NCBI GenBank assembly: GCA_963666215.2
Contig: CAXWPL010000002.1
Span: 640,001 to 704,000, forward strand
Source of the DNA: Acidobacteriota bacterium
GTDB lineage: Bacteria; Acidobacteriota; UBA890; WLXD01
Direction of reading: 5' to 3'
DNA length: 64,000 nucleotides
Under the pieces are notes generated by a model, which had not been told where the DNA came from, did no database searches, and saw nothing but the letters and a program-made list of their open reading frames with translations. Positions 1-64,000 of the stretch are shown here, in pieces. The position numbers were made by a program, and so were the translations under genes. Each line of letters begins with the position of its first letter. Positions within the stretch are counted from its first letter, which is position 1.

Positions 1-338
1 GATTGTCGTTCGGCATACCCGGGGAACTTTCGAAAACATGGAAAGGATTCGGCGTGGAGGGTCTGCGTGTCTCCCGGCCGCCGGATGGGACTCGGCGTCG
101 ACATCAGTCGACGCGCTCGAAGAGTACGGACGTTAGGGCCGGCCCCCGCCTGTCGGGCGTGGCCGATGATCACCTCATCGACCTTGGCTGACCCAGCTCC
201 CGACAACCCGGCACGGCGCACGCACTCGGCGATCGCGTTCGCCCCCAACTGCACGGCACTGAGCGATTTGAGTCCGCCGCCGAACCTGCCGATCGGTGTT
301 CGCACCGAGGCGGCGACGTAGATCGGCGGTAACGTCAC
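1..338 (-). pseudogene. Thiolase (acetyl-CoA acyltransferase) N-terminal fragment; homology lost after ~130
   Basis: Manual translation from GTG 338: MTLPPIYVAASVRTPIGRFGGGLKSLSAVQLGANAIAECVRRAG...VDEVIIGHARQAGAGPNV, a typical thiolase N-terminus. The frame stays open to the window edge but becomes non-thiolase (RTLRARRLMSTPSP...). Directly downstream of ALDH. Confidence 0.8.
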
Positions 339-351
339 TCTCGTCGGGCCC

Positions 352-1833
352 TCAGGCGCTGAGGTCGACCCAGATGTTCTTCACCTGGGTGTAGTACTGC
401 AGGCTGTGCACGCCGAGCTCGCGTCCGAAGCCGCTGGCCTTGTAGCCTCCGAACGGCGCCGCCGGATCGTAGCGGTTGTAGGTATTGACCCAAACGGTTC
501 CAGCCTTGAGTCGATGAGCCACACGGTGCGCGCGGCCAATGTCACGCGTCCATACGGCCGCCGCGAGTCCGTATCGATTGGCGTTGGCCTGCTCGATTGC
601 GTCCTCCTCGTCGTCGAACGCGATCGTTGCCAGCACAGGCCCGAAGATCTCCTCCTGTGCCAGGCGCATCGAGTTGTCGACCTGGTCGAAGATTGTCGGT
701 TGCAGGAAGTAGCCCCTGCCGTTGTCGGCAACTTGGACCCGCTCGCCACCTGTGCGCAGCCGAGCACCCTCCTTTTTGCCGATCTCGATGTAGCTCAACA
801 CAGTTTCGAGCTGCGACTTCGAGACGATTGCGCCGAACCGTGTCTTCGGATCGAGCGGATCGCCCGGACGAAGTTTTTCTGCCCGTTCCACCACGCGATC
901 GACGAACTCGTCTGCCACCGACCTCGCCACCAGCAGCCGCGAGCCGGCGGCGCAAACTTCACCCTTGCCGTAAAAAATGCCGATGGTCGCGCCCTTGACC
1001 GCGGCATCGAGATCGGCGTCGTCGAACACGATGTTCGGAGACTTACCACCCAGCTCCAGCGTCACGTGCTTCATGCTGTCGGCAGCCGACCGCATGACAC
1101 CTTGCCCGGTATCGGTGGCTCCGGTGAACGCGATCTTGTCGACGCCGGGGTGCTCGACCAACGCGTTACCCACCACCGATCCACGGCCGGTCACGACGTT
1201 GAGCGCGCCTGCCGGGAAGCCGGCCTCGTGCGCCAGCTCAGCGAGCTTGAGCGCCGTGAGAGGCGTGTTGGTCGCCGGCTTGAGCACCACGCTGTTGCCC
1301 ATCGCCATGGCTGGAGCCACCTTCCACACTGCCAGCAGCAGCGGAAAGTTCCACGGGGTGATGGCCGCGACGACACCCAGGGGCTCGCGCAATGTGTAGT
1401 TGTGCGCCGCGGCGTTCACCGCGATGGTCTCGCCGTGCACCTTGTCGGCCCAGCCCGCGTAGTACTGGAAGATCTCGGCGCACATCGGGATTTCAACGTA
1501 GCGCGACTCGGTGATCGGCTTGCCGTTGTCGAGCGTCTCGAGGAGCGCGATCTCCTCGAGATTCTCCTTGATGAGCTCGCCCAGCCGCCAGAGAAGCTGC
1601 ACGCGATTGCGCGGCGACACCTTTGACCATTCGCCGCCGTCGAAAGCGGCGCGCGCGGCTGCCACGGCGCGGTTGACGTCACCCGTGCTCGCCGATGCCA
1701 CCTCGGCCAGTACGTCTTCGGTTGCCGGGTTGCTGGTGGCGAACGTAGCGCCACCCTCGGCATCGCACCATTCGCCATCGATGTACAGCTGGCCGCGGAT
1801 GGACGCGATTACTTCCTCGACGCTCAGGCCCAT
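352..1833 (-). CDS. NAD(P)-dependent aldehyde dehydrogenase
   Basis: ITPWNFP, FTGAT, LELGGKSP, catalytic Cys in GEVCAAGSR, EEIFGPV, PFGGYKASG. Confidence 0.97.
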   Translation of the reverse strand: MGLSVEEVIASIRGQLYIDGEWCDAEGGATFATSNPATEDVLAEVASASTGDVNRAVAAARAAFDGGEWSKVSPRNRVQLLWRLGELIKENLEEIALLETLDNGKPITESRYVEIPMCAEIFQYYAGWADKVHGETIAVNAAAHNYTLREPLGVVAAITPWNFPLLLAVWKVAPAMAMGNSVVLKPATNTPLTALKLAELAHEAGFPAGALNVVTGRGSVVGNALVEHPGVDKIAFTGATDTGQGVMRSAADSMKHVTLELGGKSPNIVFDDADLDAAVKGATIGIFYGKGEVCAAGSRLLVARSVADEFVDRVVERAEKLRPGDPLDPKTRFGAIVSKSQLETVLSYIEIGKKEGARLRTGGERVQVADNGRGYFLQPTIFDQVDNSMRLAQEEIFGPVLATIAFDDEEDAIEQANANRYGLAAAVWTRDIGRAHRVAHRLKAGTVWVNTYNRYDPAAPFGGYKASGFGRELGVHSLQYYTQVKNIWVDLSA

Positions 1834-1926
1834 CGCCTGTGCCTCCGTTGACGTTCTCGAGGGTGATTGAGCAGCGCTCGCACACCGGATTGTCTGGACT
1901 AGCAGGGTCGAGCTCAGGAAGTCGAG

Positions 1927-2694
1927 CTACCGACCCTTGAACTCGGCCTTGCGCTTTCCAACGTAGGCGGCGATGCCTTCCTTGGCGTCTTCAGAGATGA
2001 ACAGTCGGTTCTGTAGCTCGCGTTCGAGCGCCAAGCCGCCGTTGAGCGGCAGTTCCATGCCCTCCTTGATGAGGCCCTGTGCCATCGTGGCTTCGCTGGC
2101 CAGTCCCTTGGCGAACTCCATGGCCGCGGCCACGACGTCGCCGTCGACCACCCGCGTAAGGATGCCGTACTCCAGCGCCTCCGACGGCTTGAGAAGACGT
2201 CCGGTGACCATCAGGTCGAGCGCGCGACCTCTACCGATCAACCGCGGCAACCGCTGCGAGCCACCCGTTCCAGGCAGCACGCCGAGCTTGACCTCGGGCA
2301 GACCGATCATCCCGGAGTCGCTGCCCATGAAGCGCATGTCGCAAGCGAGGGCGATTTCGAGACCGCCGCCGACACAGTGGCCGTTGAGCGCGGCGACGAT
2401 GATCTTCGGCGTGCGCTCGAGCTCCTGCAGAGTCTCGTTGCAGTGCAAGCAGAACATGCTCTTGGCACGAGGCTCGGCCTCGTTGAGCATGCCGATGTCG
2501 GCTCCCGCGGAGAAGAATTTCTCGCCGCCGCCAGTGAGCACGATAACGCGCGCGTCGTCATCGACGCGCAGCTGGTCAATGACCTCGTCAAGCTCGTGCA
2601 TGAGCTGGGAGTTATAGGTGTTGCCCGGCTCACGACTCATCGTAACAAGGGCGACGCCGTCGTCCGTTTTGACGTCAAAAATCTCCCAAGCCCT
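1927..2694 (-). CDS. Enoyl-CoA hydratase/isomerase; expected start codon reads AGG
   Basis: FFSAGADI, NGHCVGGGLEIALACD, GLPEVKLGVLPGTGGSQRLPRLIG. SD AGGAG (2702-2706) lies 7 nt before AGG-GCT-TGG at 2694. Confidence 0.9.
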   Translation of the reverse strand, partial: RAWEIFDVKTDDGVALVTMSREPGNTYNSQLMHELDEVIDQLRVDDDARVIVLTGGGEKFFSAGADIGMLNEAEPRAKSMFCLHCNETLQELERTPKIIVAALNGHCVGGGLEIALACDMRFMGSDSGMIGLPEVKLGVLPGTGGSQRLPRLIGRGRALDLMVTGRLLKPSEALEYGILTRVVDGDVVAAAMEFAKGLASEATMAQGLIKEGMELPLNGGLALERELQNRLFISEDAKEGIAAYVGKRKAEFKGR

Positions 2695-3069
2695 GAAACT
2701 ACTCCTATCCTTCAGAGATGCGTATCTCTGGAATCTTCGGGTCTTCGGGAACTGGAATTCGCGTTGAGAATTCGAGCCGACCGTGGCGCGCGGAGGGCGC
2801 GCGACAGGCGAGCCGTGCGGAACGGATCGAAGTCGGTGCGCGCGGCCGGCCACGGCCCAGATTAACACCGGCCGGAGACCCCTTCAAACGCGTCCGGGAG
2901 CCCTCGTGCTGGACACAGGAAGTCTTTGCTAGTGCTAGATTCAGCTCCCCATTGCGCGGCTCGCCCAGCTCGCTGCTGGTCTGCCAGCTCTACAGCGCCG
3001 TCGAATCGTCGGATTACGGATCTCGTAAGACACAAGACCTCACAGGCACGGACAGGAACCCATAGCCCG

Positions 3070-3357
3070 ATGCAGGAATCGACCACTAGAATGCGTGTGA
3101 AAGTCGTGCGTACGCCCGGCGAGCTTCGCGACACGATCGGTCACAAAGTCATGGTCCGGAAGGACTGGCTCGGTACGGTGACGAACAGGCTGTCCGACGA
3201 CGAGTTGACAGAGGCGGGCTTCCATCCGAAGAGGCACGAGGCCGTCTACCTCGTGCTGTTCGACGCTTGGGAGCAGCCCCTCGCGCTTTCCGCCGCGCAT
3301 CTCGTGGAAATCCACGAACAGACCGCTGACGAGGGCAAGGGCGACGCTGCCATCTAG
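3070..3357 (+). CDS. Small hypothetical protein
   Basis: Coding-like ORF in the gap between genes; start uncertain (3070 or 3091). Confidence 0.55.
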   Translation: MQESTTRMRVKVVRTPGELRDTIGHKVMVRKDWLGTVTNRLSDDELTEAGFHPKRHEAVYLVLFDAWEQPLALSAAHLVEIHEQTADEGKGDAAI

Positions 3358-3364
3358 CGGACTG

Positions 3365-4561
3365 CTAGCGCTCCTCGCGACTAGCCGCCGTGCGCGCCTT
3401 GCCGTTCCGCCCGACAAGCCGGCGGTGTTCGCGTAGCACGAACCGGTCCGTCATCCCGGCAACGTAGTCGGCGATGGCGATGTCCTCGCCGACGTTGTCG
3501 AAACGCCCGCGATGTCGTTCGGGCAGAAGCTCGGGTCGCGCCGCGTAGGCCGCCAGCAGTTGCCCCAGTATCTCGCCCGCATGCGCCATCTGCTTCGCCA
3601 CGGGGTCGCTGCGATACAGGCGCTGCGTGAGAAAAGCACCGAGCTCGCTCATCTGGCGGGCCACTTCGTCGGGCAGCCGGCACAGACGTTCGGGGCAGCT
3701 TCGAACCTGACCGAGGGTCTCGATGCCGTGCTCGAGAATCTGCTGGCGCGTCCCCTCGATGAGCGCGGTGACCAGGTGGTCGAGCAGAGCTCGGATGGTC
3801 TCGTTGAATCGCTGACGCTCCGTCGCCCCTGGCGTGGCAGCGCTCACCTTGCGATGAAAGGTGGCGAAGACACTGACCTCGTCGATGATCCCGGGAATGT
3901 CGAGGATATGGGCTTCCAGACCGTCGTCGATGTCGTGCACGTTGTAGGTCACATCGTCCACGAGATCGATCAGCTGCGCCTCGATCGGCGGCTGCCTGTC
4001 GGGGTCGAACTCGACGAGCTCCTGGCTCTGGAAACGGACGTAGCGGCTGCTGTGCTTGGCGATTCCCTCGCGCACTTCGAACGTCAGGTTGAGCCCCGGG
4101 AAGGCGGCGTATCGCTCCTCCAGCCGGTCGACGATGCGCAGCGCCTGCCGGTTGTGCTCGAAACCGCCGTTCTCGCCCATGTGCTGGTCGAGCACGCGCT
4201 CACCAACATGGCCGAACGGCGGATGTCCCAAGTCGTGAGCCAGCGCGATGGCTTCGCTCAGCGGCGCTTGCAAGCGCAGAGCACCGGCCACGGTACGAGC
4301 AAGCTGAGTGACTTCGATGGTGTGCGTGAGCCGCGTCCGGAAGTGGTCGCCCTCGTAGTTGGGGAACACCTGGGTCTTGTACTCGAGGCGTCGGAAGGCG
4401 CGCGAATGGATGATGCGATCGCGGTCGCGCTCGTAGCAGTTGCGGTAGGGGTGCTCGATCTCCGGGACTCGCCGACCCCGACTGCTTTCCGTGGTCACAG
4501 CGAACGGCGCCAAGCCCGAGCCGTGCACTCGACTGTAGATCTTCGCCTCGGCATCCAGCAT
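3365..4561 (-). CDS. dgt: Deoxyguanosinetriphosphate triphosphohydrolase (HD family)
   Basis: RDRDRIIHSRAFRRLEYKTQVF, FRTRLTHTIEV, AHDLGHPPFGH, DYVAGMTDRF. Confidence 0.95.
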   Translation of the reverse strand: MLDAEAKIYSRVHGSGLAPFAVTTESSRGRRVPEIEHPYRNCYERDRDRIIHSRAFRRLEYKTQVFPNYEGDHFRTRLTHTIEVTQLARTVAGALRLQAPLSEAIALAHDLGHPPFGHVGERVLDQHMGENGGFEHNRQALRIVDRLEERYAAFPGLNLTFEVREGIAKHSSRYVRFQSQELVEFDPDRQPPIEAQLIDLVDDVTYNVHDIDDGLEAHILDIPGIIDEVSVFATFHRKVSAATPGATERQRFNETIRALLDHLVTALIEGTRQQILEHGIETLGQVRSCPERLCRLPDEVARQMSELGAFLTQRLYRSDPVAKQMAHAGEILGQLLAAYAARPELLPERHRGRFDNVGEDIAIADYVAGMTDRFVLREHRRLVGRNGKARTAASREER

Positions 4562-4796
4562 GGCGTACCAGACTAGTACGATCGCACCCCCTCCGACCCC
4601 ACCGCCACGGGCTCGCCTTGTTTCCGCCGCCGATCCGAGCGAACATCCGCGCGCCCCGAGGGCACGTCGAGGACGCCCGGCGCGATCGAACGTGGCAGCC
4701 CCCTCGTGGAAACGTCTGTTCCGCCTGCGGTTGAGGCGTGCTCCATAGCATCGCTTTGCTGGCCATCGGCCAAACACCCAGACAAGGAGATCCGCC

Positions 4797-6140
4797 GTGG
4801 CGGCAACGCTTACCGCTTTTTTTGCCGGACTCAACGCGTTTCTCTGGGGCCCCCCGATGCTCGTGCTGCTCGTTGGCACCGGCGTTTTCTTGACCTTCTA
4901 CTTGGGTGGCGTCCAATTTCGCCTGCTCGGTCACTCGCTTTATCTGGCGTTCGTCAAGCGCCACGAGGAGGGGGCCGAGGGTGACATCTCGCATTCCCAG
5001 GCGCTGATGACGGCACTCGCGGCGACCGTCGGTACCGGCAACATTGCCGGGGTCGCCACGGCAATCGCCGCCGGAGGCCCAGGGGCCCTGTTCTGGATGT
5101 GGGTGACCGGACTGTTCGGCATGGCCACAAAGTTCTCGGAGGCCCTGCTCGCCGTGCGCTATCGCACCACCGACGCGAACGGTCAGATGAGCGGTGGCCC
5201 GATGTACTACCTGGCTCTTGGAGCCAAACAACCGGCGCTCGGGGCCGTGTTCGCTCTGCTCACCGCGCTGGCCGCGTTCGGCATTGGCAACATGGTTCAG
5301 AGCAACTCGGTAGCCGCCGCGATGAGCGATCACTTCGGCATTCCGACCTGGCTGACCGGACTCGTGATCACGGCGGCGACGGGGATGGTGATCCTCGGCG
5401 GCATCCAAAGTATCGCCCGAGTCACGCAGGTGCTCGTGCCGGCGATGATCATTCTGTACGTGGCGACAGCACTGATCATTATCATCATCCGCTTGGACCA
5501 GATCCCCGCTGTTGTCGCTCTGGTAATGCGACACGCGTTCTCGCCCACGGCGGCGGGCGCCGGATTTCTCGGCGCGACGATCGCTCAGACCATGCGCTAC
5601 GGCGTCGGCCGTGGCGTCTTCTCCAACGAATCCGGCCTCGGCTCGGCGGCCATCGCGGCGGCGGCTGCTCAGACGAGCTCGCCCGTGACACAGGCACTCG
5701 TGTCGATGACGCAGACGTTCATCGACACGATCATCGTCTGCTCGATGACCGGCTTCGTGATCCTGTCGTCCGGTCAGTGGGACAGCGGCGTGACCGGCGC
5801 ACCACTGACGATCAGCGCTTTCTCAGCCGGGCTCGGCGAGCTGGGCGGCGTTGTGGTGCCGATTGCGCTGATCTTCTTCGCCTACTCGACCATCCTCGGC
5901 TGGTCCTACTACGGCGAGAAGTCGATTACGTACCTTCTCGGCGATCGAGCCATTCTTCCCTACCGAGCGGTATTCACGGCAATGGTTTTCGTCGGCGCCT
6001 TGGGACGGGTCGACCTGGTTTGGGAGCTCGCCGATTCGCTCAACGCGCTGATGGCCGTGCCCAATTTGATCGGTCTGCTGCTGCTCTCGAGCGTCCTGCG
6101 AAAGGAAACCCGCGAGTACATTGCCAGCCTTTCCCGCTAG
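4797..6140 (+). CDS. Sodium:alanine/glycine symporter (AGCS family)
   Basis: [50 protein letters not shown]; SD AAGGAG upstream. Confidence 0.95.
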
Positions 6141-6285
6141 CCTCCCCGTCGGGCGTTCGACGGTACCGCGGATTTGACGTGGGGTCCGCCGAATCGCTAT
6201 TGTGTTTGTAGTCCCCTGACGTTTACGACCGGTTCTCCTTCCTTACGATGAGAGCGTGGGCTCGGCCCACGCGAAGGAGCCCGTT

Positions 6286-8229
6286 ATGCTCACCGAACCG
6301 TCCGCCAGACGCATCTTCACGGTCGTCGCTCTCGCGACACTCCTGGTCCTCGCGCCGATTGGCGCCGCCACCGCCCAGGACGACGTGCCCGCCCGTGTGC
6401 GACACCTCGAGGGCACGGTCACCGTGCAGCGGGCACACGCCGGCGAAACCTACGCAGCCATCGTCAACCTGCCTCTCGATGCTGGCGACCGCGTGTGGAC
6501 TGAGCAAGACGGGCGCACCGAGCTCGTGCTCAGCGACGGCAGCTTCGTTTGGCTCGACGCCAGCAGCACGATCGATCTGATCTCGCTTCCGAGTGCCTAC
6601 GACGTCGATCACGTTGGCATCCTGAGGCTGTGGGCTGGGAGTCTGATCGTCCATCGCGAAGCGTACGACGGTCAGGCGCTCGCTGCTCTGCGAATCGACA
6701 CGCATGGCGGCAGCGCGGTGCTCGGTGGCAGCGGCCAGTACCGCATTGACATCGATCAAGATCAGCTAACCTGGCTCTCGGTGTTCGACGGCCAGGCCGA
6801 GCTGGTCTCGGCTGGCCGCAGCGAGCCTGTGTGCGCCGGCGAGCGCGCCTACGTCGCCGATGGCTCGGCTCCCGGAAGTGCCGTAGCGTTCAATACCGCC
6901 GACGAAGATGACTTCGGATACTGGCAACAGGGGCGCATCTCGGCCGTCGCCGAGACGGTACGCCATACGGCAGCACGAGATTACGTTCCGCGCGAGGTAA
7001 TCCACTACGCCGCGGACCTCGAGCAACACGGCTCCTGGTCCAACTACGACAGCTATGGGTGGGCCTGGCGGCCCCGCGTGTCGGCTTCGTGGTCGCCCTA
7101 CCGAGACGGCCGCTGGGTGTACGGGTTGGGTGGATGGACCTGGGTCCCCTACTCCCGCTGGGGCTACGCCACGACTCACTACGGTCGTTGGCACCACATG
7201 TCGAGCTTCGGCTGGGTGTGGTTCCCGGGGCTGCGGTACTCTCCGGCACGCGTCAAGTGGTACGTCGGCAGCGGTTACCTGGGGTGGACACCGCTCAACT
7301 ACTACAACCAGCCGTGTGTCTCTCTGACCGCCTTTTTCGGCGGCTACCGCACCGGGTACGGATACGGCCGCGGCTTCTACGAATCGAATCGGCAGTCCAC
7401 GGGCCGGGCGATTGCGGGACGCGGTTACAGCGATGGGCTGCGCAACGCATGGACCTTCGTGCCATCCGATCGGCTCGGCGCCGGCGACGTCGGACGTGTT
7501 GCTGTGGAGCGGACGGCGCTGCCTCGCCTCACCGACCGGAACAAGGTGATGATCGACGGGCCGCTACGCCCGCGGAACCCTCAGACCCTTGTCGTCGCGC
7601 GTCCTGGTCAACCCGATGGGGGCGGCGTCCAACGACCTTCCGTTGCCCGGCCTCTTGTCCCTAACGGCGTACGCACCTCGCCCAATCGCGGCGGACGCGA
7701 TGTGGGAACTGTCGCTCCGGCGCGGCCGGCGTCGCCACGCACTGGGATTCGTGTGGTTCCCAGGCCGGCTGGACCGGGCAAGCCGAGCGGACCGAACCTC
7801 GGAAATCGGCCTCGTACGACGACCCTACGCCCTGCTCTCCCGAATACGGGGATTCAGACTCCTCGGCCTACGGCCACTCGACCGCGAGCTGTGCCGTCTC
7901 GCCCATCGCCATCGGTACCGACGCGGCCGAATCTCCGGTCTCGCGGCACACCCCGCAGCGGTAACGGTGGTGCGCCACCGTCGTCGCCCACCGTCACAAG
8001 ACGACCGACGGCGCCAAGCCGGCCGACGACTTCCATCTACAACCGGCCCTCGTCGCCTAGCCGGCCGACCGTGAGTCGTCCCTCGTCGCCAAGCCGTCCG
8101 ACCATGAGCCGTCCCTCGTCACCGAGCCGTCCGACTATCAGTCGTCCCTCGTCGCCGAGCCGTCCGACCATCCGTCGTCGGCCGGCGCCGAAGTCGAGCT
8201 CACGCCCGAGCAAGCCGAAGGGCTCTTGA
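6286..8229 (+). CDS. Secreted FecR-domain / DUF6600-like protein with Pro/Arg/Ser-rich tail
   Basis: Signal peptide; FecR-like NLPLDAGDRVWT..DGRTEL; WSPYRDGRW..WTWVPYSRWGYATTHYGRW block; low-complexity C-terminus. Confidence 0.8.
   Translation: MLTEPSARRIFTVVALATLLVLAPIGAATAQDDVPARVRHLEGTVTVQRAHAGETYAAIVNLPLDAGDRVWTEQDGRTELVLSDGSFVWLDASSTIDLISLPSAYDVDHVGILRLWAGSLIVHREAYDGQALAALRIDTHGGSAVLGGSGQYRIDIDQDQLTWLSVFDGQAELVSAGRSEPVCAGERAYVADGSAPGSAVAFNTADEDDFGYWQQGRISAVAETVRHTAARDYVPREVIHYAADLEQHGSWSNYDSYGWAWRPRVSASWSPYRDGRWVYGLGGWTWVPYSRWGYATTHYGRWHHMSSFGWVWFPGLRYSPARVKWYVGSGYLGWTPLNYYNQPCVSLTAFFGGYRTGYGYGRGFYESNRQSTGRAIAGRGYSDGLRNAWTFVPSDRLGAGDVGRVAVERTALPRLTDRNKVMIDGPLRPRNPQTLVVARPGQPDGGGVQRPSVARPLVPNGVRTSPNRGGRDVGTVAPARPASPRTGIRVVPRPAGPGKPSGPNLGNRPRTTTLRPALPNTGIQTPRPTATRPRAVPSRPSPSVPTRPNLRSRGTPRSGNGGAPPSSPTVTRRPTAPSRPTTSIYNRPSSPSRPTVSRPSSPSRPTMSRPSSPSRPTISRPSSPSRPTIRRRPAPKSSSRPSKPKGS
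8044..8175 (+). repeat. Four 33-bp coding tandem repeats (RPSSPSRPTxS)
   Basis: cgtccctcgtcgccgagccgtccgaccatnagn-like unit repeated 4 times in frame. Confidence 0.9.
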
Positions 8230-8288
8230 GGGCGTTCTTGCCGGCGGGTGAGCGAAGCTGCGCACTAGACGAGGGCTGAGACTCTGGG

Positions 8289-8675
8289 CTAGTTCAAGCT
8301 CGGCCAGCACGCGCCCGCGGCGTTGATCGAGATTCGGTCCTTGAACGACTGCCAGACGAAGTGACGATGGCCGATGCGGTCCTCTTGCGGCGCCCAGCAC
8401 CAAAGCACATTGGGGTCGGGGCTCTGAAAATCGACCGTGAAAATGCCTTTCGGCGCGGCCCCGATGCCGCGGATTCGCTCGGCCCAGCCTTCGAGCAGTT
8501 CCCGAGCCAGCCGATCGTGATCGGCCTCGCGGTCGAGCTGATCGCTCGGCGCAGTCACACGAAGCCGCTCCAACCTGTAGCGCGTTTCATCGGTCGCGTC
8601 GCGCACCTCCGAGAGAGCCACGTTGGCCCGCGCGAGCGTGAAAACGCGGAAGCGATGAAATCTCGGTGTCGGCAT
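8289..8675 (-). CDS. DUF2203-like protein
   Basis: RVFTLARAN..., GAAPKGIFTVDF..LWCW...RIGHRH...FKDR pattern. Confidence 0.7.
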   Translation of the reverse strand: MPTPRFHRFRVFTLARANVALSEVRDATDETRYRLERLRVTAPSDQLDREADHDRLARELLEGWAERIRGIGAAPKGIFTVDFQSPDPNVLWCWAPQEDRIGHRHFVWQSFKDRISINAAGACWPSLN

Positions 8676-8908
8676 CCCACGACGCTGTTCGAGGGGAAAT
8701 AGCTCGGCGGCAGCGCGCCGATGGTGCGGAATACGCCCCGACGCTAGCACGTGCGCTGCCGGAGCCCATACCGCCAGAGCGGCTGCCAGGCGCGCTGTTC
8801 CGTCCAAACGAGATCAAGTAGGTCGACAACGAAACATATTCGTTACACATCACAGCCTCATATCACATGCCGAAGAACATCAGGGAGCAAGTAGGGATGC
8901 AGGGCCTC

Positions 8909-8937
8909 TTGCGGCCTCCAGAAGCGGCCACTATGAT
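8909..8937 (+). promoter_or_regulatory. Putative sigma70 promoter TTGCGG-N17-TATGAT
   Basis: Near-consensus boxes with 17-bp spacer, upstream of a three-hairpin non-coding region. Confidence 0.55.
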
Positions 8938-8943
8938 CTGCTG

Positions 8944-9095
8944 ACGCCAGATAGAGATGAGGGCGCGAGGGTCAGCCCCCCCACCCCCGACCCCCGCCCT
9001 TTCAGGGATTCCGGGTACCAACCACAGCCCACCCCACCGGAGTCCCTACTTTTGGACCCGGGGCGCGACTCGCTCGCGCCCCGGGTACTTGTTTG
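8944..9095 (+). ncRNA. Candidate small RNA with two C-rich-loop hairpins and a terminator hairpin
   Basis: Hairpins agggcg..gggtc/gaccc..cgccct, agggattccgg/ccggagtccct and acccggggcgcga/tcgcgccccgggt followed by acttgttt; no credible ORF. Confidence 0.5.
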
Positions 9096-9263
9096 TGGGC
9101 CTGTTCTGACGATCCGGGCGATTCGAAGTCCGGACGAGTGCAGTAGGTCCGGAGAGCCGGCAGCCTCCGACAGCACGAAGCGGCCGGCGCCAGTTGTGCC
9201 TCACGTGGGCTCGGAGCCGGAAGCGAGACCGTCGGCCTGACCGAACCCGCAATCCGCAATTCG

Positions 9264-10265
9264 ATGAGCGTTTCGGTCACACGTATCTTCTCCGGCATTC
9301 AGCCGACTGGCGATCTGCATCTCGGGAATTACTTCGGGGCGGTGCGCAACTGGGTCTCGTTGCAGGAGCAGCACCCGGAGTGCATCTACTGCGTCGTCGA
9401 CTACCACGCGATCACCGGCGGGATCGAACCCGACGAGCTGCCGAGGCGAACGCTGCGCCTGGCGGGCGATCTGATTGCCTGCGGGATTGATGCGCAACGC
9501 TCCATCCTGTTCGCTCAGTCACACGTGCCGGAGCACACCGAGCTGGCCTGGATCTTCGCCTCGTTCGCCTCCTTCGGGGCGTTGACCCGGATGACGCAGT
9601 TCAAGGACAAGTCGTCCGGCCGCAAGCACGTCAACATGGGGCTCTTCGCCTACCCGGTGCTGCAGGCTGCCGACATCCTTCTCTACCTCGCCGACGGCGT
9701 GCCGGTCGGCGACGATCAGTCGCAGCATCTCGAGCTGACGAGGGAGATCGGCCGCCGTTTCAACCACGTTGTTGGCGAGGATCTCTTTCCCGAGGTTCAG
9801 ACCCTGCTGACGGAAGGCAAGCGCATCATGTCGCTGGCCGATCCGGAGCGGAAGATGAGTAAGACCCTGGGTGAGAGCCACTACGTTGGGCTCATGGAAT
9901 CGGCGAAGTCGGCCGGCAAGAAGATCCGCTCGGCGGTCACCGACTCCGGAGGCCTGGCGACCGATGAGCTCAGTCCCGGCGTGACCAACCTACTTGGTCT
10001 GCTGCGACTCTGCGATGCGGGGGATCTCGCCGACGAGATGGCAGCCGCGGCCACCGTGGGGCGCTTGATGTACGGGCACCTCAAGATCGCAGTTGAGGAG
10101 CGTCTGGCGGCCACACTGGCGCCAATTCGGGAGCGACGCGAGGCTTTGTTGGATGCCGAAGTTCGAGAGGCCCTGCGAGACGGCGCGAGCCGCGCCTCGG
10201 CAATCGCTCGAGACACCCTGACGCGGGTCCGCGAGCTGATCGGCGTCGGAGCCAGTCGACTCTAG
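9264..10265 (+). CDS. trpS: Tryptophan--tRNA ligase
   Basis: SGIQPTGDLHLGNY, YPVLQAADIL, VPVGDDQSQHLELTR, KMSKT. Confidence 0.97.
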   Translation: MSVSVTRIFSGIQPTGDLHLGNYFGAVRNWVSLQEQHPECIYCVVDYHAITGGIEPDELPRRTLRLAGDLIACGIDAQRSILFAQSHVPEHTELAWIFASFASFGALTRMTQFKDKSSGRKHVNMGLFAYPVLQAADILLYLADGVPVGDDQSQHLELTREIGRRFNHVVGEDLFPEVQTLLTEGKRIMSLADPERKMSKTLGESHYVGLMESAKSAGKKIRSAVTDSGGLATDELSPGVTNLLGLLRLCDAGDLADEMAAAATVGRLMYGHLKIAVEERLAATLAPIRERREALLDAEVREALRDGASRASAIARDTLTRVRELIGVGASRL

Positions 10266-10499
10266 AACAACCGACGCTGGCGAATCTTGCCCACCGCGTT
10301 CGCTGCGCGAGGGACAAAGATCGATGCTCGTGGACTGTTATGGATCTTATTGATCACACAAACATATCTAAACCTCTTATAGACCTTATAGAGATCAAGA
10401 AAAGTATTGAGAGACTCGACTGCAGTGCACTACGCTAGCGCACATACTGATTCGCAGCAGATGGATGGGTCTCCCTTTGCTAAGACATCAGGACCGAGC

Positions 10500-10566
10500 A
10501 CGGGACGTGCCGCTATTGTTACGACCGGGGAGGTGGGACAGTGGGCGGCGCGTCCCGTATTTTTTT
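10500..10566 (+). terminator. Long GC hairpin plus T7 run; possible 3' end of a small RNA (~10443-10566)
   Basis: acgggacgtgccgc (10500-10513) pairs with gcggcgcgtcccgt (10545-10558), followed by attttttt. Confidence 0.6.
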
Positions 10567-10606
10567 GTCCGCAGGTCGGCCATCTCCGCTGACCACGCGA
10601 GCTCCG

Positions 10607-13558
10607 CTAAACCAGCGTTCGCGCCTGCGCCGTTAGCGTCTTCACTCGCTCGCTGAGGCGGTTCACGAGCTCGGCCTCTCGCTCTCGCGGGCCAAGCGTC
10701 GACGACGTGTCTTGCGGCGCGATGCGCTCCGCAGCGCCGATAGCGATTCCCACCCGGTGGAGTCGCGGCGATCCGCCCCGAGGCCACATCTCGTAGGCGC
10801 CCCAGATCCCCGCCGGGACCACCGAAACGTCCAGATTGCGGGCAAGAATACCGGTTCCGCGGCGGAAGCGCTGCAGAGAACCGTCGGACGAGCGGCCGCC
10901 CTCCGGGAAGATCACCAACACCATTTCGCGCCTCAGACCCTCCGCCGCAGCCTGCAGCGCCCGTTCGAGGTTGGCGTTCTGATCGATGGGGATTGTGCGC
11001 ATCAGCCTGCCAGCGAGGCTCGTCAAGCCGCCGCTGAAGTAGGCGCTGTAGCCAACAAGAAACACTCGCCGGTACAGTCGACGCGGTAGTGCCATCGTCA
11101 GCAGAAACGGGTCGACGTAGCTGCAGTGGTTCGCGGCAATGATGAACGGGTATTCGGTTGGCAGATTTTCCGCGCCCGAAACGGTGAATCCCGGGTAGGT
11201 CGAGAACACTCCCCGCAGCATCACGAGTAGGGCTCTGAAGACGCGCTCGGCGACGGGGCGAGGCTTGAGATAGGGCTCGATTCCTTCCGGCGAACACCGT
11301 AGCAGCTCGGCCCAGCGATCGGTTTCACCTGGGCCGTTCGTGCTGCCGGTTGTTGGTGCTGCCACCTGCCCGGCCACGAGATCCAACATCTCGCCCACCG
11401 TTTGCAGCTGGCCGGCGCGTTCGGCTGGGATCTCGAACCCCAACGCCGCCTCGAGCTCGGCGTGTAACTCGATCCGATCGAGCGACTCCATGCCCAGATC
11501 GATGTCGAAGTGCTGGTCGCGCCGCACGCCCTCGACACGCGCCTGCTTGGCGATCAGCGCACGCACGTCGTGGGCCCAGCCCGGCTCCCCACTGGTGTCC
11601 TCGGCGGGCGCAGGCGGCGAGAAGGCTCGAAGGTCGTCAGCAGCCCGCGGCCGATCGTCAGCGCCGGAATCGACAGACGCCGAACGACCACCAGCAGAGT
11701 TCTCAGCCGCAACGGCGTCGGGGGCGATGGGGGCATTCGCGGCATGAGAACCGGACAACCGCGCCATGACCTCCTCGCGCAGCTCGAAGCGCTTGACCTT
11801 GCGTGTTGTTGTACGCGGCAACGGCTCGGTACGGAGCTCGAGGCTCGAGATCCGCTGCGGCCCGGTCAGCCCCGACGCCACGCCGTCAATCTCCCACTTG
11901 ACCATCTCCCGTACGTTCGCCTGACCCCGGCGCCGAGCAAACTCCAGATTCGGAACGACCATCGCATGCAACCTCTCAGCGCCGCGTCGGGTGGGGTCGG
12001 GGATTCCGAGGATGCAAAGCTCTTCGATCCAGTCGCTGCGCCCATAGACAGCCTCGAGCTCCTCCGGGTAGATGTTCTTACCCGAAGCCAAGACGATGAC
12101 GTCCTTGGCACGTCCGGTGATCTGCAGTTGCCCGTTCGGCAGGAGTCGGCCGAGATCGCCGGTTTTCAACCAGCCATCCTGAAGGGCCGCGGCGGTCGCT
12201 GTCTCGTCGCGGTAGTAGCCAAGCATCAAGCTGCGACTGTGCGCCACGATCTCGCCGATGCCGTCGCTGTCGACGTCATCGAATCGCAGTCGGACACCCT
12301 CGATCGGGCTTCCTACGGTGGTCGGACTCACCTGCGAACGCGGGTGAACTGTCAGCAGGGCCGTCGCTTCTGTCAGGCCGTATCCCTGCACAAGCGGGAA
12401 TCCGAGGTCGAGGAAATCGGAATAGACCTGCGGATCGAAGCGTGCTCCGCCGGTTACGAGAAGGCGCATCTTGTCGCCGAATGGCTCGTGCGCAGCGGCG
12501 AACAGACGCTTTCCGATACTGAGACCGAGCCGTCGCCGCGCGAATCCAGACACCTTCAGCAGCGTGCGCGCAACAGTGCGTCGAGGCGCCGGCAACTCGG
12601 CGAGTCGCTGCATCACGCGATCGTGGAAACGATAGAAGAACAGCGGCACGCAGGCGAAAGCGGTGATCTCGTGGCGCCGAAAGGCAGCGATGATCTTGTC
12701 GGGATTGAGATCGGCGAGAAAGGTGACGCGGCAGCCACGGTGGATTGGACCGAGGCAGTTGGACAGCAACGGCAACACGTGAAACAGCGGCAGCACGCCG
12801 AGAACATGGTCGCTGGCCCGCAAATCGATGGTCTCGAGTCCCGAGCGGATGTTCTCGTACAGTCCGCCGCGCGAGAGCATCACACCTTTCGGTGTCCCGG
12901 TTGTTCCTGAGGTGTAGACCAGAGTGCCCAAGTCGTCGAACGAGTCGTGGTCGATGCGCGGGTGCCAACCTGCGGACTGATCCGCATGCTTGTCCACGAA
13001 GTCATCAACGGCGGTGAGCGCCGCGCCAGGTTGAGGAGTTGCGGGCGAGGCCAACGGCACAGGCGCTCCTGGCGATTCGCCGTCCCATGCCCGCGTTCCT
13101 CCCCCCTCCTCGCGGGTCGGTGCTTCCCGCGCGGTTGTAGCCTCAGCGTCAAGATCGACGATGAGGGGTGGGTTTTCGACGCCGTGGCAAGCGCTGGCCA
13201 CCTTGTGTGACAGCGCTCGCGACGTGACCACGAGCCGCGCACCACTGTGTTCGAGCACGCGCCGAATAGCCGGCGGCTCGAGCGCCGGGTCGATCGGGAC
13301 CGCCACCGATCCCGCGTACCAGGTCGACATGTAGACCACCGGCCACGCAGGTCGGTTTTCGACGCAAATGGCTACACGTTCGCCGTCGCCGAAGCCGGCG
13401 GCGGCAACGGCGTCGCCCAGCCGCGCCACACGATTGCGCAGACCAACGTTGGTGAGCTCGACTCGGCTGTCGCCCTCTCCAACGAGCTGGAAGATCACAT
13501 CGTCGGGTGCCGTCTCGGCACGCTCGCGAATCACCTCGAGTGGAGTCGGTGGCTGCAT
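10607..13558 (-). CDS. Long-chain acyl-CoA synthetase - acyl carrier - PlsC-type acyltransferase fusion
   Basis: YTSGTTGTPKG, QGYGLTE, TGDLG; ACP motif DLGMESLDRIEL; acyltransferase NHCSYVD and FPEGGRS. Confidence 0.92.
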   Translation of the reverse strand: MQPPTPLEVIRERAETAPDDVIFQLVGEGDSRVELTNVGLRNRVARLGDAVAAAGFGDGERVAICVENRPAWPVVYMSTWYAGSVAVPIDPALEPPAIRRVLEHSGARLVVTSRALSHKVASACHGVENPPLIVDLDAEATTAREAPTREEGGGTRAWDGESPGAPVPLASPATPQPGAALTAVDDFVDKHADQSAGWHPRIDHDSFDDLGTLVYTSGTTGTPKGVMLSRGGLYENIRSGLETIDLRASDHVLGVLPLFHVLPLLSNCLGPIHRGCRVTFLADLNPDKIIAAFRRHEITAFACVPLFFYRFHDRVMQRLAELPAPRRTVARTLLKVSGFARRRLGLSIGKRLFAAAHEPFGDKMRLLVTGGARFDPQVYSDFLDLGFPLVQGYGLTEATALLTVHPRSQVSPTTVGSPIEGVRLRFDDVDSDGIGEIVAHSRSLMLGYYRDETATAAALQDGWLKTGDLGRLLPNGQLQITGRAKDVIVLASGKNIYPEELEAVYGRSDWIEELCILGIPDPTRRGAERLHAMVVPNLEFARRRGQANVREMVKWEIDGVASGLTGPQRISSLELRTEPLPRTTTRKVKRFELREEVMARLSGSHAANAPIAPDAVAAENSAGGRSASVDSGADDRPRAADDLRAFSPPAPAEDTSGEPGWAHDVRALIAKQARVEGVRRDQHFDIDLGMESLDRIELHAELEAALGFEIPAERAGQLQTVGEMLDLVAGQVAAPTTGSTNGPGETDRWAELLRCSPEGIEPYLKPRPVAERVFRALLVMLRGVFSTYPGFTVSGAENLPTEYPFIIAANHCSYVDPFLLTMALPRRLYRRVFLVGYSAYFSGGLTSLAGRLMRTIPIDQNANLERALQAAAEGLRREMVLVIFPEGGRSSDGSLQRFRRGTGILARNLDVSVVPAGIWGAYEMWPRGGSPRLHRVGIAIGAAERIAPQDTSSTLGPREREAELVNRLSERVKTLTAQARTLV

Positions 13559-13637
13559 AGCGAGAGTATAGCTGCGGACGAAACCGGTCCCGTCCGCCCG
13601 TTCGCCCGTTCGCTCGTTCGACTGTCCTGGCGAGTGC

Positions 13638-15152
13638 CTACTCCACCCGTCGACCACGGGCGAAGATAACCGCCACCTCGCGCATGACGCTCATGTCACT
13701 GAGCGGGTCGCCGCGCACCGCGATCACGTCGCCGAGCATGCCCGCTGCCAGTGCCCCGAGCTCCGACTGCACGCCGAGAGCGCGCGCTGGCCAAAGTGTG
13801 GCGGCCTGCAGAACCTCCATCGGCGGCACGCCGAATTCGGTCCAAAGGACCATCTCGCGCCACGTGGAGTCGTTATGGAACATTGTCGGAATGCCCGAGT
13901 CGGTTCCAATCAACAGTCGAACACCGGTCTCCCGCAGCTGTCGGAACTTCACCGGTAACAGTGGAATCCGCGACGGAAACAGCGCGTAGTACGGCAGGTG
14001 CGGAATCGCCGACAACGAGTCGGAAATCTCATTCACCATCGGCTCCGGCATGCCGTCTCGCCAGCCGGGCTCATCGAGGCGCTCGGGGAACACCTCTCCC
14101 GTGTACCGCATCGTGTAGAGCGGCGAAACGGTGGGCGTCCAGTAGAGGGCCGTGTTGCGCTCGCGCAGCGCGGCGAGAACATCCTCCGGGTAGCCGGGTG
14201 CCGTGCCTAGACCGGTGTGCTCAAAGCCGTCGACGCCGTGCCGCAGTCCAACACGAATCTCCTCGGCGCGGTGCGCGTGCGCGATCACTGGAAGACCGGC
14301 GTCGTGCGCCGCCGAGACAATCGCGGCAACAACATCCTCTTCCATCAGGTCTTGGTCGATGAGCTTGATGAAGTCGACGCCGCGGGCAGCGAGGTCGCCG
14401 ACGGTCTGGCGTGCCGCACTCGGACTGCGGACTCCCCAGCGGTAGCTCGACTCCCATTCTGCGTACGGCGCATCCTGCAGGAAGGGTCCCGATACGAAGA
14501 GACGCGGCCCTTCGATCTCGCCCGTCTCGATACGCTCCTTCACCGCGAGAATGTCGTCGGGAGCCGCGCCCATGTCGCGGGCGCTGGTCACACCCGCATG
14601 CAACAGCTGCCGAGCCGCGATCGGCATGACGGTATCGGCTATCGAATCGCCGTACAGCTGTTCCCAGCGCTCGTAGTTGCCGTGGCCGACGTGCTTCAAG
14701 TGCACGTGCATGTCGAAGAGCCCCGGCAGCACCGTCATACCCTCGGTCGAGATGAGCTCCGCCGTGGCGGGGATCTCGATGGAGTGCATCGGCCCGACCG
14801 CCAGGATGCGGCCGTCTTCGATGAGCACCACGGCGTCTTCGATCGGTGGCCCACCGAAGCCGTCGATTACCCGTCCGCCGACGAGCGCCAACGTGGCCGC
14901 GGCCTCTACGCCTTCACGACCTCCGGGACGGCGGCCTGAAGAAGAGTCACCGGTCGACCCTGGACGCGCGTCGCCGGCAGTCGAAGCGTCCCCTGCCGAG
15001 TTCGCTCCGCCCTCAGTCTCGGGGACCGGCGAAGCCGAGTCCTCGGTGGACTCGCCGCCCGGGCACGCCGCCAAGCCGAGCGAGAGCAGCAGCGACGCTC
15101 CCAGCGCAGTCAGCCTCGCCCGGGTCGGGGACGACAACCGGCACCGCCTCAA
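13638..15152 (-). CDS. Amidohydrolase-family lipoprotein (start uncertain)
   Basis: Lipobox LGLAAC, PGLFDMHVH, IKL, AHAH, IGTDSG. Confidence 0.88.
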   Translation of the reverse strand: MRRCRLSSPTRARLTALGASLLLSLGLAACPGGESTEDSASPVPETEGGANSAGDASTAGDARPGSTGDSSSGRRPGGREGVEAAATLALVGGRVIDGFGGPPIEDAVVLIEDGRILAVGPMHSIEIPATAELISTEGMTVLPGLFDMHVHLKHVGHGNYERWEQLYGDSIADTVMPIAARQLLHAGVTSARDMGAAPDDILAVKERIETGEIEGPRLFVSGPFLQDAPYAEWESSYRWGVRSPSAARQTVGDLAARGVDFIKLIDQDLMEEDVVAAIVSAAHDAGLPVIAHAHRAEEIRVGLRHGVDGFEHTGLGTAPGYPEDVLAALRERNTALYWTPTVSPLYTMRYTGEVFPERLDEPGWRDGMPEPMVNEISDSLSAIPHLPYYALFPSRIPLLPVKFRQLRETGVRLLIGTDSGIPTMFHNDSTWREMVLWTEFGVPPMEVLQAATLWPARALGVQSELGALAAGMLGDVIAVRGDPLSDMSVMREVAVIFARGRRVE

Positions 15153-15216
15153 GCCAGCCGGTCTCGACGAGCTTGATGCGGCTGATTCCGACCTTCGCAA
15201 CGGTACGCCGGCGTTC

Positions 15217-16563
15217 CTACTGAGGTTGCGATTCGATCGCCTCCAGCATGTCGGCGTTGGAGTCGAACTTGAACTCATCGAGAACACGCTCTTCGGCCAA
15301 CCCCTGCTCGACCTCGAGCAACGGAGCCATGTCGTCGTAGCTTACGACGCGCTTGCCGAGCGCCGCGAGATGCTGCTGCATCGCCGCGGTATCGAGCGAT
15401 TCGGCGTCACCGGCCTGCTCGAGGTAAGCCTGAACTGCCTTGGCGCCGTTGGTGCCGTCTTTGCGTGCCGCGCCGACCAGCCCCTCGCTCGCCTTACGTG
15501 CCCAGCCGGCGAGGAAGATGCGCGAGAGGTCTCGGTTGCCTTCCGGATCGAAAGCCTCGTAGGAGTTGCCGTCGACCGGAAAGCTCGGCTCCGGATTCTT
15601 GGAGAATTCGTTCCACTCCATCGGTAATCCGAAAGAGGTGTCCACCGTGTCGCCGATGCAAAAAACCACCGTGTCCGCTTCCACAACCCTGAGCTTGCCG
15701 GTGCCCGTCGCCTTCAGGTAGTCCCCGGACAACTCGAGCGTGGTTTCCTCGACTTCGAGCCCGGTGACGTTGCCTTCGTCGTCGCCAACGATGCGCTTGG
15801 GCGAGGCGAAGAAATCGAACGCGAACACCGTGCTGCCATTGGGCTCTTGCCCTTTTCCATATCCAGAAAGGATGAACTCCTTGGCAGCGTCGACGTCCTG
15901 CCCAACCGCTTCCATCGTCGGCAGGCAGCGAGCGAATTCGGTCTCGAAGTCGTCCATGTCCATGTTCTTGCCGAAGATTTGGAACTCCTTCTTGGTGAAC
16001 TTCACCTCCGCAGGGCCGCGACGCGCCACGGCTGTCATGCGGCCCACGTGCAGATCACGCACGCCCCAGTGGGCAATGTCACACATCACGTTGCCAACGC
16101 CAATAAGAGCCACACGGTCGCCCATCGGATACGGCTGCTCGGAGAAGGGCGGCAGGTGGTTGTAGTGATAGACCAGATCTTTGGCGTGGTAGACGCCGGT
16201 GAGCTCCTCACCCGGCAAACCGAGCCACTTGGTTCCCTGCGCGCCCACGGTAACCAGCACCGCCTGAAAACCCATGTCAAGCAGCTGCTGCAGCGTCAGA
16301 TCGCCCTCGTCGCCCACCGAGACGTTGCCGTAGTACTCGATCCGAGAGTCGTCCAGGATCTTCTTGAACTGTTTCCGCAGGCCGCCCTTCATCTTGAGCT
16401 TGTCGGGATAGATGCCGTACTCGGCCAGCCCGCCAGGCTTGATGTCGCGGTTGAACAGCGCCACCTTGGCGCCGCCGTTGGCCAACTCCCTGGCCGCGAA
16501 CAGACCGGCGGGCCCGGCACCGACGACGGCTACGAGGTGTTTGCTTTCAGCTTCCGACGGCAC
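15217..16563 (-). CDS. FAD-dependent ferredoxin/flavodoxin--NADP+ reductase-like oxidoreductase
   Basis: VVGAGPAG, GGLAEYGIYPD, IGVGNVMCD, ARRGPAE, LAGWARKASEGLVG. Confidence 0.85.
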   Translation of the reverse strand: MPSEAESKHLVAVVGAGPAGLFAARELANGGAKVALFNRDIKPGGLAEYGIYPDKLKMKGGLRKQFKKILDDSRIEYYGNVSVGDEGDLTLQQLLDMGFQAVLVTVGAQGTKWLGLPGEELTGVYHAKDLVYHYNHLPPFSEQPYPMGDRVALIGVGNVMCDIAHWGVRDLHVGRMTAVARRGPAEVKFTKKEFQIFGKNMDMDDFETEFARCLPTMEAVGQDVDAAKEFILSGYGKGQEPNGSTVFAFDFFASPKRIVGDDEGNVTGLEVEETTLELSGDYLKATGTGKLRVVEADTVVFCIGDTVDTSFGLPMEWNEFSKNPEPSFPVDGNSYEAFDPEGNRDLSRIFLAGWARKASEGLVGAARKDGTNGAKAVQAYLEQAGDAESLDTAAMQQHLAALGKRVVSYDDMAPLLEVEQGLAEERVLDEFKFDSNADMLEAIESQPQ

Positions 16564-16775
16564 AGTTGTTCTCCGATGGGTTGAGGATTCGGGGCTGGCC
16601 GAGTCGGGCCTTGCGACCTTCGTCAGCGCCTCATGAAAGCTGCGGCGGCGGTTTCGTCGCGACCCGCGAGGAGCGGAGCCGCTTGGCTGCCTGCGCTGAG
16701 AGAGCCGCTCAATTATAGGGGCGGCGCAAGAACGGCGAAACTCGACTTTTGACGTCCCGGCTCTCGAGATCAGGC

Positions 16776-18535
16776 TCAGCTCGACCCGTCGCTGCCGTCA
16801 TCGGAGCGCGGCGGCGGCGGTGCAGTGGTCGCCACGGAGCCGCGGCCGCGGCCGGCATCGTCGATGCTGATGCCGAAGCGCTCCAGGAGTGTCCCGGTCG
16901 ACTGTTCGAACTGCGCGATCGCGTTGTTGAGCGAGATTAGCGAGCCGAGCTCCCGTAGCTGAGCGAACACCAGCTGCGTCTGGAAGTTCAAGACCTGGAA
17001 CGTGGTGCTGATGCCGTTCTGGAAGCGACGAACTTCGGCCTCGTACTGCTGGTCGGCAAGTCGCAGCGCGTTCCGCGCCGCGACCACCGCCTGAGCTCCA
17101 CCAGCCACGTTGCGGGCGGCCTGCTGCACCGCCAGCCGCACCTGCAGTTGGCGGCAATCTGCGTGAGCGTTTGCCGTTCGCGAATCGAAGACTGTGCATG
17201 CTGGCCTTTGGCGAAGTTGTTGTTGATCGGAATGTTGAGCTGAAGCCCGACTGACCAGTTGCGGAAGTCGCCCGACAGAAGCTGGATCAACGAATCGCTC
17301 AGGCCACCCTGCTGAATCTCTGCCACATCACCGCCGAAGGCGCCGGAACGGAAGATCTGATCGCCACCGAGTCCGTTGATCTGCATCGACCCCGCCAGAT
17401 TCAGTTGCGGCAGCAGCTGGTTCCGCGCCGCTTTCAAGTCGATCTTGCGGCTCTCGGAGTTGAGCCGCGCCTGCTGGACGATCGGGTTCTTGACCAGCGC
17501 TTCGCTGACTGCCGCGTCGACGTTGATCGCCGGCGCGTCTGTTACCGGCTCATCGGTGGGGGTGAGCTCGACAGCCCAGCCTTCTGGCACGAACGCGTCG
17601 AGATTCAGAAGCGACTTCAAGAAGTCCTGCTGGTTGGCGAGGGCGATCTCGGCCTGGATAACGCTGAGCTCGGCCGATGCCACCGATTGGTCGGCTTGGA
17701 TAACGACGGTCTGGGCGAGAACACCGATGCGGACCATGGTGTTGTTGCGGCGCAGCTGCTCCCTCGCCAGCTCCAGGTTGCGTAGTTGGATCTCGACGCT
17801 GCGCCGCTGGAAAACGAGATTCCAGTAGGCCTGCACGACCTGCGAAGTCGTCTGTTCGAGCTGCTGGCGGAACTGCTCGCGGCCTACCGAGAAGTTGTTC
17901 TGCGCCACCAGGATGGCGCGCTTGTTGACGCCACGGCCGAGGTTGCGCAACAGCGGCTGCGTGATCTGCAGCCTCAAGCTGCTGTTGTACTGCGGGTTGA
18001 AGGTGGAGAACTGGTTGTTGGTGATCTGCCGCGAGGCGCTGCCACTGAAGTTCCACTGCGTGCCAAGAGTGGTCTGCTCGCTCAGGACGAAGCCGCCCTG
18101 CACGAACTCGCTTGTGAGCACATCCGCGCCACCGAGCTGCGAGGCCGACGACTGCGTCTGGCGGTTGAACGTCTGCGGCGCGTTGAGTTGCAGCTGCGGG
18201 TCGAACAGGCCACGCGCGCTCCGGATGCTCTCCTCGGCCAGCGAGGGGTTGAGGGCGCTGATCTTCACCTGCAGGTTGTGCTGTAGCGCCAGTTCGACCG
18301 CCTCCTGGAGAGACAGCTCGAGCGTGCGGAGCGCGGGCTCCTGAGCCTCCTGCGCCTCGACGACGTCGAGGAACAGAAACGGAAGCGCGCTGGCTACCAG
18401 GAAGCAGAGGAGACGCGGAAGGCTCGATCCGGCCACCGATCGAACAGACTGCGGCCTCAGGCCGACCGTTGGCGAAGCAACGGCCTGGTGAGAAGACGCA
18501 CCTTCGAAGGCGCACTTCTTTGTCTGCCTAATCAT
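16776..18535 (-). pseudogene. TolC-family outer membrane protein, frameshifted near 17150
   Basis: LSLQEAVELALQHN, VVQAYWNL, ARNQLLPQLNL in ORF 16988-18535; C-terminus (QQYEAEVRRFQNGISTTFQVL) is in another frame, 16776-17141. Confidence 0.85.
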
Positions 18536-18837
18536 CGTCCTCGTCGAGTCTTGGCTCGGAAGCCGAGTAGCGCGCGTACTGAGTCCACGCTATTGAAGAG
18601 CAAGGCGTATGCCAGACCTGTTTGCCAGAGAAGTCGATTCGGTATGTACGAGAGTGGGCTGCTCGGTCAGAGTGTCCGATTTTGGGACGGGCCGTTCTAT
18701 GTCGCACACCCGTTGCAGGCCCGTCGCCCACACGCCGCACACCCGTCGAGCACCAGCCGTACACCCGCCGCGAAGTCGGCGATCACCGCGCGGTAGCCAG
18801 GCCGGCCTGTCTCTCTTCCGACGGTTCCGAGTGTGTG

Positions 18838-19800
18838 TCATTCGGCCTCGGGGCACCGTACCAGATTGGCGTCCACTCCCACCCAGAGACCGTCGGCTTC
18901 GCTCGCCAGGCCACGTGCCATGCGTGGTGTGTTGAACGCCGCGGTGGTGTTGCCTTGATGATCAACCAGAACGAACCCGGCATGACCGCCAACGCGCTCC
19001 AGAGTTCGGAGTGCGCCATTGGCGGCGCTCGATGGGTCTTCACCCGCCGCCAGTCGATCGACGACGCCCTTGGCCAGTACGACTCGCAGAATGCCCTCCC
19101 CCCAGCCGGTGCACGAGACGGCGCCAGCGTGATTGTCGGCATAGGTGCCGGCGCCGATCAGCGATGTGTCGCCAACGCGGCCCGGGTACTTGTCCTGCGT
19201 GCCGCCGGTGGAAGTCGCGGCCGCGACATTGCCGTCCCTGTCGACCGCGACGGCACCCACTGTTCCCATGTGGGAGTCGTCGGTTCTGCCCTCGCCCCCG
19301 GGACTGAACTCGCGTGCAATGAGCTCCCGAGCGCCTTCGGTATCCGCACGGATGGCGAGATACCGCTCCCGCTCGCGTCCGCTGAGCAGGTCTCGCGCGC
19401 GACAGCGCTCGAACCCTTGCTCGCGCGCAAAAGTCTGCGCTCCTCCCCCCACCAGCAGGACGTGCTCGGAGGCCTCCATCACACGTCGCGCCAAGCTAAC
19501 GGGGTGCGAGATACGCTCCAGGGCTGCTACGGCCCCGGCTTCTAGCGACGCACCACTCATGATCGACGCATCCATCTCCACGCGACCGGCGCGGTTGAGG
19601 TGCGAGCCCACACCAGCGTTGAAGATCGGATCTTCCTCGAGGATTCGCACCGCGTGCTCCACCGCGTCGACCGCCGACGCTCCGTCGCGCAAAAGCGTCC
19701 AGCCGGCCACCAGGGCCGTGGCGACTCCTGCTCGGTGCGGCTCCACCTCGCCGTCCGGGACATTCCAGGCCCCCCCGTGCACAGCAAGTGCTATTGCCAA
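18838..19800 (-). CDS. Isoaspartyl peptidase/L-asparaginase (Ntn hydrolase)
   Basis: VHGGAW, FNAGVGS, EMDASIM, GTVGAVA, AATSTGG, GRVGDT, SCTGWGE. Confidence 0.95.
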   Translation of the reverse strand: MAIALAVHGGAWNVPDGEVEPHRAGVATALVAGWTLLRDGASAVDAVEHAVRILEEDPIFNAGVGSHLNRAGRVEMDASIMSGASLEAGAVAALERISHPVSLARRVMEASEHVLLVGGGAQTFAREQGFERCRARDLLSGRERERYLAIRADTEGARELIAREFSPGGEGRTDDSHMGTVGAVAVDRDGNVAAATSTGGTQDKYPGRVGDTSLIGAGTYADNHAGAVSCTGWGEGILRVVLAKGVVDRLAAGEDPSSAANGALRTLERVGGHAGFVLVDHQGNTTAAFNTPRMARGLASEADGLWVGVDANLVRCPEAE

Positions 19801-20009
19801 GCGCCCTCCTAGCCTTCCTGAACAACCTCAGCAAGCTCGTGCGAGCCAACTCGGTCGGCGACGGTACAGAATGCGCGAGCGCGATGTTTCTTGCTCGACG
19901 CCGCCGTCGAGAGGAGACTGTCGCAGCCCACCGCCCACGACCGCAAGCCGCGCCGGTGTCACATCGAGGCCCGCCGCAATCCCTAGCTGTCCCGACAACG
20001 GAGACCCAC

Positions 20010-20528
20010 ATGAACATGACCGAGACGCAGTTCGCCGCGCGCCTGTTGCGCCTCGAGCGCTCGAACCGCCAACTTCGCGTCGTGTTGGCGGCTCTCATAC
20101 TCGGCGGCGTCACTCTCGGCCTGGGCGGACAAGACTCCACCGGCAGCTCCGGGCGTACCGTCGACGCGCAGGCCTTCATTCTGCGCGACGCCCAGGGCGC
20201 CGCACGAGCTCAGCTCGCTCTCAGTGAGGGCTCGCCTTCGCTGTCGCTCTACGACCAACGCGGTCGCCTGCGCCTGGCGCTCGCCATCGAATCGGGCGGC
20301 AGCGGCGAAAACGGCGAAAACGGCGGCCCCTTGATGAACTTCTACGGCCCCGATGGCGCCCCGCGGGTTGTTATCGGAGAGCGGGGCACGGCCTCGTTCG
20401 TAATTCTGCGCGACGCCGAAGGTGCCCCGCGAGCCGCGATGGCCGTGCAGGACAACGGCGAGCCCAGCCTCTACCTGCTCGACGAAAACATGAACCCGAT
20501 CTTTCGCGAGCCGCGCACGCAGCCCTAG
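20010..20528 (+). CDS. Hypothetical membrane-anchored protein with LxDxxGxxR beta-repeats
   Basis: RLERSNR coiled coil, TM helix, repeats LRDAQGAARA / LYDQRGRLR / LRDAEGAPRA; SD GGAG. Confidence 0.75.
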   Translation: MNMTETQFAARLLRLERSNRQLRVVLAALILGGVTLGLGGQDSTGSSGRTVDAQAFILRDAQGAARAQLALSEGSPSLSLYDQRGRLRLALAIESGGSGENGENGGPLMNFYGPDGAPRVVIGERGTASFVILRDAEGAPRAAMAVQDNGEPSLYLLDENMNPIFREPRTQP

Positions 20529-20579
20529 GGAACCCGCCTGGCGCCACTCTTTCGGCGTGCGTGCCACCAGAGCCAGCCC

Positions 20580-20638
20580 TACAATCACCTACCGGGGTTG
20601 CCCAGGTGGCGGAACCGGCAGACGCGGCGGACTTAAAA
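20580..20638 (+). repeat. attL: 59-bp direct repeat = -10 box plus 5' half of tRNA-Leu(TAA) through the anticodon loop
   Basis: tacaatcacctaccggggttgcccaggtggcggaaccggcagacgcggcggacttaaaa; 58/59 identical to 36945-37003. Confidence 0.95.
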
Positions 20639-21026
20639 GACTCTGCCCGCCCTTTTCGGGCCTCGCGAGCAACCCCTCTGAACGCCTGTATTTGCGCGCA
20701 GAACCCCTGTCGCGTGGCCTTCTAGGCGTTTCTCTCCGCGCCTCTGTTGGAGAGCCTCAAGTAGCCCAAATGGATGGGTATCTCCTACCCATTTCCCTAC
20801 CCAAGGAGTGGTGCGCGAGGACAGCCAGGCGCGTGGTTCCAGACAAGCGTGTGCGGCGGGTGGCGATAAGACCGCCGCGCGGTTTCGCTCGGCGACGCCG
20901 GTTAGCCACGGATCGTTTAGGACCTGCGGCCGAGATTCTCTTCAGCTACTACGGAATAAGGGCATATCGAAACCAATGATTCTTGATGACAGCCGGCAGC
21001 AACTCGGAGGTGCATCGGCCTAGCAA

Positions 21027-21974
21027 CTAGCTCGCGTCATCTGGTTCGATTCCGAAAGTCGGCCACGTAGGCCAACTCCAAGACTCGCTGGCGGTGACCC
21101 TCGCGCGCCTCTCGTTGTTCCCGCTCTGCTTCGCCAGCCGTTCGTACGACGCTGTGTCTCCGGCCAGCGGCAGGAAGACCAGGTGACGACCGATCTGGAC
21201 CGCCCAGGATCGATGCCACTCGGGCTCATCGACCCTCATGATCCGCCGCTCCGTCAACGGGTACCCCTGAAGGTCAGCGAGGAATGCCGGGATATGCTCA
21301 ACGTCAGGTTCCTCTATCTGCTTTCGGACGATCCCTAACGCCGGATCGAAGATGTAGCCGTAACCTGTGACCGCGAACAGCGCGAGATAACCGGCCCGGA
21401 GCCAGGCGACCCGGGCCGGCTGAGGCTTGTGGGCGTCGCCGACGATGCGGATCCCGAGTCGCTGCTCCTGGAAGCCTCCGCTTCCCAGGAAGTCCCGTAG
21501 GCCGTCAACCGCCCGAGGGTCGTTCGCGTGCTTCGCCGCAGGCGGGAGCCGCAGGTGGATCGTTATCTCGTCGAGCGAAAGAGTGGCAGAGACAGTGTGG
21601 TCGCCGACCTCGATGTGTACGCGGGTAGGCCCCGATTCGGGATCGCGGCCCAAGTTAGCCATATTCTCCCGCTTGAGGGCATGAGCTTCGGTCCGGCTGC
21701 CAGAAGTGTGGTTGCACGGCGCGCAGGTCAAAATAAGCGCTTTGCCGCCGAGGGACTTCGCCGGGACATGCTCAACGGTCAGATCATTGGTCTCGACGGC
21801 CTCGCGGAAGAAGACCTTCGTGCCTGTGTCCTCCTCGCCAAGGCACTGCGGGCAGATGTAGACCGGGGCGTGAACCATCTCCGCGAGTTCCGGGCACACC
21901 AGCGCGAGAGCTTTGGCGCCCCGGTCAAACCAGCGGTGCTTGGTTTCGAGTTTCACGGTCATCGCTCTCGCCAT
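21027..21974 (-). CDS. HNH endonuclease family protein
   Basis: YICPQCL...LTVEHVPAKSLGG...LTCAPCNHTSG (Zn-binding HNH); C-terminal RVAWLRAGYLALF region. Confidence 0.8.
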   Translation of the reverse strand: MARAMTVKLETKHRWFDRGAKALALVCPELAEMVHAPVYICPQCLGEEDTGTKVFFREAVETNDLTVEHVPAKSLGGKALILTCAPCNHTSGSRTEAHALKRENMANLGRDPESGPTRVHIEVGDHTVSATLSLDEITIHLRLPPAAKHANDPRAVDGLRDFLGSGGFQEQRLGIRIVGDAHKPQPARVAWLRAGYLALFAVTGYGYIFDPALGIVRKQIEEPDVEHIPAFLADLQGYPLTERRIMRVDEPEWHRSWAVQIGRHLVFLPLAGDTASYERLAKQSGNNERRARVTASESWSWPTWPTFGIEPDDAS

Positions 21975-22047
21975 CCCGAACACTTGAGTTTCGCATCAGG
22001 ATCGGACGGAGCAAACAGAATCATGGGCTAACGACGACGCCCTGAGG

Positions 22048-22710
22048 TCAGTGTCGCACGACGCGAAGATCGTCCCCACCCGCGAACCGAATTCGGATCT
22101 CAAACTCCTCGCCAGTCACGCTTCGCCCGTACAGGTCAAACTGGACAGGCATCTCTACTTCGTCCCCGACTTGGACTCTCAGTAGTTGAGGGATTTGCTC
22201 CGGGGGGGGGGGGGGGGGGTCAGCTCGTGCGGTAGGCGGGACGGTGACTACCACGCCCATCGGAGTACCTCCGACCCTGAGGTTCCGCGCGGTACCGCCG
22301 TGGTTGTGCAGATACGCCTTGATATGTCGCGTGCCAGCAGATCGATGGGCAAACTCAAGCAACGGTCGAGCCTCTAGCTCGGCCTGTTCTACTTGATTTT
22401 GGGTCGCGGTGGCGAGGCGCCGGGTCGCCGCTGCTAGGTCGGCGGTTTCCACCGCCGTGCGTTCAAGCTCGCGTTGCTGGGACTTGAGCGCGGTCGTGTT
22501 CAACCGCAATTCTTCGCCCTGCTGCATGTAGCCGAGGATGAGCCACAGGAACGCAAGTGGGGCGACGATGCCGGACAAGAAATCGCCCCACTCGTTGAAC
22601 TGGAGCGGTTTATTAGGCGGAGCAACGCAGTAGGCTACAGCCCAAACTGCGAGCCACATCACGGACAGGAATCCGCCTGAGATGGCTCGTTTGCGCTCCA
22701 TCGCGTCCAT
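22048..22710 (-). CDS. Hypothetical 2-TM membrane protein with coiled coil
   Basis: NEWGDFLSGIVAPLAFLWLILGYMQQGEELR motif, of a kind common in prophage/island genes; contains a poly-C (G18 on +) tract. Confidence 0.7.
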   Translation of the reverse strand: MDAMERKRAISGGFLSVMWLAVWAVAYCVAPPNKPLQFNEWGDFLSGIVAPLAFLWLILGYMQQGEELRLNTTALKSQQRELERTAVETADLAAATRRLATATQNQVEQAELEARPLLEFAHRSAGTRHIKAYLHNHGGTARNLRVGGTPMGVVVTVPPTARADPPPPPPEQIPQLLRVQVGDEVEMPVQFDLYGRSVTGEEFEIRIRFAGGDDLRVVRH

Positions 22711-22926
22711 CCGTGTGGCTGGCGACCAAGCCAACCGCGAACCGGTCCGCACTCGTCATCTCGCCCGTAGCTCCCGGTTTGGCGAGGTCGACGTCAAGCC
22801 TACCGAACTTCGGCCTCGCGCCCAACTCCAGGTCGGCTACGGTGGCCAGGCCATGAGCCCAACGTCGTGTCTCCTGCCGCACTGTCTGCTGCGGGCGCGC
22901 CCTGGGGCTGGACGATCTGACGAAGA

Positions 22927-23110
22927 TTATCGAGAGCCGCTATGAAGCCTCGCGGCCGCATCGCGAAGCCGGTCCACGACATCGTCGATTTCGACACCGA
23001 GTTGCTCCGCCTCCAGCGCAAGGCAATCGACAGACTCTCGGATACGCGCTCGCTTTCTCCTTCGCCGATACGCGGCGCGCGCCCAGAGGCGACGCACCCA
23101 GGGCGAGTAG
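22927..23110 (-). pseudogene. GntR/YtrA C-terminal remnant
   Basis: KRARIRESVDCLALEAEQLGVEIDDVVDRLR aligns with KRERLRRAVQRLAREAGQLGVEPTTVLEELR of 23939-24328. Confidence 0.55.
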
Positions 23111-23222
23111 CTGCAGCGGTGGCCACTCGGGCCAGCACCTCCACTGGCGAGAGACACTGCCAGAGGGCACTCTTCCGCATGTTGGTGGACCCACCAAACC
23201 GAACATCAGGAAGAGGTAAGCG

Positions 23223-23900
23223 ATGGACTTGGAGGAGCGAGTCGAGCGCCTGGAGCTGGAGAACCGAAGGCTAAAGCTGGTGGGCCGTGCCACGGTCGCG
23301 GTGCTGATGGGTGTCGTACTGGTGGCGGCGGTGTTGCCACAGGAGATTCCCGACATAGTCGAAGCGCGGGAGTTCCGTGTGATTGACGAGAACGGCATGA
23401 CCCGCGCCCGCATGAGCTCCGACGGCATCAGGTACGCGGACGAGAACGGTGTGCTCCGCGCCTTCATGAACTCCAAAGGGATTACGTACCAGGACGAGAA
23501 CCGCAAGCCCCGCGCCTTCATGAGGACCGACGGCATCGGGTACCAGGACGAGAACGGCACGGCCCGCGCCGCCATGACCTCCGACGCCATCAGGTACGCA
23601 GACGAGAACGGCCAGACCCGCGCCTCCATCGGCGTCGCCGGCTTCGGGTACTTGGACGAGAACGGTGTGCTCCGCGCCGGCGTGATCGCCGCCGGCTTCC
23701 GTTACTTGGACGAGAACGGCCATCTCCGCGCCTTGATGGACTCCGACGGCTTCCAGTACGTGGACGAGAATGGCCATGCTCGCGCCACGCTCGGAACCTC
23801 TGACCTGGTGACGCCGTCGACGAACGCCACAACCCATTACCCCGCTGCGGTCGTGTTGTACGACGCCGAGGGCAAGGCGATCTGGCAAGCACCCCGGTAG
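23223..23900 (+). CDS. Membrane-anchored protein with eight 18-aa DENGxxRA repeats
   Basis: ERLELENRRL, TM helix, 54-bp-period repeats from 23385, C-terminal LYDAEGKAIWQAP. Confidence 0.85.
   Translation: MDLEERVERLELENRRLKLVGRATVAVLMGVVLVAAVLPQEIPDIVEAREFRVIDENGMTRARMSSDGIRYADENGVLRAFMNSKGITYQDENRKPRAFMRTDGIGYQDENGTARAAMTSDAIRYADENGQTRASIGVAGFGYLDENGVLRAGVIAAGFRYLDENGHLRALMDSDGFQYVDENGHARATLGTSDLVTPSTNATTHYPAAVVLYDAEGKAIWQAPR
23385..23790 (+). repeat. 54-bp-period coding tandem repeat (8 units)
   Basis: gacgagaa(c/t) recurs every 54 bp from 23385 to 23763. Confidence 0.95.
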
Positions 23901-23938
23901 TGGTGACCGCACCCGCTCACTTCGCCAGCAGGCTGTCG

Positions 23939-24328
23939 TCACGCCGTTCGATGGCGAAGCGCGCGCCGCAATTCCTCGAGGACGGTGGTCGGCTCGACGC
24001 CAAGCTGGCCCGCTTCGCGGGCCAGGCGTTGGACGGCCCGCCGTAACCGCTCCCGCTTCTCCCGCGCGGCTAGCCTTCGCGGCCCCTCAGCGACGGAACT
24101 CCCGCCACCGCTCCGGGTGACGATCACGCCATCCTCTCGCGACAGGCCGTAGGCTTTCGCCGCAGTGTTTCGGTTGATTCCGAGATCCACCGCGAGCTGA
24201 CGCACCGTCGGCAGGCGGTCGCCGGGACTGAGCACGCCGCTGGCGGCCATCAGTCGGATCTGGTCTACGAGTTGATCGGAGAGCGGAGTGCCGTCGTCTC
24301 GATCGACGCGGAGCAGGTGGTCCGTCAA
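23939..24328 (-). CDS. GntR family transcriptional regulator (YtrA subtype)
   Basis: PLSDQLVDQIR...LSPGDRLPTVRQLAVDLGINRNTAAKAY. Confidence 0.92.
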   Translation of the reverse strand: MTDHLLRVDRDDGTPLSDQLVDQIRLMAASGVLSPGDRLPTVRQLAVDLGINRNTAAKAYGLSREDGVIVTRSGGGSSVAEGPRRLAAREKRERLRRAVQRLAREAGQLGVEPTTVLEELRRALRHRTA

Positions 24329-24810
24329 TTGCCCACCTTCATCCCACCCCCCATCAGGTTTCCTTGAAGACGGACGAGCACCTGAGTCGGTCCGAGCGTG
24401 GCGATGAGGACGGGCTTGCGTCAGGCTCTCTTGTCGGTCTCGAAAACCTGTTGCCGCCCTTGGGCGAGTTCTCGGGAAACATCGTCCTCAAGGACATGCT
24501 CGATCGTTAGCCCCACCCGTTGTAGCGCCACCTCGAGTCCTTGTGGGCATGGCGTTCCAGGGTGTTTGTCGAGTGCATGGAGTTCGGGCGCGTCCCAGGC
24601 GTAGTGCCGGCCTTCGTGGTCGAAGGTGCTCCAACTGGGGGCCAGCTTCGAGAGAGTGTTGTCGAGTTCAGAAACGACTCGATTCCGCTCGGCCTCGATT
24701 AGCACCCTGGGTCGTGAGCGCCTCCGCAACCCACCACCGGGATCTGAGGGAAGAAATGGATCAAGCTGTCGTCACGACCAGCCCGCCCCACCGGCTCTCG
24801 CAGATGTTCC

Positions 24811-25326
24811 CTACGATCGGATGAGCGCAACGGTGCCACATTTCATCTTGCCCTTGTCGGTCTTCAAGGTGACGGTGGCCGTGTCATACACCTTCACCCA
24901 GCCCCAGTCGCCGATGGCCAGCGGAAAGCTCCCACTGGCGAAGTACCCGCCGTGGCCTCCGGTCTTGAAGTCGATTGTCGTGACTTGCTTGCGCGTGACG
25001 AGACCATCTGTGCCCTCGACCTTCACGATAGCCTTGGCTTTGGTGATCTTCTCGTCGTCGAAATCGAAGCTGAGAAACTGGTTTGGGATGGTGCCGCTCC
25101 AGACGTCCGAAGTCTGAAGTTGACCGGGGTTGGGTGTCACCCAGCAGGTCTTCGCAGCGGCAGCAGCCCCCGAAGCCGGGATGCCTGCAAAGGCCATCAG
25201 GAGCGCCAGCAGGCCCGATGCCAGGACGCGGGTGCCTCGCGTGGCCCGGAGAAGGACCACGGCACCGATGCCCACCGACAGGATCTTATTCGTTGTCATT
25301 GTGCGTGCTACGTCCGTGCCGTTCAT
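24811..25326 (-). CDS. Hypothetical secreted protein
   Basis: SD GGAGG before ATG 25326; hydrophobic signal LLALLMAFAGIPASGAAAAA; Lys/Thr-rich domain with two Cys. Confidence 0.6.
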   Translation of the reverse strand: MNGTDVARTMTTNKILSVGIGAVVLLRATRGTRVLASGLLALLMAFAGIPASGAAAAAKTCWVTPNPGQLQTSDVWSGTIPNQFLSFDFDDEKITKAKAIVKVEGTDGLVTRKQVTTIDFKTGGHGGYFASGSFPLAIGDWGWVKVYDTATVTLKTDKGKMKCGTVALIRS

Positions 25327-25518
25327 TGCACGCCTCCACATCTGGTTGCGACGCTGGATGCGCCTTGGTGTCGGGCGCCAGGCAGTAGCGCTCGCCCGTA
25401 TCACGAGGGAGCATCACTCGGGCCGGTCAGATGGTCCTGAAGGATTCCTCCTGAAAGTCTGAAAAGAGCCGGAGAGAGCTCGCAGCGACTCGACTAATGG
25501 CCAAGCACACGAGCGCCC

Positions 25519-25622
25519 TCAGCGTCGCGCCCTGCGCAACTCCTCGAGGACACGCTCCGGCTCGACACCGAGCTGCTCGGCTTCGCGGGCCAGGCGCAGG
25601 CCGGCCCGCCGTAACCACTCCC
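25519..25622 (-). pseudogene. GntR/YtrA C-terminal remnant
   Basis: Translates EWLRRAGLRLAREAEQLGVEPERVLEELRRARR*; shares gcttcgcgggccaggcg and ggcccgccgtaacc with ~24011-24048. Confidence 0.7.
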
Positions 25623-25858
25623 AACGGTGGGACCGACACCAGGTCGCAATTCCGACGCGTCGGTGATTCCCTCCGCGTAGACATCGGGCCTAGCTCTCAG
25701 GCTCCGCGCTGTGGCAGGACCCTTCCGCTCAAGGAGCAGATGAAGGGAGCATCAAGCGCGGGAGCGCCTTGCTCGGTAGGCTACGCTTCCGCCGCCCGGT
25801 GTTTCGGAAGACCCGCTGGAGAAAGAAGCCCCGCAGGAGAGACAATCCCTGCCGAGCC

Positions 25859-26188
25859 CTATGCCGAGGAGTCGTCAAACACCTCTAGCAGGAGGCAGAG
25901 GCCCTCTATCTGCTTAATGCTGTGGTCAACGCGGAGGCGGAGCTCCTTCGCGGTGTAGGTGCGGGGTTGGAGAAAGAAGAGCTGGGCCAGCCGTGCGTCT
26001 TTGGGAAAGCGAAACATCCACTCGCCCCGGACCTTCCCGATCTCGCTGATCTCCCCAATCTCGAAAACGCGGAAGTCCCAGCCCTCGTCGAAGAATTTCA
26101 CCTCCATCCCGCGCAAGCGCGGAAAGGCGAATTCAATGATCTTTCGGGCACTCTCGCTGTTGCTCGAGAGGTCCGCGTGTTGCGACAT
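25859..26188 (-). pseudogene. N-terminal fragment of an APH-like phosphotransferase fused to unrelated sequence
   Basis: FFDEGWDFRVFEI...WMFRFPK matches an APH N-lobe; no catalytic HxD motif follows. Confidence 0.55.
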
Positions 26189-26241
26189 TCAGATCCACTC
26201 CCCGCTGTAGTGCACTGTTTCCCACAGTGCCAACCGACACC

Positions 26242-27678
26242 CTAGAACGGAGCAAACTGCTCCGTCGTGGGCTCGGCTCAGCAGTACCACGGCTCGGTGA
26301 GGTAGGGGATGGTCGCCGCGCTCGGCAGCGACGGTCGGTCGCGGCGCCCGGCTGCTGCTTGTTCGTCCGCTTGCGCTTCTGAGGACGCGAGCCCGTCGTT
26401 GGCGGCACGAGCCAGGCCTTGGATCTCTTGGAAGAGCTCGCCGCGGCCGGTGTCGGCGCTGCGCTCGGCCACCAGAGTCTCGATATCGCGCTGGAGCTGG
26501 TCGACGCGCGGGTCGGGATGCCGCCAGGGGTAGCCGAACAAGGCCGGGTCTTCATTCCCGACGACTTCCTGGATTTCGGGGAGCTCCAGCAGACGCGAGC
26601 GGCGCGGGATCAGTAGGCGGATCGCGAGCTGAATCGGGGCGACGGCGCCGACGAGATCCAGGTCGACGAGCGCATCGAGTAGCTCGAGGTAGCCGTCGAG
26701 CCTCGTCCAGGGGTGGAATGCCACGAAGGTCGGCTGCAGCGGCAGGTCAGCGGCGCGGCACAGCGTTAGGGCGCGCTCGAAGTCGGCGCGCGTGTGGCCC
26801 TTGTCGAGCAGCTCGAGCACGCGGTCGTCGAGCGACTCGACGGCGCTGGTGACCAGAGCGCAGCCGGTGTTGCGCAGCACCGGTAGCAGGTCGGCGTGCT
26901 GCAGCAGGTGCTCGACCTTCATCGTCGCGTCGTAGGTCAGCCGCGGGAATCGCTCATGCAGGGAGCGGACGATGCGGCGGGCGTGACCGGGGCCGTTCAG
27001 GAAGTCGGGGTCGCCGAAGGTGATGTGGGTGGCGCCGGCGGCTACCTGCTGCTCGATGTCGGCGAGCACGACCTCGGAGTCGACGATGCGGAAGCGGCCG
27101 TTGTAGATCGGCACCACGGGGCAGTGACGACAGCGGTGCTTGCAGCCGCGGCTGGCTTCCGTGGCGCCGACGATGCGCTCCTCTCCGGAGGGCAAACACA
27201 GGCGGGCATAGCTCGAAAGCTCGGGGAGGCCGCTGCGATCGGGGACGCGGAAGCTCAATCGGTCGTGGACGATGCGTGGCGCGCTCTGGATGCTGCCGCG
27301 TTTTCTGGAAAGATCCACCGCAAGCTGCTCGAGCTCGGCTTCGAACTCGCCGCCCACAAGCCAGCTCACTCCGAGCTTGGTGAGCTCCTTGGCCGCGACC
27401 GGCGCGTACAGCCCCCAGGCGCAGAGCTCGGCGGTCGGGTTCAGCTCGCGCACGCGAGCGATCACGGCGGTGGCGATGCGGGTGGCGGTGTGCATCGGCA
27501 GGTAAAACCCGACCAGGTCGGCGCTTCGTACGAGATCGTCGTCGAGCTGCTGCAGCGACAGATCGAGACAGTCAACGCGCACCGGCACACTCGCCTGTCG
27601 CAGCCATGCCGCGGGCGATGCCAGCCCGAACGGCTGGCGTCCGAGCTCGTAGGTAGAGATCAGCAGGACGCGCAGCAT
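26242..27678 (-). CDS. CUAEP-tail radical SAM selenoprotein (UGA at 26278-26280 read as Sec)
   Basis: CKHRCRHC (CxxxCxxC); N-terminal ISTYELGRQPFGLASPAAWL; C-terminus PYLTEPWYC-TGA-AEPTTEQFAPF-TAG; hairpin acggagc-agttt-gctccgt just 3' of the UGA. Confidence 0.92.
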
Positions 27679-27712
27679 GGCCCGGAAACGTTGTCTCTGT
27701 TGAAGGAACAGC

Positions 27713-27995
27713 TCATCCCACGGAGTCTGACAGAGTCGGACCCGGTGAATGAGGCAGCCCGTTCCTTGGCGCTAGGCGGCGCTCTGTTTCCGCAGCCACC
27801 CATCTCCGGTACTTCCGTTTCGTCGACCAAGCTGTGATCGGTCGAATACGATCGCCGCGCACGGTGAATGGAACCGTCAGATGGCGACCATCATCGGTGA
27901 TTCCGATGAGCCCGAATCGTTGCTCAGTGCCCGAGTGCTGCAGGTTCTTTTTGCGTCGACGCGCAGACGAAGTCAATCGACTTCGCTAGTGACCT
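27713..27995 (-). pseudogene. BrnT-like toxin fragment
   Basis: HSGTEQRFGLIGITDDGRHLTVPFTVRGDRIRPITAW; N-terminus degenerate; no antitoxin recognised. Confidence 0.65.
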
Positions 27996-28203
27996 CGATC
28001 GGTAGGTGGCGCGGATCAAGCTCCGCGGACGCCTCCTCGACGAATCGGACTAGCGACGGAAAACCAGGCAAGCTGTCGCAGTTGCGGTGGTCCTTCTCGA
28101 AACCGCGGCCGTCGGCGGGTCCCAGCCTCCCGGCAATCACGGCCTGGAGGGAGCCCCGGCGTTAGTGGTGACCGCACCCGCTCACTTCGCCAGCAGTCGG
28201 TCA

Positions 28204-28411
28204 TCACCCCGTTCGATGGCGAAGCGCTCGGCGCATTTCGTCGAGGACGGTGGCCGGCTCGACAGCGAGCAGCTCCGCTTCGCGGGCCAGGCGCTGGACG
28301 GCCCGCCGTAACCGCTCCCGCTTCTCGCTCTCGGTTAGCCTCCGCGGCCCCTCAGCAATGCGACTCCCACCTCCGCTGCGGGTGACGATCAGACCTTCCT
28401 CCCGCAGCAGG
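28204..28411 (-). pseudogene. GntR/YtrA 3' half duplicate
   Basis: LLREEGLIVTRSGGGSRIAEGPRRLTESEKRERLRRAVQRLAREAELLAVEPATVLDEMRRALRHRTG*; adjacent 34 bp (28163-28196) identical to 23898-23931. Confidence 0.85.
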
Positions 28412-28672
28412 CGCTGAGCGCTTCACTATCACGCCGGTTGTCGGCCTTGGCGAGACGCGCTAGTTTCCGGTCAACTCTAGTAAGTCTTGGGTAAGTTTCG
28501 TAGATCAGCGGCACGTCCTGGCTGATTTCAGGTTTTCAGAAGGTTTCCTTCAGGACACTTCGACCGGCCTGAGCGACTCTTCGGACATCATGGATTGCTG
28601 GCTGGCGGTACACCGTGGACCAGCAGGGGACACCTGGAACGAGGAGGTTGTAATGAGCCAACACGGAATCCG

Positions 28673-30079
28673 GGGATGACCCACCGTCCGTTGAACTAAG
28701 GCGACGGTGAAGTGGTTGGGGATTGTTACGCAGTACGGCGCTCCTGCTCAAGGGGAACGTCGACGGCGGTGTTGAGTGCGGCATCGAGCTTGGCGATGTC
28801 GCGGTAGCCACGAACCCTCCGGAACTTGCTCTCGGCCTCGATGAGTGCAGTAACCGCCCATCGAACGATCATGCTCCCGGAGCGCCACCGCTTTACGTTG
28901 CGGCTGACGTGTTTGATCGTCCCGTTCAGGTTCTCGATCGTATTCGTTGAACGTAACGTCCGAAGCAGCGGCCCCTGAACTCGGAGCCGAGTGACGGTGA
29001 GCGTCTCTTGCATTCCTTCTCTGAGCGAGGCCGCTGCACCGGGGTGATCGGTCTCCAGCTCCTTGACCACGGCGTCGAGCTGCTTGGTCGCTGCCGTGGC
29101 CGTCTCCGCCTTCCACGCCTTGCGGATCTTGGCTGCGAACCAGGGCCGGATATGCCCTGGCAGATGCTCCAATACGTTCTTGATCTTGTGGACACGGCAG
29201 CGCTGGATCAGGGCCCACTCGCCGAACGTGTCGCGCACTGCTTTACGGAGGCCCTTGGAGCCATCGATTACCACCAACCGCGCCCGTTCGACGGGCATGC
29301 CGCGCTCGATCAACTGCCGCAGCAGCGACCGGCACACGTGGGAGCTCTCCGTGGTGCCCTCTACGACACCCAGCACATGCTTGACGCCGTCCGCGTCGAT
29401 GCCCATGGCGATCACCAACAAGTGCTTGCCCATGTGCGTGCCGTCGATCACCAGCACCGGCAGGTCCACTTCATTGAGCGGTTGGGCCAGGTACTGCTGC
29501 ACCTGCTTGGCTGTACGCGCTACGAACCGCCGCGACACACTCGAGCGACTCGTTCCCGACGAAGCTCGCCCGTCGTCGAGCCGCTCTAACGAGCGCTCGT
29601 ACTTGCGCGTCGTGACGCCGCACAGGATCTGCTCTACGGCGCGCTCTTCGAGCGGATCTGTTGCCTTGAACCTCTCCCAGTGCGGCAGCGGCAGCTCTTG
29701 GCCATCGACGCTCCGAGCCCGCGGCTTGCGTACCTTGACCCGCCGGCCGCCCATCACCAGCGAGCCCTCGTCGTAGCCGTGTCGGTACGCCCGCCGCTGC
29801 TGTGACCGCGCGTAGCGCTCTCCGCAGAGCTCCGCCCGGTCTTCTTCCAGCAGCGAACCCAACACCCCGAAGCCCGCGTCCATGACCAGCGCTCGTAGAT
29901 CCGATCGCGCCGCTACCACTGCCTCCAGGAGCGGGTTCTCTTGGCGCTCCGCTTTCCTACTTGTCTCTGTTCTGCGACTCTTGCTCATGACGGTGATCCT
30001 CCATGCCAGTGGATTGACCCCGACACACTATCGAGGTCGGATCACCGTCACCCTTTTTCAACGGAGCCTGTGACATCCC
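28673..30079 (-). mobile_element. IS256-family insertion sequence
   Basis: Imperfect terminal inverted repeats gggatgacccaccgtccgttgaa / ttcaacggagcctgtgacatccc; atccgg present on both flanks. Confidence 0.85.
28726..29988 (-). CDS. IS256-family (Mutator-type) transposase
   Basis: LVIDGTH, VVIDGSKGLRKA, IQRCRVHKIKN, LRSTNTIENLN. Confidence 0.95.
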   Translation of the reverse strand: MSKSRRTETSRKAERQENPLLEAVVAARSDLRALVMDAGFGVLGSLLEEDRAELCGERYARSQQRRAYRHGYDEGSLVMGGRRVKVRKPRARSVDGQELPLPHWERFKATDPLEERAVEQILCGVTTRKYERSLERLDDGRASSGTSRSSVSRRFVARTAKQVQQYLAQPLNEVDLPVLVIDGTHMGKHLLVIAMGIDADGVKHVLGVVEGTTESSHVCRSLLRQLIERGMPVERARLVVIDGSKGLRKAVRDTFGEWALIQRCRVHKIKNVLEHLPGHIRPWFAAKIRKAWKAETATAATKQLDAVVKELETDHPGAAASLREGMQETLTVTRLRVQGPLLRTLRSTNTIENLNGTIKHVSRNVKRWRSGSMIVRWAVTALIEAESKFRRVRGYRDIAKLDAALNTAVDVPLEQERRTA

Positions 30080-30489
30080 CATCCGGGCTGACCGCGACGT
30101 CGAACGGGCTCTGCCACACTTCGATGGTCTCCAGCATGTTGGCGGCTGGCGGCACTATGCTATGTTTTGTTGTGTTCGCAGCTCGGCCATCTGTAGTAAC
30201 TCGTGGGCAGAAGCGAGCCCATCGCGCGCTGTATTCCCCAAGCCTGACCAGGTCGGGCTCTCGCTCATAAAGCCGGGTCGCGCGCTGCGTGAATCCTAGC
30301 GCCGCCCAGGCAGCCACGCCACGCCCCGGTGAGGAATGCCTCGGCGAGCGGCCCATACCGCCGCTGTCGCATCCAGCCGCGCCTCTCGAGCAGCGGCCGC
30401 ACCCGTCGCATCTGCGCGCAGGGCTGATGAACCCTCATCGAGCTCTGTGCTCGATCTGCAGCTCTCCTCTCGCCTGCTACGATTCCTCC

Positions 30490-30954
30490 ATGCCCAAAGC
30501 AGGCCAGCTAAAAGAGACGCTGTCCCCGAAGATGCTCGCTCGCGCCTATACGGACCTTGGCGACAATCCGAGCGATCCAATACACCATGCTTTCGCCCGC
30601 CTCATCGCCGACGGCCAGGCCGCCTACAAAGCGTATGGCGCCACGCATCCTGCGGCTTCTCGAGCAACGTGCGAATCACAAGGCGCCGTCTGGACTGCTC
30701 ACCCGAAAATCAGAGCCCTCATAGCTCTTCATGGCACCGGTAGCCGCAACTTGCTCTTGGCAATGGCCCCTGAAGCAGTCAAGACCGTCTTTGAGCTCAT
30801 GACCAACGGCGAGTCTGAGAGAGTCAGGCTCCAAGCTGCCGACTCCATCCTCGACCGTGGTGGCGCCCCTCGTACCAAAGAGCTGGCAGTCTCTCGCGCT
30901 CAGGAGATGTGGGATGACTCCGACGCCCTAGTCATCGATATCACCTCAGAGTGA
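30490..30954 (+). CDS. Terminase small subunit-like protein (tentative)
   Basis: N-terminal HAFARLIADGQAAYKAY..ASRAT..HPKIRALI HTH-like segment and AVKTVFELM..ESERVRLQAADSILDRGG, resembling phage TerS; TGcTACGAT 6 nt upstream suggests a leaderless start. Confidence 0.55.
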   Translation: MPKAGQLKETLSPKMLARAYTDLGDNPSDPIHHAFARLIADGQAAYKAYGATHPAASRATCESQGAVWTAHPKIRALIALHGTGSRNLLLAMAPEAVKTVFELMTNGESERVRLQAADSILDRGGAPRTKELAVSRAQEMWDDSDALVIDITSE

Positions 30955-31954
30955 GCAGGGGCCGGCCGACTTCCTAGTGCGCTACCGCCGCTACACGGGC
31001 CTCTGACGGCTCTCTCTCAGACACGGGCCACACACACGCGCCCGTCAGTCAGTCTCCGGAGACAGCGGCGACCAGGCTCGTACCGCACATGACTCCTCCA
31101 GGCGAGCACACGCACCCATCTTGAAGGGGGTATGGGGCCGTCAGGAGTGCCGCCGGGCAGAAGGAATATTGCCGCATACAGCCCGTAGGCGAATCTCAGG
31201 AATCTGCTGAGGCTGCCAAGCGAGCCAGAATCCCCATGATGGGCTGACCTGCCCGCAAGGCCCCTCGATGGCCATGAGCCTCGGGGCCATCGGGGTCTAT
31301 GCCTTCCTCGAGAAGTGCTGTCTCGAGCAGCTCTCTACGGGACTCCTCCCGGGCCTTCCGGCGTCTTCTGGACTCCTGGAAGCACCCTCGCTCCTGCCGA
31401 CCAGCGTAGTCACCCTTACGCCTGCACTCCTTTGAGCAGTATCGACGCCGTTTGGCGTTCACGCTCCGGATGAGGCGTTCCTCAATGGTCACGTCGCCGC
31501 AAAACTCGCATCGAAGAAGTTGCTTCCCGAGGTTGAAGACAGAATCGATGAGACGGAACAGCCCGAATCCAGATCCGTCGATGATTAACGAGTTCAGCTC
31601 GTCCGCGAGAATTCCCGCCCGCTTCGGATGTGATTCCCGGATCGAATCGTAGCGTCGGACTGCCTCGGCTTGTTGCTCGGCGTACCAGCCCATGTACCGG
31701 AGCTGTTGGTCCGGCGACCTCTCTCTCCATGTGGAGGCCCAAGGCGGAGGCAGGCAGTTCCGGTTCTCGGATGTTGCGATCAAGTGGTCGAAGAGGGTCG
31801 TGACGTCGGCGTGTAGAGCTTCCACCTCCGCGGGCGTCGCGACGTGAGCGGCGAGGAACTTGGGTCTGGTGCGGGAACCCTCTCTGCCAACGTGGGGTGA
31901 GACGATGGAGGTTGGATAATTACTGAGGAAGAGGGCGAGGTCGGAGACACAAGA

Positions 31955-32446
31955 ATGTCGGAGTTGAGCAACAACGGTGCAGGAGACCACGAGGCCACCG
32001 GACGTCCGGTGCAGGGAGCCGGAGGCGACCGAAAGCGGACGTCGCGCGAGCCCGCGGTCCCGGCCCCCGACCCCCAGTTGGTCGAGCGATCACGGCGCCG
32101 CAAGTTCACCGCCGAGTACAAGGTCCGGGTGGTGCGCGAGGCGGACGGGTGCTCGAAGCCCGGCGAGGTCGGCGCGCTGCTGCGGCGCGAGGGGCTGTAC
32201 TCGTCGCATCTGTCGGTGTGGCGCAAGCAGCGTGACGCCGGGGCATTGGTGGCGCTGGCTAAGCTACGCGGCCGGCCGGCGCCCGATCCCCGAGACGCGC
32301 AGCTTGCCAACCTGCGTCGCCGAGCCGAGCGGGCCGAGGCGGAGCTCGAGAAGGCACGGCGAGTAATCGAGGTGCAGGGAAACGTCTCCGCGCTTCTGGG
32401 AGAGCTGCTCGAGCCCAGGGGCGCCAACGCGACTACCAAGCGATGA
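31955..32446 (+). CDS. IS3-family transposase OrfA
   Basis: RRKFTAEYKVRVV...GALLRREGLYSSHLSVWRKQ HTH plus leucine zipper. Confidence 0.92.
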   Translation: MSELSNNGAGDHEATGRPVQGAGGDRKRTSREPAVPAPDPQLVERSRRRKFTAEYKVRVVREADGCSKPGEVGALLRREGLYSSHLSVWRKQRDAGALVALAKLRGRPAPDPRDAQLANLRRRAERAEAELEKARRVIEVQGNVSALLGELLEPRGANATTKR

Positions 32447-33447
32447 TCGAGCAGACCGTCGAACAACTCACTCCCATCATCGGGACTCGCCCGGCGTGCC
32501 GGACGCTGGGCGCCTCGCACGCGACGATCTACCGCCGCCGTCGGCCGCCTGCGCGCCGACCGAGCCGTCCGCGGCCCAAGCCGGCGAGGGCGCTGTCGGA
32601 GCCTGAACGTCACGAGGTGCTCGCCGAGTTGCATAGTGAGCGCTTCGTCGACTGCGCTCCTGCCCAGGTATGGGCGACGCTGCTGGACGAAGGCCGCTAC
32701 CTGGCATCGGAGCGCACGATGTACCGGATCCTCGCCGCCCAGGGCGAGGGCGGCGAGCGGCGCAACCAGCTCGTGCACCCGCCCTACAACAAGCCCGAGC
32801 TGCTCGCCGAGCGAGTCAATGAGGTGTGGTCGTGGGACATATCCAAACTGCGAGGCCCTGCCAAGTGGACCTACTTCTACCTGTACGTCATCCTCGACGT
32901 GTTCAGCCGCTACGTGGTGGGCTGGACTCTCCAGCACCGCGAGAGCGGTCCCTTGGCCGAGCAGCTCATCGACCAGGCGCTGCTCCAGCAACGCATCGGA
33001 CCTGATCAGCTCACCATCCACGCCGACCGCGGCAGCTCGATGACCTCCAAGCCGGTCGCCTTCCTGCTCGCCGATCTCGGGGTCACCAAGACACACTCGC
33101 GGCCCTACACCTCGTCGGACAATCCCTACTCGGAGGCCCACTTCAGGACGCTCAAGTACCGACCCGAGTTCCCTGCTCGCTTCGAGTCGATCGAACACGC
33201 CCGTCTCTTTTGCCGCATGTTCTTCCACTGGTACAACCACCAGCATCGCCACTCGGGCATCGGCCTGATGACTCCGGCGACGGTGCAGGACGGGCTCGCC
33301 CAGCAGACCCGCGACCGGCGTGCCGAAGTCCTGCTGGCCGCCTACCGGGCGCGACCTGAGCGCTTCGTCAACCACCCGCCCCGACCGCCGGCGATCCCCA
33401 CCGCCGTCTGGATCAACAAGCCTGCCACCCTCGAGAATGCTCACTAA
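32443..33447 (+). CDS. IS3-family transposase OrfB (DDE)
   Basis: WSWDISKL, LDVFSRYVVGW, IHADRGSSM, DNPYSEAHFRTLK, YNHQHRHSGIG. Confidence 0.95.
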   Translation: MIEQTVEQLTPIIGTRPACRTLGASHATIYRRRRPPARRPSRPRPKPARALSEPERHEVLAELHSERFVDCAPAQVWATLLDEGRYLASERTMYRILAAQGEGGERRNQLVHPPYNKPELLAERVNEVWSWDISKLRGPAKWTYFYLYVILDVFSRYVVGWTLQHRESGPLAEQLIDQALLQQRIGPDQLTIHADRGSSMTSKPVAFLLADLGVTKTHSRPYTSSDNPYSEAHFRTLKYRPEFPARFESIEHARLFCRMFFHWYNHQHRHSGIGLMTPATVQDGLAQQTRDRRAEVLLAAYRARPERFVNHPPRPPAIPTAVWINKPATLENAH

Positions 33448-33722
33448 TTACTCGTGACCACCGTCTCATCCGCGTTGACAGGCACCGGAACGCCGGACGA
33501 TGGCTTCGTGACGCACGAAGGCATCGTCCGGAGTGCCGTTTACGAAGGCCAGGAGCTCGGTGACGCCCAGCGCGTTAGTTAGCAGTCGATGTTTCATGTC
33601 ACGAATAGAGTTGAGAATGAGCTAGTCCTTACGTGTCAGCAGGTTAGTGGCAGCGTCGGTAGCGGTCAAGGTACCGTCACCAGGACAGTTCGCCCCCGCA
33701 ACCGCTCCGCAGAGGAGAGCCA

Positions 33723-33926
33723 ATGAACTTCATGCCTGTCCGCCACAAGCGCCTCGAAGAGGGTCTATCCGTGGCTGCAGTCGCCCAGACCGCCAGACGC
33801 TCGATGGGCTGGGTCTACGCGCTCGAGAGGGGCGTGCTCACACCCGGCCGAACGGAGGCGGAAGCCATCGCCCGGCTACTGGATACCGAGATAGATGCCC
33901 TCTTTCCTCGCGTACGCGACGAGTGA
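33723..33926 (+). CDS. XRE/Cro-like HTH protein
   Basis: RLEEGLSVAAVAQ..RSMGWVYALERG..P..EAEAIARLLDTEIDALF; SD GAGGAG. Confidence 0.85.
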   Translation: MNFMPVRHKRLEEGLSVAAVAQTARRSMGWVYALERGVLTPGRTEAEAIARLLDTEIDALFPRVRDE

Positions 33927-34032
33927 ACCCGGTGAGTAATGCCCTCCGCGGCGGAGACTCGTGTCCACCTGAAGCGCAGCGAACGAGACACCGACCAGCG
34001 GCGTGTAGCGCAGCACAAGGACGGCTAGTGAG

Positions 34033-34866
34033 GTGAGCAAGGGCGATCCGAAGGTGTTCATGCCCCTGTACATCGGCGACTACCTGCGCGACACGGGACA
34101 TCTCACGACCGAAGAGCACGGCGCGTACTTGTTGTTGCTCTTCCAGATGTGGGTGCGCCGCGGCAGGCTGCCGAGCTCTCCCACCCGGCTCGCCAATCTG
34201 GCCCGTGTCCCGACCGACCGCTGGGCAGAGGTTTGGGACGGAATCTCGGAGTTCTTCGACGACGACGGCGAGCGGATCTCGCAGCGTCGGCTGACGTGTG
34301 AGCTCGAGATCGCCCGCGACCAGAAACGGCGCCGGCACAGGCAGGCGAAGCGGGCCGCAGACGGACGCTGGAGAAAGTCCCGAGATGATGCCGGTAGCAA
34401 TGCTGCCAGCATGCCGGGAGCATCCTCGGAGCATGCTGGGAGCAATGCAGGAGCATTGCCGGAGCTATGCCCTTCACCTGCACCTTCACCTGCACCTTCA
34501 CCTGCACCTTCACCTGCACCAGACGACGTCGTCGATGTAGCCCGCGCACGCGAGGCTGTTATCGGAGGCGGAGGCCTCGAGGAGGTGGCTGGGGAGTGTG
34601 AGGTGATCGGCGATCTCAACCACCTCGCTGGGACGGAATGGGCGCGCGGCCCAGCAACGCGGTACCTCCGCGAGCGGCTACTCGACGGCTTCACGGTCGA
34701 GCAGTGTTGCCGGGCGCTCAGAGAAGCCCGCGAGCGTGGGATGGACTTACACCCGAAGCGGATTTTCTCGCAATCCGTTTTTCCCGCGCTTCTGGCGCCG
34801 GCGTCGAAGCGCAAGGCAGCCGACCCTGACGGTATCGGCCTCGTCAACGCGGAGTGGATCGGATGA
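34033..34866 (+). CDS. DUF1376/YdaU-type phage replication initiator-like protein
   Basis: FMPLYIGDYLRDTGHLTTEEHGAYLLLL..W...ISQRRL; upstream of a DnaC-like ATPase. Confidence 0.88.
   Translation: MSKGDPKVFMPLYIGDYLRDTGHLTTEEHGAYLLLLFQMWVRRGRLPSSPTRLANLARVPTDRWAEVWDGISEFFDDDGERISQRRLTCELEIARDQKRRRHRQAKRAADGRWRKSRDDAGSNAASMPGASSEHAGSNAGALPELCPSPAPSPAPSPAPSPAPDDVVDVARAREAVIGGGGLEEVAGECEVIGDLNHLAGTEWARGPATRYLRERLLDGFTVEQCCRALREARERGMDLHPKRIFSQSVFPALLAPASKRKAADPDGIGLVNAEWIG
34396..34518 (+). repeat. Iteron-like AGCA(A)TGC x7 at ~11-bp spacing, then (CCTTCACCTGCA)x4
   Basis: Units start at 34396, 34408, 34419, 34430, 34441, 34452 and 34463; exact 12-bp tandem at 34471-34518. Confidence 0.85.
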
Positions 34867-35533
34867 TGCCGACACAGAATTGCGGGAGCTGCTTCGAGGG
34901 CTGGGTCTACGTCGGAGAGAGGCTCGTCGATCGTTGCTCATGTCAGTCTGGGCACAGAATCGACACGCTGCTTGAACACGCAAACATCCGGCTCGATACG
35001 CGGAGGCATCGTTCGACAACTTCGACGGAGGTCGGAACCTCGAGACCGCGGAAGCGCTGAGGGTCTGTCGGGATTTCGCCGACCGGCTCCTCGACGGATC
35101 GGGGGGTGGGCTCCTGCTCGTCGGCCCGCCGGGAACCGGCAAGACCCATCTGGCCGTAGCGACTCTGCGCCGAGTGATCGGCGGGGGCCTGCGAGGAACG
35201 TTCTGGGACACGCAACACTTGCTGGGCTCGGTGAAGGCGACGTTCGGGCCCGAAACGGAGGACAGCGAAACCAAGCTCCTGGCGCCGATCGCCGAGTCCG
35301 AGCTGCTCGTGCTCGACGATCTCGGCAAAGAGCGCGGGACTGATTGGAGCCGGTCGACACTCGGCGCGGTGATCAACGAGCGCTACAACCGGAGCCGACC
35401 GACGGTGATCACTAGCAACTACTCGGCGAGCCTAGCCGAGCACGTCGGTGCGCGGATCGACAGCCGCATCTCCGAGATGTGTGTGGAAGTCCGATTGGCC
35501 GCGGAAGACTACCGAAAGCGCGACCGGCCCTGA
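34863..35533 (+). pseudogene. DnaC/IstB-like AAA+ helicase loader, frameshifted near 34988
   Basis: CGSC..GW..RCSC; after restoring one base ANIPARYAEASFDNF; GLLLVGPPGTGKTHLA; LLVLDDLGKE; INERYNRSRPTVITSN; RIDSRISEM. Confidence 0.88.
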
Positions 35534-35775
35534 TGCACTACCCCGCCCCGCAGCCCAGCGAGCTCGCGGAGGTGGCGCGCCTCTACCCCGACACTGACCA
35601 ACCAATACCTGCGCTCTGGACAGTCACAGAGGTCGCCGAGTTTCTCGGCATCCACCAAAAGACCGTAGAGAAGATGGCTGTGCGCAACGAGATCCCCGGC
35701 CACATGGTCCGCAGCCGCCGAAGGGTCTATCCTCCCGAGATTCTGGCGTGGCTTCTGGAGCAACCCGGAGGGTGA
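35533..35775 (+). CDS. Excisionase-like HTH_17 protein
   Basis: LWTVTEVAEFLGIHQKTV..MAVRNEIP..VRSRRRV...ILAWL; overlaps the integrase start. Confidence 0.85.
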   Translation: MHYPAPQPSELAEVARLYPDTDQPIPALWTVTEVAEFLGIHQKTVEKMAVRNEIPGHMVRSRRRVYPPEILAWLLEQPGG

Positions 35776-36877
35776 CGGTGACGAAGAGCAAGAGGCTGAA
35801 GGGCGTTCACTACCGCAGCGAGCGAGACCGCTGGTTCGCCGAGCGCACCTTCAAGGGATACCGCCATCGAGCCCCTCTGCGCGAGACGCAATGGGAAGCC
35901 TACGAGGACCGCATCGCAATGGACCGTGCCGTGCGCGAGGGCACGTTCATGCAGCTCTACGGCCCGCACCCCATCGCCTCGCTCGAAGAAGCCGTCGTCG
36001 ATTACCTCGAGTGGTGCGCCACTGGCAAGGCAACGCCGAACGCCCCGAAAACGATCCAATGCAAGGGCCGCCACCTACGAACGATCGGCGAGCTACTCAA
36101 CAAGCGGCCCGACCAGATCGTCGAGTTCGATCTGCTGAAGATCCGCAAGTCGCTCCGGCGCCGCATGGCCGGCCCCACGGTCAACCGGCACATGGCCACG
36201 CTGTCGGACATGATGCGCTACCTACGGCGGCACAACGTCATCCTCGCCAGCCCGTGCGTCGGCATCGAGCGCTACCAGGAGACGGAGCAGACCCGCACCG
36301 CACCCAACGACGTCGATGTCGATAGCCTCGTCGCCTCGTGTGGAGCCGCTCCCCTGCCCTGGATGGGCGTGCTCATCACGCTCCTGTTCGACACGGGCGT
36401 GCGCGTCAACGAGGCGCTCAGAGCCAGGCAGGCTGCGTCGACTTCTCATGGGGTCCGCACGGCCTGATCCATCCACCGCCCAGCAAGCGCGGCCGGGACA
36501 TCGGGATCCCGCTGCTGCCCCGTCTACGCGCCGTGCTCGAGCAGCATCTCAGCAAGACTCCAGGCCCGTACCTGTTCCCGCACCCCGATGACGCCGGACG
36601 ACCGTGTGACTACAACCGGGTTCGGCGGAGCTGGTGCAAGGTCCGAGAGGCGGCGGGCCTTCCGGGGCTCTGGATCCACGACCTGAGAGCCGGCGCAGCA
36701 ACGGAGCTCGGCGCCGCCGGGGCAGGCTCGATCGAGGTGCAGACCTTCCTCCGCCAGAAGACGCCTTGGGCCACGCCCAGATACACGCGAACCGAGGGAA
36801 AACACCTCCTGGCAGCCATCGAAAGGCGACACCAGGCGCCATCGATTACGCATATTCGGGGCGCGAAAAAGAAGTGA
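35772..36877 (+). pseudogene. Tyrosine recombinase/integrase, frameshifted near 36430
   Basis: TVNRHMATLS, DTGVRVNEAL; second frame SKRGR..IPL, YLFP, WIHDLR, FLRQKT..TPRYT. Confidence 0.9.
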
Positions 36878-36944
36878 TTCGCTACCCAAATCGCTACCCG
36901 TCTTTCGCTGAGATCGGCGGCGAACGCGGCGCAAGACGCGCCGT

Positions 36945-37003
36945 TACAATCACCTACTGGGGTTGCCCAGGTGGCGGAACCGGCAGACGCGGCGGACTTA
37001 AAA
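36945..37003 (+). repeat. attR: 59-bp direct repeat
   Basis: Matches 20580-20638 with one mismatch. Confidence 0.95.
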
Positions 37004-37046
37004 TCCGCTTCCCTCGGGAGTGCGAGTTCAAGTCTCGCCCTGGGCA
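36965..37046 (+). tRNA. tRNA-Leu (anticodon TAA), CCA not encoded
   Basis: Acceptor gcccagg/cctgggc; anticodon arm gcgga-cttaaaa-tccgc; long variable arm ttccc-tc-gggag; T-arm gcgag-ttcaagt-ctcgc. Confidence 0.97.
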
Positions 37047-37078
37047 CTGGCCGAACGAGCCTTCGACAGGAAGCAGCA

Positions 37079-37890
37079 ATGACCCACGCCGGAGCTTCTA
37101 TCGTTCTTTGGCAACCGCGCGCGCGGCATGTCATAGCGACGACTTTGCTACTGATCCTGATGGGCACGGCAGCGGGTGCAATGGCGCAGGCGGCCGGCCC
37201 CATCAATACGGACCGCCCCGGGTTCACCGAGACCGCTCACATCATTGGCGTGGGAACCTTTCAGCTCGAATTCGGGTACACGATCGATCGCGAGGACGGA
37301 TCCACGCTGCACAACGTCGGTGAGGGTGTGTGCGCTACGGCCTGAACGAACGGGTGGAGTTGCGCGTGGGCCTGCCGTCGTACGCCTGGTACCAGGGCCG
37401 CGCCAGCGGCTCGGGCGCGGGTGACCCGTGGCTCGGATTCAAGGTTCGGGTTGTGGACGGAGATCCGGGGATGGGCATCGATCGACCCGACATCGCGGTC
37501 GAAACCTTCTTCACGGTGCCGGCCGGGGGCTCGTTCGGCTCCGACGAGGTCACGCCGAACATCTACTTGATTTACGCATGGAATCTGAGCGAGACGATGG
37601 TGCTGGCGGGTAACGTTTTCTACGCCAACCTGGTTGCCGGTGACGAGCGTTTTTCGCAGTACGTGGCGAGCCTGTCGGTCACACAGGCGTTGAGCTCGGA
37701 GATCGCGGCCTACTACGAGTACTTTCGGTATTTCGGAGACGACTTCGCTTCGCAGCGTAATGTCGTCAACGGCGGTTTGAGCTTCACGCTGACTCCCGAT
37801 TTCGCGGTCGACAGCATCGTCGGCCTCGGCTTTGACGACGCCGACGGTTCCGAGGTGTTCGTGCGCCTCGGCGGCAACGTCCGCTGGTGA
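37079..37890 (+). pseudogene. MetA-pathway-of-phenol-degradation-type outer membrane beta-barrel, frameshifted near 37327
   Basis: INTDRPGFTETAHIIGVGTFQLEFGY, then frame change to RYGLNERVELRV...GDPWLGFK...; C-terminal W. Confidence 0.75.
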
Positions 37891-37918
37891 CTCTGGTAAC
37901 GACGACGGAAGAACGGCC

Positions 37919-41713
<3,795 letters not shown>

Positions 41714-41770
41714 CGGACTGAGCTCCGGCAACTGTCCGGAGTCGTGCCCGGTGGCCCGGATCCATTCGGG

Positions 41771-44449
41771 TCAATCCGAACGCAGAGCCACAACCGGATC
41801 GATACGCGTCGCGCGGCGGGCCGGCAACCAGCAGGCGAGCAGGGCCACAGCTACCAGGATCGCGATCACGATCAGCGGCGCGGCAAGCGACGGGCTGTCA
41901 CCGGCGAAGCTGGCCAGCATAGCTGCCAGCGCGAACGTCAGTAGCGCTCCGATCAGCGCCCCCGAGGCCGCCAGGGTGGCGCCGCGGCGTACAACAAGGG
42001 CAACCACCTGCCCGGCGCGGGCGCCGAGAGCCATGCGCACGCCCAGCTCTCGTGTGCGCTGGTTGATGGCCAGTGCCACGACGCCATAAACACCGATGGC
42101 CGCCAGCAGGAGGGCAAAGCCGCCGAAAGCCGCCAGGATCAGCGATGCAACCTGCACCGGCTGCGTGGCGGCGGCCGTGACGTCGGTCATCGGGCGCACG
42201 TTGTCGATCACCAGATTCGGATCGAGGCTTGCCAGAACGCCACGCACCGATCCCGCGATTGCCGCCGGCTGGCCAGATGTTCGGACCGCCAGAAAGACCC
42301 GCCGCGGGATGCGGCTTGCGAGCGGGAAGAAGATCTGCGGCTCGGGTCCGTTGAGCATGAGCCCGCCGACGCTGTCTTCGACCACTCCTACAACGGTCGC
42401 GGCGTAGGGCCCCTCGGATCCATCCAGCATGAGTGTCCGGCCGACCGCATCGGTCTCGCCGTCGGGCCACAGGCGTCGCGCCAACATCCCGTTCATCACC
42501 ACGGCGGGGGCGGAGTCCCCGCGATCGCGAGTGTCGAACGATCGACCGGCGCGCAGGGAGATGTCCATCGCTTCGAAGTAGGCGGGCGATACAATCGTCG
42601 AGCCGGCGAAGCGCTTGGCACGCGACTCACCTTTCCCCGCCAGCTCCAACGCTTCGCCCGGCAACGCGTACGCCACAGAGCTGCTCTCGAAGTTCATCGG
42701 CAACATGTTGATCAGCCCCGCGGCATCAACCGCCGGTAGCGCGCTTGTCCGCGCCACGAGCTCGTCGAAGAACACGACACGAGTGTCGGCCGAGGAGTAG
42801 TCCCCCGACGGCAGAGCGACCTCCAGGGTGAGGACGCGTGTCGGGTCCAATCCGAGATCAACGCGGCGCATCTCACCGAAGGCCTGTGCCGCCAGCACCG
42901 CACCGCCGCACAGCACGGTTGCCAGAGTGATCTGCACGAACACCAGCGAGCTGCCGAATCTGCTCGCCTGGGCGCCGCCGTCGCCGGCACACGCCTTGAG
43001 CGCCGAGGTGAGCTCGGTATTCGCCGCACGGCGCACAGGTACGAGCCCGAAAACGACGGCAGTCGCCAGGGTCACGACGGCGGTGTAGAGAAGGGCCGAG
43101 CCGTCGACGCCGACGTCGCCCACGCGATAGAGCTCCGCCGGGAGAAAGGCGGAAAACGCCCCGGTTGTGAGGGAGGCCAGCCAGCTTCCCGGAATGGCCG
43201 CGGTGCCAGCCAACAGCAAGCTTTCGGTGAGCAACTGTCGGGCGATGCGCGACTGGCCGGCGCCGATTGCGGCGCGGATCGCCACCTCCCGTTGACGGTG
43301 ACCGGAGCGCGCCAGCATCAGGTTCGCCACATTGGCGCACACAATGAGCAGCACGAACGCCACGGCGGCGAGCAGTGTCAACATAAGCCCGCGGAAGATG
43401 TCATAGAAGAAGATCAACGCCTCGCGGATGGGCAGAACGCGCACTCCATAGCCGTCGTACACGCCCGGATGGGCCTCTTCGAGCCGCTCCTGCAACTGCA
43501 TCAGCTCGGTCGTGGCGGCGTCGATCCCGACTCCGGCCTGAAGTCGTCCCACCGTCAGAATTCCGCGAGATTCTCGGTCCCAGGATGCTGGGTCGAAAGC
43601 GGCTGGCTTCCACATGCGGACGGCCCCGAAGGGAAAGTTGAAGCCGGGCGGCATCACGCCAACGATGACGTGCTCGGCGCCATCGAGGACCACCGATCGT
43701 CCGACAACGTTCGGGTCGGCGCCAAGCGTTTCGCGCCAAACAGAGTCGGCAACGAGCAGCACGTTGGCGGCTCCGGGAACATCCTCGTCGATCGCGAAGT
43801 GGCGCCCGATCGCCGGATCAACGCCCAGCAAGGGAAAGAGATTTGCCGTTACCAGGCCTACGTCGAACCGGCGCGGCGCGCCATCGCCCACTCGCAACGC
43901 GGCATTGTCGTAGTAGTAGGCGCCTATGCTCTCGAAGCTGCGCGCTTGCGACTGCCAGTCACGGATCGTCGGCAGCGACTGGCGCTGCATGTCCCACCCC
44001 ACGCCATCAAGTTGTGGATAGGTTTCGAACATGTGGACCAGGCGGTCAGGCTCGGTGTAGGGCAGCGATCGAAACAGGAACGGGCTGACCACGCTGAAGA
44101 TCGCGGTATTCGCCCCAATGCCAAGGGCCAGCACCGTGACCACGGCGACGGTAAAACCCGGGCTGTGGCGTAGGCTGCGAACCGCGTAGCGGGCATCTTG
44201 GATCAGGCCCTTCATCCAGGAACCTCCGGTTGGCGAACGGACGAGAGCCGCTCGTGCGCGTCGTCGTGCGAGAGGCAGCAGCGACGAGCGTAGTTGCCCG
44301 TGTACCCATTTACGGGCCACTCGACTTCCCTGCTGGGCCGCGATCTCCGAGGCCTCCTCGTCGATATCGTCGTGCAGCGCCTGTCGATCCTCGGCGGCAA
44401 CCAGGAGCAGGACGAGACGTTTCCACAACGACGTGGCTTTCCTGGTCAT
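41771..44449 (-). CDS. ADOP-type duplicated ABC permease (MacB/FtsX-like x2)
   Basis: [69 protein letters not shown]. Confidence 0.93.
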
Positions 44450-44808
44450 TCGCTCAGCTCGTGCTTGTCGCCCTCTCGATCGAGGTCGAACACCAGGCCG
44501 TTCGCCATGCGTCGAAGCATGGATAGCGAGTGGCTGAGACCACGGTGGCCACTGGGTGTCAGCCGGAAGTGCTTGCGCGATCGGCCACCGCGAACCGGCA
44601 GGGGCTCGGAGTCCCAGCTCTCCACCAGGTCCTTGTCGCGAAGTCGACCGAGCGTCGCGTAGACGGCGCCGATCGATGTGCTTCGGCCCGTACGAGCCTC
44701 GATCTCGCGACGGATGCTAACGCCGTACGCCTCGTCACCGAGACGCAAAAGCGCCAGCAGCACGTACTGCTCGAACTCGGCCAAGAAGCGTCCTCGCGGC
44801 ATCGACAT
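44446..44808 (-). CDS. PadR family transcriptional regulator
   Basis: [41 protein letters not shown]; overlaps the permease start. Confidence 0.95.
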
Positions 44809-45071
44809 ATTCTATACAAACGAAAACAAACGCGAGCGGTTTCGAAATCTCTCGAAATCTCTCGAATCTTTGGATCGGCAGAGCAGTTTTCTTGGATTGC
44901 CGGCTCGCGACAGCGGCCGCGGCGCGATACAAGTATGAGCCGCGCCTGAGAAAACGCGGGCGCCACCGATCAGCGTGATCGCTGCGGAGATCGATACGCA
45001 ACTGCGGCCGACAGTACAGCCGCGCCGCATCACAGCCAGAGCAATAAGAAACGGATATACAAGCTATGGGC

Positions 45072-45100
45072 TTGACAAGGCAGCGGCAACACGGTAGATT
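45072..45100 (+). promoter_or_regulatory. Sigma70 promoter TTGACA-N17-TAGATT overlapping the left IR
   Basis: Consensus -35, 17-bp spacer, SD GGAGG and ATG at 45120. Confidence 0.75.
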
Positions 45101-45119
45101 GGGTTCATAGGAGGTCGCC

Positions 45120-45995
45120 ATGAACCTGATCGATATCTTCACTCGTTACCCTGACCAAGAAGCCTGCATTGAGCACCTAGAAGCCGTTCGCTGGCCGCTC
45201 GAAGCATCCTGCCCATTCTGTGAAAGCGCAAAAGTAGCACGGAAGGCCGACGGTGATCGCGTCGGCCGGTGGAACTGCCACGGCTGCACGTCCAGCTTCA
45301 ACGTTCTGTCGGGCACCATCTTCGAGAAGACGCGGGTTCCGTTGCAGAAGTGGTTCCTGGCGATCGGGCTCATGGTCAACGCCAAGAAGAGCCTGTCGAG
45401 CTGCCAGCTCGCCCGTGATCTCGATCTAACGCAGCAGACTGCCTGGTACATGCAGCAGCGTATCCGCTCCGCGATGGCCAAGGGCCAGCGTCAGTTGCTT
45501 CAGGGCATCGTGGAAGCCGACGAGTGCTACGTCGGCGGCAAGCCCCGCAAGGGCAACAGGCGCGACGACGACACGCCGAACCCGCGCGGTCGAGGCACCA
45601 AGAAGGTTCCGGTTATCGGCGTGGTCGAGCGTGGTGGGCGCGTTACCGCTCAGGTTGCTACCGACCTGACGGGCAAGGGCATTCTACGGTTCATCAAGAG
45701 TTCCGTAGACCCCCAGGGCTCGGTGCTGATCACGGACGAGTACGCGGCGTACAACGTGACCCGCGACCTACTGCCGCACGCGGTGATCAATCACAGCGTC
45801 GCCTACGCCGAAGGGCTCACGCATACGAATACCATCGAGGGCTTCTGGAGCCTCTTGAAGCGTGCCTGGTACGGCTCGCACCACTACTACCAGAAGCGCT
45901 ATATGCCGATGTACATCGCGGAGGCGTGCTGGAAGTACAACGAGCGCCGCAACGACAACGCCTTCGACACCTTCATGCGAGGCTGCTTCGCATGA
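45120..45995 (+). CDS. IS1595-family transposase
   Basis: CPFC..CHGC Zn ribbon, GTIFEKTRVPL, VEADECYVGG, LITDE, HTNTIEGFWSLLKR. Confidence 0.97.
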   Translation: MNLIDIFTRYPDQEACIEHLEAVRWPLEASCPFCESAKVARKADGDRVGRWNCHGCTSSFNVLSGTIFEKTRVPLQKWFLAIGLMVNAKKSLSSCQLARDLDLTQQTAWYMQQRIRSAMAKGQRQLLQGIVEADECYVGGKPRKGNRRDDDTPNPRGRGTKKVPVIGVVERGGRVTAQVATDLTGKGILRFIKSSVDPQGSVLITDEYAAYNVTRDLLPHAVINHSVAYAEGLTHTNTIEGFWSLLKRAWYGSHHYYQKRYMPMYIAEACWKYNERRNDNAFDTFMRGCFA

Positions 45996-47602
45996 ACCGG
46001 CTGTACTACGGCGACTGCCTCACCATCATGCGGGACAAAATGAAGCTCGCCAGCGTAGACCTGATTTACCTGGACCCGCCGTTCAACAGTAACCGCGAGT
46101 ACAACGCGATCTACAAGGACGAAACGGGCCGACCGCTACCTGACCAGATCGAGGCATTCTGCGATATGTGGACGCTCGATGAGGAGCGCGAACGATCGAT
46201 ACGGCATATGCCGATTTTGATGCGGGAGAGCGGTATTGACGATGGCGTTGTGACATTTTGGCAGACCTGGATGAACGCGCTACGCAACACGCGCCCGCGA
46301 TTGCTTGCGTACCTGTCCTATATGGTGGAGCGGCTGATCTACATGCGGCCGATTCTCAAGCCGACGGGAACTCTATATCTGCACTGTGATCCTACGGCGA
46401 GCCATTACATCAAGGTGATGCTGGACGGTGTTTTCGGCCACAAGAACTTCCGCAACGAGATCGTGTGGCGACGCACGAACGCGAAGGGCCTGGCGACTAA
46501 GAGGTTGGCTTCCAACCACGACGTTATTCTGTTCTACGGCAAAGATGCCAAGGTGTCATGGAACCCGCCGCACGAAGCGCACGACCCCGATTATGTCGAG
46601 AAATTCTATCGGCACGTCGAAGACGATACAGGACGCCGGTACACGCTTGGCGATCTCACGAATCCGAACAAAAACAGGCCAAACCTGGAATACGAGTTCC
46701 TAGGCGTTAGGCGAGTTTGGCGATGGACGAACGAACGGATGCAGCGCGCGTACGAGGAGGGTCTAGTCGTTCAAAGCAGTGAAGGGGCAGTCCCCAGGCT
46801 CAAGCGTTACCTTGACGAACAAAAAGGCCGAGCCATAGATGACATCTGGTCGGATATCGCTCCAGTGAGCCCACGCTCTGAAGGTCTTGGCTACGCCACA
46901 CAGAAGCCGCTTGCGCTACTGGAACGGATCATCAAAGCCAGTTCCAACGAGGGCGACGTGGTGTTCGATCCGTTTTGTGGCTGTGCCACGACGATGGAAG
47001 CTGCGCAGAGGCTCAATCGACGATGGATTGGGATCGACATCGCCATTCATGCGATCAAGCGTGTAGCGAGGATCCGGCTAGGCGACCGTTGCAAGCTCGT
47101 CGAAGGTCATGACTACACCATCGACGGCGTACCGAAGAACCTGGAAGGTTCCCGAGACCTATGGAAGCGCGACAAGTACCACTTCCAGAAGTGGGCCGTC
47201 GAACAGGTTGATGGCTTCGTGACCACGAAGCGCACCGCCGACGGCGGCATAGACGGGCGATTGTACTTTGCCGTGCCCGAGAAGCCAGACCTTCAGAGCA
47301 TGGCCATTGAGGTAAAGGGAGGCAAGAACGTCTCGATAGCGGATGTACGCGCCCTGCGTGGCGTGCTCGACAACGACCAAGCGCTCATGGCCGGGCTGAT
47401 CGTCATGGACCGACCAGGCACCGTGAAAGAGCGCAACTTCAAGCGTTTCATGGCGGATGCTGGCGACCTGTCGGTGATGAGCATGCAGTATCCACGGATG
47501 CAGCTATTGACAGTCGAAGAGATCCTGGAAGGGGTACGGTTCGTTACGCCGAGCGTGGCAGGCCGTGGAACTGGGCAGGAGAACTTGCCGCTCTCGGGAT
47601 AA
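45992..47602 (+). CDS. Beta-class N6/N4 DNA methyltransferase with C-terminal PD-(D/E)XK (Mrr-like) domain
   Basis: LIYLDPPFNS, TQKPLALLERII, FDPFCGCAT; C-terminal ADGGIDG...IEVKGG; ATGA overlap with the transposase. Confidence 0.9.
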   Translation: MNRLYYGDCLTIMRDKMKLASVDLIYLDPPFNSNREYNAIYKDETGRPLPDQIEAFCDMWTLDEERERSIRHMPILMRESGIDDGVVTFWQTWMNALRNTRPRLLAYLSYMVERLIYMRPILKPTGTLYLHCDPTASHYIKVMLDGVFGHKNFRNEIVWRRTNAKGLATKRLASNHDVILFYGKDAKVSWNPPHEAHDPDYVEKFYRHVEDDTGRRYTLGDLTNPNKNRPNLEYEFLGVRRVWRWTNERMQRAYEEGLVVQSSEGAVPRLKRYLDEQKGRAIDDIWSDIAPVSPRSEGLGYATQKPLALLERIIKASSNEGDVVFDPFCGCATTMEAAQRLNRRWIGIDIAIHAIKRVARIRLGDRCKLVEGHDYTIDGVPKNLEGSRDLWKRDKYHFQKWAVEQVDGFVTTKRTADGGIDGRLYFAVPEKPDLQSMAIEVKGGKNVSIADVRALRGVLDNDQALMAGLIVMDRPGTVKERNFKRFMADAGDLSVMSMQYPRMQLLTVEEILEGVRFVTPSVAGRGTGQENLPLSG

Positions 47603-47667
47603 AGCCCGTAACTACCCTCTCGTAACTGCCGCTAGCCCACCCAATAAGCCCATAGCTTGTATATCCG

Positions 47668-47853
47668 ATCTTCTACACGTTGAAGGAGGCAAAGGTTCTG
47701 ATCGAAGGGTGGCGACAAAAGTTCAATCGCCTCAGACCCCACAGCTCACTGAAGGACCGAACTCCTACGGAGTTCGCCAGGGGCTGGCAACCGGAGGCTT
47801 CGGAACACCGAATGCCTAAACCTCTGACCGGTACTCATTCCGGGGTGGGGTCA
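47668..47853 (+). pseudogene. 3' remnant of an IS3-family transposase
   Basis: FYTLKEAKVLIEGWRQKFNRLRPHSSLKDRTPTEF; ends ...ggggtca. Confidence 0.8.
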
Positions 47854-47942
47854 TGCGGCGAGTTACTGAGATAGAAAGTGGTACTAACCGTGGGGGCAGG
47901 TCAAGGAAGTCTATTTTTAAGACAGCGCTTAGGGAGAACATT

Positions 47943-50852
47943 ATGCGCAGAATCGTTGGTTGGGGTGTTGTGTTGTTGTTGTTGTTGAGTGTGCCGGTCA
48001 GTGTGCTGTCCCAGGTGAGCACCATCGTGAGGGGAACCGTAACCGACAGGACCGGAGGTGGCATTCCCGGCGCGAGCGTCACGGTGGTCCACGAAACGAC
48101 CGATGAGGCCACGACACGCTTGACGGACGAAATCGGGAATTACGAGTTCACCGGTTTGCCCCCCGGGATCTACACACTAACGGCGGATATGCCCGGCTTT
48201 GAAGTGGGCACCTACAGCAATGTGGAACTGGCGGCTGGCCAAGAGGTTCTGCGGAATTTCACCCTTGAGATCAGCGCGGTCCACATGACTGTCGTCGTCA
48301 TCGGCAGCCGCGCGAAGCCGCGATCGGTCACCAAGTCGGCCGTGCCGATCGATGTCATCCGGGCTGAGGACTTCACCAGCCAGGGCAGTACCGACCTGGC
48401 AAATCAGTTGCGGGCCGTCGTTCCCTCCTTCAGCGTGAGCATTCAGCCGATCAGCGACGCGGCGACCATCGTCCGGCCGGCGCACCTGCGCAACCTGGCG
48501 CCCGATCACACGCTGATCCTGGTCAACGGCAAGCGCCGTCACCGCGCGGCGGTCATCACTTGGCTCGGCAACGGTATCGCGGACGGCTCGCAGGGACCGG
48601 ACCTCTCCGTCATTCCCTCGATTGCAATCCGGCAGGCCGAGGTGCTGCGCGACGGGGCGGCGGCGCAGTACGGCTCGGACGCCATCGCCGGCGTCATGAA
48701 CTTCCAGCTCAAGGATTCCCGATCGGGCGGCAGCCTGGAGTTCCGCACGGGAGCCTACCGCAATGCGAACCCGGGCAGCCCGTCAACGTGCGGGTCGGGC
48801 ATCAGCGGTGACATCCAGCATTCCTGCAACGGGATCGGCGGACATGGGCAGGCGCAATCCTTCGCCGGGAATGTTGGGCTGCCGCTCGGCTCGGCTGGGT
48901 TCGTGAACCTCAGCCTGGAGTACGGCAGCGCCAACCCGACCAATCGCAGCATTCAGCGTGAGGATGCGCAGGCCATCATCGCGGCTGGCAATACGAACCT
49001 GCGCAACCCGGCGCAGATCTGGGGAGCGCCCAAACTCGACGACGACCTGAAGCTGTTCGGCAATTTCGGCTATCCGTTCGAGAACGGATTGCAGGTCTAC
49101 GGCCACACCAACTTCGCGAGCCGCAAGGTAACCGGCGGCTTCTACTTCCGGAATCCGCATACCCGCGGCGGGGTCTTCCGGGGCGACGTGGGCGACGACA
49201 ACATTCCAACCCTGCGCGTGGGCAACGTCGGTCTGGCCGCGTTCAACGAGGCGAACGGGACCAATGACGGATATGCCGGACCAGGCTGCCCCACGATCCC
49301 GATCATCGACAACGTGCCCGATACCGCCGCTCTCGCGGCGGTGGAGGCGGACCCGAACTGTTTCACGCTCTACAGCCGGTTCCCCGGCGGGTTCACGCCG
49401 CAATTCGGGGGCAATCTCATCGACTATTCGTGGGTCAGCGGACTGCGCGGGTTCATGAGCTCCGGCCTCACCTGGGATGCGAGTATCAGCATTGGCAGAA
49501 GCGAGGTCGATCAGTTCATCTTCGATACGGTCAACGCGTCGCTCGGCTACGAAACGCCAACGTCGTTCAAGCCCGGCAGCTATCGGCAGGACGAGGTCAA
49601 CTTCAACTTTGACGTCTCGTACCCGGTCAACGACATCGTGCACATCGCGGGCGGCACGGAGTGGCGCGATGAGAAGTTCACGATCGGCGGGGGCGGGCAG
49701 CCCTCATGGGAGATCGGCCCGTACGCCGCACAGGGCTTCAGCTCCGGCTCGAACGGCTTCAACGGTTACCGGGCCGACACGACGGCGGGGAGCTGGAGCC
49801 GCAGCAATGTAGCGGTCTACGGTGATCTCGAGTTCACCGACCCGGGCGGGCGGTGGACGGTCGGCACGGCCGTCCGGTTCGAGAACTTCGAGGATTTCGG
49901 TGCGACGACGAACGGCAAACTCACGGCGCGCGTTGAGCTGACCGACGCGTTCTCGCTGCGCGCCGCCGTGAGCAGCGGGTTCCGGGCGCCGACCCCGGGA
50001 CAGCAGAACGCGTTCAACGTGACGACCGCGTTCATCGACGGGCAGTTGACCAACAACGGCGTCGTCCCGTCCACATCCGCGGTGGCCGTCGCGAGGGGCG
50101 GCGAGCAGCTCCAGCCGGAACAATCACTCAACTACAGCGCGGGGGCGGTCGTCGAGCAGGGCCCGTTCACCTTCACTGCCGACTACTTCCGGATCGACAT
50201 CGACGATCGTATCGCCCTGTCGCAGGAAATCAATCTGACGGAGAGCGAAATCCAGACGCTGCTCGCGGAAGGGATCCCCGAGGCGCGAAATTTTCCGGTG
50301 TTCCGGTTCTTCCTGAACGACTTCTCGACGACGACCCAAGGCATCGACCTGATTTCGACCCTGACGGTCGGGCGCACGAAGTTCAGCATGATCTTCAACT
50401 ACACGGACACGGCGGTCAAGAACGTCGAATCCGTCGTGATCGATGAATTCCGCATCAATACGCTGGAACGGGGACTGCCTAATACCCGGTGGAATTTCAG
50501 CATCAACCACCGCGCCGAGAGGTGGAGCCTGATGGGTCGGCTGAACTACTTCGGTCAGTTCTGGGACAGCGAGGATGGACGGAATTCGGTCGGTCTCCCT
50601 GGCGGACCCGAGGCGTCCTGGCTGTACCCGGCCTATTCCGGCAAGGCGCTGCTCGACCTCGAACTCGGCATTCCATTCGAAGAGAATATCACGCTGGCGG
50701 TCGGTGCTGAAAACCTGCTCAACACGTACCCCGACGTGAACATGTTCGGCGCCAATACGGTCGGCAATCAATACGGCCAGTTCTCGCCGTTCGGTTTCAA
50801 CGGCGCCTATTACTACGTCCGGGTCGGGTACTCCTTCGGCTCTTCCCTCTAA
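47943..50852 (+). CDS. TonB-dependent receptor with N-terminal carboxypeptidase-regulatory-like domain
   Basis: GTVTD..GGGIPGASVTV, VVVIGSR, LILVNGKRRH, EVLRDGAAAQYGSDAIAGV, SSGFRAPT, GAENLLN. Confidence 0.95.
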   Translation: MRRIVGWGVVLLLLLSVPVSVLSQVSTIVRGTVTDRTGGGIPGASVTVVHETTDEATTRLTDEIGNYEFTGLPPGIYTLTADMPGFEVGTYSNVELAAGQEVLRNFTLEISAVHMTVVVIGSRAKPRSVTKSAVPIDVIRAEDFTSQGSTDLANQLRAVVPSFSVSIQPISDAATIVRPAHLRNLAPDHTLILVNGKRRHRAAVITWLGNGIADGSQGPDLSVIPSIAIRQAEVLRDGAAAQYGSDAIAGVMNFQLKDSRSGGSLEFRTGAYRNANPGSPSTCGSGISGDIQHSCNGIGGHGQAQSFAGNVGLPLGSAGFVNLSLEYGSANPTNRSIQREDAQAIIAAGNTNLRNPAQIWGAPKLDDDLKLFGNFGYPFENGLQVYGHTNFASRKVTGGFYFRNPHTRGGVFRGDVGDDNIPTLRVGNVGLAAFNEANGTNDGYAGPGCPTIPIIDNVPDTAALAAVEADPNCFTLYSRFPGGFTPQFGGNLIDYSWVSGLRGFMSSGLTWDASISIGRSEVDQFIFDTVNASLGYETPTSFKPGSYRQDEVNFNFDVSYPVNDIVHIAGGTEWRDEKFTIGGGGQPSWEIGPYAAQGFSSGSNGFNGYRADTTAGSWSRSNVAVYGDLEFTDPGGRWTVGTAVRFENFEDFGATTNGKLTARVELTDAFSLRAAVSSGFRAPTPGQQNAFNVTTAFIDGQLTNNGVVPSTSAVAVARGGEQLQPEQSLNYSAGAVVEQGPFTFTADYFRIDIDDRIALSQEINLTESEIQTLLAEGIPEARNFPVFRFFLNDFSTTTQGIDLISTLTVGRTKFSMIFNYTDTAVKNVESVVIDEFRINTLERGLPNTRWNFSINHRAERWSLMGRLNYFGQFWDSEDGRNSVGLPGGPEASWLYPAYSGKALLDLELGIPFEENITLAVGAENLLNTYPDVNMFGANTVGNQYGQFSPFGFNGAYYYVRVGYSFGSSL

Positions 50853-50860
50853 TTGAATTA

Positions 50861-50971
50861 CGGATATACAAGCTATGGGCTTATTGGGTGGGCTAGCGGC
50901 AGTTACGAGAGGGTAGTTACGGGCTTTATCCCGAGAGCGGCAAGTTCTCCTGCCCAGTTCCACGGCCTGCC
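50861..50971 (-). mobile_element. Inverted 111-bp copy of the IS1595 right end
   Basis: Reverse complement of 47557-47667. Confidence 0.95.
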
Positions 50972-50984
50972 TGAAGTACAGAGC

Positions 50985-51015
50985 AAGCCGCGTGCCAGTT
51001 CGGGCGCGGCTTTTT
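50985..51015 (+). terminator. Intrinsic terminator
   Basis: aagccgcg...cgcggctt stem plus T run. Confidence 0.65.
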
Positions 51016-51152
51016 CGTGCCCTCTGCGCCGTTGCGGCGCTCTCACGGTGTCGGGTGCGCGCGCGACGTCCGCTTGTGGGATCGACTGTCGCGCAACCGG
51101 ACACGCCCGGTGACCGTCGCGCGCCGCGCTACGCTCGGCGCGCGGCGAACAA

Positions 51153-51869
51153 TCAAGCTTTAGCCTGACCGTCCGTCTCGGCGGCAACTGCCGTGTAGGG
51201 ATCGTCTTCGACGATCCAGCCATCGACCAGGTTGATGACGCGGTCGCCGTAGCTCGCGTTGAGCTCCGAATGCGTCACCTGAACGATCGTCGTCCCCTCC
51301 TCGCGGTTCAGCCGCTGGAAAAGTTCCATGATCTCCTTACCCTGAGCCGTATGCAGGTTCCCCGTTGGCTCATCGGCGAGGATGATCTTGGGCTTGCCGA
51401 TGATGGCGCGCGCCACACCCACGAGCTGCTGCTGGCCGCCCGAGAGCTGGCTCGGGTAGAGGTCCTTCTTGCCGACCATCTGGAAGCGGTCGAGTGTGTC
51501 GGCCACCATGCTCTTGCGTTGCGAGCGCTTGATGTTGCGGTACGACAGCGGCACGTCGAGATTCTCGTAGACGGTCATGCTGTCGATGAGATGGTAGCTC
51601 TGGAAGACGAAGCCGATGTACTCGCGATTGAGACGGTTGCGCTCCTTCGAGCGCAGGTCGTGCACGGGATAGTCGATCAGGTAGTACTCGCCTTCCCATG
51701 AGCCGTCGAGCATGCCGATGATGCTCAGCATCGTCGTCTTGCCGGCGCCGGACGGCCCCATGATCGTAACGAACTCACCCTCGGCGATATCGACGTTCAC
51801 ACGGCGGAGCACATAGGTTCGACCGAACCCGGATTTGTAGGACTTTTCGACGTTGCGCAGTCTGATCAT
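51153..51869 (-). CDS. ABC transporter ATP-binding protein (LolD/MacB-type)
   Basis: [34 protein letters not shown]. Confidence 0.96.
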
Positions 51870-52024
51870 GGTCGCTTCTGAGTCGGGGGGATTCGGAAGG
51901 CTGAAGTCTACGTTACTCGTCGGACGGCCTCCATGTTGGCACCCGCCCGTGGCACGCGCCAAACCGGGCCACCCGCTCTGGCTGGCTTATCGAGCGCGGG
52001 CTGCACGCGCTGCGGCCGTCGCCG

Positions 52025-53677
52025 CTACAGGCCGAGAACCTCCTTGCCCTGTTCGTACACCAGATCCACCGGGATTCCGGCACCTGCGAGCGCGTCGAGA
52101 TCGGCCTGCAGTTGCGCTCCGATCACGGCGGCATCGTCGTGGAACGCCGCCACACCGGCGTGGTCGCCGTCGCCCTGCAGCTGCAAGATCTTGGCGGAGA
52201 GGTCGCGCGTCACCTCCTGCATGCGCTCGAACTCGATGCGGTAGGTGCCAGACTCCGCGTCGTGGGTGAAAGCACCAGCCTCACGAAAGAAGTTGAACCG
52301 CACCAGGTTAGCGCGACCATGCGAGCTCGCAAGACTGAAGCGGATGGACCGGAACATGCTGGCAAAGAAGGTGACGTAGTTGTCCATCAGGTCGGTGTCG
52401 GGCAGCTCACCTTCAACGTGCAGTTCGGTGATCATGTGCAGCCCGAGCACGTCGGCCTTGCCCTCCTCGAGCCACGACGCCTGTTCCCGAAGCGCCTGAC
52501 GCACCGTTTCCGCGCCGTTGACCGTGTTCTTGATACCCAACCCGTGCGCCACCTCGTGGAACATGGTGTTGGCAAAGAACGCATCGAACGTTACGTGCGG
52601 GCGCTGATCTTCGGCGAGCAAGGCGTCGGCGATCGGCTCCAAGATGGCGTCGAACTTCGCTCGCATGATGTTCTTGATTTGAATGCGTCGCGTCCCCTTG
52701 GCGAGCTGAACCTCTTCGTCGTTCGGCAGGTTGATGGCAATCGTTTTCGATCCGTGGTTGCCGTCGCCAGCGACGTAAACCAGGTCGTAGGCATTGAGCT
52801 CCGCGTCGGTACCCGGGACTTCCCGCTTGTAGGCTTCGCCCACGGGCAGGCTGCGCTGCAGCCCCGGCAACAGAGCGGCGTAGCGTGCCAACCGCACGCT
52901 CCAGGCCTTGTCCTTGATCAACACGTAGGCCTCGTATCCGGCCTTGGCTCCGAGCAGCTGATCCTCGTAGGTCTCGATGGGCCCGATGACGATCTCGATG
53001 GTGTTGTTCTTCATGTCCATCCAAGCCAAATCGCTGGCCTGGTAGTCATCGTTGAGCAGCGCCTCGGCGCGCAGCTCCAGGTAGCTCTCGAGGCCGCCGT
53101 CTTCGGCGAGCTGGGCGGCCTCTCGCAGCTTGGCCGACATCACCTGTACCTGGTCGGCGAACGCCTCATGGTAAGGCACGGCAATCAACTCGCCGGCGGA
53201 GTTGCGCCTCACGACGGTGTACAGGCTGCGGTGCTCCGGACTCGCGGATTCAATCTCCTCACGGGTAGCGTCGGCGGGATAGAGATTGCCGCCGAGGGGT
53301 CGTGGTCCGACTCCCTCGATGAATGGGGCAAAATCCCCGAGGCGGTCCCAGGGACCGAAGTTCATGCGAATCAGTCGCTCGGTGTCCGGATGCCCGGCCG
53401 CTGCCAATAGCTCGGTCGGATCGCCGTAGGCCTGCTGCCAGAAGATCTCGTTGACCGGCTCGGACGCTTCGATCAGGAGCTCGACGATACGGCGCTGGGC
53501 GTCGGTGAGCGGCGACAGGTCGGCCTCAATTCGCACCGAAGCGTACTTGTCGAGCACGGTGCGTGTCGCTGCAAGAGTAGAAGGGGAGCTGGCTGGGACT
53601 TCATCGGCCGCGGGGGCGCACGCCGCCCCGGTGATCGCCAGCAGCACGGCGGCTATGGTCAGCGTGAAGCGTTTCAT
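52025..53677 (-). CDS. Peptidase M49 (DPP III-like) lipoprotein
   Basis: Lipobox GAAC, IGPIETYED, IAINLPND, FHEVAHGLG, LEEGKADV. Confidence 0.85.
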   Translation of the reverse strand: MKRFTLTIAAVLLAITGAACAPAADEVPASSPSTLAATRTVLDKYASVRIEADLSPLTDAQRRIVELLIEASEPVNEIFWQQAYGDPTELLAAAGHPDTERLIRMNFGPWDRLGDFAPFIEGVGPRPLGGNLYPADATREEIESASPEHRSLYTVVRRNSAGELIAVPYHEAFADQVQVMSAKLREAAQLAEDGGLESYLELRAEALLNDDYQASDLAWMDMKNNTIEIVIGPIETYEDQLLGAKAGYEAYVLIKDKAWSVRLARYAALLPGLQRSLPVGEAYKREVPGTDAELNAYDLVYVAGDGNHGSKTIAINLPNDEEVQLAKGTRRIQIKNIMRAKFDAILEPIADALLAEDQRPHVTFDAFFANTMFHEVAHGLGIKNTVNGAETVRQALREQASWLEEGKADVLGLHMITELHVEGELPDTDLMDNYVTFFASMFRSIRFSLASSHGRANLVRFNFFREAGAFTHDAESGTYRIEFERMQEVTRDLSAKILQLQGDGDHAGVAAFHDDAAVIGAQLQADLDALAGAGIPVDLVYEQGKEVLGL

Positions 53678-53703
53678 CGGGGAATCCTCCTGTGCGAACA
53701 GGG

Positions 53704-55098
53704 TCATGCGGGCTCGCTCTGGTGCTCGCGGGCGCCGCTTGCCTGGCGCAGGGCCCGCAGCTCGGTAGAAAGCGGGGAGTGGCAGCGTGCCGCCAGCGAA
53801 TGTTCTGTCTCGCCCAGGATGCCACCCGGCACCAACTGGCGCAGCTGCGTTGGCAAGACAAGATTGCGCAGGTCGAGATCGACGTGCGTGGAGGTGAGCA
53901 CGCGCACGAAGTTGCCCGTCAGGCCGCTCCAGCGAATCCCTTCGCCGTCCCCCGCGGGCTCGGCGTGCTCCCAGAGCACCGAAGCCTCGCTGTTGATCTG
54001 CTTGGCCAGATAACCGCGCTCCAGCTCGGCACCTAGCGCGTGCATACGATTGCTGCGGTGACGCACGATCGACGGGTCGACCTGCGCCGGCATTCTCGCC
54101 GCGGCCGTCCCCTGACGCGACGAGTAGCGGAACACGTGGAGTCGCGAAAACTCCATCTCGCGTACGAAGTCCAGAGAGGTCTCGAACTCCGTCTCGGTCT
54201 CGCCAGGAAAGCCGACCATGATGTCGGTGGTGATCGACAGTCCGGGCACCGCCGAGCGCGCGTCCCGAACAAGCGCGGCAAAGTCGTCCTGCGAGGTGCG
54301 TCGAGCCATCCGAGTGAGGGTCTCGTCGCATCCGCTCTGAAGAGGCAGATGCAGGTGCGGTTGCAGACGCAGGTCGGCGAAAGAATCGAAGAACGACGGC
54401 GTCAGGTCCCAGGGCTCGAGAGAAGAAAGTCGCAGTCGCTCGATTCCGGTGTGTCGCAGCAGGCGCTGCACGAGTTGGGCGAGATCGGAATCGCCGTCAA
54501 GATCGTTGCCGTACGAGCCCAGGTGCACGCCGCTCAGCACGGCCTCCCGGTAGCCGAGCTCGACAAGCCGGCGTACGTGTTCAACCACCGCGTCGAGCGG
54601 CCTACTGCGCCCCGCACCCCGCGCCACCGTAACGATGCAGAAGGTGCAGCGGTTATCGCAACCGTCCTGCACCTTCACGAAAGCACGCGTCCGTTGTGCT
54701 GGCAGCAGAAAACCCTCGGTCGCGTCTGCAGCCGGCACCGGGTCGCCGTCGCGTAACAATCCGCGTTCTTCCAGAATGTCGGCGAGACGATCCTTCTGCA
54801 GGTTGCCGACGATGAGATCTACACCGAGCGCTGTGGTGGCCGCCTCAGGCGCCTCGAGCTCGACCAAACAACCAGTAGCCACCAGCACCGCGCCCGGCTG
54901 TTGGCGCCGAAGTTGCCGGATGAGCTTGCGTGACTTGCGTGCAGCCACGTGGGTCACGGCGCACGTATTGAGAACGCACAGGTCCACCGGCTCGCCTGCG
55001 GCAACCACGCGATGCCCACGCTTGGCGAGCGTCCAGGCCAGCTCGTCCATCTCTCCAATATTCAGCCGGCAACCGAGCGACTCCAGGCGTATCCGCAT
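53704..55098 (-). CDS. mtaB: tRNA t6A37 methylthiotransferase
   Basis: LGCRLN, LNTCAVT, ATGC, KVQDGCDNRCTFC, GVHLGSYG, RLSSLEP, HVFRYSSRQGT. Confidence 0.9.
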   Translation of the reverse strand: MRIRLESLGCRLNIGEMDELAWTLAKRGHRVVAAGEPVDLCVLNTCAVTHVAARKSRKLIRQLRRQQPGAVLVATGCLVELEAPEAATTALGVDLIVGNLQKDRLADILEERGLLRDGDPVPAADATEGFLLPAQRTRAFVKVQDGCDNRCTFCIVTVARGAGRSRPLDAVVEHVRRLVELGYREAVLSGVHLGSYGNDLDGDSDLAQLVQRLLRHTGIERLRLSSLEPWDLTPSFFDSFADLRLQPHLHLPLQSGCDETLTRMARRTSQDDFAALVRDARSAVPGLSITTDIMVGFPGETETEFETSLDFVREMEFSRLHVFRYSSRQGTAAARMPAQVDPSIVRHRSNRMHALGAELERGYLAKQINSEASVLWEHAEPAGDGEGIRWSGLTGNFVRVLTSTHVDLDLRNLVLPTQLRQLVPGGILGETEHSLAARCHSPLSTELRALRQASGAREHQSEPA

Positions 55099-55859
55099 CA
55101 GCTGGCCGGCGACCCCGCGGTCATGTCGCTGTTGCTGACCGTGTTGTCCAGGTCGACCAGCCCGCTGTAGATGGGCAACAGTGTCTTCGCCCACTTGACC
55201 AGCCGCGGGAGCAGCTCTACCGCGTCCCGTACGGACACGTTGGCGATGGGGTCGAACAGGTAGCCGACCTTCGGCCACGGATGTCCGTGGTCGTTGTTTG
55301 CGGACATGAAGGCGTTGAAGTCCCCGTCCAGGAAGTCGGCCACACGTCTGACGTTGCCACGGTCGGTCCAGATTGCTGGAAGGACCTCTTCCGGGGTGTC
55401 GTGTTCAGCGGGTCCAGCGAGCCCGCCGGGGGTGCTCTGGCGGTCGAGCGAGGAGAGGACGGCTCGGCCACGGCCGGCGTAGAAGCCGTGCACATCCGCC
55501 AGGCTCTCTCGCGAGACCCCGGCGTCGAGAAGATCCTTCTCCAGGTCGACGCAGAAATTCGCGCTCGTCGCGGAAATGAACAGTCCCATGTGAGCGGCGT
55601 AGTCGGTGCGGTCGCGCGCCTTGATGCGTCCCCACAGGAACGGATAGCCGACCCGCGGGTCCTGCGGATCGAGCCAGGGCCAGAGCTCCGTCTGAAAACT
55701 CGCCGGAGCCGGCAATGCAGCGGCCGTGGCCTCGAGCAGGCCACCGACGCGCTCCCAGAGGGCATCGAGAGCGTCTGCCGGAGCCCCGGAGGTTCCGGCG
55801 GCGAGTCGGTCGAGCAGTACGCGATCAGCCGAGGTGATCACCGGATGAACCCTCCCCAC
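55098..55859 (-). CDS. Hypothetical protein
   Basis: Stop overlaps the mtaB start; coding-like composition; start uncertain. Confidence 0.65.
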   Translation of the reverse strand: MGRVHPVITSADRVLLDRLAAGTSGAPADALDALWERVGGLLEATAAALPAPASFQTELWPWLDPQDPRVGYPFLWGRIKARDRTDYAAHMGLFISATSANFCVDLEKDLLDAGVSRESLADVHGFYAGRGRAVLSSLDRQSTPGGLAGPAEHDTPEEVLPAIWTDRGNVRRVADFLDGDFNAFMSANNDHGHPWPKVGYLFDPIANVSVRDAVELLPRLVKWAKTLLPIYSGLVDLDNTVSNSDMTAGSPAS

Positions 55860-55923
55860 AACGCGAAAGTCTGGCGGCCATTGGAAACGTCGCGCGATTC
55901 TAGCAGGCCGTCTTGTTCGATCT

Positions 55924-57276
55924 GTGCGCCCTGCAACGTCAGCCGTGGACTTCGAGGAAGAGCTGGAAATCGCCGTGCCGATGCCGTCTCACCGGTACGA
56001 GGACAAAACCGACCGCCAACTGGAGAGTGCCGTGGCAGGCCCCAGCACGCTCGCCGAACCTACGGGGCTCCGACGCGACAGCCATGTCTCGGGGCGGTCG
56101 CGCCACCTTGCTCGCTTCGTGGACATCGCAAGGCTGGCAGCCGTGATCGGCCTGGGGACCAGTCTGGCGGCCTGCGACGCATCGTCGCTCGAGGAGTGGA
56201 CGATCGAAGGCGAGGAGATCGCTTTTGTCGAGCTGGCACGCGCCCCTACCGACCAACCGGTGCAGCCCATCGCCCTGTCGCTCGATCAGCGTGGCCGAGC
56301 CTACGTGCTCGACCGCGGGAATCGCGTTGTTCGGGTGCTAGCTGTCGGGGACGATCGCCATCGAACCGAGATCGCGGTCCAGCTCGATCAAATGCGAATC
56401 GGCGCGCGGGCTCTGATCGAGCCAACGGCCATCTGGGCGTTTCCCGATGGCGAGCTCGTTGTCGGCGACGCCGTGAACGGCGGCATCTTGCGCCGATTTG
56501 GTGCCAGCGGCGCGGAAATCTCGGCGATTCCGCTGCCGGGCGTGCCCCTCGACGTCGTGGGAACAGCCGAGCGGATTTACGTGTTACTGGGCGCCGCCGA
56601 CGCCTGGCAGGCGACGCCCGAGCGCACGGTTCTTGCCTTGAGCCGCGACGGTAGCCTGCTCGACGGCTACGCCGCCGCACCAAGATCGGCCTCGACCGCA
56701 CTCGTGGGGCTCCTGGCAAGAGGTCATCTGGCACTGGCGCCGCTCGGCGGATTCGCCCTGGCGGATATGTATCTCTACAGCCGCATCCGGCTGTTCTCAC
56801 CGACCGATGGTCACCTCCACGGCGGTCTGCTCCCCGGCGCGCAGGAGATCCCGGTGCTTTACAAGGCGGAAGGCTTCGCGCCGCTCGGCCGCCGACCGGC
56901 CGTACATCGCGACGCGAGCTTGACCCGCGCTTCGATCGACCGTCTCGCCCATCCCTGCGCCGACCTGGTGTGGGATCCGCGCTCACGGCTGTTCTGGTTT
57001 CTGGGCGGCAATGTGGACCGCACCCCCGACGGCAGGTAGATCCGGGGCCGAGAGGTCTACCGATACGACGCCGAGGGTCGCTATCGGGGCAGCTTGGTGT
57101 TGCCATTCGTCGCCGTTGCGCTTGCGGCCGGCGGCGACGGAAGCCTTTGGGCGATCGACTCCGCGGGCGGGCTTCGACGTTGGCGCATTCGATCGGGGAC
57201 AGCGGAGAACCCAGGGGACTCAGCTTTGCTCTCGGCGGAAGCGCCAGACCGTCTCGCCGTGCTCGTCGCTCTGTGA
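55924..57276 (+). pseudogene. NHL/beta-propeller lipoprotein with in-frame TAG at 57037-57039
   Basis: LAACD lipobox, PIALSLDQRGRAYVLDRGNRVV; the same frame continues VYRYDAEGRYRG...DGSLWAID to TGA 57276; start uncertain. Confidence 0.65.
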
Positions 57277-57873
57277 AAACTCGAGAAGCGCTCGCTCGCC
57301 GCGATAGCTGAAGCGATAGCTGTGGATGGTGGCGGTGTCGTCGAAATTCCACCACCGTCCCTCGATCTCGAAAGCGTCGCCGCCATCGGTCCACAGACCG
57401 CGTTCACGAACTTCCGCTTCACCACGCTCGAATTTCGCCACGCCCCCATCCCAACGGTAGGTTCGAATATTGGGACGCCCGTTCTCCGGCCGGAATTCCA
57501 AGCGTATGTACCCGGGCTGCTGCTCGATGCTGTACAGGATGCGTCGATCACGCCAGACCTCGACCATCGGATCGGAGCCCGCACTGTCGAAGACCCACTC
57601 GCCCGTCAGGTCCGTCATCGGCATGTCCGAGATCCGCGGGCTCCAGTTGAGCTCGGGATTCTCGCGGCCCTCGTCTACGTTTTGGGGATCCTGTTGAGGC
57701 TGTTGACTCTGCTGAGCCGGGGTTCGCCATGAGCTCGAGTGAGAGGTCGATGAGTCCACCGCCAGCGCCCCGCGGCCCACGGCCGGCACCACCAAGCACC
57801 ACGAGTCCCAGAGTCGAGGCTCCAAGAGCACGGGCGATGCTGGCGCGCGTTGGCGCTCGAAATCGTGATCCAC
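57220..57873 (-). CDS. Hypothetical protein (DLTGEW lipocalin-like start)
   Basis: Directly downstream of the M14 peptidase; TDLTGEWVFDSAGSD; true start uncertain. Confidence 0.6.
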   Translation of the reverse strand: MDHDFERQRAPASPVLLEPRLWDSWCLVVPAVGRGALAVDSSTSHSSSWRTPAQQSQQPQQDPQNVDEGRENPELNWSPRISDMPMTDLTGEWVFDSAGSDPMVEVWRDRRILYSIEQQPGYIRLEFRPENGRPNIRTYRWDGGVAKFERGEAEVRERGLWTDGGDAFEIEGRWWNFDDTATIHSYRFSYRGERALLEFSQSDEHGETVWRFRREQS

Positions 57874-60558
57874 TCAAGGCAGCGAAACCGCCTCCGCGGC
57901 TCCGTAGAAGATGCTGTTGAACAGCAGCTTGAATGTCTCGTGCGGCTGGGCTCGGAAATGCGTGCGGAAGCCGAGCATGATGATACGGCCGCTACCCATC
58001 GGCACTTCGACGGCCGCGCCGAGACCGCGCAGGTGTTCCTCGCCGAGAATCCAGCCGCTCTCGAGCAGGTCGCCCTCGGCGTACGAGGCGATCACACGAA
58101 CCGGCGATTCGCCGTCGCCCACGTCGGTGCGGGATGACTCGCCGACGCCGTCCTTCGCGACAACCTCGTAGCCACTGCTCCGCACGAATACTGCCGTCGC
58201 CTCGCTGGGCATGCCGAAGGCAACCGGGTGGGTGTTGTCGACATTGATGCGAAGAAGCGACCCCGGGCAGTAGAACTCCTCACGCTCGAGCGCGGAGATC
58301 GGGTTGCTAACCGGTACCCCCAGTCGATCGATGGCCAGCGCCCCGGCAGCGTCGAACGTCACCAAGGTGCCACCGGCCTCGACAAACCTGCGCAGGGCCG
58401 TAATGCCGGCATCGCCCAGGCCACCGGTGTAAGCTGCGGGCATGTTGCCGGGCCGTTGGCCGTCGATCAGCGCCTCTGCGCCGGCCGAGGGCAGCAGAAT
58501 CACGTCGTACGCATCGTTGAGCTTTCCCTTGCGAACCTGCGGATCACGCAACACGTCGTAGCCAAAGCCGTGCCCCTCGAGCACGAAGCGGGTCCAACCG
58601 GCGTCCATGCTCGCCACCCAGGGCTCATAAAGTCCCACGCGTGGAGCTCGCAGCAGCCACCCCTCGCCGCGCGGACGGCGTGCGATGGAACGGATCACGA
58701 GCCCGTTGTCCTCGGCCAGCTGCGCGAGTCGTGCCGCCACACCTGGTCCGTCCGGCACGATCAGCGCGCCGGGTCCAAGCCGTACTCCTCCCGCATCGAC
58801 CGGAGCGCTCGACCTGTACACCTCGTGCCCGGCGGCAAGCAACTCGTTGACCGCACGCGCCGAGGCATTCGAGCGCGGATCGAGCACGTAGGTGCTCCCC
58901 TGCCCCTCGAGTCGTCCCGGAACAGTCACGGGGACGTCGATCCTTTCCATGCTGGCCTCGAAAGGCGCAACGATCCGATCCACGTCGACACCCATCTGGA
59001 AGGGCAGCGTCCAGCCGGCGATGTCGTACGGCGGGTCGGGAGGGCCGTCCGGGTAGAGCCGGCGATCGGGATAGTTCTGCGGTTCGAGCAGGTCGGCAGC
59101 GTAGCTCGCGAACGCCTGCGCCGCAGGAACCACAAAGCTGCCGGCAGGATAGGCGCTGCCGTCGGCTTCGAACGGAGCGTCGGCAACGTTCACCTCAACT
59201 CCGCCGCGCCGCAGCACGTTCACCAACTCCACCGCACTGCCCGCATCGTGCTGCTCGGGGCCGATCACCCAAGCAGCCGGGCTCCCCGTGGCGCCACGGC
59301 GAACCGCGTCGCGGCCCATGCGATAGATGTTGAGGAGCCAGTCTTCGCGGTATCGCGAGCCCACGTCGATGGTGGCGAACGATGCGGTGAGCATGTACTC
59401 CACCGCGTCGCGCAGGCGCCACCAGCCACCGGGCCACGGCATCGGGTAGTTGATCGAAGGGTCGCGTGTCGAAGCGCCGTCACGAAAGCTGTCGGGCAGG
59501 CTGTTCGGTGGGTAGAAGTTCGGCGTGGCGTAGCGGAAAAGCGCGGTCTCCGTGAGGATCCCCACCATGTTGTGGAAGTAGGGAGCGGTTCGCATTCCAC
59601 CGTTCCACCAGGCGGTAAATCCGAGCCGCGACACCGCGCCGGCCTTGCCCTCCGACTCGAGGCGAGTGGTGATCGCGTTGCCGACGCGGGCAATGCCGCG
59701 CAGCACCAGCGGTGGGATGTTCGGATTGCTCGGGTCGGCGAACGGCGGCACGAAGATCCGCGCCGGAAACGGAGCGGTTTGGTGGTGGTTGTAGACGATC
59801 TGGGGATACCAAACCTCGTAAAGCTGCTTCGCAACGGCCTGCGTCTCGGGCTGCGTGATCATGTACCAGTCGCGGTTGTTGTCGTGCCCCGAGTACTTCT
59901 GATAGAGGACCGGCAAACCCGCCGTTTCGAAAGGCGTCCCGAGGTTCTGGTTGTACCAATCGACGACGATGTTGAGACCGTCCGGGTTCATGTTCGGCAT
60001 CAGCACGACGATGACGTCTCGCAGCATGCGCTGGAGCTCGTCGCTATGTCCCGCGGCGAGCATGTAGGCGAGCTCGGGAGCGTGCTGGCCGTGCGCCACC
60101 TCTGTGGCGTGCAGACCCGAGTCGATCCAGACGATCGCTTTACCTTCGACCGCCAGCGCCTGTGCGTCGGCGTCGCTCAGATCGCGGGCACGGGCAAGCC
60201 GTTCGGAGATCGAGCGGTAGCGTTCGGCGTCGCGAAGGTTCGCGGGGTCGGAAATGAGAGCGACCACCAGCGGTTGGCCTTCCGCCGAGACGCCAATGTC
60301 ACGAAGCTCGATTCGATCGGATGCGGCGTCGAGCTGGCGTAAGTAGTCGAGGATCGTCGGCCAGTCAGCGAGCCTGAAATCCGCACCCGGGTAAAACCCG
60401 AGAACTGATTCGGGCTTGGGGATCGCGGGGTCGAACGGACCACGCGCGGAGCGTAGCGCGTCGATATCCGGTGCTCCCTGCGCGGCGCCTGCCGAGAGCG
60501 GAGCGGTTGCCAGTGCGACGCACGAGAGCAGAACAAGCACAACACCACGACGGATCAT
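57874..60558 (-). CDS. M14 family zinc carboxypeptidase, secreted
   Basis: GLHATE, NPDG, HDNNRD, YNHHQ, ILTET, PYDIAGWTLP. Confidence 0.92.
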   Translation of the reverse strand: MIRRGVVLVLLSCVALATAPLSAGAAQGAPDIDALRSARGPFDPAIPKPESVLGFYPGADFRLADWPTILDYLRQLDAASDRIELRDIGVSAEGQPLVVALISDPANLRDAERYRSISERLARARDLSDADAQALAVEGKAIVWIDSGLHATEVAHGQHAPELAYMLAAGHSDELQRMLRDVIVVLMPNMNPDGLNIVVDWYNQNLGTPFETAGLPVLYQKYSGHDNNRDWYMITQPETQAVAKQLYEVWYPQIVYNHHQTAPFPARIFVPPFADPSNPNIPPLVLRGIARVGNAITTRLESEGKAGAVSRLGFTAWWNGGMRTAPYFHNMVGILTETALFRYATPNFYPPNSLPDSFRDGASTRDPSINYPMPWPGGWWRLRDAVEYMLTASFATIDVGSRYREDWLLNIYRMGRDAVRRGATGSPAAWVIGPEQHDAGSAVELVNVLRRGGVEVNVADAPFEADGSAYPAGSFVVPAAQAFASYAADLLEPQNYPDRRLYPDGPPDPPYDIAGWTLPFQMGVDVDRIVAPFEASMERIDVPVTVPGRLEGQGSTYVLDPRSNASARAVNELLAAGHEVYRSSAPVDAGGVRLGPGALIVPDGPGVAARLAQLAEDNGLVIRSIARRPRGEGWLLRAPRVGLYEPWVASMDAGWTRFVLEGHGFGYDVLRDPQVRKGKLNDAYDVILLPSAGAEALIDGQRPGNMPAAYTGGLGDAGITALRRFVEAGGTLVTFDAAGALAIDRLGVPVSNPISALEREEFYCPGSLLRINVDNTHPVAFGMPSEATAVFVRSSGYEVVAKDGVGESSRTDVGDGESPVRVIASYAEGDLLESGWILGEEHLRGLGAAVEVPMGSGRIIMLGFRTHFRAQPHETFKLLFNSIFYGAAEAVSLP

Positions 60559-60758
60559 CGACTTCCTCGGTTCAGACTGCAGAGTGACCCTACGGAGCCA
60601 CGCTCGCACTCCGGGCGCGCCCCGAGGAGCCGTAACTCTGCGGGTCTCGGAGCGGATCTCGCGATGGAGATGGCGCCGTAAGAGCGGAAGGGCTAGCGGG
60701 CAGCGGAATGCCCCGGGGATGCGAGGCGTATCGCCCGTATCGGGCAAACCGGAAACAA

Positions 60759-60830
60759 AGGCGGCGGGCGGGATCGAACCGCCGAATCGCGGTTTTGCAG
60801 ACCGCTGCCTTACCACTTGGCTACGCCGCC
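60759..60830 (-). tRNA. tRNA-Cys (GCA)
   Basis: ggcggcgtagccaagtggtaaggcagcggtctgcaaaaccgcgattcggcggttcgatcccgcccgccgcct. Confidence 0.96.
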
Positions 60831-60962
60831 GAGAGTTGGGTGCTGTGCGCGGCGATCGGCGCAGTGGCTGCCGACCGGCGAAGAAGGGTTCACGGCGCGC
60901 GTGGAAAGACGTTGAGTTCTCGCTGTCGCTCTCGACTTCAACGGCGCCCGAGGCAAAATGAA

Positions 60963-61038
60963 TGGAGCGGGAAACGGGATTCGAACCCGCGACCTCAACG
61001 TTGGCAACGTTGCGCTCTACCAGCTGAGCTATTCCCGC
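60963..61038 (-). tRNA. tRNA-Gly (GCC)
   Basis: gcgggaatagctcagctggtagagcgcaacgttgccaacgttgaggtcgcgggttcgaatcccgtttcccgctcca. Confidence 0.98.
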
Positions 61039-61124
61039 CCCTGAGGGGGCTAGCATATTCGTGACAGCGAGGATGAGGCAAGCTCCGTAAGGTTTGGCGG
61101 GCGCGGCGAAGGGGTTCGGTTCCA

Positions 61125-62099
61125 ATGGATACGGACGACGTGGCGGAGTTCGTGGAACTCGCGGACAGGGTCGAGGTGGCGGAAGACGCCGCTCGGCCTC
61201 TGTTCGTCACATCGCCCGCCTACGCGGTTGATATCGGCTCTCATGTGTTCCCCACCAGCAAGTACGCGCGCATTGCCGAGCGGCTCATCACGGAGACCGC
61301 CACAACAAGAGCTGACTTCGTTGCGCCCGATCGCGCCGACCCTTCCACGGTTCTGCGGGTACACGATCGCGTCTACTACGAGCACTGTCGCGACGATCGT
61401 CTGAGCGCACACGACATCGCACGACTCGAGCTTCCCTGGTCTGCGGCATTGTTCGATGCGTCGATGCGTTGCGTGCAGGGCAGCGTTCTGGCGGCGAAGC
61501 TGGCGCTGCAGCACGGCGCCGGCCTGCATATCGGCGGTGGCTTTCACCATGCCTATCCCGACCATGGCGAAGGATTCTGTGTGTTCAACGACCATGCCTG
61601 CGCGATCCGCGCTCTGCAGGCCGACGGCCTCATCGAGCGTGCGGCGGTTGTCGACTGCGACCTGCACCAGGGGAACGGCACCGCGGCGATTTTCCAAAGA
61701 GACTCGACTGTCGAGACGTTCTCGATTCATGAGCAGAGCATCTACCCGTTCGACCGACCACCGAGTACGTTAGATATCGGGCTGGCGGCGGGCACAGGCG
61801 ACGCCGAATACCTCGACCTGCTCGGCAACAGCGTGCCCGGATTTCTACAGAACGCCCGTCCGCAGCTCGTCGTTTACGTCGCCGGCGCCGACCCGTTCGA
61901 GCAGGATCAGCTCGGCTCGCTACGCCTCACCCACGAGGGCCTGCGGCGCCGCGACGAGCTCGTTATCGGCGCCTGCGCGGAGCTTGATCTGCCGCTGGTC
62001 GTCGTGCTGGCGGGTGGCTACGCGCGACGGGTCGAAGATACCGTGGCGATTCACGTCGAGACTCTTCGGATTGCGAGCAAGCTCTGGCGCTGCCGCTAG
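61125..62099 (+). CDS. Histone deacetylase family protein
   Basis: HVFPTSKY, GGGFHHA, GEGFCVFND, DCDLHQGNGT, AGADP..DQLG, LAGGY. Confidence 0.95.
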   Translation: MDTDDVAEFVELADRVEVAEDAARPLFVTSPAYAVDIGSHVFPTSKYARIAERLITETATTRADFVAPDRADPSTVLRVHDRVYYEHCRDDRLSAHDIARLELPWSAALFDASMRCVQGSVLAAKLALQHGAGLHIGGGFHHAYPDHGEGFCVFNDHACAIRALQADGLIERAAVVDCDLHQGNGTAAIFQRDSTVETFSIHEQSIYPFDRPPSTLDIGLAAGTGDAEYLDLLGNSVPGFLQNARPQLVVYVAGADPFEQDQLGSLRLTHEGLRRRDELVIGACAELDLPLVVVLAGGYARRVEDTVAIHVETLRIASKLWRCR

Positions 62100-62473
62100 G
62101 GCCGAAACGCGTCGCGTAGCCACTCGATGCGAGCCTGGCCGTTCGCCACGACCACACCCACAACGTCGAAACGACAGCGTCGACCGCACAGTTCGTGCTC
62201 GCGCAGGAAGCGGCGCGCGGTTCTGGCCAGCCGCCGCTGCTTCCTGGCGCCAACCGCCTCGATGGGGTCGCCGTACCGCGTACTGTGGCGCGCCTTGACC
62301 TCGACGAAGACGACGTCATCGCCATCACGGACCACGAGATCGATCTCCCCACCCGGACGGGCGTAGCGGCGGGCCAGCAGCTCGCAGTCGTGCTCGAGCA
62401 GGTGAGCTTCGACCAGCGATTCAATGGCGCGCCCGAAGCGATGACGCCAACCTCGACGTCGGCTCGTGTCCAT
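62096..62473 (-). CDS. YraN family protein
   Basis: GEIDLV...VFVEVKAR...CRFDVV. Confidence 0.92.
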   Translation of the reverse strand: MDTSRRRGWRHRFGRAIESLVEAHLLEHDCELLARRYARPGGEIDLVVRDGDDVVFVEVKARHSTRYGDPIEAVGARKQRRLARTARRFLREHELCGRRCRFDVVGVVVANGQARIEWLRDAFRP

Positions 62474-62542
62474 ACCCTTGTTGGACGGACATCGAAGCTC
62501 GAGGCTCCTCCAGAGGTCTCGTTGAGTCGACGCCTCGATCTA

Positions 62543-64000
62543 CTACAAGCGCCTCCAGCGCGGCCCCTGAGGCGTGTCCTCGACCTCGATCGCGGCGGCC
62601 GTCAACTCGTCGCGTAGCCGGTCGGCGTTCTCGAAGTCCCGCGCCGCACGTGCTTGCGTGCGCTCGACGATCTTGTCGAGCAGCGCCGGTTCCAACCGCG
62701 GCCCAGTGCCGACCAGGAGTCTCCCGTCGACCTGAAGCTCGATGCGCGCCAACTCGTCGTCTTGCGGCAGGATTGCCCACAGCTTGTCGACATCGCGAAG
62801 CCAAGCGAGAGCCGCCGCGACGGCCTGGCTCGTTTCGCCGCTCGCCTGGCCAGGGGCGAACGTGTCCAGCGTGCTGTTGAGCTCGCGGATCAGCGTGAAG
62901 ACCTGTCCGAGCGCGCCGGCGCTGTTCAGATCGTCGTCTATGGCGGCGCGAAACCCTGCCGTTGCCGATTCGATCGCGGCGCGCAGTCCGTTCTCACGGC
63001 TGCCGGGCTCGCCACCGCGATTGTCATCGGGTGTCGCGGCGCTTTGCGTTGCCGCGCTGTCGCCATCTCCCGTTCTATCGAGCTCCGACAGCGCCTGTTC
63101 GGCGCGCTGCACCGTGTCGCGTATTCGGGCGACGGCGGCCTTGGCCTGCTCGAGTGCCTCGAACGTGAAATTGAGCTGGCGGCGGTAGTGAACCGACGCT
63201 AGCAGATACCGGATGGCAACCGGGTCGTGCCCGGCGTCGATGAGGTCGGTCAGGGTGTGGAAGTTACCCAGGGACTTGCTCATCTTGGTGCCATCGACGA
63301 GCAGGTGGCTGCAGTGCAGCCAGGTGCGAACGAACGGCTCTCCGGTGGCTGCTTCGCTTTGCGCGATCTCGTTCTCGTGGTGCGGAAAGATCAGGTCCAC
63401 TCCGCCGAGGTGGATGTCGAAGGTGTTTCCGAGATATTTCATGCTCATCGCGGAGCATTCGAGGTGCCAGCCCGGTCGACCGGCACCGATGGCAGTATCC
63501 CAGGACGGTTCGTCGTCGCGAGCCGCTTTCCAAAGCACGAAGTCGCGTGCCTGCTCCTTGTCGTATTCGTCCTGCTCGATGCGCTCGGTCGCCCGCATTT
63601 GATCGGGGTCCAGACGCGCCAGGCTGCCGTAGCGTTCAAACGAATCCACGCGAAAGTAAATCGAGCCGTCGCGCTCGTACGCGTGCCCCTTGTCGAGCAG
63701 CTTCTGCACGAGAAGCACCATGTCTTTGATGTGCTGCGTGGCGCGTGGATACTCGTCGGCCGGCGCGATTCGCAGCGCTTCGAGACCGGCAAAGAAGGCT
63801 GCGGCGTATTCCTCCGTGTGTTCCTGGAGGGTTCGCCCGGTCTTGCGCGCACCGGCGATTGTCTTGTCGTCAATGTCCGTCAGGTTGAGGACGAGCTTGA
63901 CGTCGTAGCCGCGCCATTCGAGCGACCGACGCAGCAGGTCGACCCACACGAAGAAGCGGTAGTTGCCGATATGCGCGTGGTCGTAGAGAGTCGGCCCACA
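62543..64000 (-). CDS. cysS: Cysteine--tRNA ligase (5' end outside the window)
   Basis: CGPTLYDHAHIGN, DFVLWK, GRPGWHLECSAM, DLIFPHHENEIAQ, KMSKSLGN. Confidence 0.98.
   Translation of the reverse strand, partial: CGPTLYDHAHIGNYRFFVWVDLLRRSLEWRGYDVKLVLNLTDIDDKTIAGARKTGRTLQEHTEEYAAAFFAGLEALRIAPADEYPRATQHIKDMVLLVQKLLDKGHAYERDGSIYFRVDSFERYGSLARLDPDQMRATERIEQDEYDKEQARDFVLWKAARDDEPSWDTAIGAGRPGWHLECSAMSMKYLGNTFDIHLGGVDLIFPHHENEIAQSEAATGEPFVRTWLHCSHLLVDGTKMSKSLGNFHTLTDLIDAGHDPVAIRYLLASVHYRRQLNFTFEALEQAKAAVARIRDTVQRAEQALSELDRTGDGDSAATQSAATPDDNRGGEPGSRENGLRAAIESATAGFRAAIDDDLNSAGALGQVFTLIRELNSTLDTFAPGQASGETSQAVAAALAWLRDVDKLWAILPQDDELARIELQVDGRLLVGTGPRLEPALLDKIVERTQARAARDFENADRLRDELTAAAIEVEDTPQGPRWRRL

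Follow-up and report, generated by a model that had tools for sequence, protein, structure and literature searches.

In this work we describe what is very probably an integrative element that occupies the tRNA-Leu(UAA) gene of a bacterium of high GC content, probably an acidobacterium, with an attP that carried the 5' part of its target and simple restoration of the tRNA as the outcome. The element covers about 16.4 kb (16.3-16.4 kb) between two direct repeats, within a 64-kb stretch of DNA, analysed as a whole, that we call the window. Its assignment to the 5' type of integrative elements is supported by the repeat itself, by an excisionase-integrase operon, by pairs of candidate arm sites, by a second locus from an Acidobacteriota genome (L001) and by backbone genes shared with a further locus (L002). 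The locus is a further example of a catalogued class of 5'-fragment islands and shows no new mechanism. It provides a clean and precisely bounded member of a class that makes up about 4% of the islands in the accessible part of the Islander publication (PMC4383910), with candidate arm sites and a distantly related second instance at this tRNA, in a lineage of which few members have been sampled. An attP/attB pair open to testing becomes available for a rare integrase clade, and the locus also illustrates, in nature, how the DNA upstream of an essential tRNA gene would come from an element instead of the host.

Anatomy of the element

The element and its flanks are organized as follows; att labels and candidate sites are putative.

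20010..20528, + strand: left host flank gene, 172 aa, identical (100%) to P0001
20580..20638, + strand: attL repeat copy, with TACAAT, 14-nt leader and displaced tRNA-Leu(UAA) 5' half (20600-20638)
20645..20661, - strand: terminator-like hairpin (consensus scan) just inside the element, its T-run reaching into the anticodon-loop bases
20775-20781: inverted third copy of the arm motif, 6-of-7 match
20785..20802, + strand: P' arm, CTACCC-N6-CTACCC pair, candidate integrase arm-type site
21027..29988, mixed strands: cargo/accessory region, with the six ORFs that follow
21027-21983, - strand: HNH-like ORF
22048-22752, - strand: phrog_9267 ORF
23223-23900, + strand: ORF with 18-aa tandem repeats
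23939-24328, - strand: GntR regulator
26278-27678, - strand: CUAEP-tail radical SAM selenoprotein
28726-29988, - strand: IS256/Mutator-family transposase
30289-30954, + strand: backbone ORF, common to the related element in L002
31196-31990, - strand: backbone ORF, common to the related element in L002
31955..33447, + strand: IS3-family transposase orfA and orfB (HTH_Tnp_1 and rve), an insertion sequence inside the element
34033..34866, + strand: DUF1376/primosomal-protein-like replication gene, with which the recognisable part of the operon begins (PF07120, E 2.9e-17; phrog_3992, E 1.5e-24)
34863..35533, + strand: DnaC-like helicase loader (phrog_50, E 1.2e-27; PRK08116, E 4.2e-40, from profile position 78)
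35479..35775, + strand: excisionase-type HTH protein, xis (PF12728, E 2e-9; TIGR01764 'excise', 41.2 bits, cut-off 28.8)
35748..36877, + strand: tyrosine integrase, int, in two frames (35748-36467 and 36338-36877), with PF00589 on the C-terminal ORF
36882..36899, + strand: P arm, the other CTACCC-N6-CTACCC pair, 66-83 nt before the tRNA
36945..37003, + strand: attR repeat copy, with -10-like TACAAT, leader and tRNA 5' half
36965-37047, + strand: intact tRNA-Leu(UAA)
37079..37890, + strand: right host flank gene, Phenol_MetA_deg-type outer-membrane protein, in two frames

The direct repeat is a block of 59 bp, read from the sequence, in which 58 of 59 positions agree between 20580-20638 and 36945-37003; the sole mismatch, C at 20593 against T at 36958, falls in the leader, 7 nt before the tRNA. 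As the initial annotation had described, the block starts at TACAAT, takes in the leader and the 5' part of the tRNA, and closes with the final base of the anticodon loop, CTTAAAA; the leader measures 14 nt. Similarity drops beyond it (82% across a 96-nt extended match). Bases 1-39 of the tRNA have two exact occurrences in the window, at 20600-20638 and 36965-37003, both on the + strand, so that the displaced fragment lies 16,365 bp upstream of its counterpart in the intact gene. No match of any kind was obtained in 100 shuffles. A scan of 185,579 species genomes with this 39-mer gave no match either, and neither an empty site nor an attP or attB junction was encountered, which counts against our reading. 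ARAGORN called three tRNAs in the window and none at the attL copy; ARAGORN and Rfam each returned one tRNA-Leu(taa) call, at 36965-37047 (Rfam: 58.1 bits, E 1.7e-10). The intact gene does lie at the integrase end, as had also been claimed, in the same orientation as int.

The end of the identity block would place strand exchange in the anticodon loop. The attP would hold the 5' part of its target rather than the usual 3' part, namely bases 1-39 of the tRNA preceded by the leader of 14 nt and by the -10-like hexamer. The attL copy would be the native host copy and the attR copy would be element-borne; the working tRNA at attR would then be a chimera, consisting of element DNA up to the anticodon loop, along with everything upstream, and of a host 3' half from 37004, while the native promoter region and 5' half would be left 16.4 kb away at attL. 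The expected outcome would be simple restoration of an essential gene, not regulation, because the mature tRNA is unchanged.

Gene content and integrase

The + strand of the element bears an operon directed toward the tRNA, composed of the DUF1376/primosomal, DnaC-like, xis and int genes and ending 87 nt before the tRNA; the remainder is cargo and two insertion sequences. The two backbone ORFs match L002 ORFs in blastp at identities of 37% (E 1.5e-19) and 23% (E 1.3e-6). The element is very probably non-conjugative and devoid of phage structural genes; it encodes a tyrosine integrase together with an excisionase and a replication module. When 19 proteins were compared with PHROGs, no capsid or tail match and one weak small-terminase match (E 1.5e-6) were obtained, which speaks against a complete prophage with its virion structural and packaging genes. 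Similarly, Pfam revealed no relaxase, coupling protein or type IV secretion gene in 21 element ORFs, which argues against an integrative conjugative or mobilisable element. GC content does not differ between element and flanks. The left flank gene has only six other homologues (35-59% identity) and no match in Pfam or NCBIfam. The consensus-only scan for terminator-like hairpins gave two sites, against 0.7 expected.

Evidence for the integrase comes from PF00589, which matches the C-terminal ORF at 29.7 bits (cut-off 27.1), and from the 99%-identical protein P0009, which matches phrog_1 'integrase' with an E-value of 3.8e-34; NCBIfam returned only weak Xer-type matches, far under cut-offs. Catalysis by tyrosine recombinases involves R, K, H-x-x-R and Y residues. 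These correspond to R216, K250, H314, R317 and Y349 of P0010 (the first sequence of the query alignment), do not vary among the aligned clade members (10 of 10), and are carried by the two int ORFs of the window. The usual late His/Trp is replaced by Gln in the window, P0009 and P0013, and by Asp in P0010. The clade is very small: 10 representatives at E <= 1e-30 among 1.84 billion, and three of the 10 are either sequences of the query itself or the protein of the window. Collections of phages and plasmids yielded no close relative, the best matches being 26-30% identical.

Comparison with catalogued islands

In the accessible part of the Islander publication (PMC4383910), the rules for a 5' fragment are a position upstream of the tDNA in the same orientation, an integrase inside and a length of 2-200 kb. 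Our locus presents an intact tDNA, a same-orientation 5' fragment upstream, a tyrosine integrase inside (with an interrupted frame) and a length of 16.4 kb. Table 1 of the same source lists a 5' fragment in 159 of 3919 islands and a 3' fragment in 3760, which bears out the earlier statement that 5' replacement is the minority, and anticodon-centred sites are given for 2083 of the 3919. The element thus resembles the 5'-type islands of Islander in its intact tRNA, its displaced direct 5' fragment upstream, its internal tyrosine integrase and its anticodon-centred att site, but differs in the very small clade to which its integrase belongs.

Candidate arm sites and related loci

Exact CTACCC-N6-CTACCC pairs occur twice in the window, one just inside each repeat and both within 165 nt, against an expectation of 0.004-0.017 (0.11 when up to one mismatch is allowed). 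We regard them as probable arm-type sites of the integrase.

The same motif pair is found in L001, an Acidobacteriota MAG locus where xis, integrase and tRNA-Leu(taa) (10928-11011) follow one another in a single orientation; the pair, at 10836-10853, is located 75-92 nt upstream of the tRNA, whose anticodon arm is identical to that of the window. The L001 integrase is 38% identical to P0010 and 36-42% identical to the window int ORFs (blastp). As judged from sequence, L001 is an independent second case of int directly upstream of tRNA-Leu(UAA). The 10 kb examined upstream contain no 5'-half copy and no second motif pair. The genes in this upstream region look metabolic. The L001 integrase lacks about 55 residues present in aligned relatives, and its ORF (9893-11017) continues without a stop right across the tRNA, which may reflect a lost stop codon. 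It is in this respect similar to the Mx8 and SSV integrases that cross attP, whereas int in the window stops short of the tRNA; integrase/attP overlaps are also recorded in the accessible part of the Islander publication (PMC4383910). The int-then-tRNA layout is seen in one of four related loci. L004 (23% identity) has the classical order, with two tRNA-Met genes followed by int, and no tRNA is present in the stretches examined of L002 and L003. In L002, the integrase is fused to a PD40 repeat protein.

Decay or assembly errors

It is possible, though doubtful, that the element is a decaying, immobilised relic. In such a relic, the int and DnaC-like frameshifts would be genuine, the two insertion sequences would have jumped into it, and the chromosome would now keep the chimeric tRNA for good. 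The int gene lacks one base between 36435 and 36436 relative to P0009, leading to a stop 10 codons later. The initial annotation did not report this interruption. In the DnaC-like gene, the open frame 34976-35533 has a Walker A motif but lacks a start codon, probably owing to a -1 frameshift near 34989, and the N-terminal piece has no family match. The two transposase genes (IS256 and IS3 families) inside the element would also fit a relic, as would the degraded appearance of its relatives, with the truncated, tRNA-crossing integrase of L001 and the PD40 fusion of L002. However, single-base frameshifts occur at differing places in near-identical copies from other assemblies. P0160, 99% identical to the right flank gene, is intact where the window lacks a base (between 37330 and 37331), but its own frame is broken at a place where that of the window is not; additional breaks are present in P0161, and P0009 lacks its first 66 residues. 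A sister assembly appears to carry both P0009, intact where int breaks in the window, and P0160. The host gene at 37079-37890 is out of frame in this assembly along with the integrase and the DnaC-like gene. Such a scattered pattern across near-identical copies fits assembly errors, and the int deletion is possibly one of them. The intact repeat and arm-site pairs also argue against a relic.

Transcription of the restored tRNA

According to the initial annotation, the tRNA is now transcribed from an element-borne promoter downstream of the co-oriented int operon. The position of TACAAT, 14 nt before the tRNA, and the orientation of int agree with this claim, and the hexamer, by its likeness to a -10 element, may act as the tRNA promoter. 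The promoter itself fared less well: a sigma-70 consensus scan found no full promoter, and no -35 is recognisable, at either repeat copy. A rather unlikely alternative is that TACAAT is no independent promoter and that the tRNA arises by read-through and processing, from the 20010-20528 gene at the empty site and from the xis-int operon at the occupied site. Each of these upstream genes has the orientation of the tRNA and ends a short distance from it (71 nt and 87 nt, respectively), a consensus scan of 35600-37200 detects no terminator-like site, and the P arm of L001 has no TACAAT at the matching place; the int operon may indeed be read through into the tRNA. On the other hand, a 5-of-6 match to TATAAT is improbable by chance in 64% GC DNA, its 14-nt spacing is close to that of the -10 of the window tRNA-Gly (TTGCCT-18-TATGCT, 13 nt before the gene), and the identity block begins exactly at TACAAT. 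In addition, a 7-bp GC hairpin directly precedes TACAAT at attR, although the whole-spacer fold is no better than shuffles (z -1.25).

State-dependent promoter switching is described for ICEKp1 in the accessible part of its report (PMC13023037), where int, in a 3'-type ICE, is expressed from the promoter of the host tRNA-Asn. The two systems would share a transcriptional coupling of tRNA gene and int across an att junction, but in mirror image: in the window the int operon is upstream of the tRNA, so any putative coupling would run from element to tRNA. We may speculate, with very little confidence, that a small and possibly Acidobacteriota-centred integrase clade is dedicated to the 5' side of tRNA-Leu(UAA), that its elements seize the upstream control region of the only UUA decoder, and that integrase bound at the CTACCC pair, or xis-int read-through, ties essential tRNA supply to the state of the element.

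TTA codons and translational control

TTA is rare, as had been claimed: it represents 8 of the 1273 host Leu codons in the window and 14 of all 17,274 codons examined. It is not significantly commoner in the element (6/413 Leu codons; Fisher p 0.12). Control by the Streptomyces bldA tRNA requires that TTA be confined to regulatory genes that are dispensable, and that accumulation of the tRNA be regulated. The initial annotation compared our locus to bldA, and the likeness extends to the UAA anticodon of a tRNA-Leu and to the rarity of TTA in a genome rich in GC. That the element owns the promoter of the only UUA decoder and thereby tunes translation of TTA-containing genes is nevertheless very improbable. 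The region upstream of the working tRNA gene would be element DNA, and integrase bound to the arm-site pair, 46-63 nt upstream of the -10-like hexamer, could in principle affect the hexamer. However, the -10, the leader (one mismatch) and the mature sequence are those of the native copy, and TTA is not confined to dispensable or regulated genes: of 29 host ORFs, 7 contain it, and these have ordinary functions, such as amidohydrolase, acyl-ligase and peptidase, with two of the host sites near uncertain start codons. The tRNA is therefore probably needed constitutively. The suggested protection against imprecise loss is not specific, as it holds for every tRNA-restoring element.

Finally, a local duplication or chance similarity without site-specific recombination, in favour of which only the failure to observe an empty site speaks, is extremely improbable in view of the shuffles, of the adjacent xis and int, of the arm-site pairs flanking the element, of the layout kept in L001, and of a block whose end coincides with the anticodon loop, listed as a crossover site in the accessible part of the Islander publication (PMC4383910).

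A tRNA-Leu(UAA) gene with a duplicated 5' half

ARAGORN predicts three tRNAs in the window, among them tRNA-Leu(taa) at 36965-37047 (+), which scores 58.1 bits in Rfam; an Rfam E-value scan of 19500-38000 returned nothing besides this gene. Exactly two identical copies of tRNA bases 1-39, which end with the final base of the anticodon loop CTTAAAA, are present (20600-20638 and 36965-37003), and none of 100 shuffles contained any such match. These 39 bases belong to a 59-bp direct repeat (attL, 20580-20638; attR, 36945-37003) with a single mismatch (20593 C, 36958 T). Direct reading of both copies bears out the layout proposed in the initial annotation: TACAAT, a 14-nt leader and the tRNA 5' half, ending with the anticodon loop. 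As also proposed, the intact tRNA lies at the integrase end and is co-oriented with the integrase gene (int, +), which stops 87 nt ahead of it.

Known tRNA-targeting elements carry an identity block that reaches from the point of crossover to whichever gene end needs restoration. Here we observe the mirror image: the anticodon loop bounds the block, which extends upstream across the leader and the -10-like hexamer. Because of this geometry, strand exchange would have occurred within the anticodon loop, the attL copy would be what remains of the native gene, its promoter region with the 5' half, and the attR copy, with all DNA upstream of it, would derive from the element. The mature tRNA-Leu is unaltered by the insertion.

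The anticodon loop is the crossover location in 2083 of 3919 Islander islands, according to the corresponding paper (PMC4383910). There, 159 islands are counted as carrying a 5' tDNA fragment and 3760 a 3' fragment, in agreement with the earlier view of 5'-type sites as a minority class. A further article (PMC6563490) describes 5'-distal recombination as considerably less frequent, citing Zhao and Williams 2002 among others; the available portion of a Klebsiella tDNA preprint (10.1101/2020.11.02.365908) holds nothing about 5'-type sites. The locus is an instance of this already known minority kind, and its integrase clade is rare.

Gene content of the element

The repeats enclose 16,306 bp of DNA, in which four tightly packed genes of the same strand precede the tRNA:

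34033-34866 (+), DUF1376/primosomal gene
34976-35533 (+), open frame of a DnaC-like loader
35479-35775 (+), excisionase-type HTH gene (xis)
35748-36877 (+), tyrosine integrase (int)

The remaining content includes an HNH-like ORF, a GntR regulator, an ORF with 18-aa tandem repeats, a CUAEP-tail radical SAM gene, and transposases of the IS256 and IS3 families. Since neither relaxase or secretion genes (Pfam, 21 element ORFs) nor capsid or tail genes (PHROGs, 19 proteins) were detected, the element is neither a complete prophage nor an ICE. The GC profile reveals no contrast between element and host flanks.

Several cargo sequences deserve description in their own right. The radical SAM gene (26218-27678, -) matches the NCBIfam family 'CUAEP/CCAEP-tail radical SAM (seleno)protein' at 576 bits (cut-off 500). 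Its ORF stops at a TGA that, read as Sec, would give the tail ...YC-U-AEPTTEQFAPF, with a TAG 12 codons on; a short hairpin, GGAGC-AGTTT-GCTCC, lies about 17 nt after the TGA and may be a SECIS element. Were the TGA read in this way, a mobile element would carry a selenoprotein gene. The ORF at 23223-23900 (GC3 0.87) harbors seven tandem copies of a 54-bp (18-aa) unit at 23331-23840 and matches no family. Finally, a segment of about 250 nt that overlaps the 5' end of the GntR gene occurs at 23895-24147 and 28160-28412 (86% identity over 253 nt), with a third copy of 101 nt at 25522-25622, also within the element; it may represent a regulator or operator region that has been duplicated.

Candidate arm sites

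The 64-kb window contains exactly two copies of the motif pair CTACCC-N6-CTACCC, versus 0.004-0.017 expected exact pairs (0.11 when one mismatch is allowed):

20785-20802, attL side, 147-164 nt inside attL
36882-36899, attR side, 66-83 nt ahead of tRNA-Leu

In the excised circle, both pairs would flank the core at distances typical of arm sites, and we propose that they are integrase arm-type sites. On the P' side of the core (the inner side of attL), no convincing dyad symmetry was seen by eye.

Related integrase loci

A profile search of 1.84 billion representatives retrieved a small clade: only 10 proteins reached E <= 1e-30, and these include the query sequences themselves and the protein encoded in the window. 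With tblastn, phage and plasmid records contained no close relative of the integrase, yielding one weak match each (29.6% and 25.7% identity). The tRNA 5'-half 39-mer has no exact match in 185,579 species genomes, a collection that lacks both the source genome and any close relative, and an empty site was accordingly not seen there.

Scanning genomes with the integrase-clade alignment, we obtained seven stretches fitting the pattern, of which four were confirmed (L001 to L004). Only L001, from an Acidobacteriota MAG, is informative for orientation: here a co-oriented tRNA-Leu(taa) (10928-11011) directly follows an excisionase-like gene and an integrase, and its anticodon arm is the same as in the window. 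This integrase is 38% identical to P0010, the first sequence of the query alignment, and 36-42% identical to the window's integrase ORFs. The same CTACCC pair is found 75-92 nt upstream of the L001 tRNA; the left end of that element was not found within the 10 kb examined. Besides the window, one of four related loci, that of the nearest relative, thus shows the reversed int-then-tRNA-Leu(UAA) order. L002, from the same MAG as L001, has an xis gene and two backbone ORFs in common with the window's element and no tRNA; no tRNA was present in the DNA examined for L003, and L004 (23% identity) has the classical order, tRNA then int.

Two oddities of integrase C termini were observed. The L001 integrase ORF (9893-11017) has no stop ahead of the tRNA-Leu gene and reads across it, and the last 30 or so residues of the database protein P0013 are a translation of this tRNA gene. 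The L002 integrase (9974-11443) is truncated straight after the His of H-x-x-R and continues in an in-frame fusion to PD40 (TolB-like) repeats; the database protein P0019 presents the same fusion.

Transcription of tRNA-Leu

The initial annotation has the tRNA transcribed from an element-borne promoter, for which TACAAT is the candidate. The hexamer lies 14 nt ahead of tRNA-Leu and the identity block begins exactly there; however, a sigma-70 consensus scan called no promoter at either att copy, neither TACAAT copy has a recognisable -35, and the hexamer is not conserved in L001. As a local reference for tRNA promoters we used the promoter-like TTGCCT-18-TATGCT found 13 nt before tRNA-Gly.

Alternatively, tRNA-Leu may be transcribed by read-through from int, since our scan located no terminator-like site between the two genes and the spacer folds no better than shuffles (z from -1.36 to +0.79 for spacer and P' arm). 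Against read-through, the distance of TACAAT from tRNA-Leu is comparable to that of TATGCT from tRNA-Gly. Near attL, the scan did report two terminator-like sites, both on the minus strand. In ICEKp1, int is driven by the tRNA promoter (PMC13023037), the mirror image of any coupling that would arise from the present placement of int upstream of the tRNA.

The reference promoter itself is sigma-70-like and precedes a tandem of tRNA-Gly(gcc) and tRNA-Cys(gca) at 60759-61090 (-).

TTA codons

That TTA is rare was confirmed in the window's ORF set, where the 29 host ORFs use it for 8 of 1273 Leu codons. The figure for 18 element ORFs, 6 of 413 (Fisher p 0.12), lends no support to a difference between element and host, and the xis, int and DnaC-like ORFs have no TTA. 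Against the suggested bldA-like control, TTA is used in 7 of the 29 host ORFs, ordinary enzymes among them, which argues for a constitutive need for tRNA-Leu(UAA) rather than a developmental switch.

Frameshifts around attR

A 2.4-kb region around attR contains three single-base -1 frameshifts, one of them putative: in the DnaC-like gene (34989), int (36435) and the host MetA_deg gene (37330). Relative to P0009, a 99%-identical integrase, int misses one base between 36435 and 36436 and meets a stop 10 codons on; relative to P0160, 99% identical to the right host gene product, one base is missing between 37330 and 37331. The DnaC-like frame has no start codon ahead of its Walker A motif. No NCBIfam match was obtained for the N-terminal portion of either the DnaC-like or the MetA_deg gene; the frameshift near 34989 in the former is therefore only inferred.

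Real decay would fit these breaks less well than assembly error, as the breaks of near-identical copies from other assemblies fall elsewhere: P0160 is disrupted at a place where the window has an open frame, P0161 has other breaks, and the first 66 residues are missing from P0009. Away from attR, the window's long genes are intact, and other long host genes have end-to-end family matches. This pattern suggests a poor local consensus around attR, perhaps reflecting strain heterogeneity at the element junction. The longest contig listed for both P0009 and P0160 is 325,927 bp, which suggests that the insertion is also present in a sister genome.

Host surroundings

Further downstream, a PadR regulator and an ADOP-family duplicated permease (TIGR03434, 773.8 bits) occupy 41771-44808 (-), a pairing typical of Acidobacteriota. 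The permease and the L001 relative both hint at an acidobacterial host; for the 172-aa flank protein encoded at 20010-20528, the Protein Atlas returned only unnamed clusters of mixed taxonomy. In the interval 45120-48000, an IS1595-family transposase gene (45120-45995) precedes 2 kb of DNA with a lower GC of 0.56-0.57, versus about 0.64, in which GC3-based ORF choice retains a single 63-aa ORF (47293-47484). A TonB-dependent receptor gene comes directly after this stretch.
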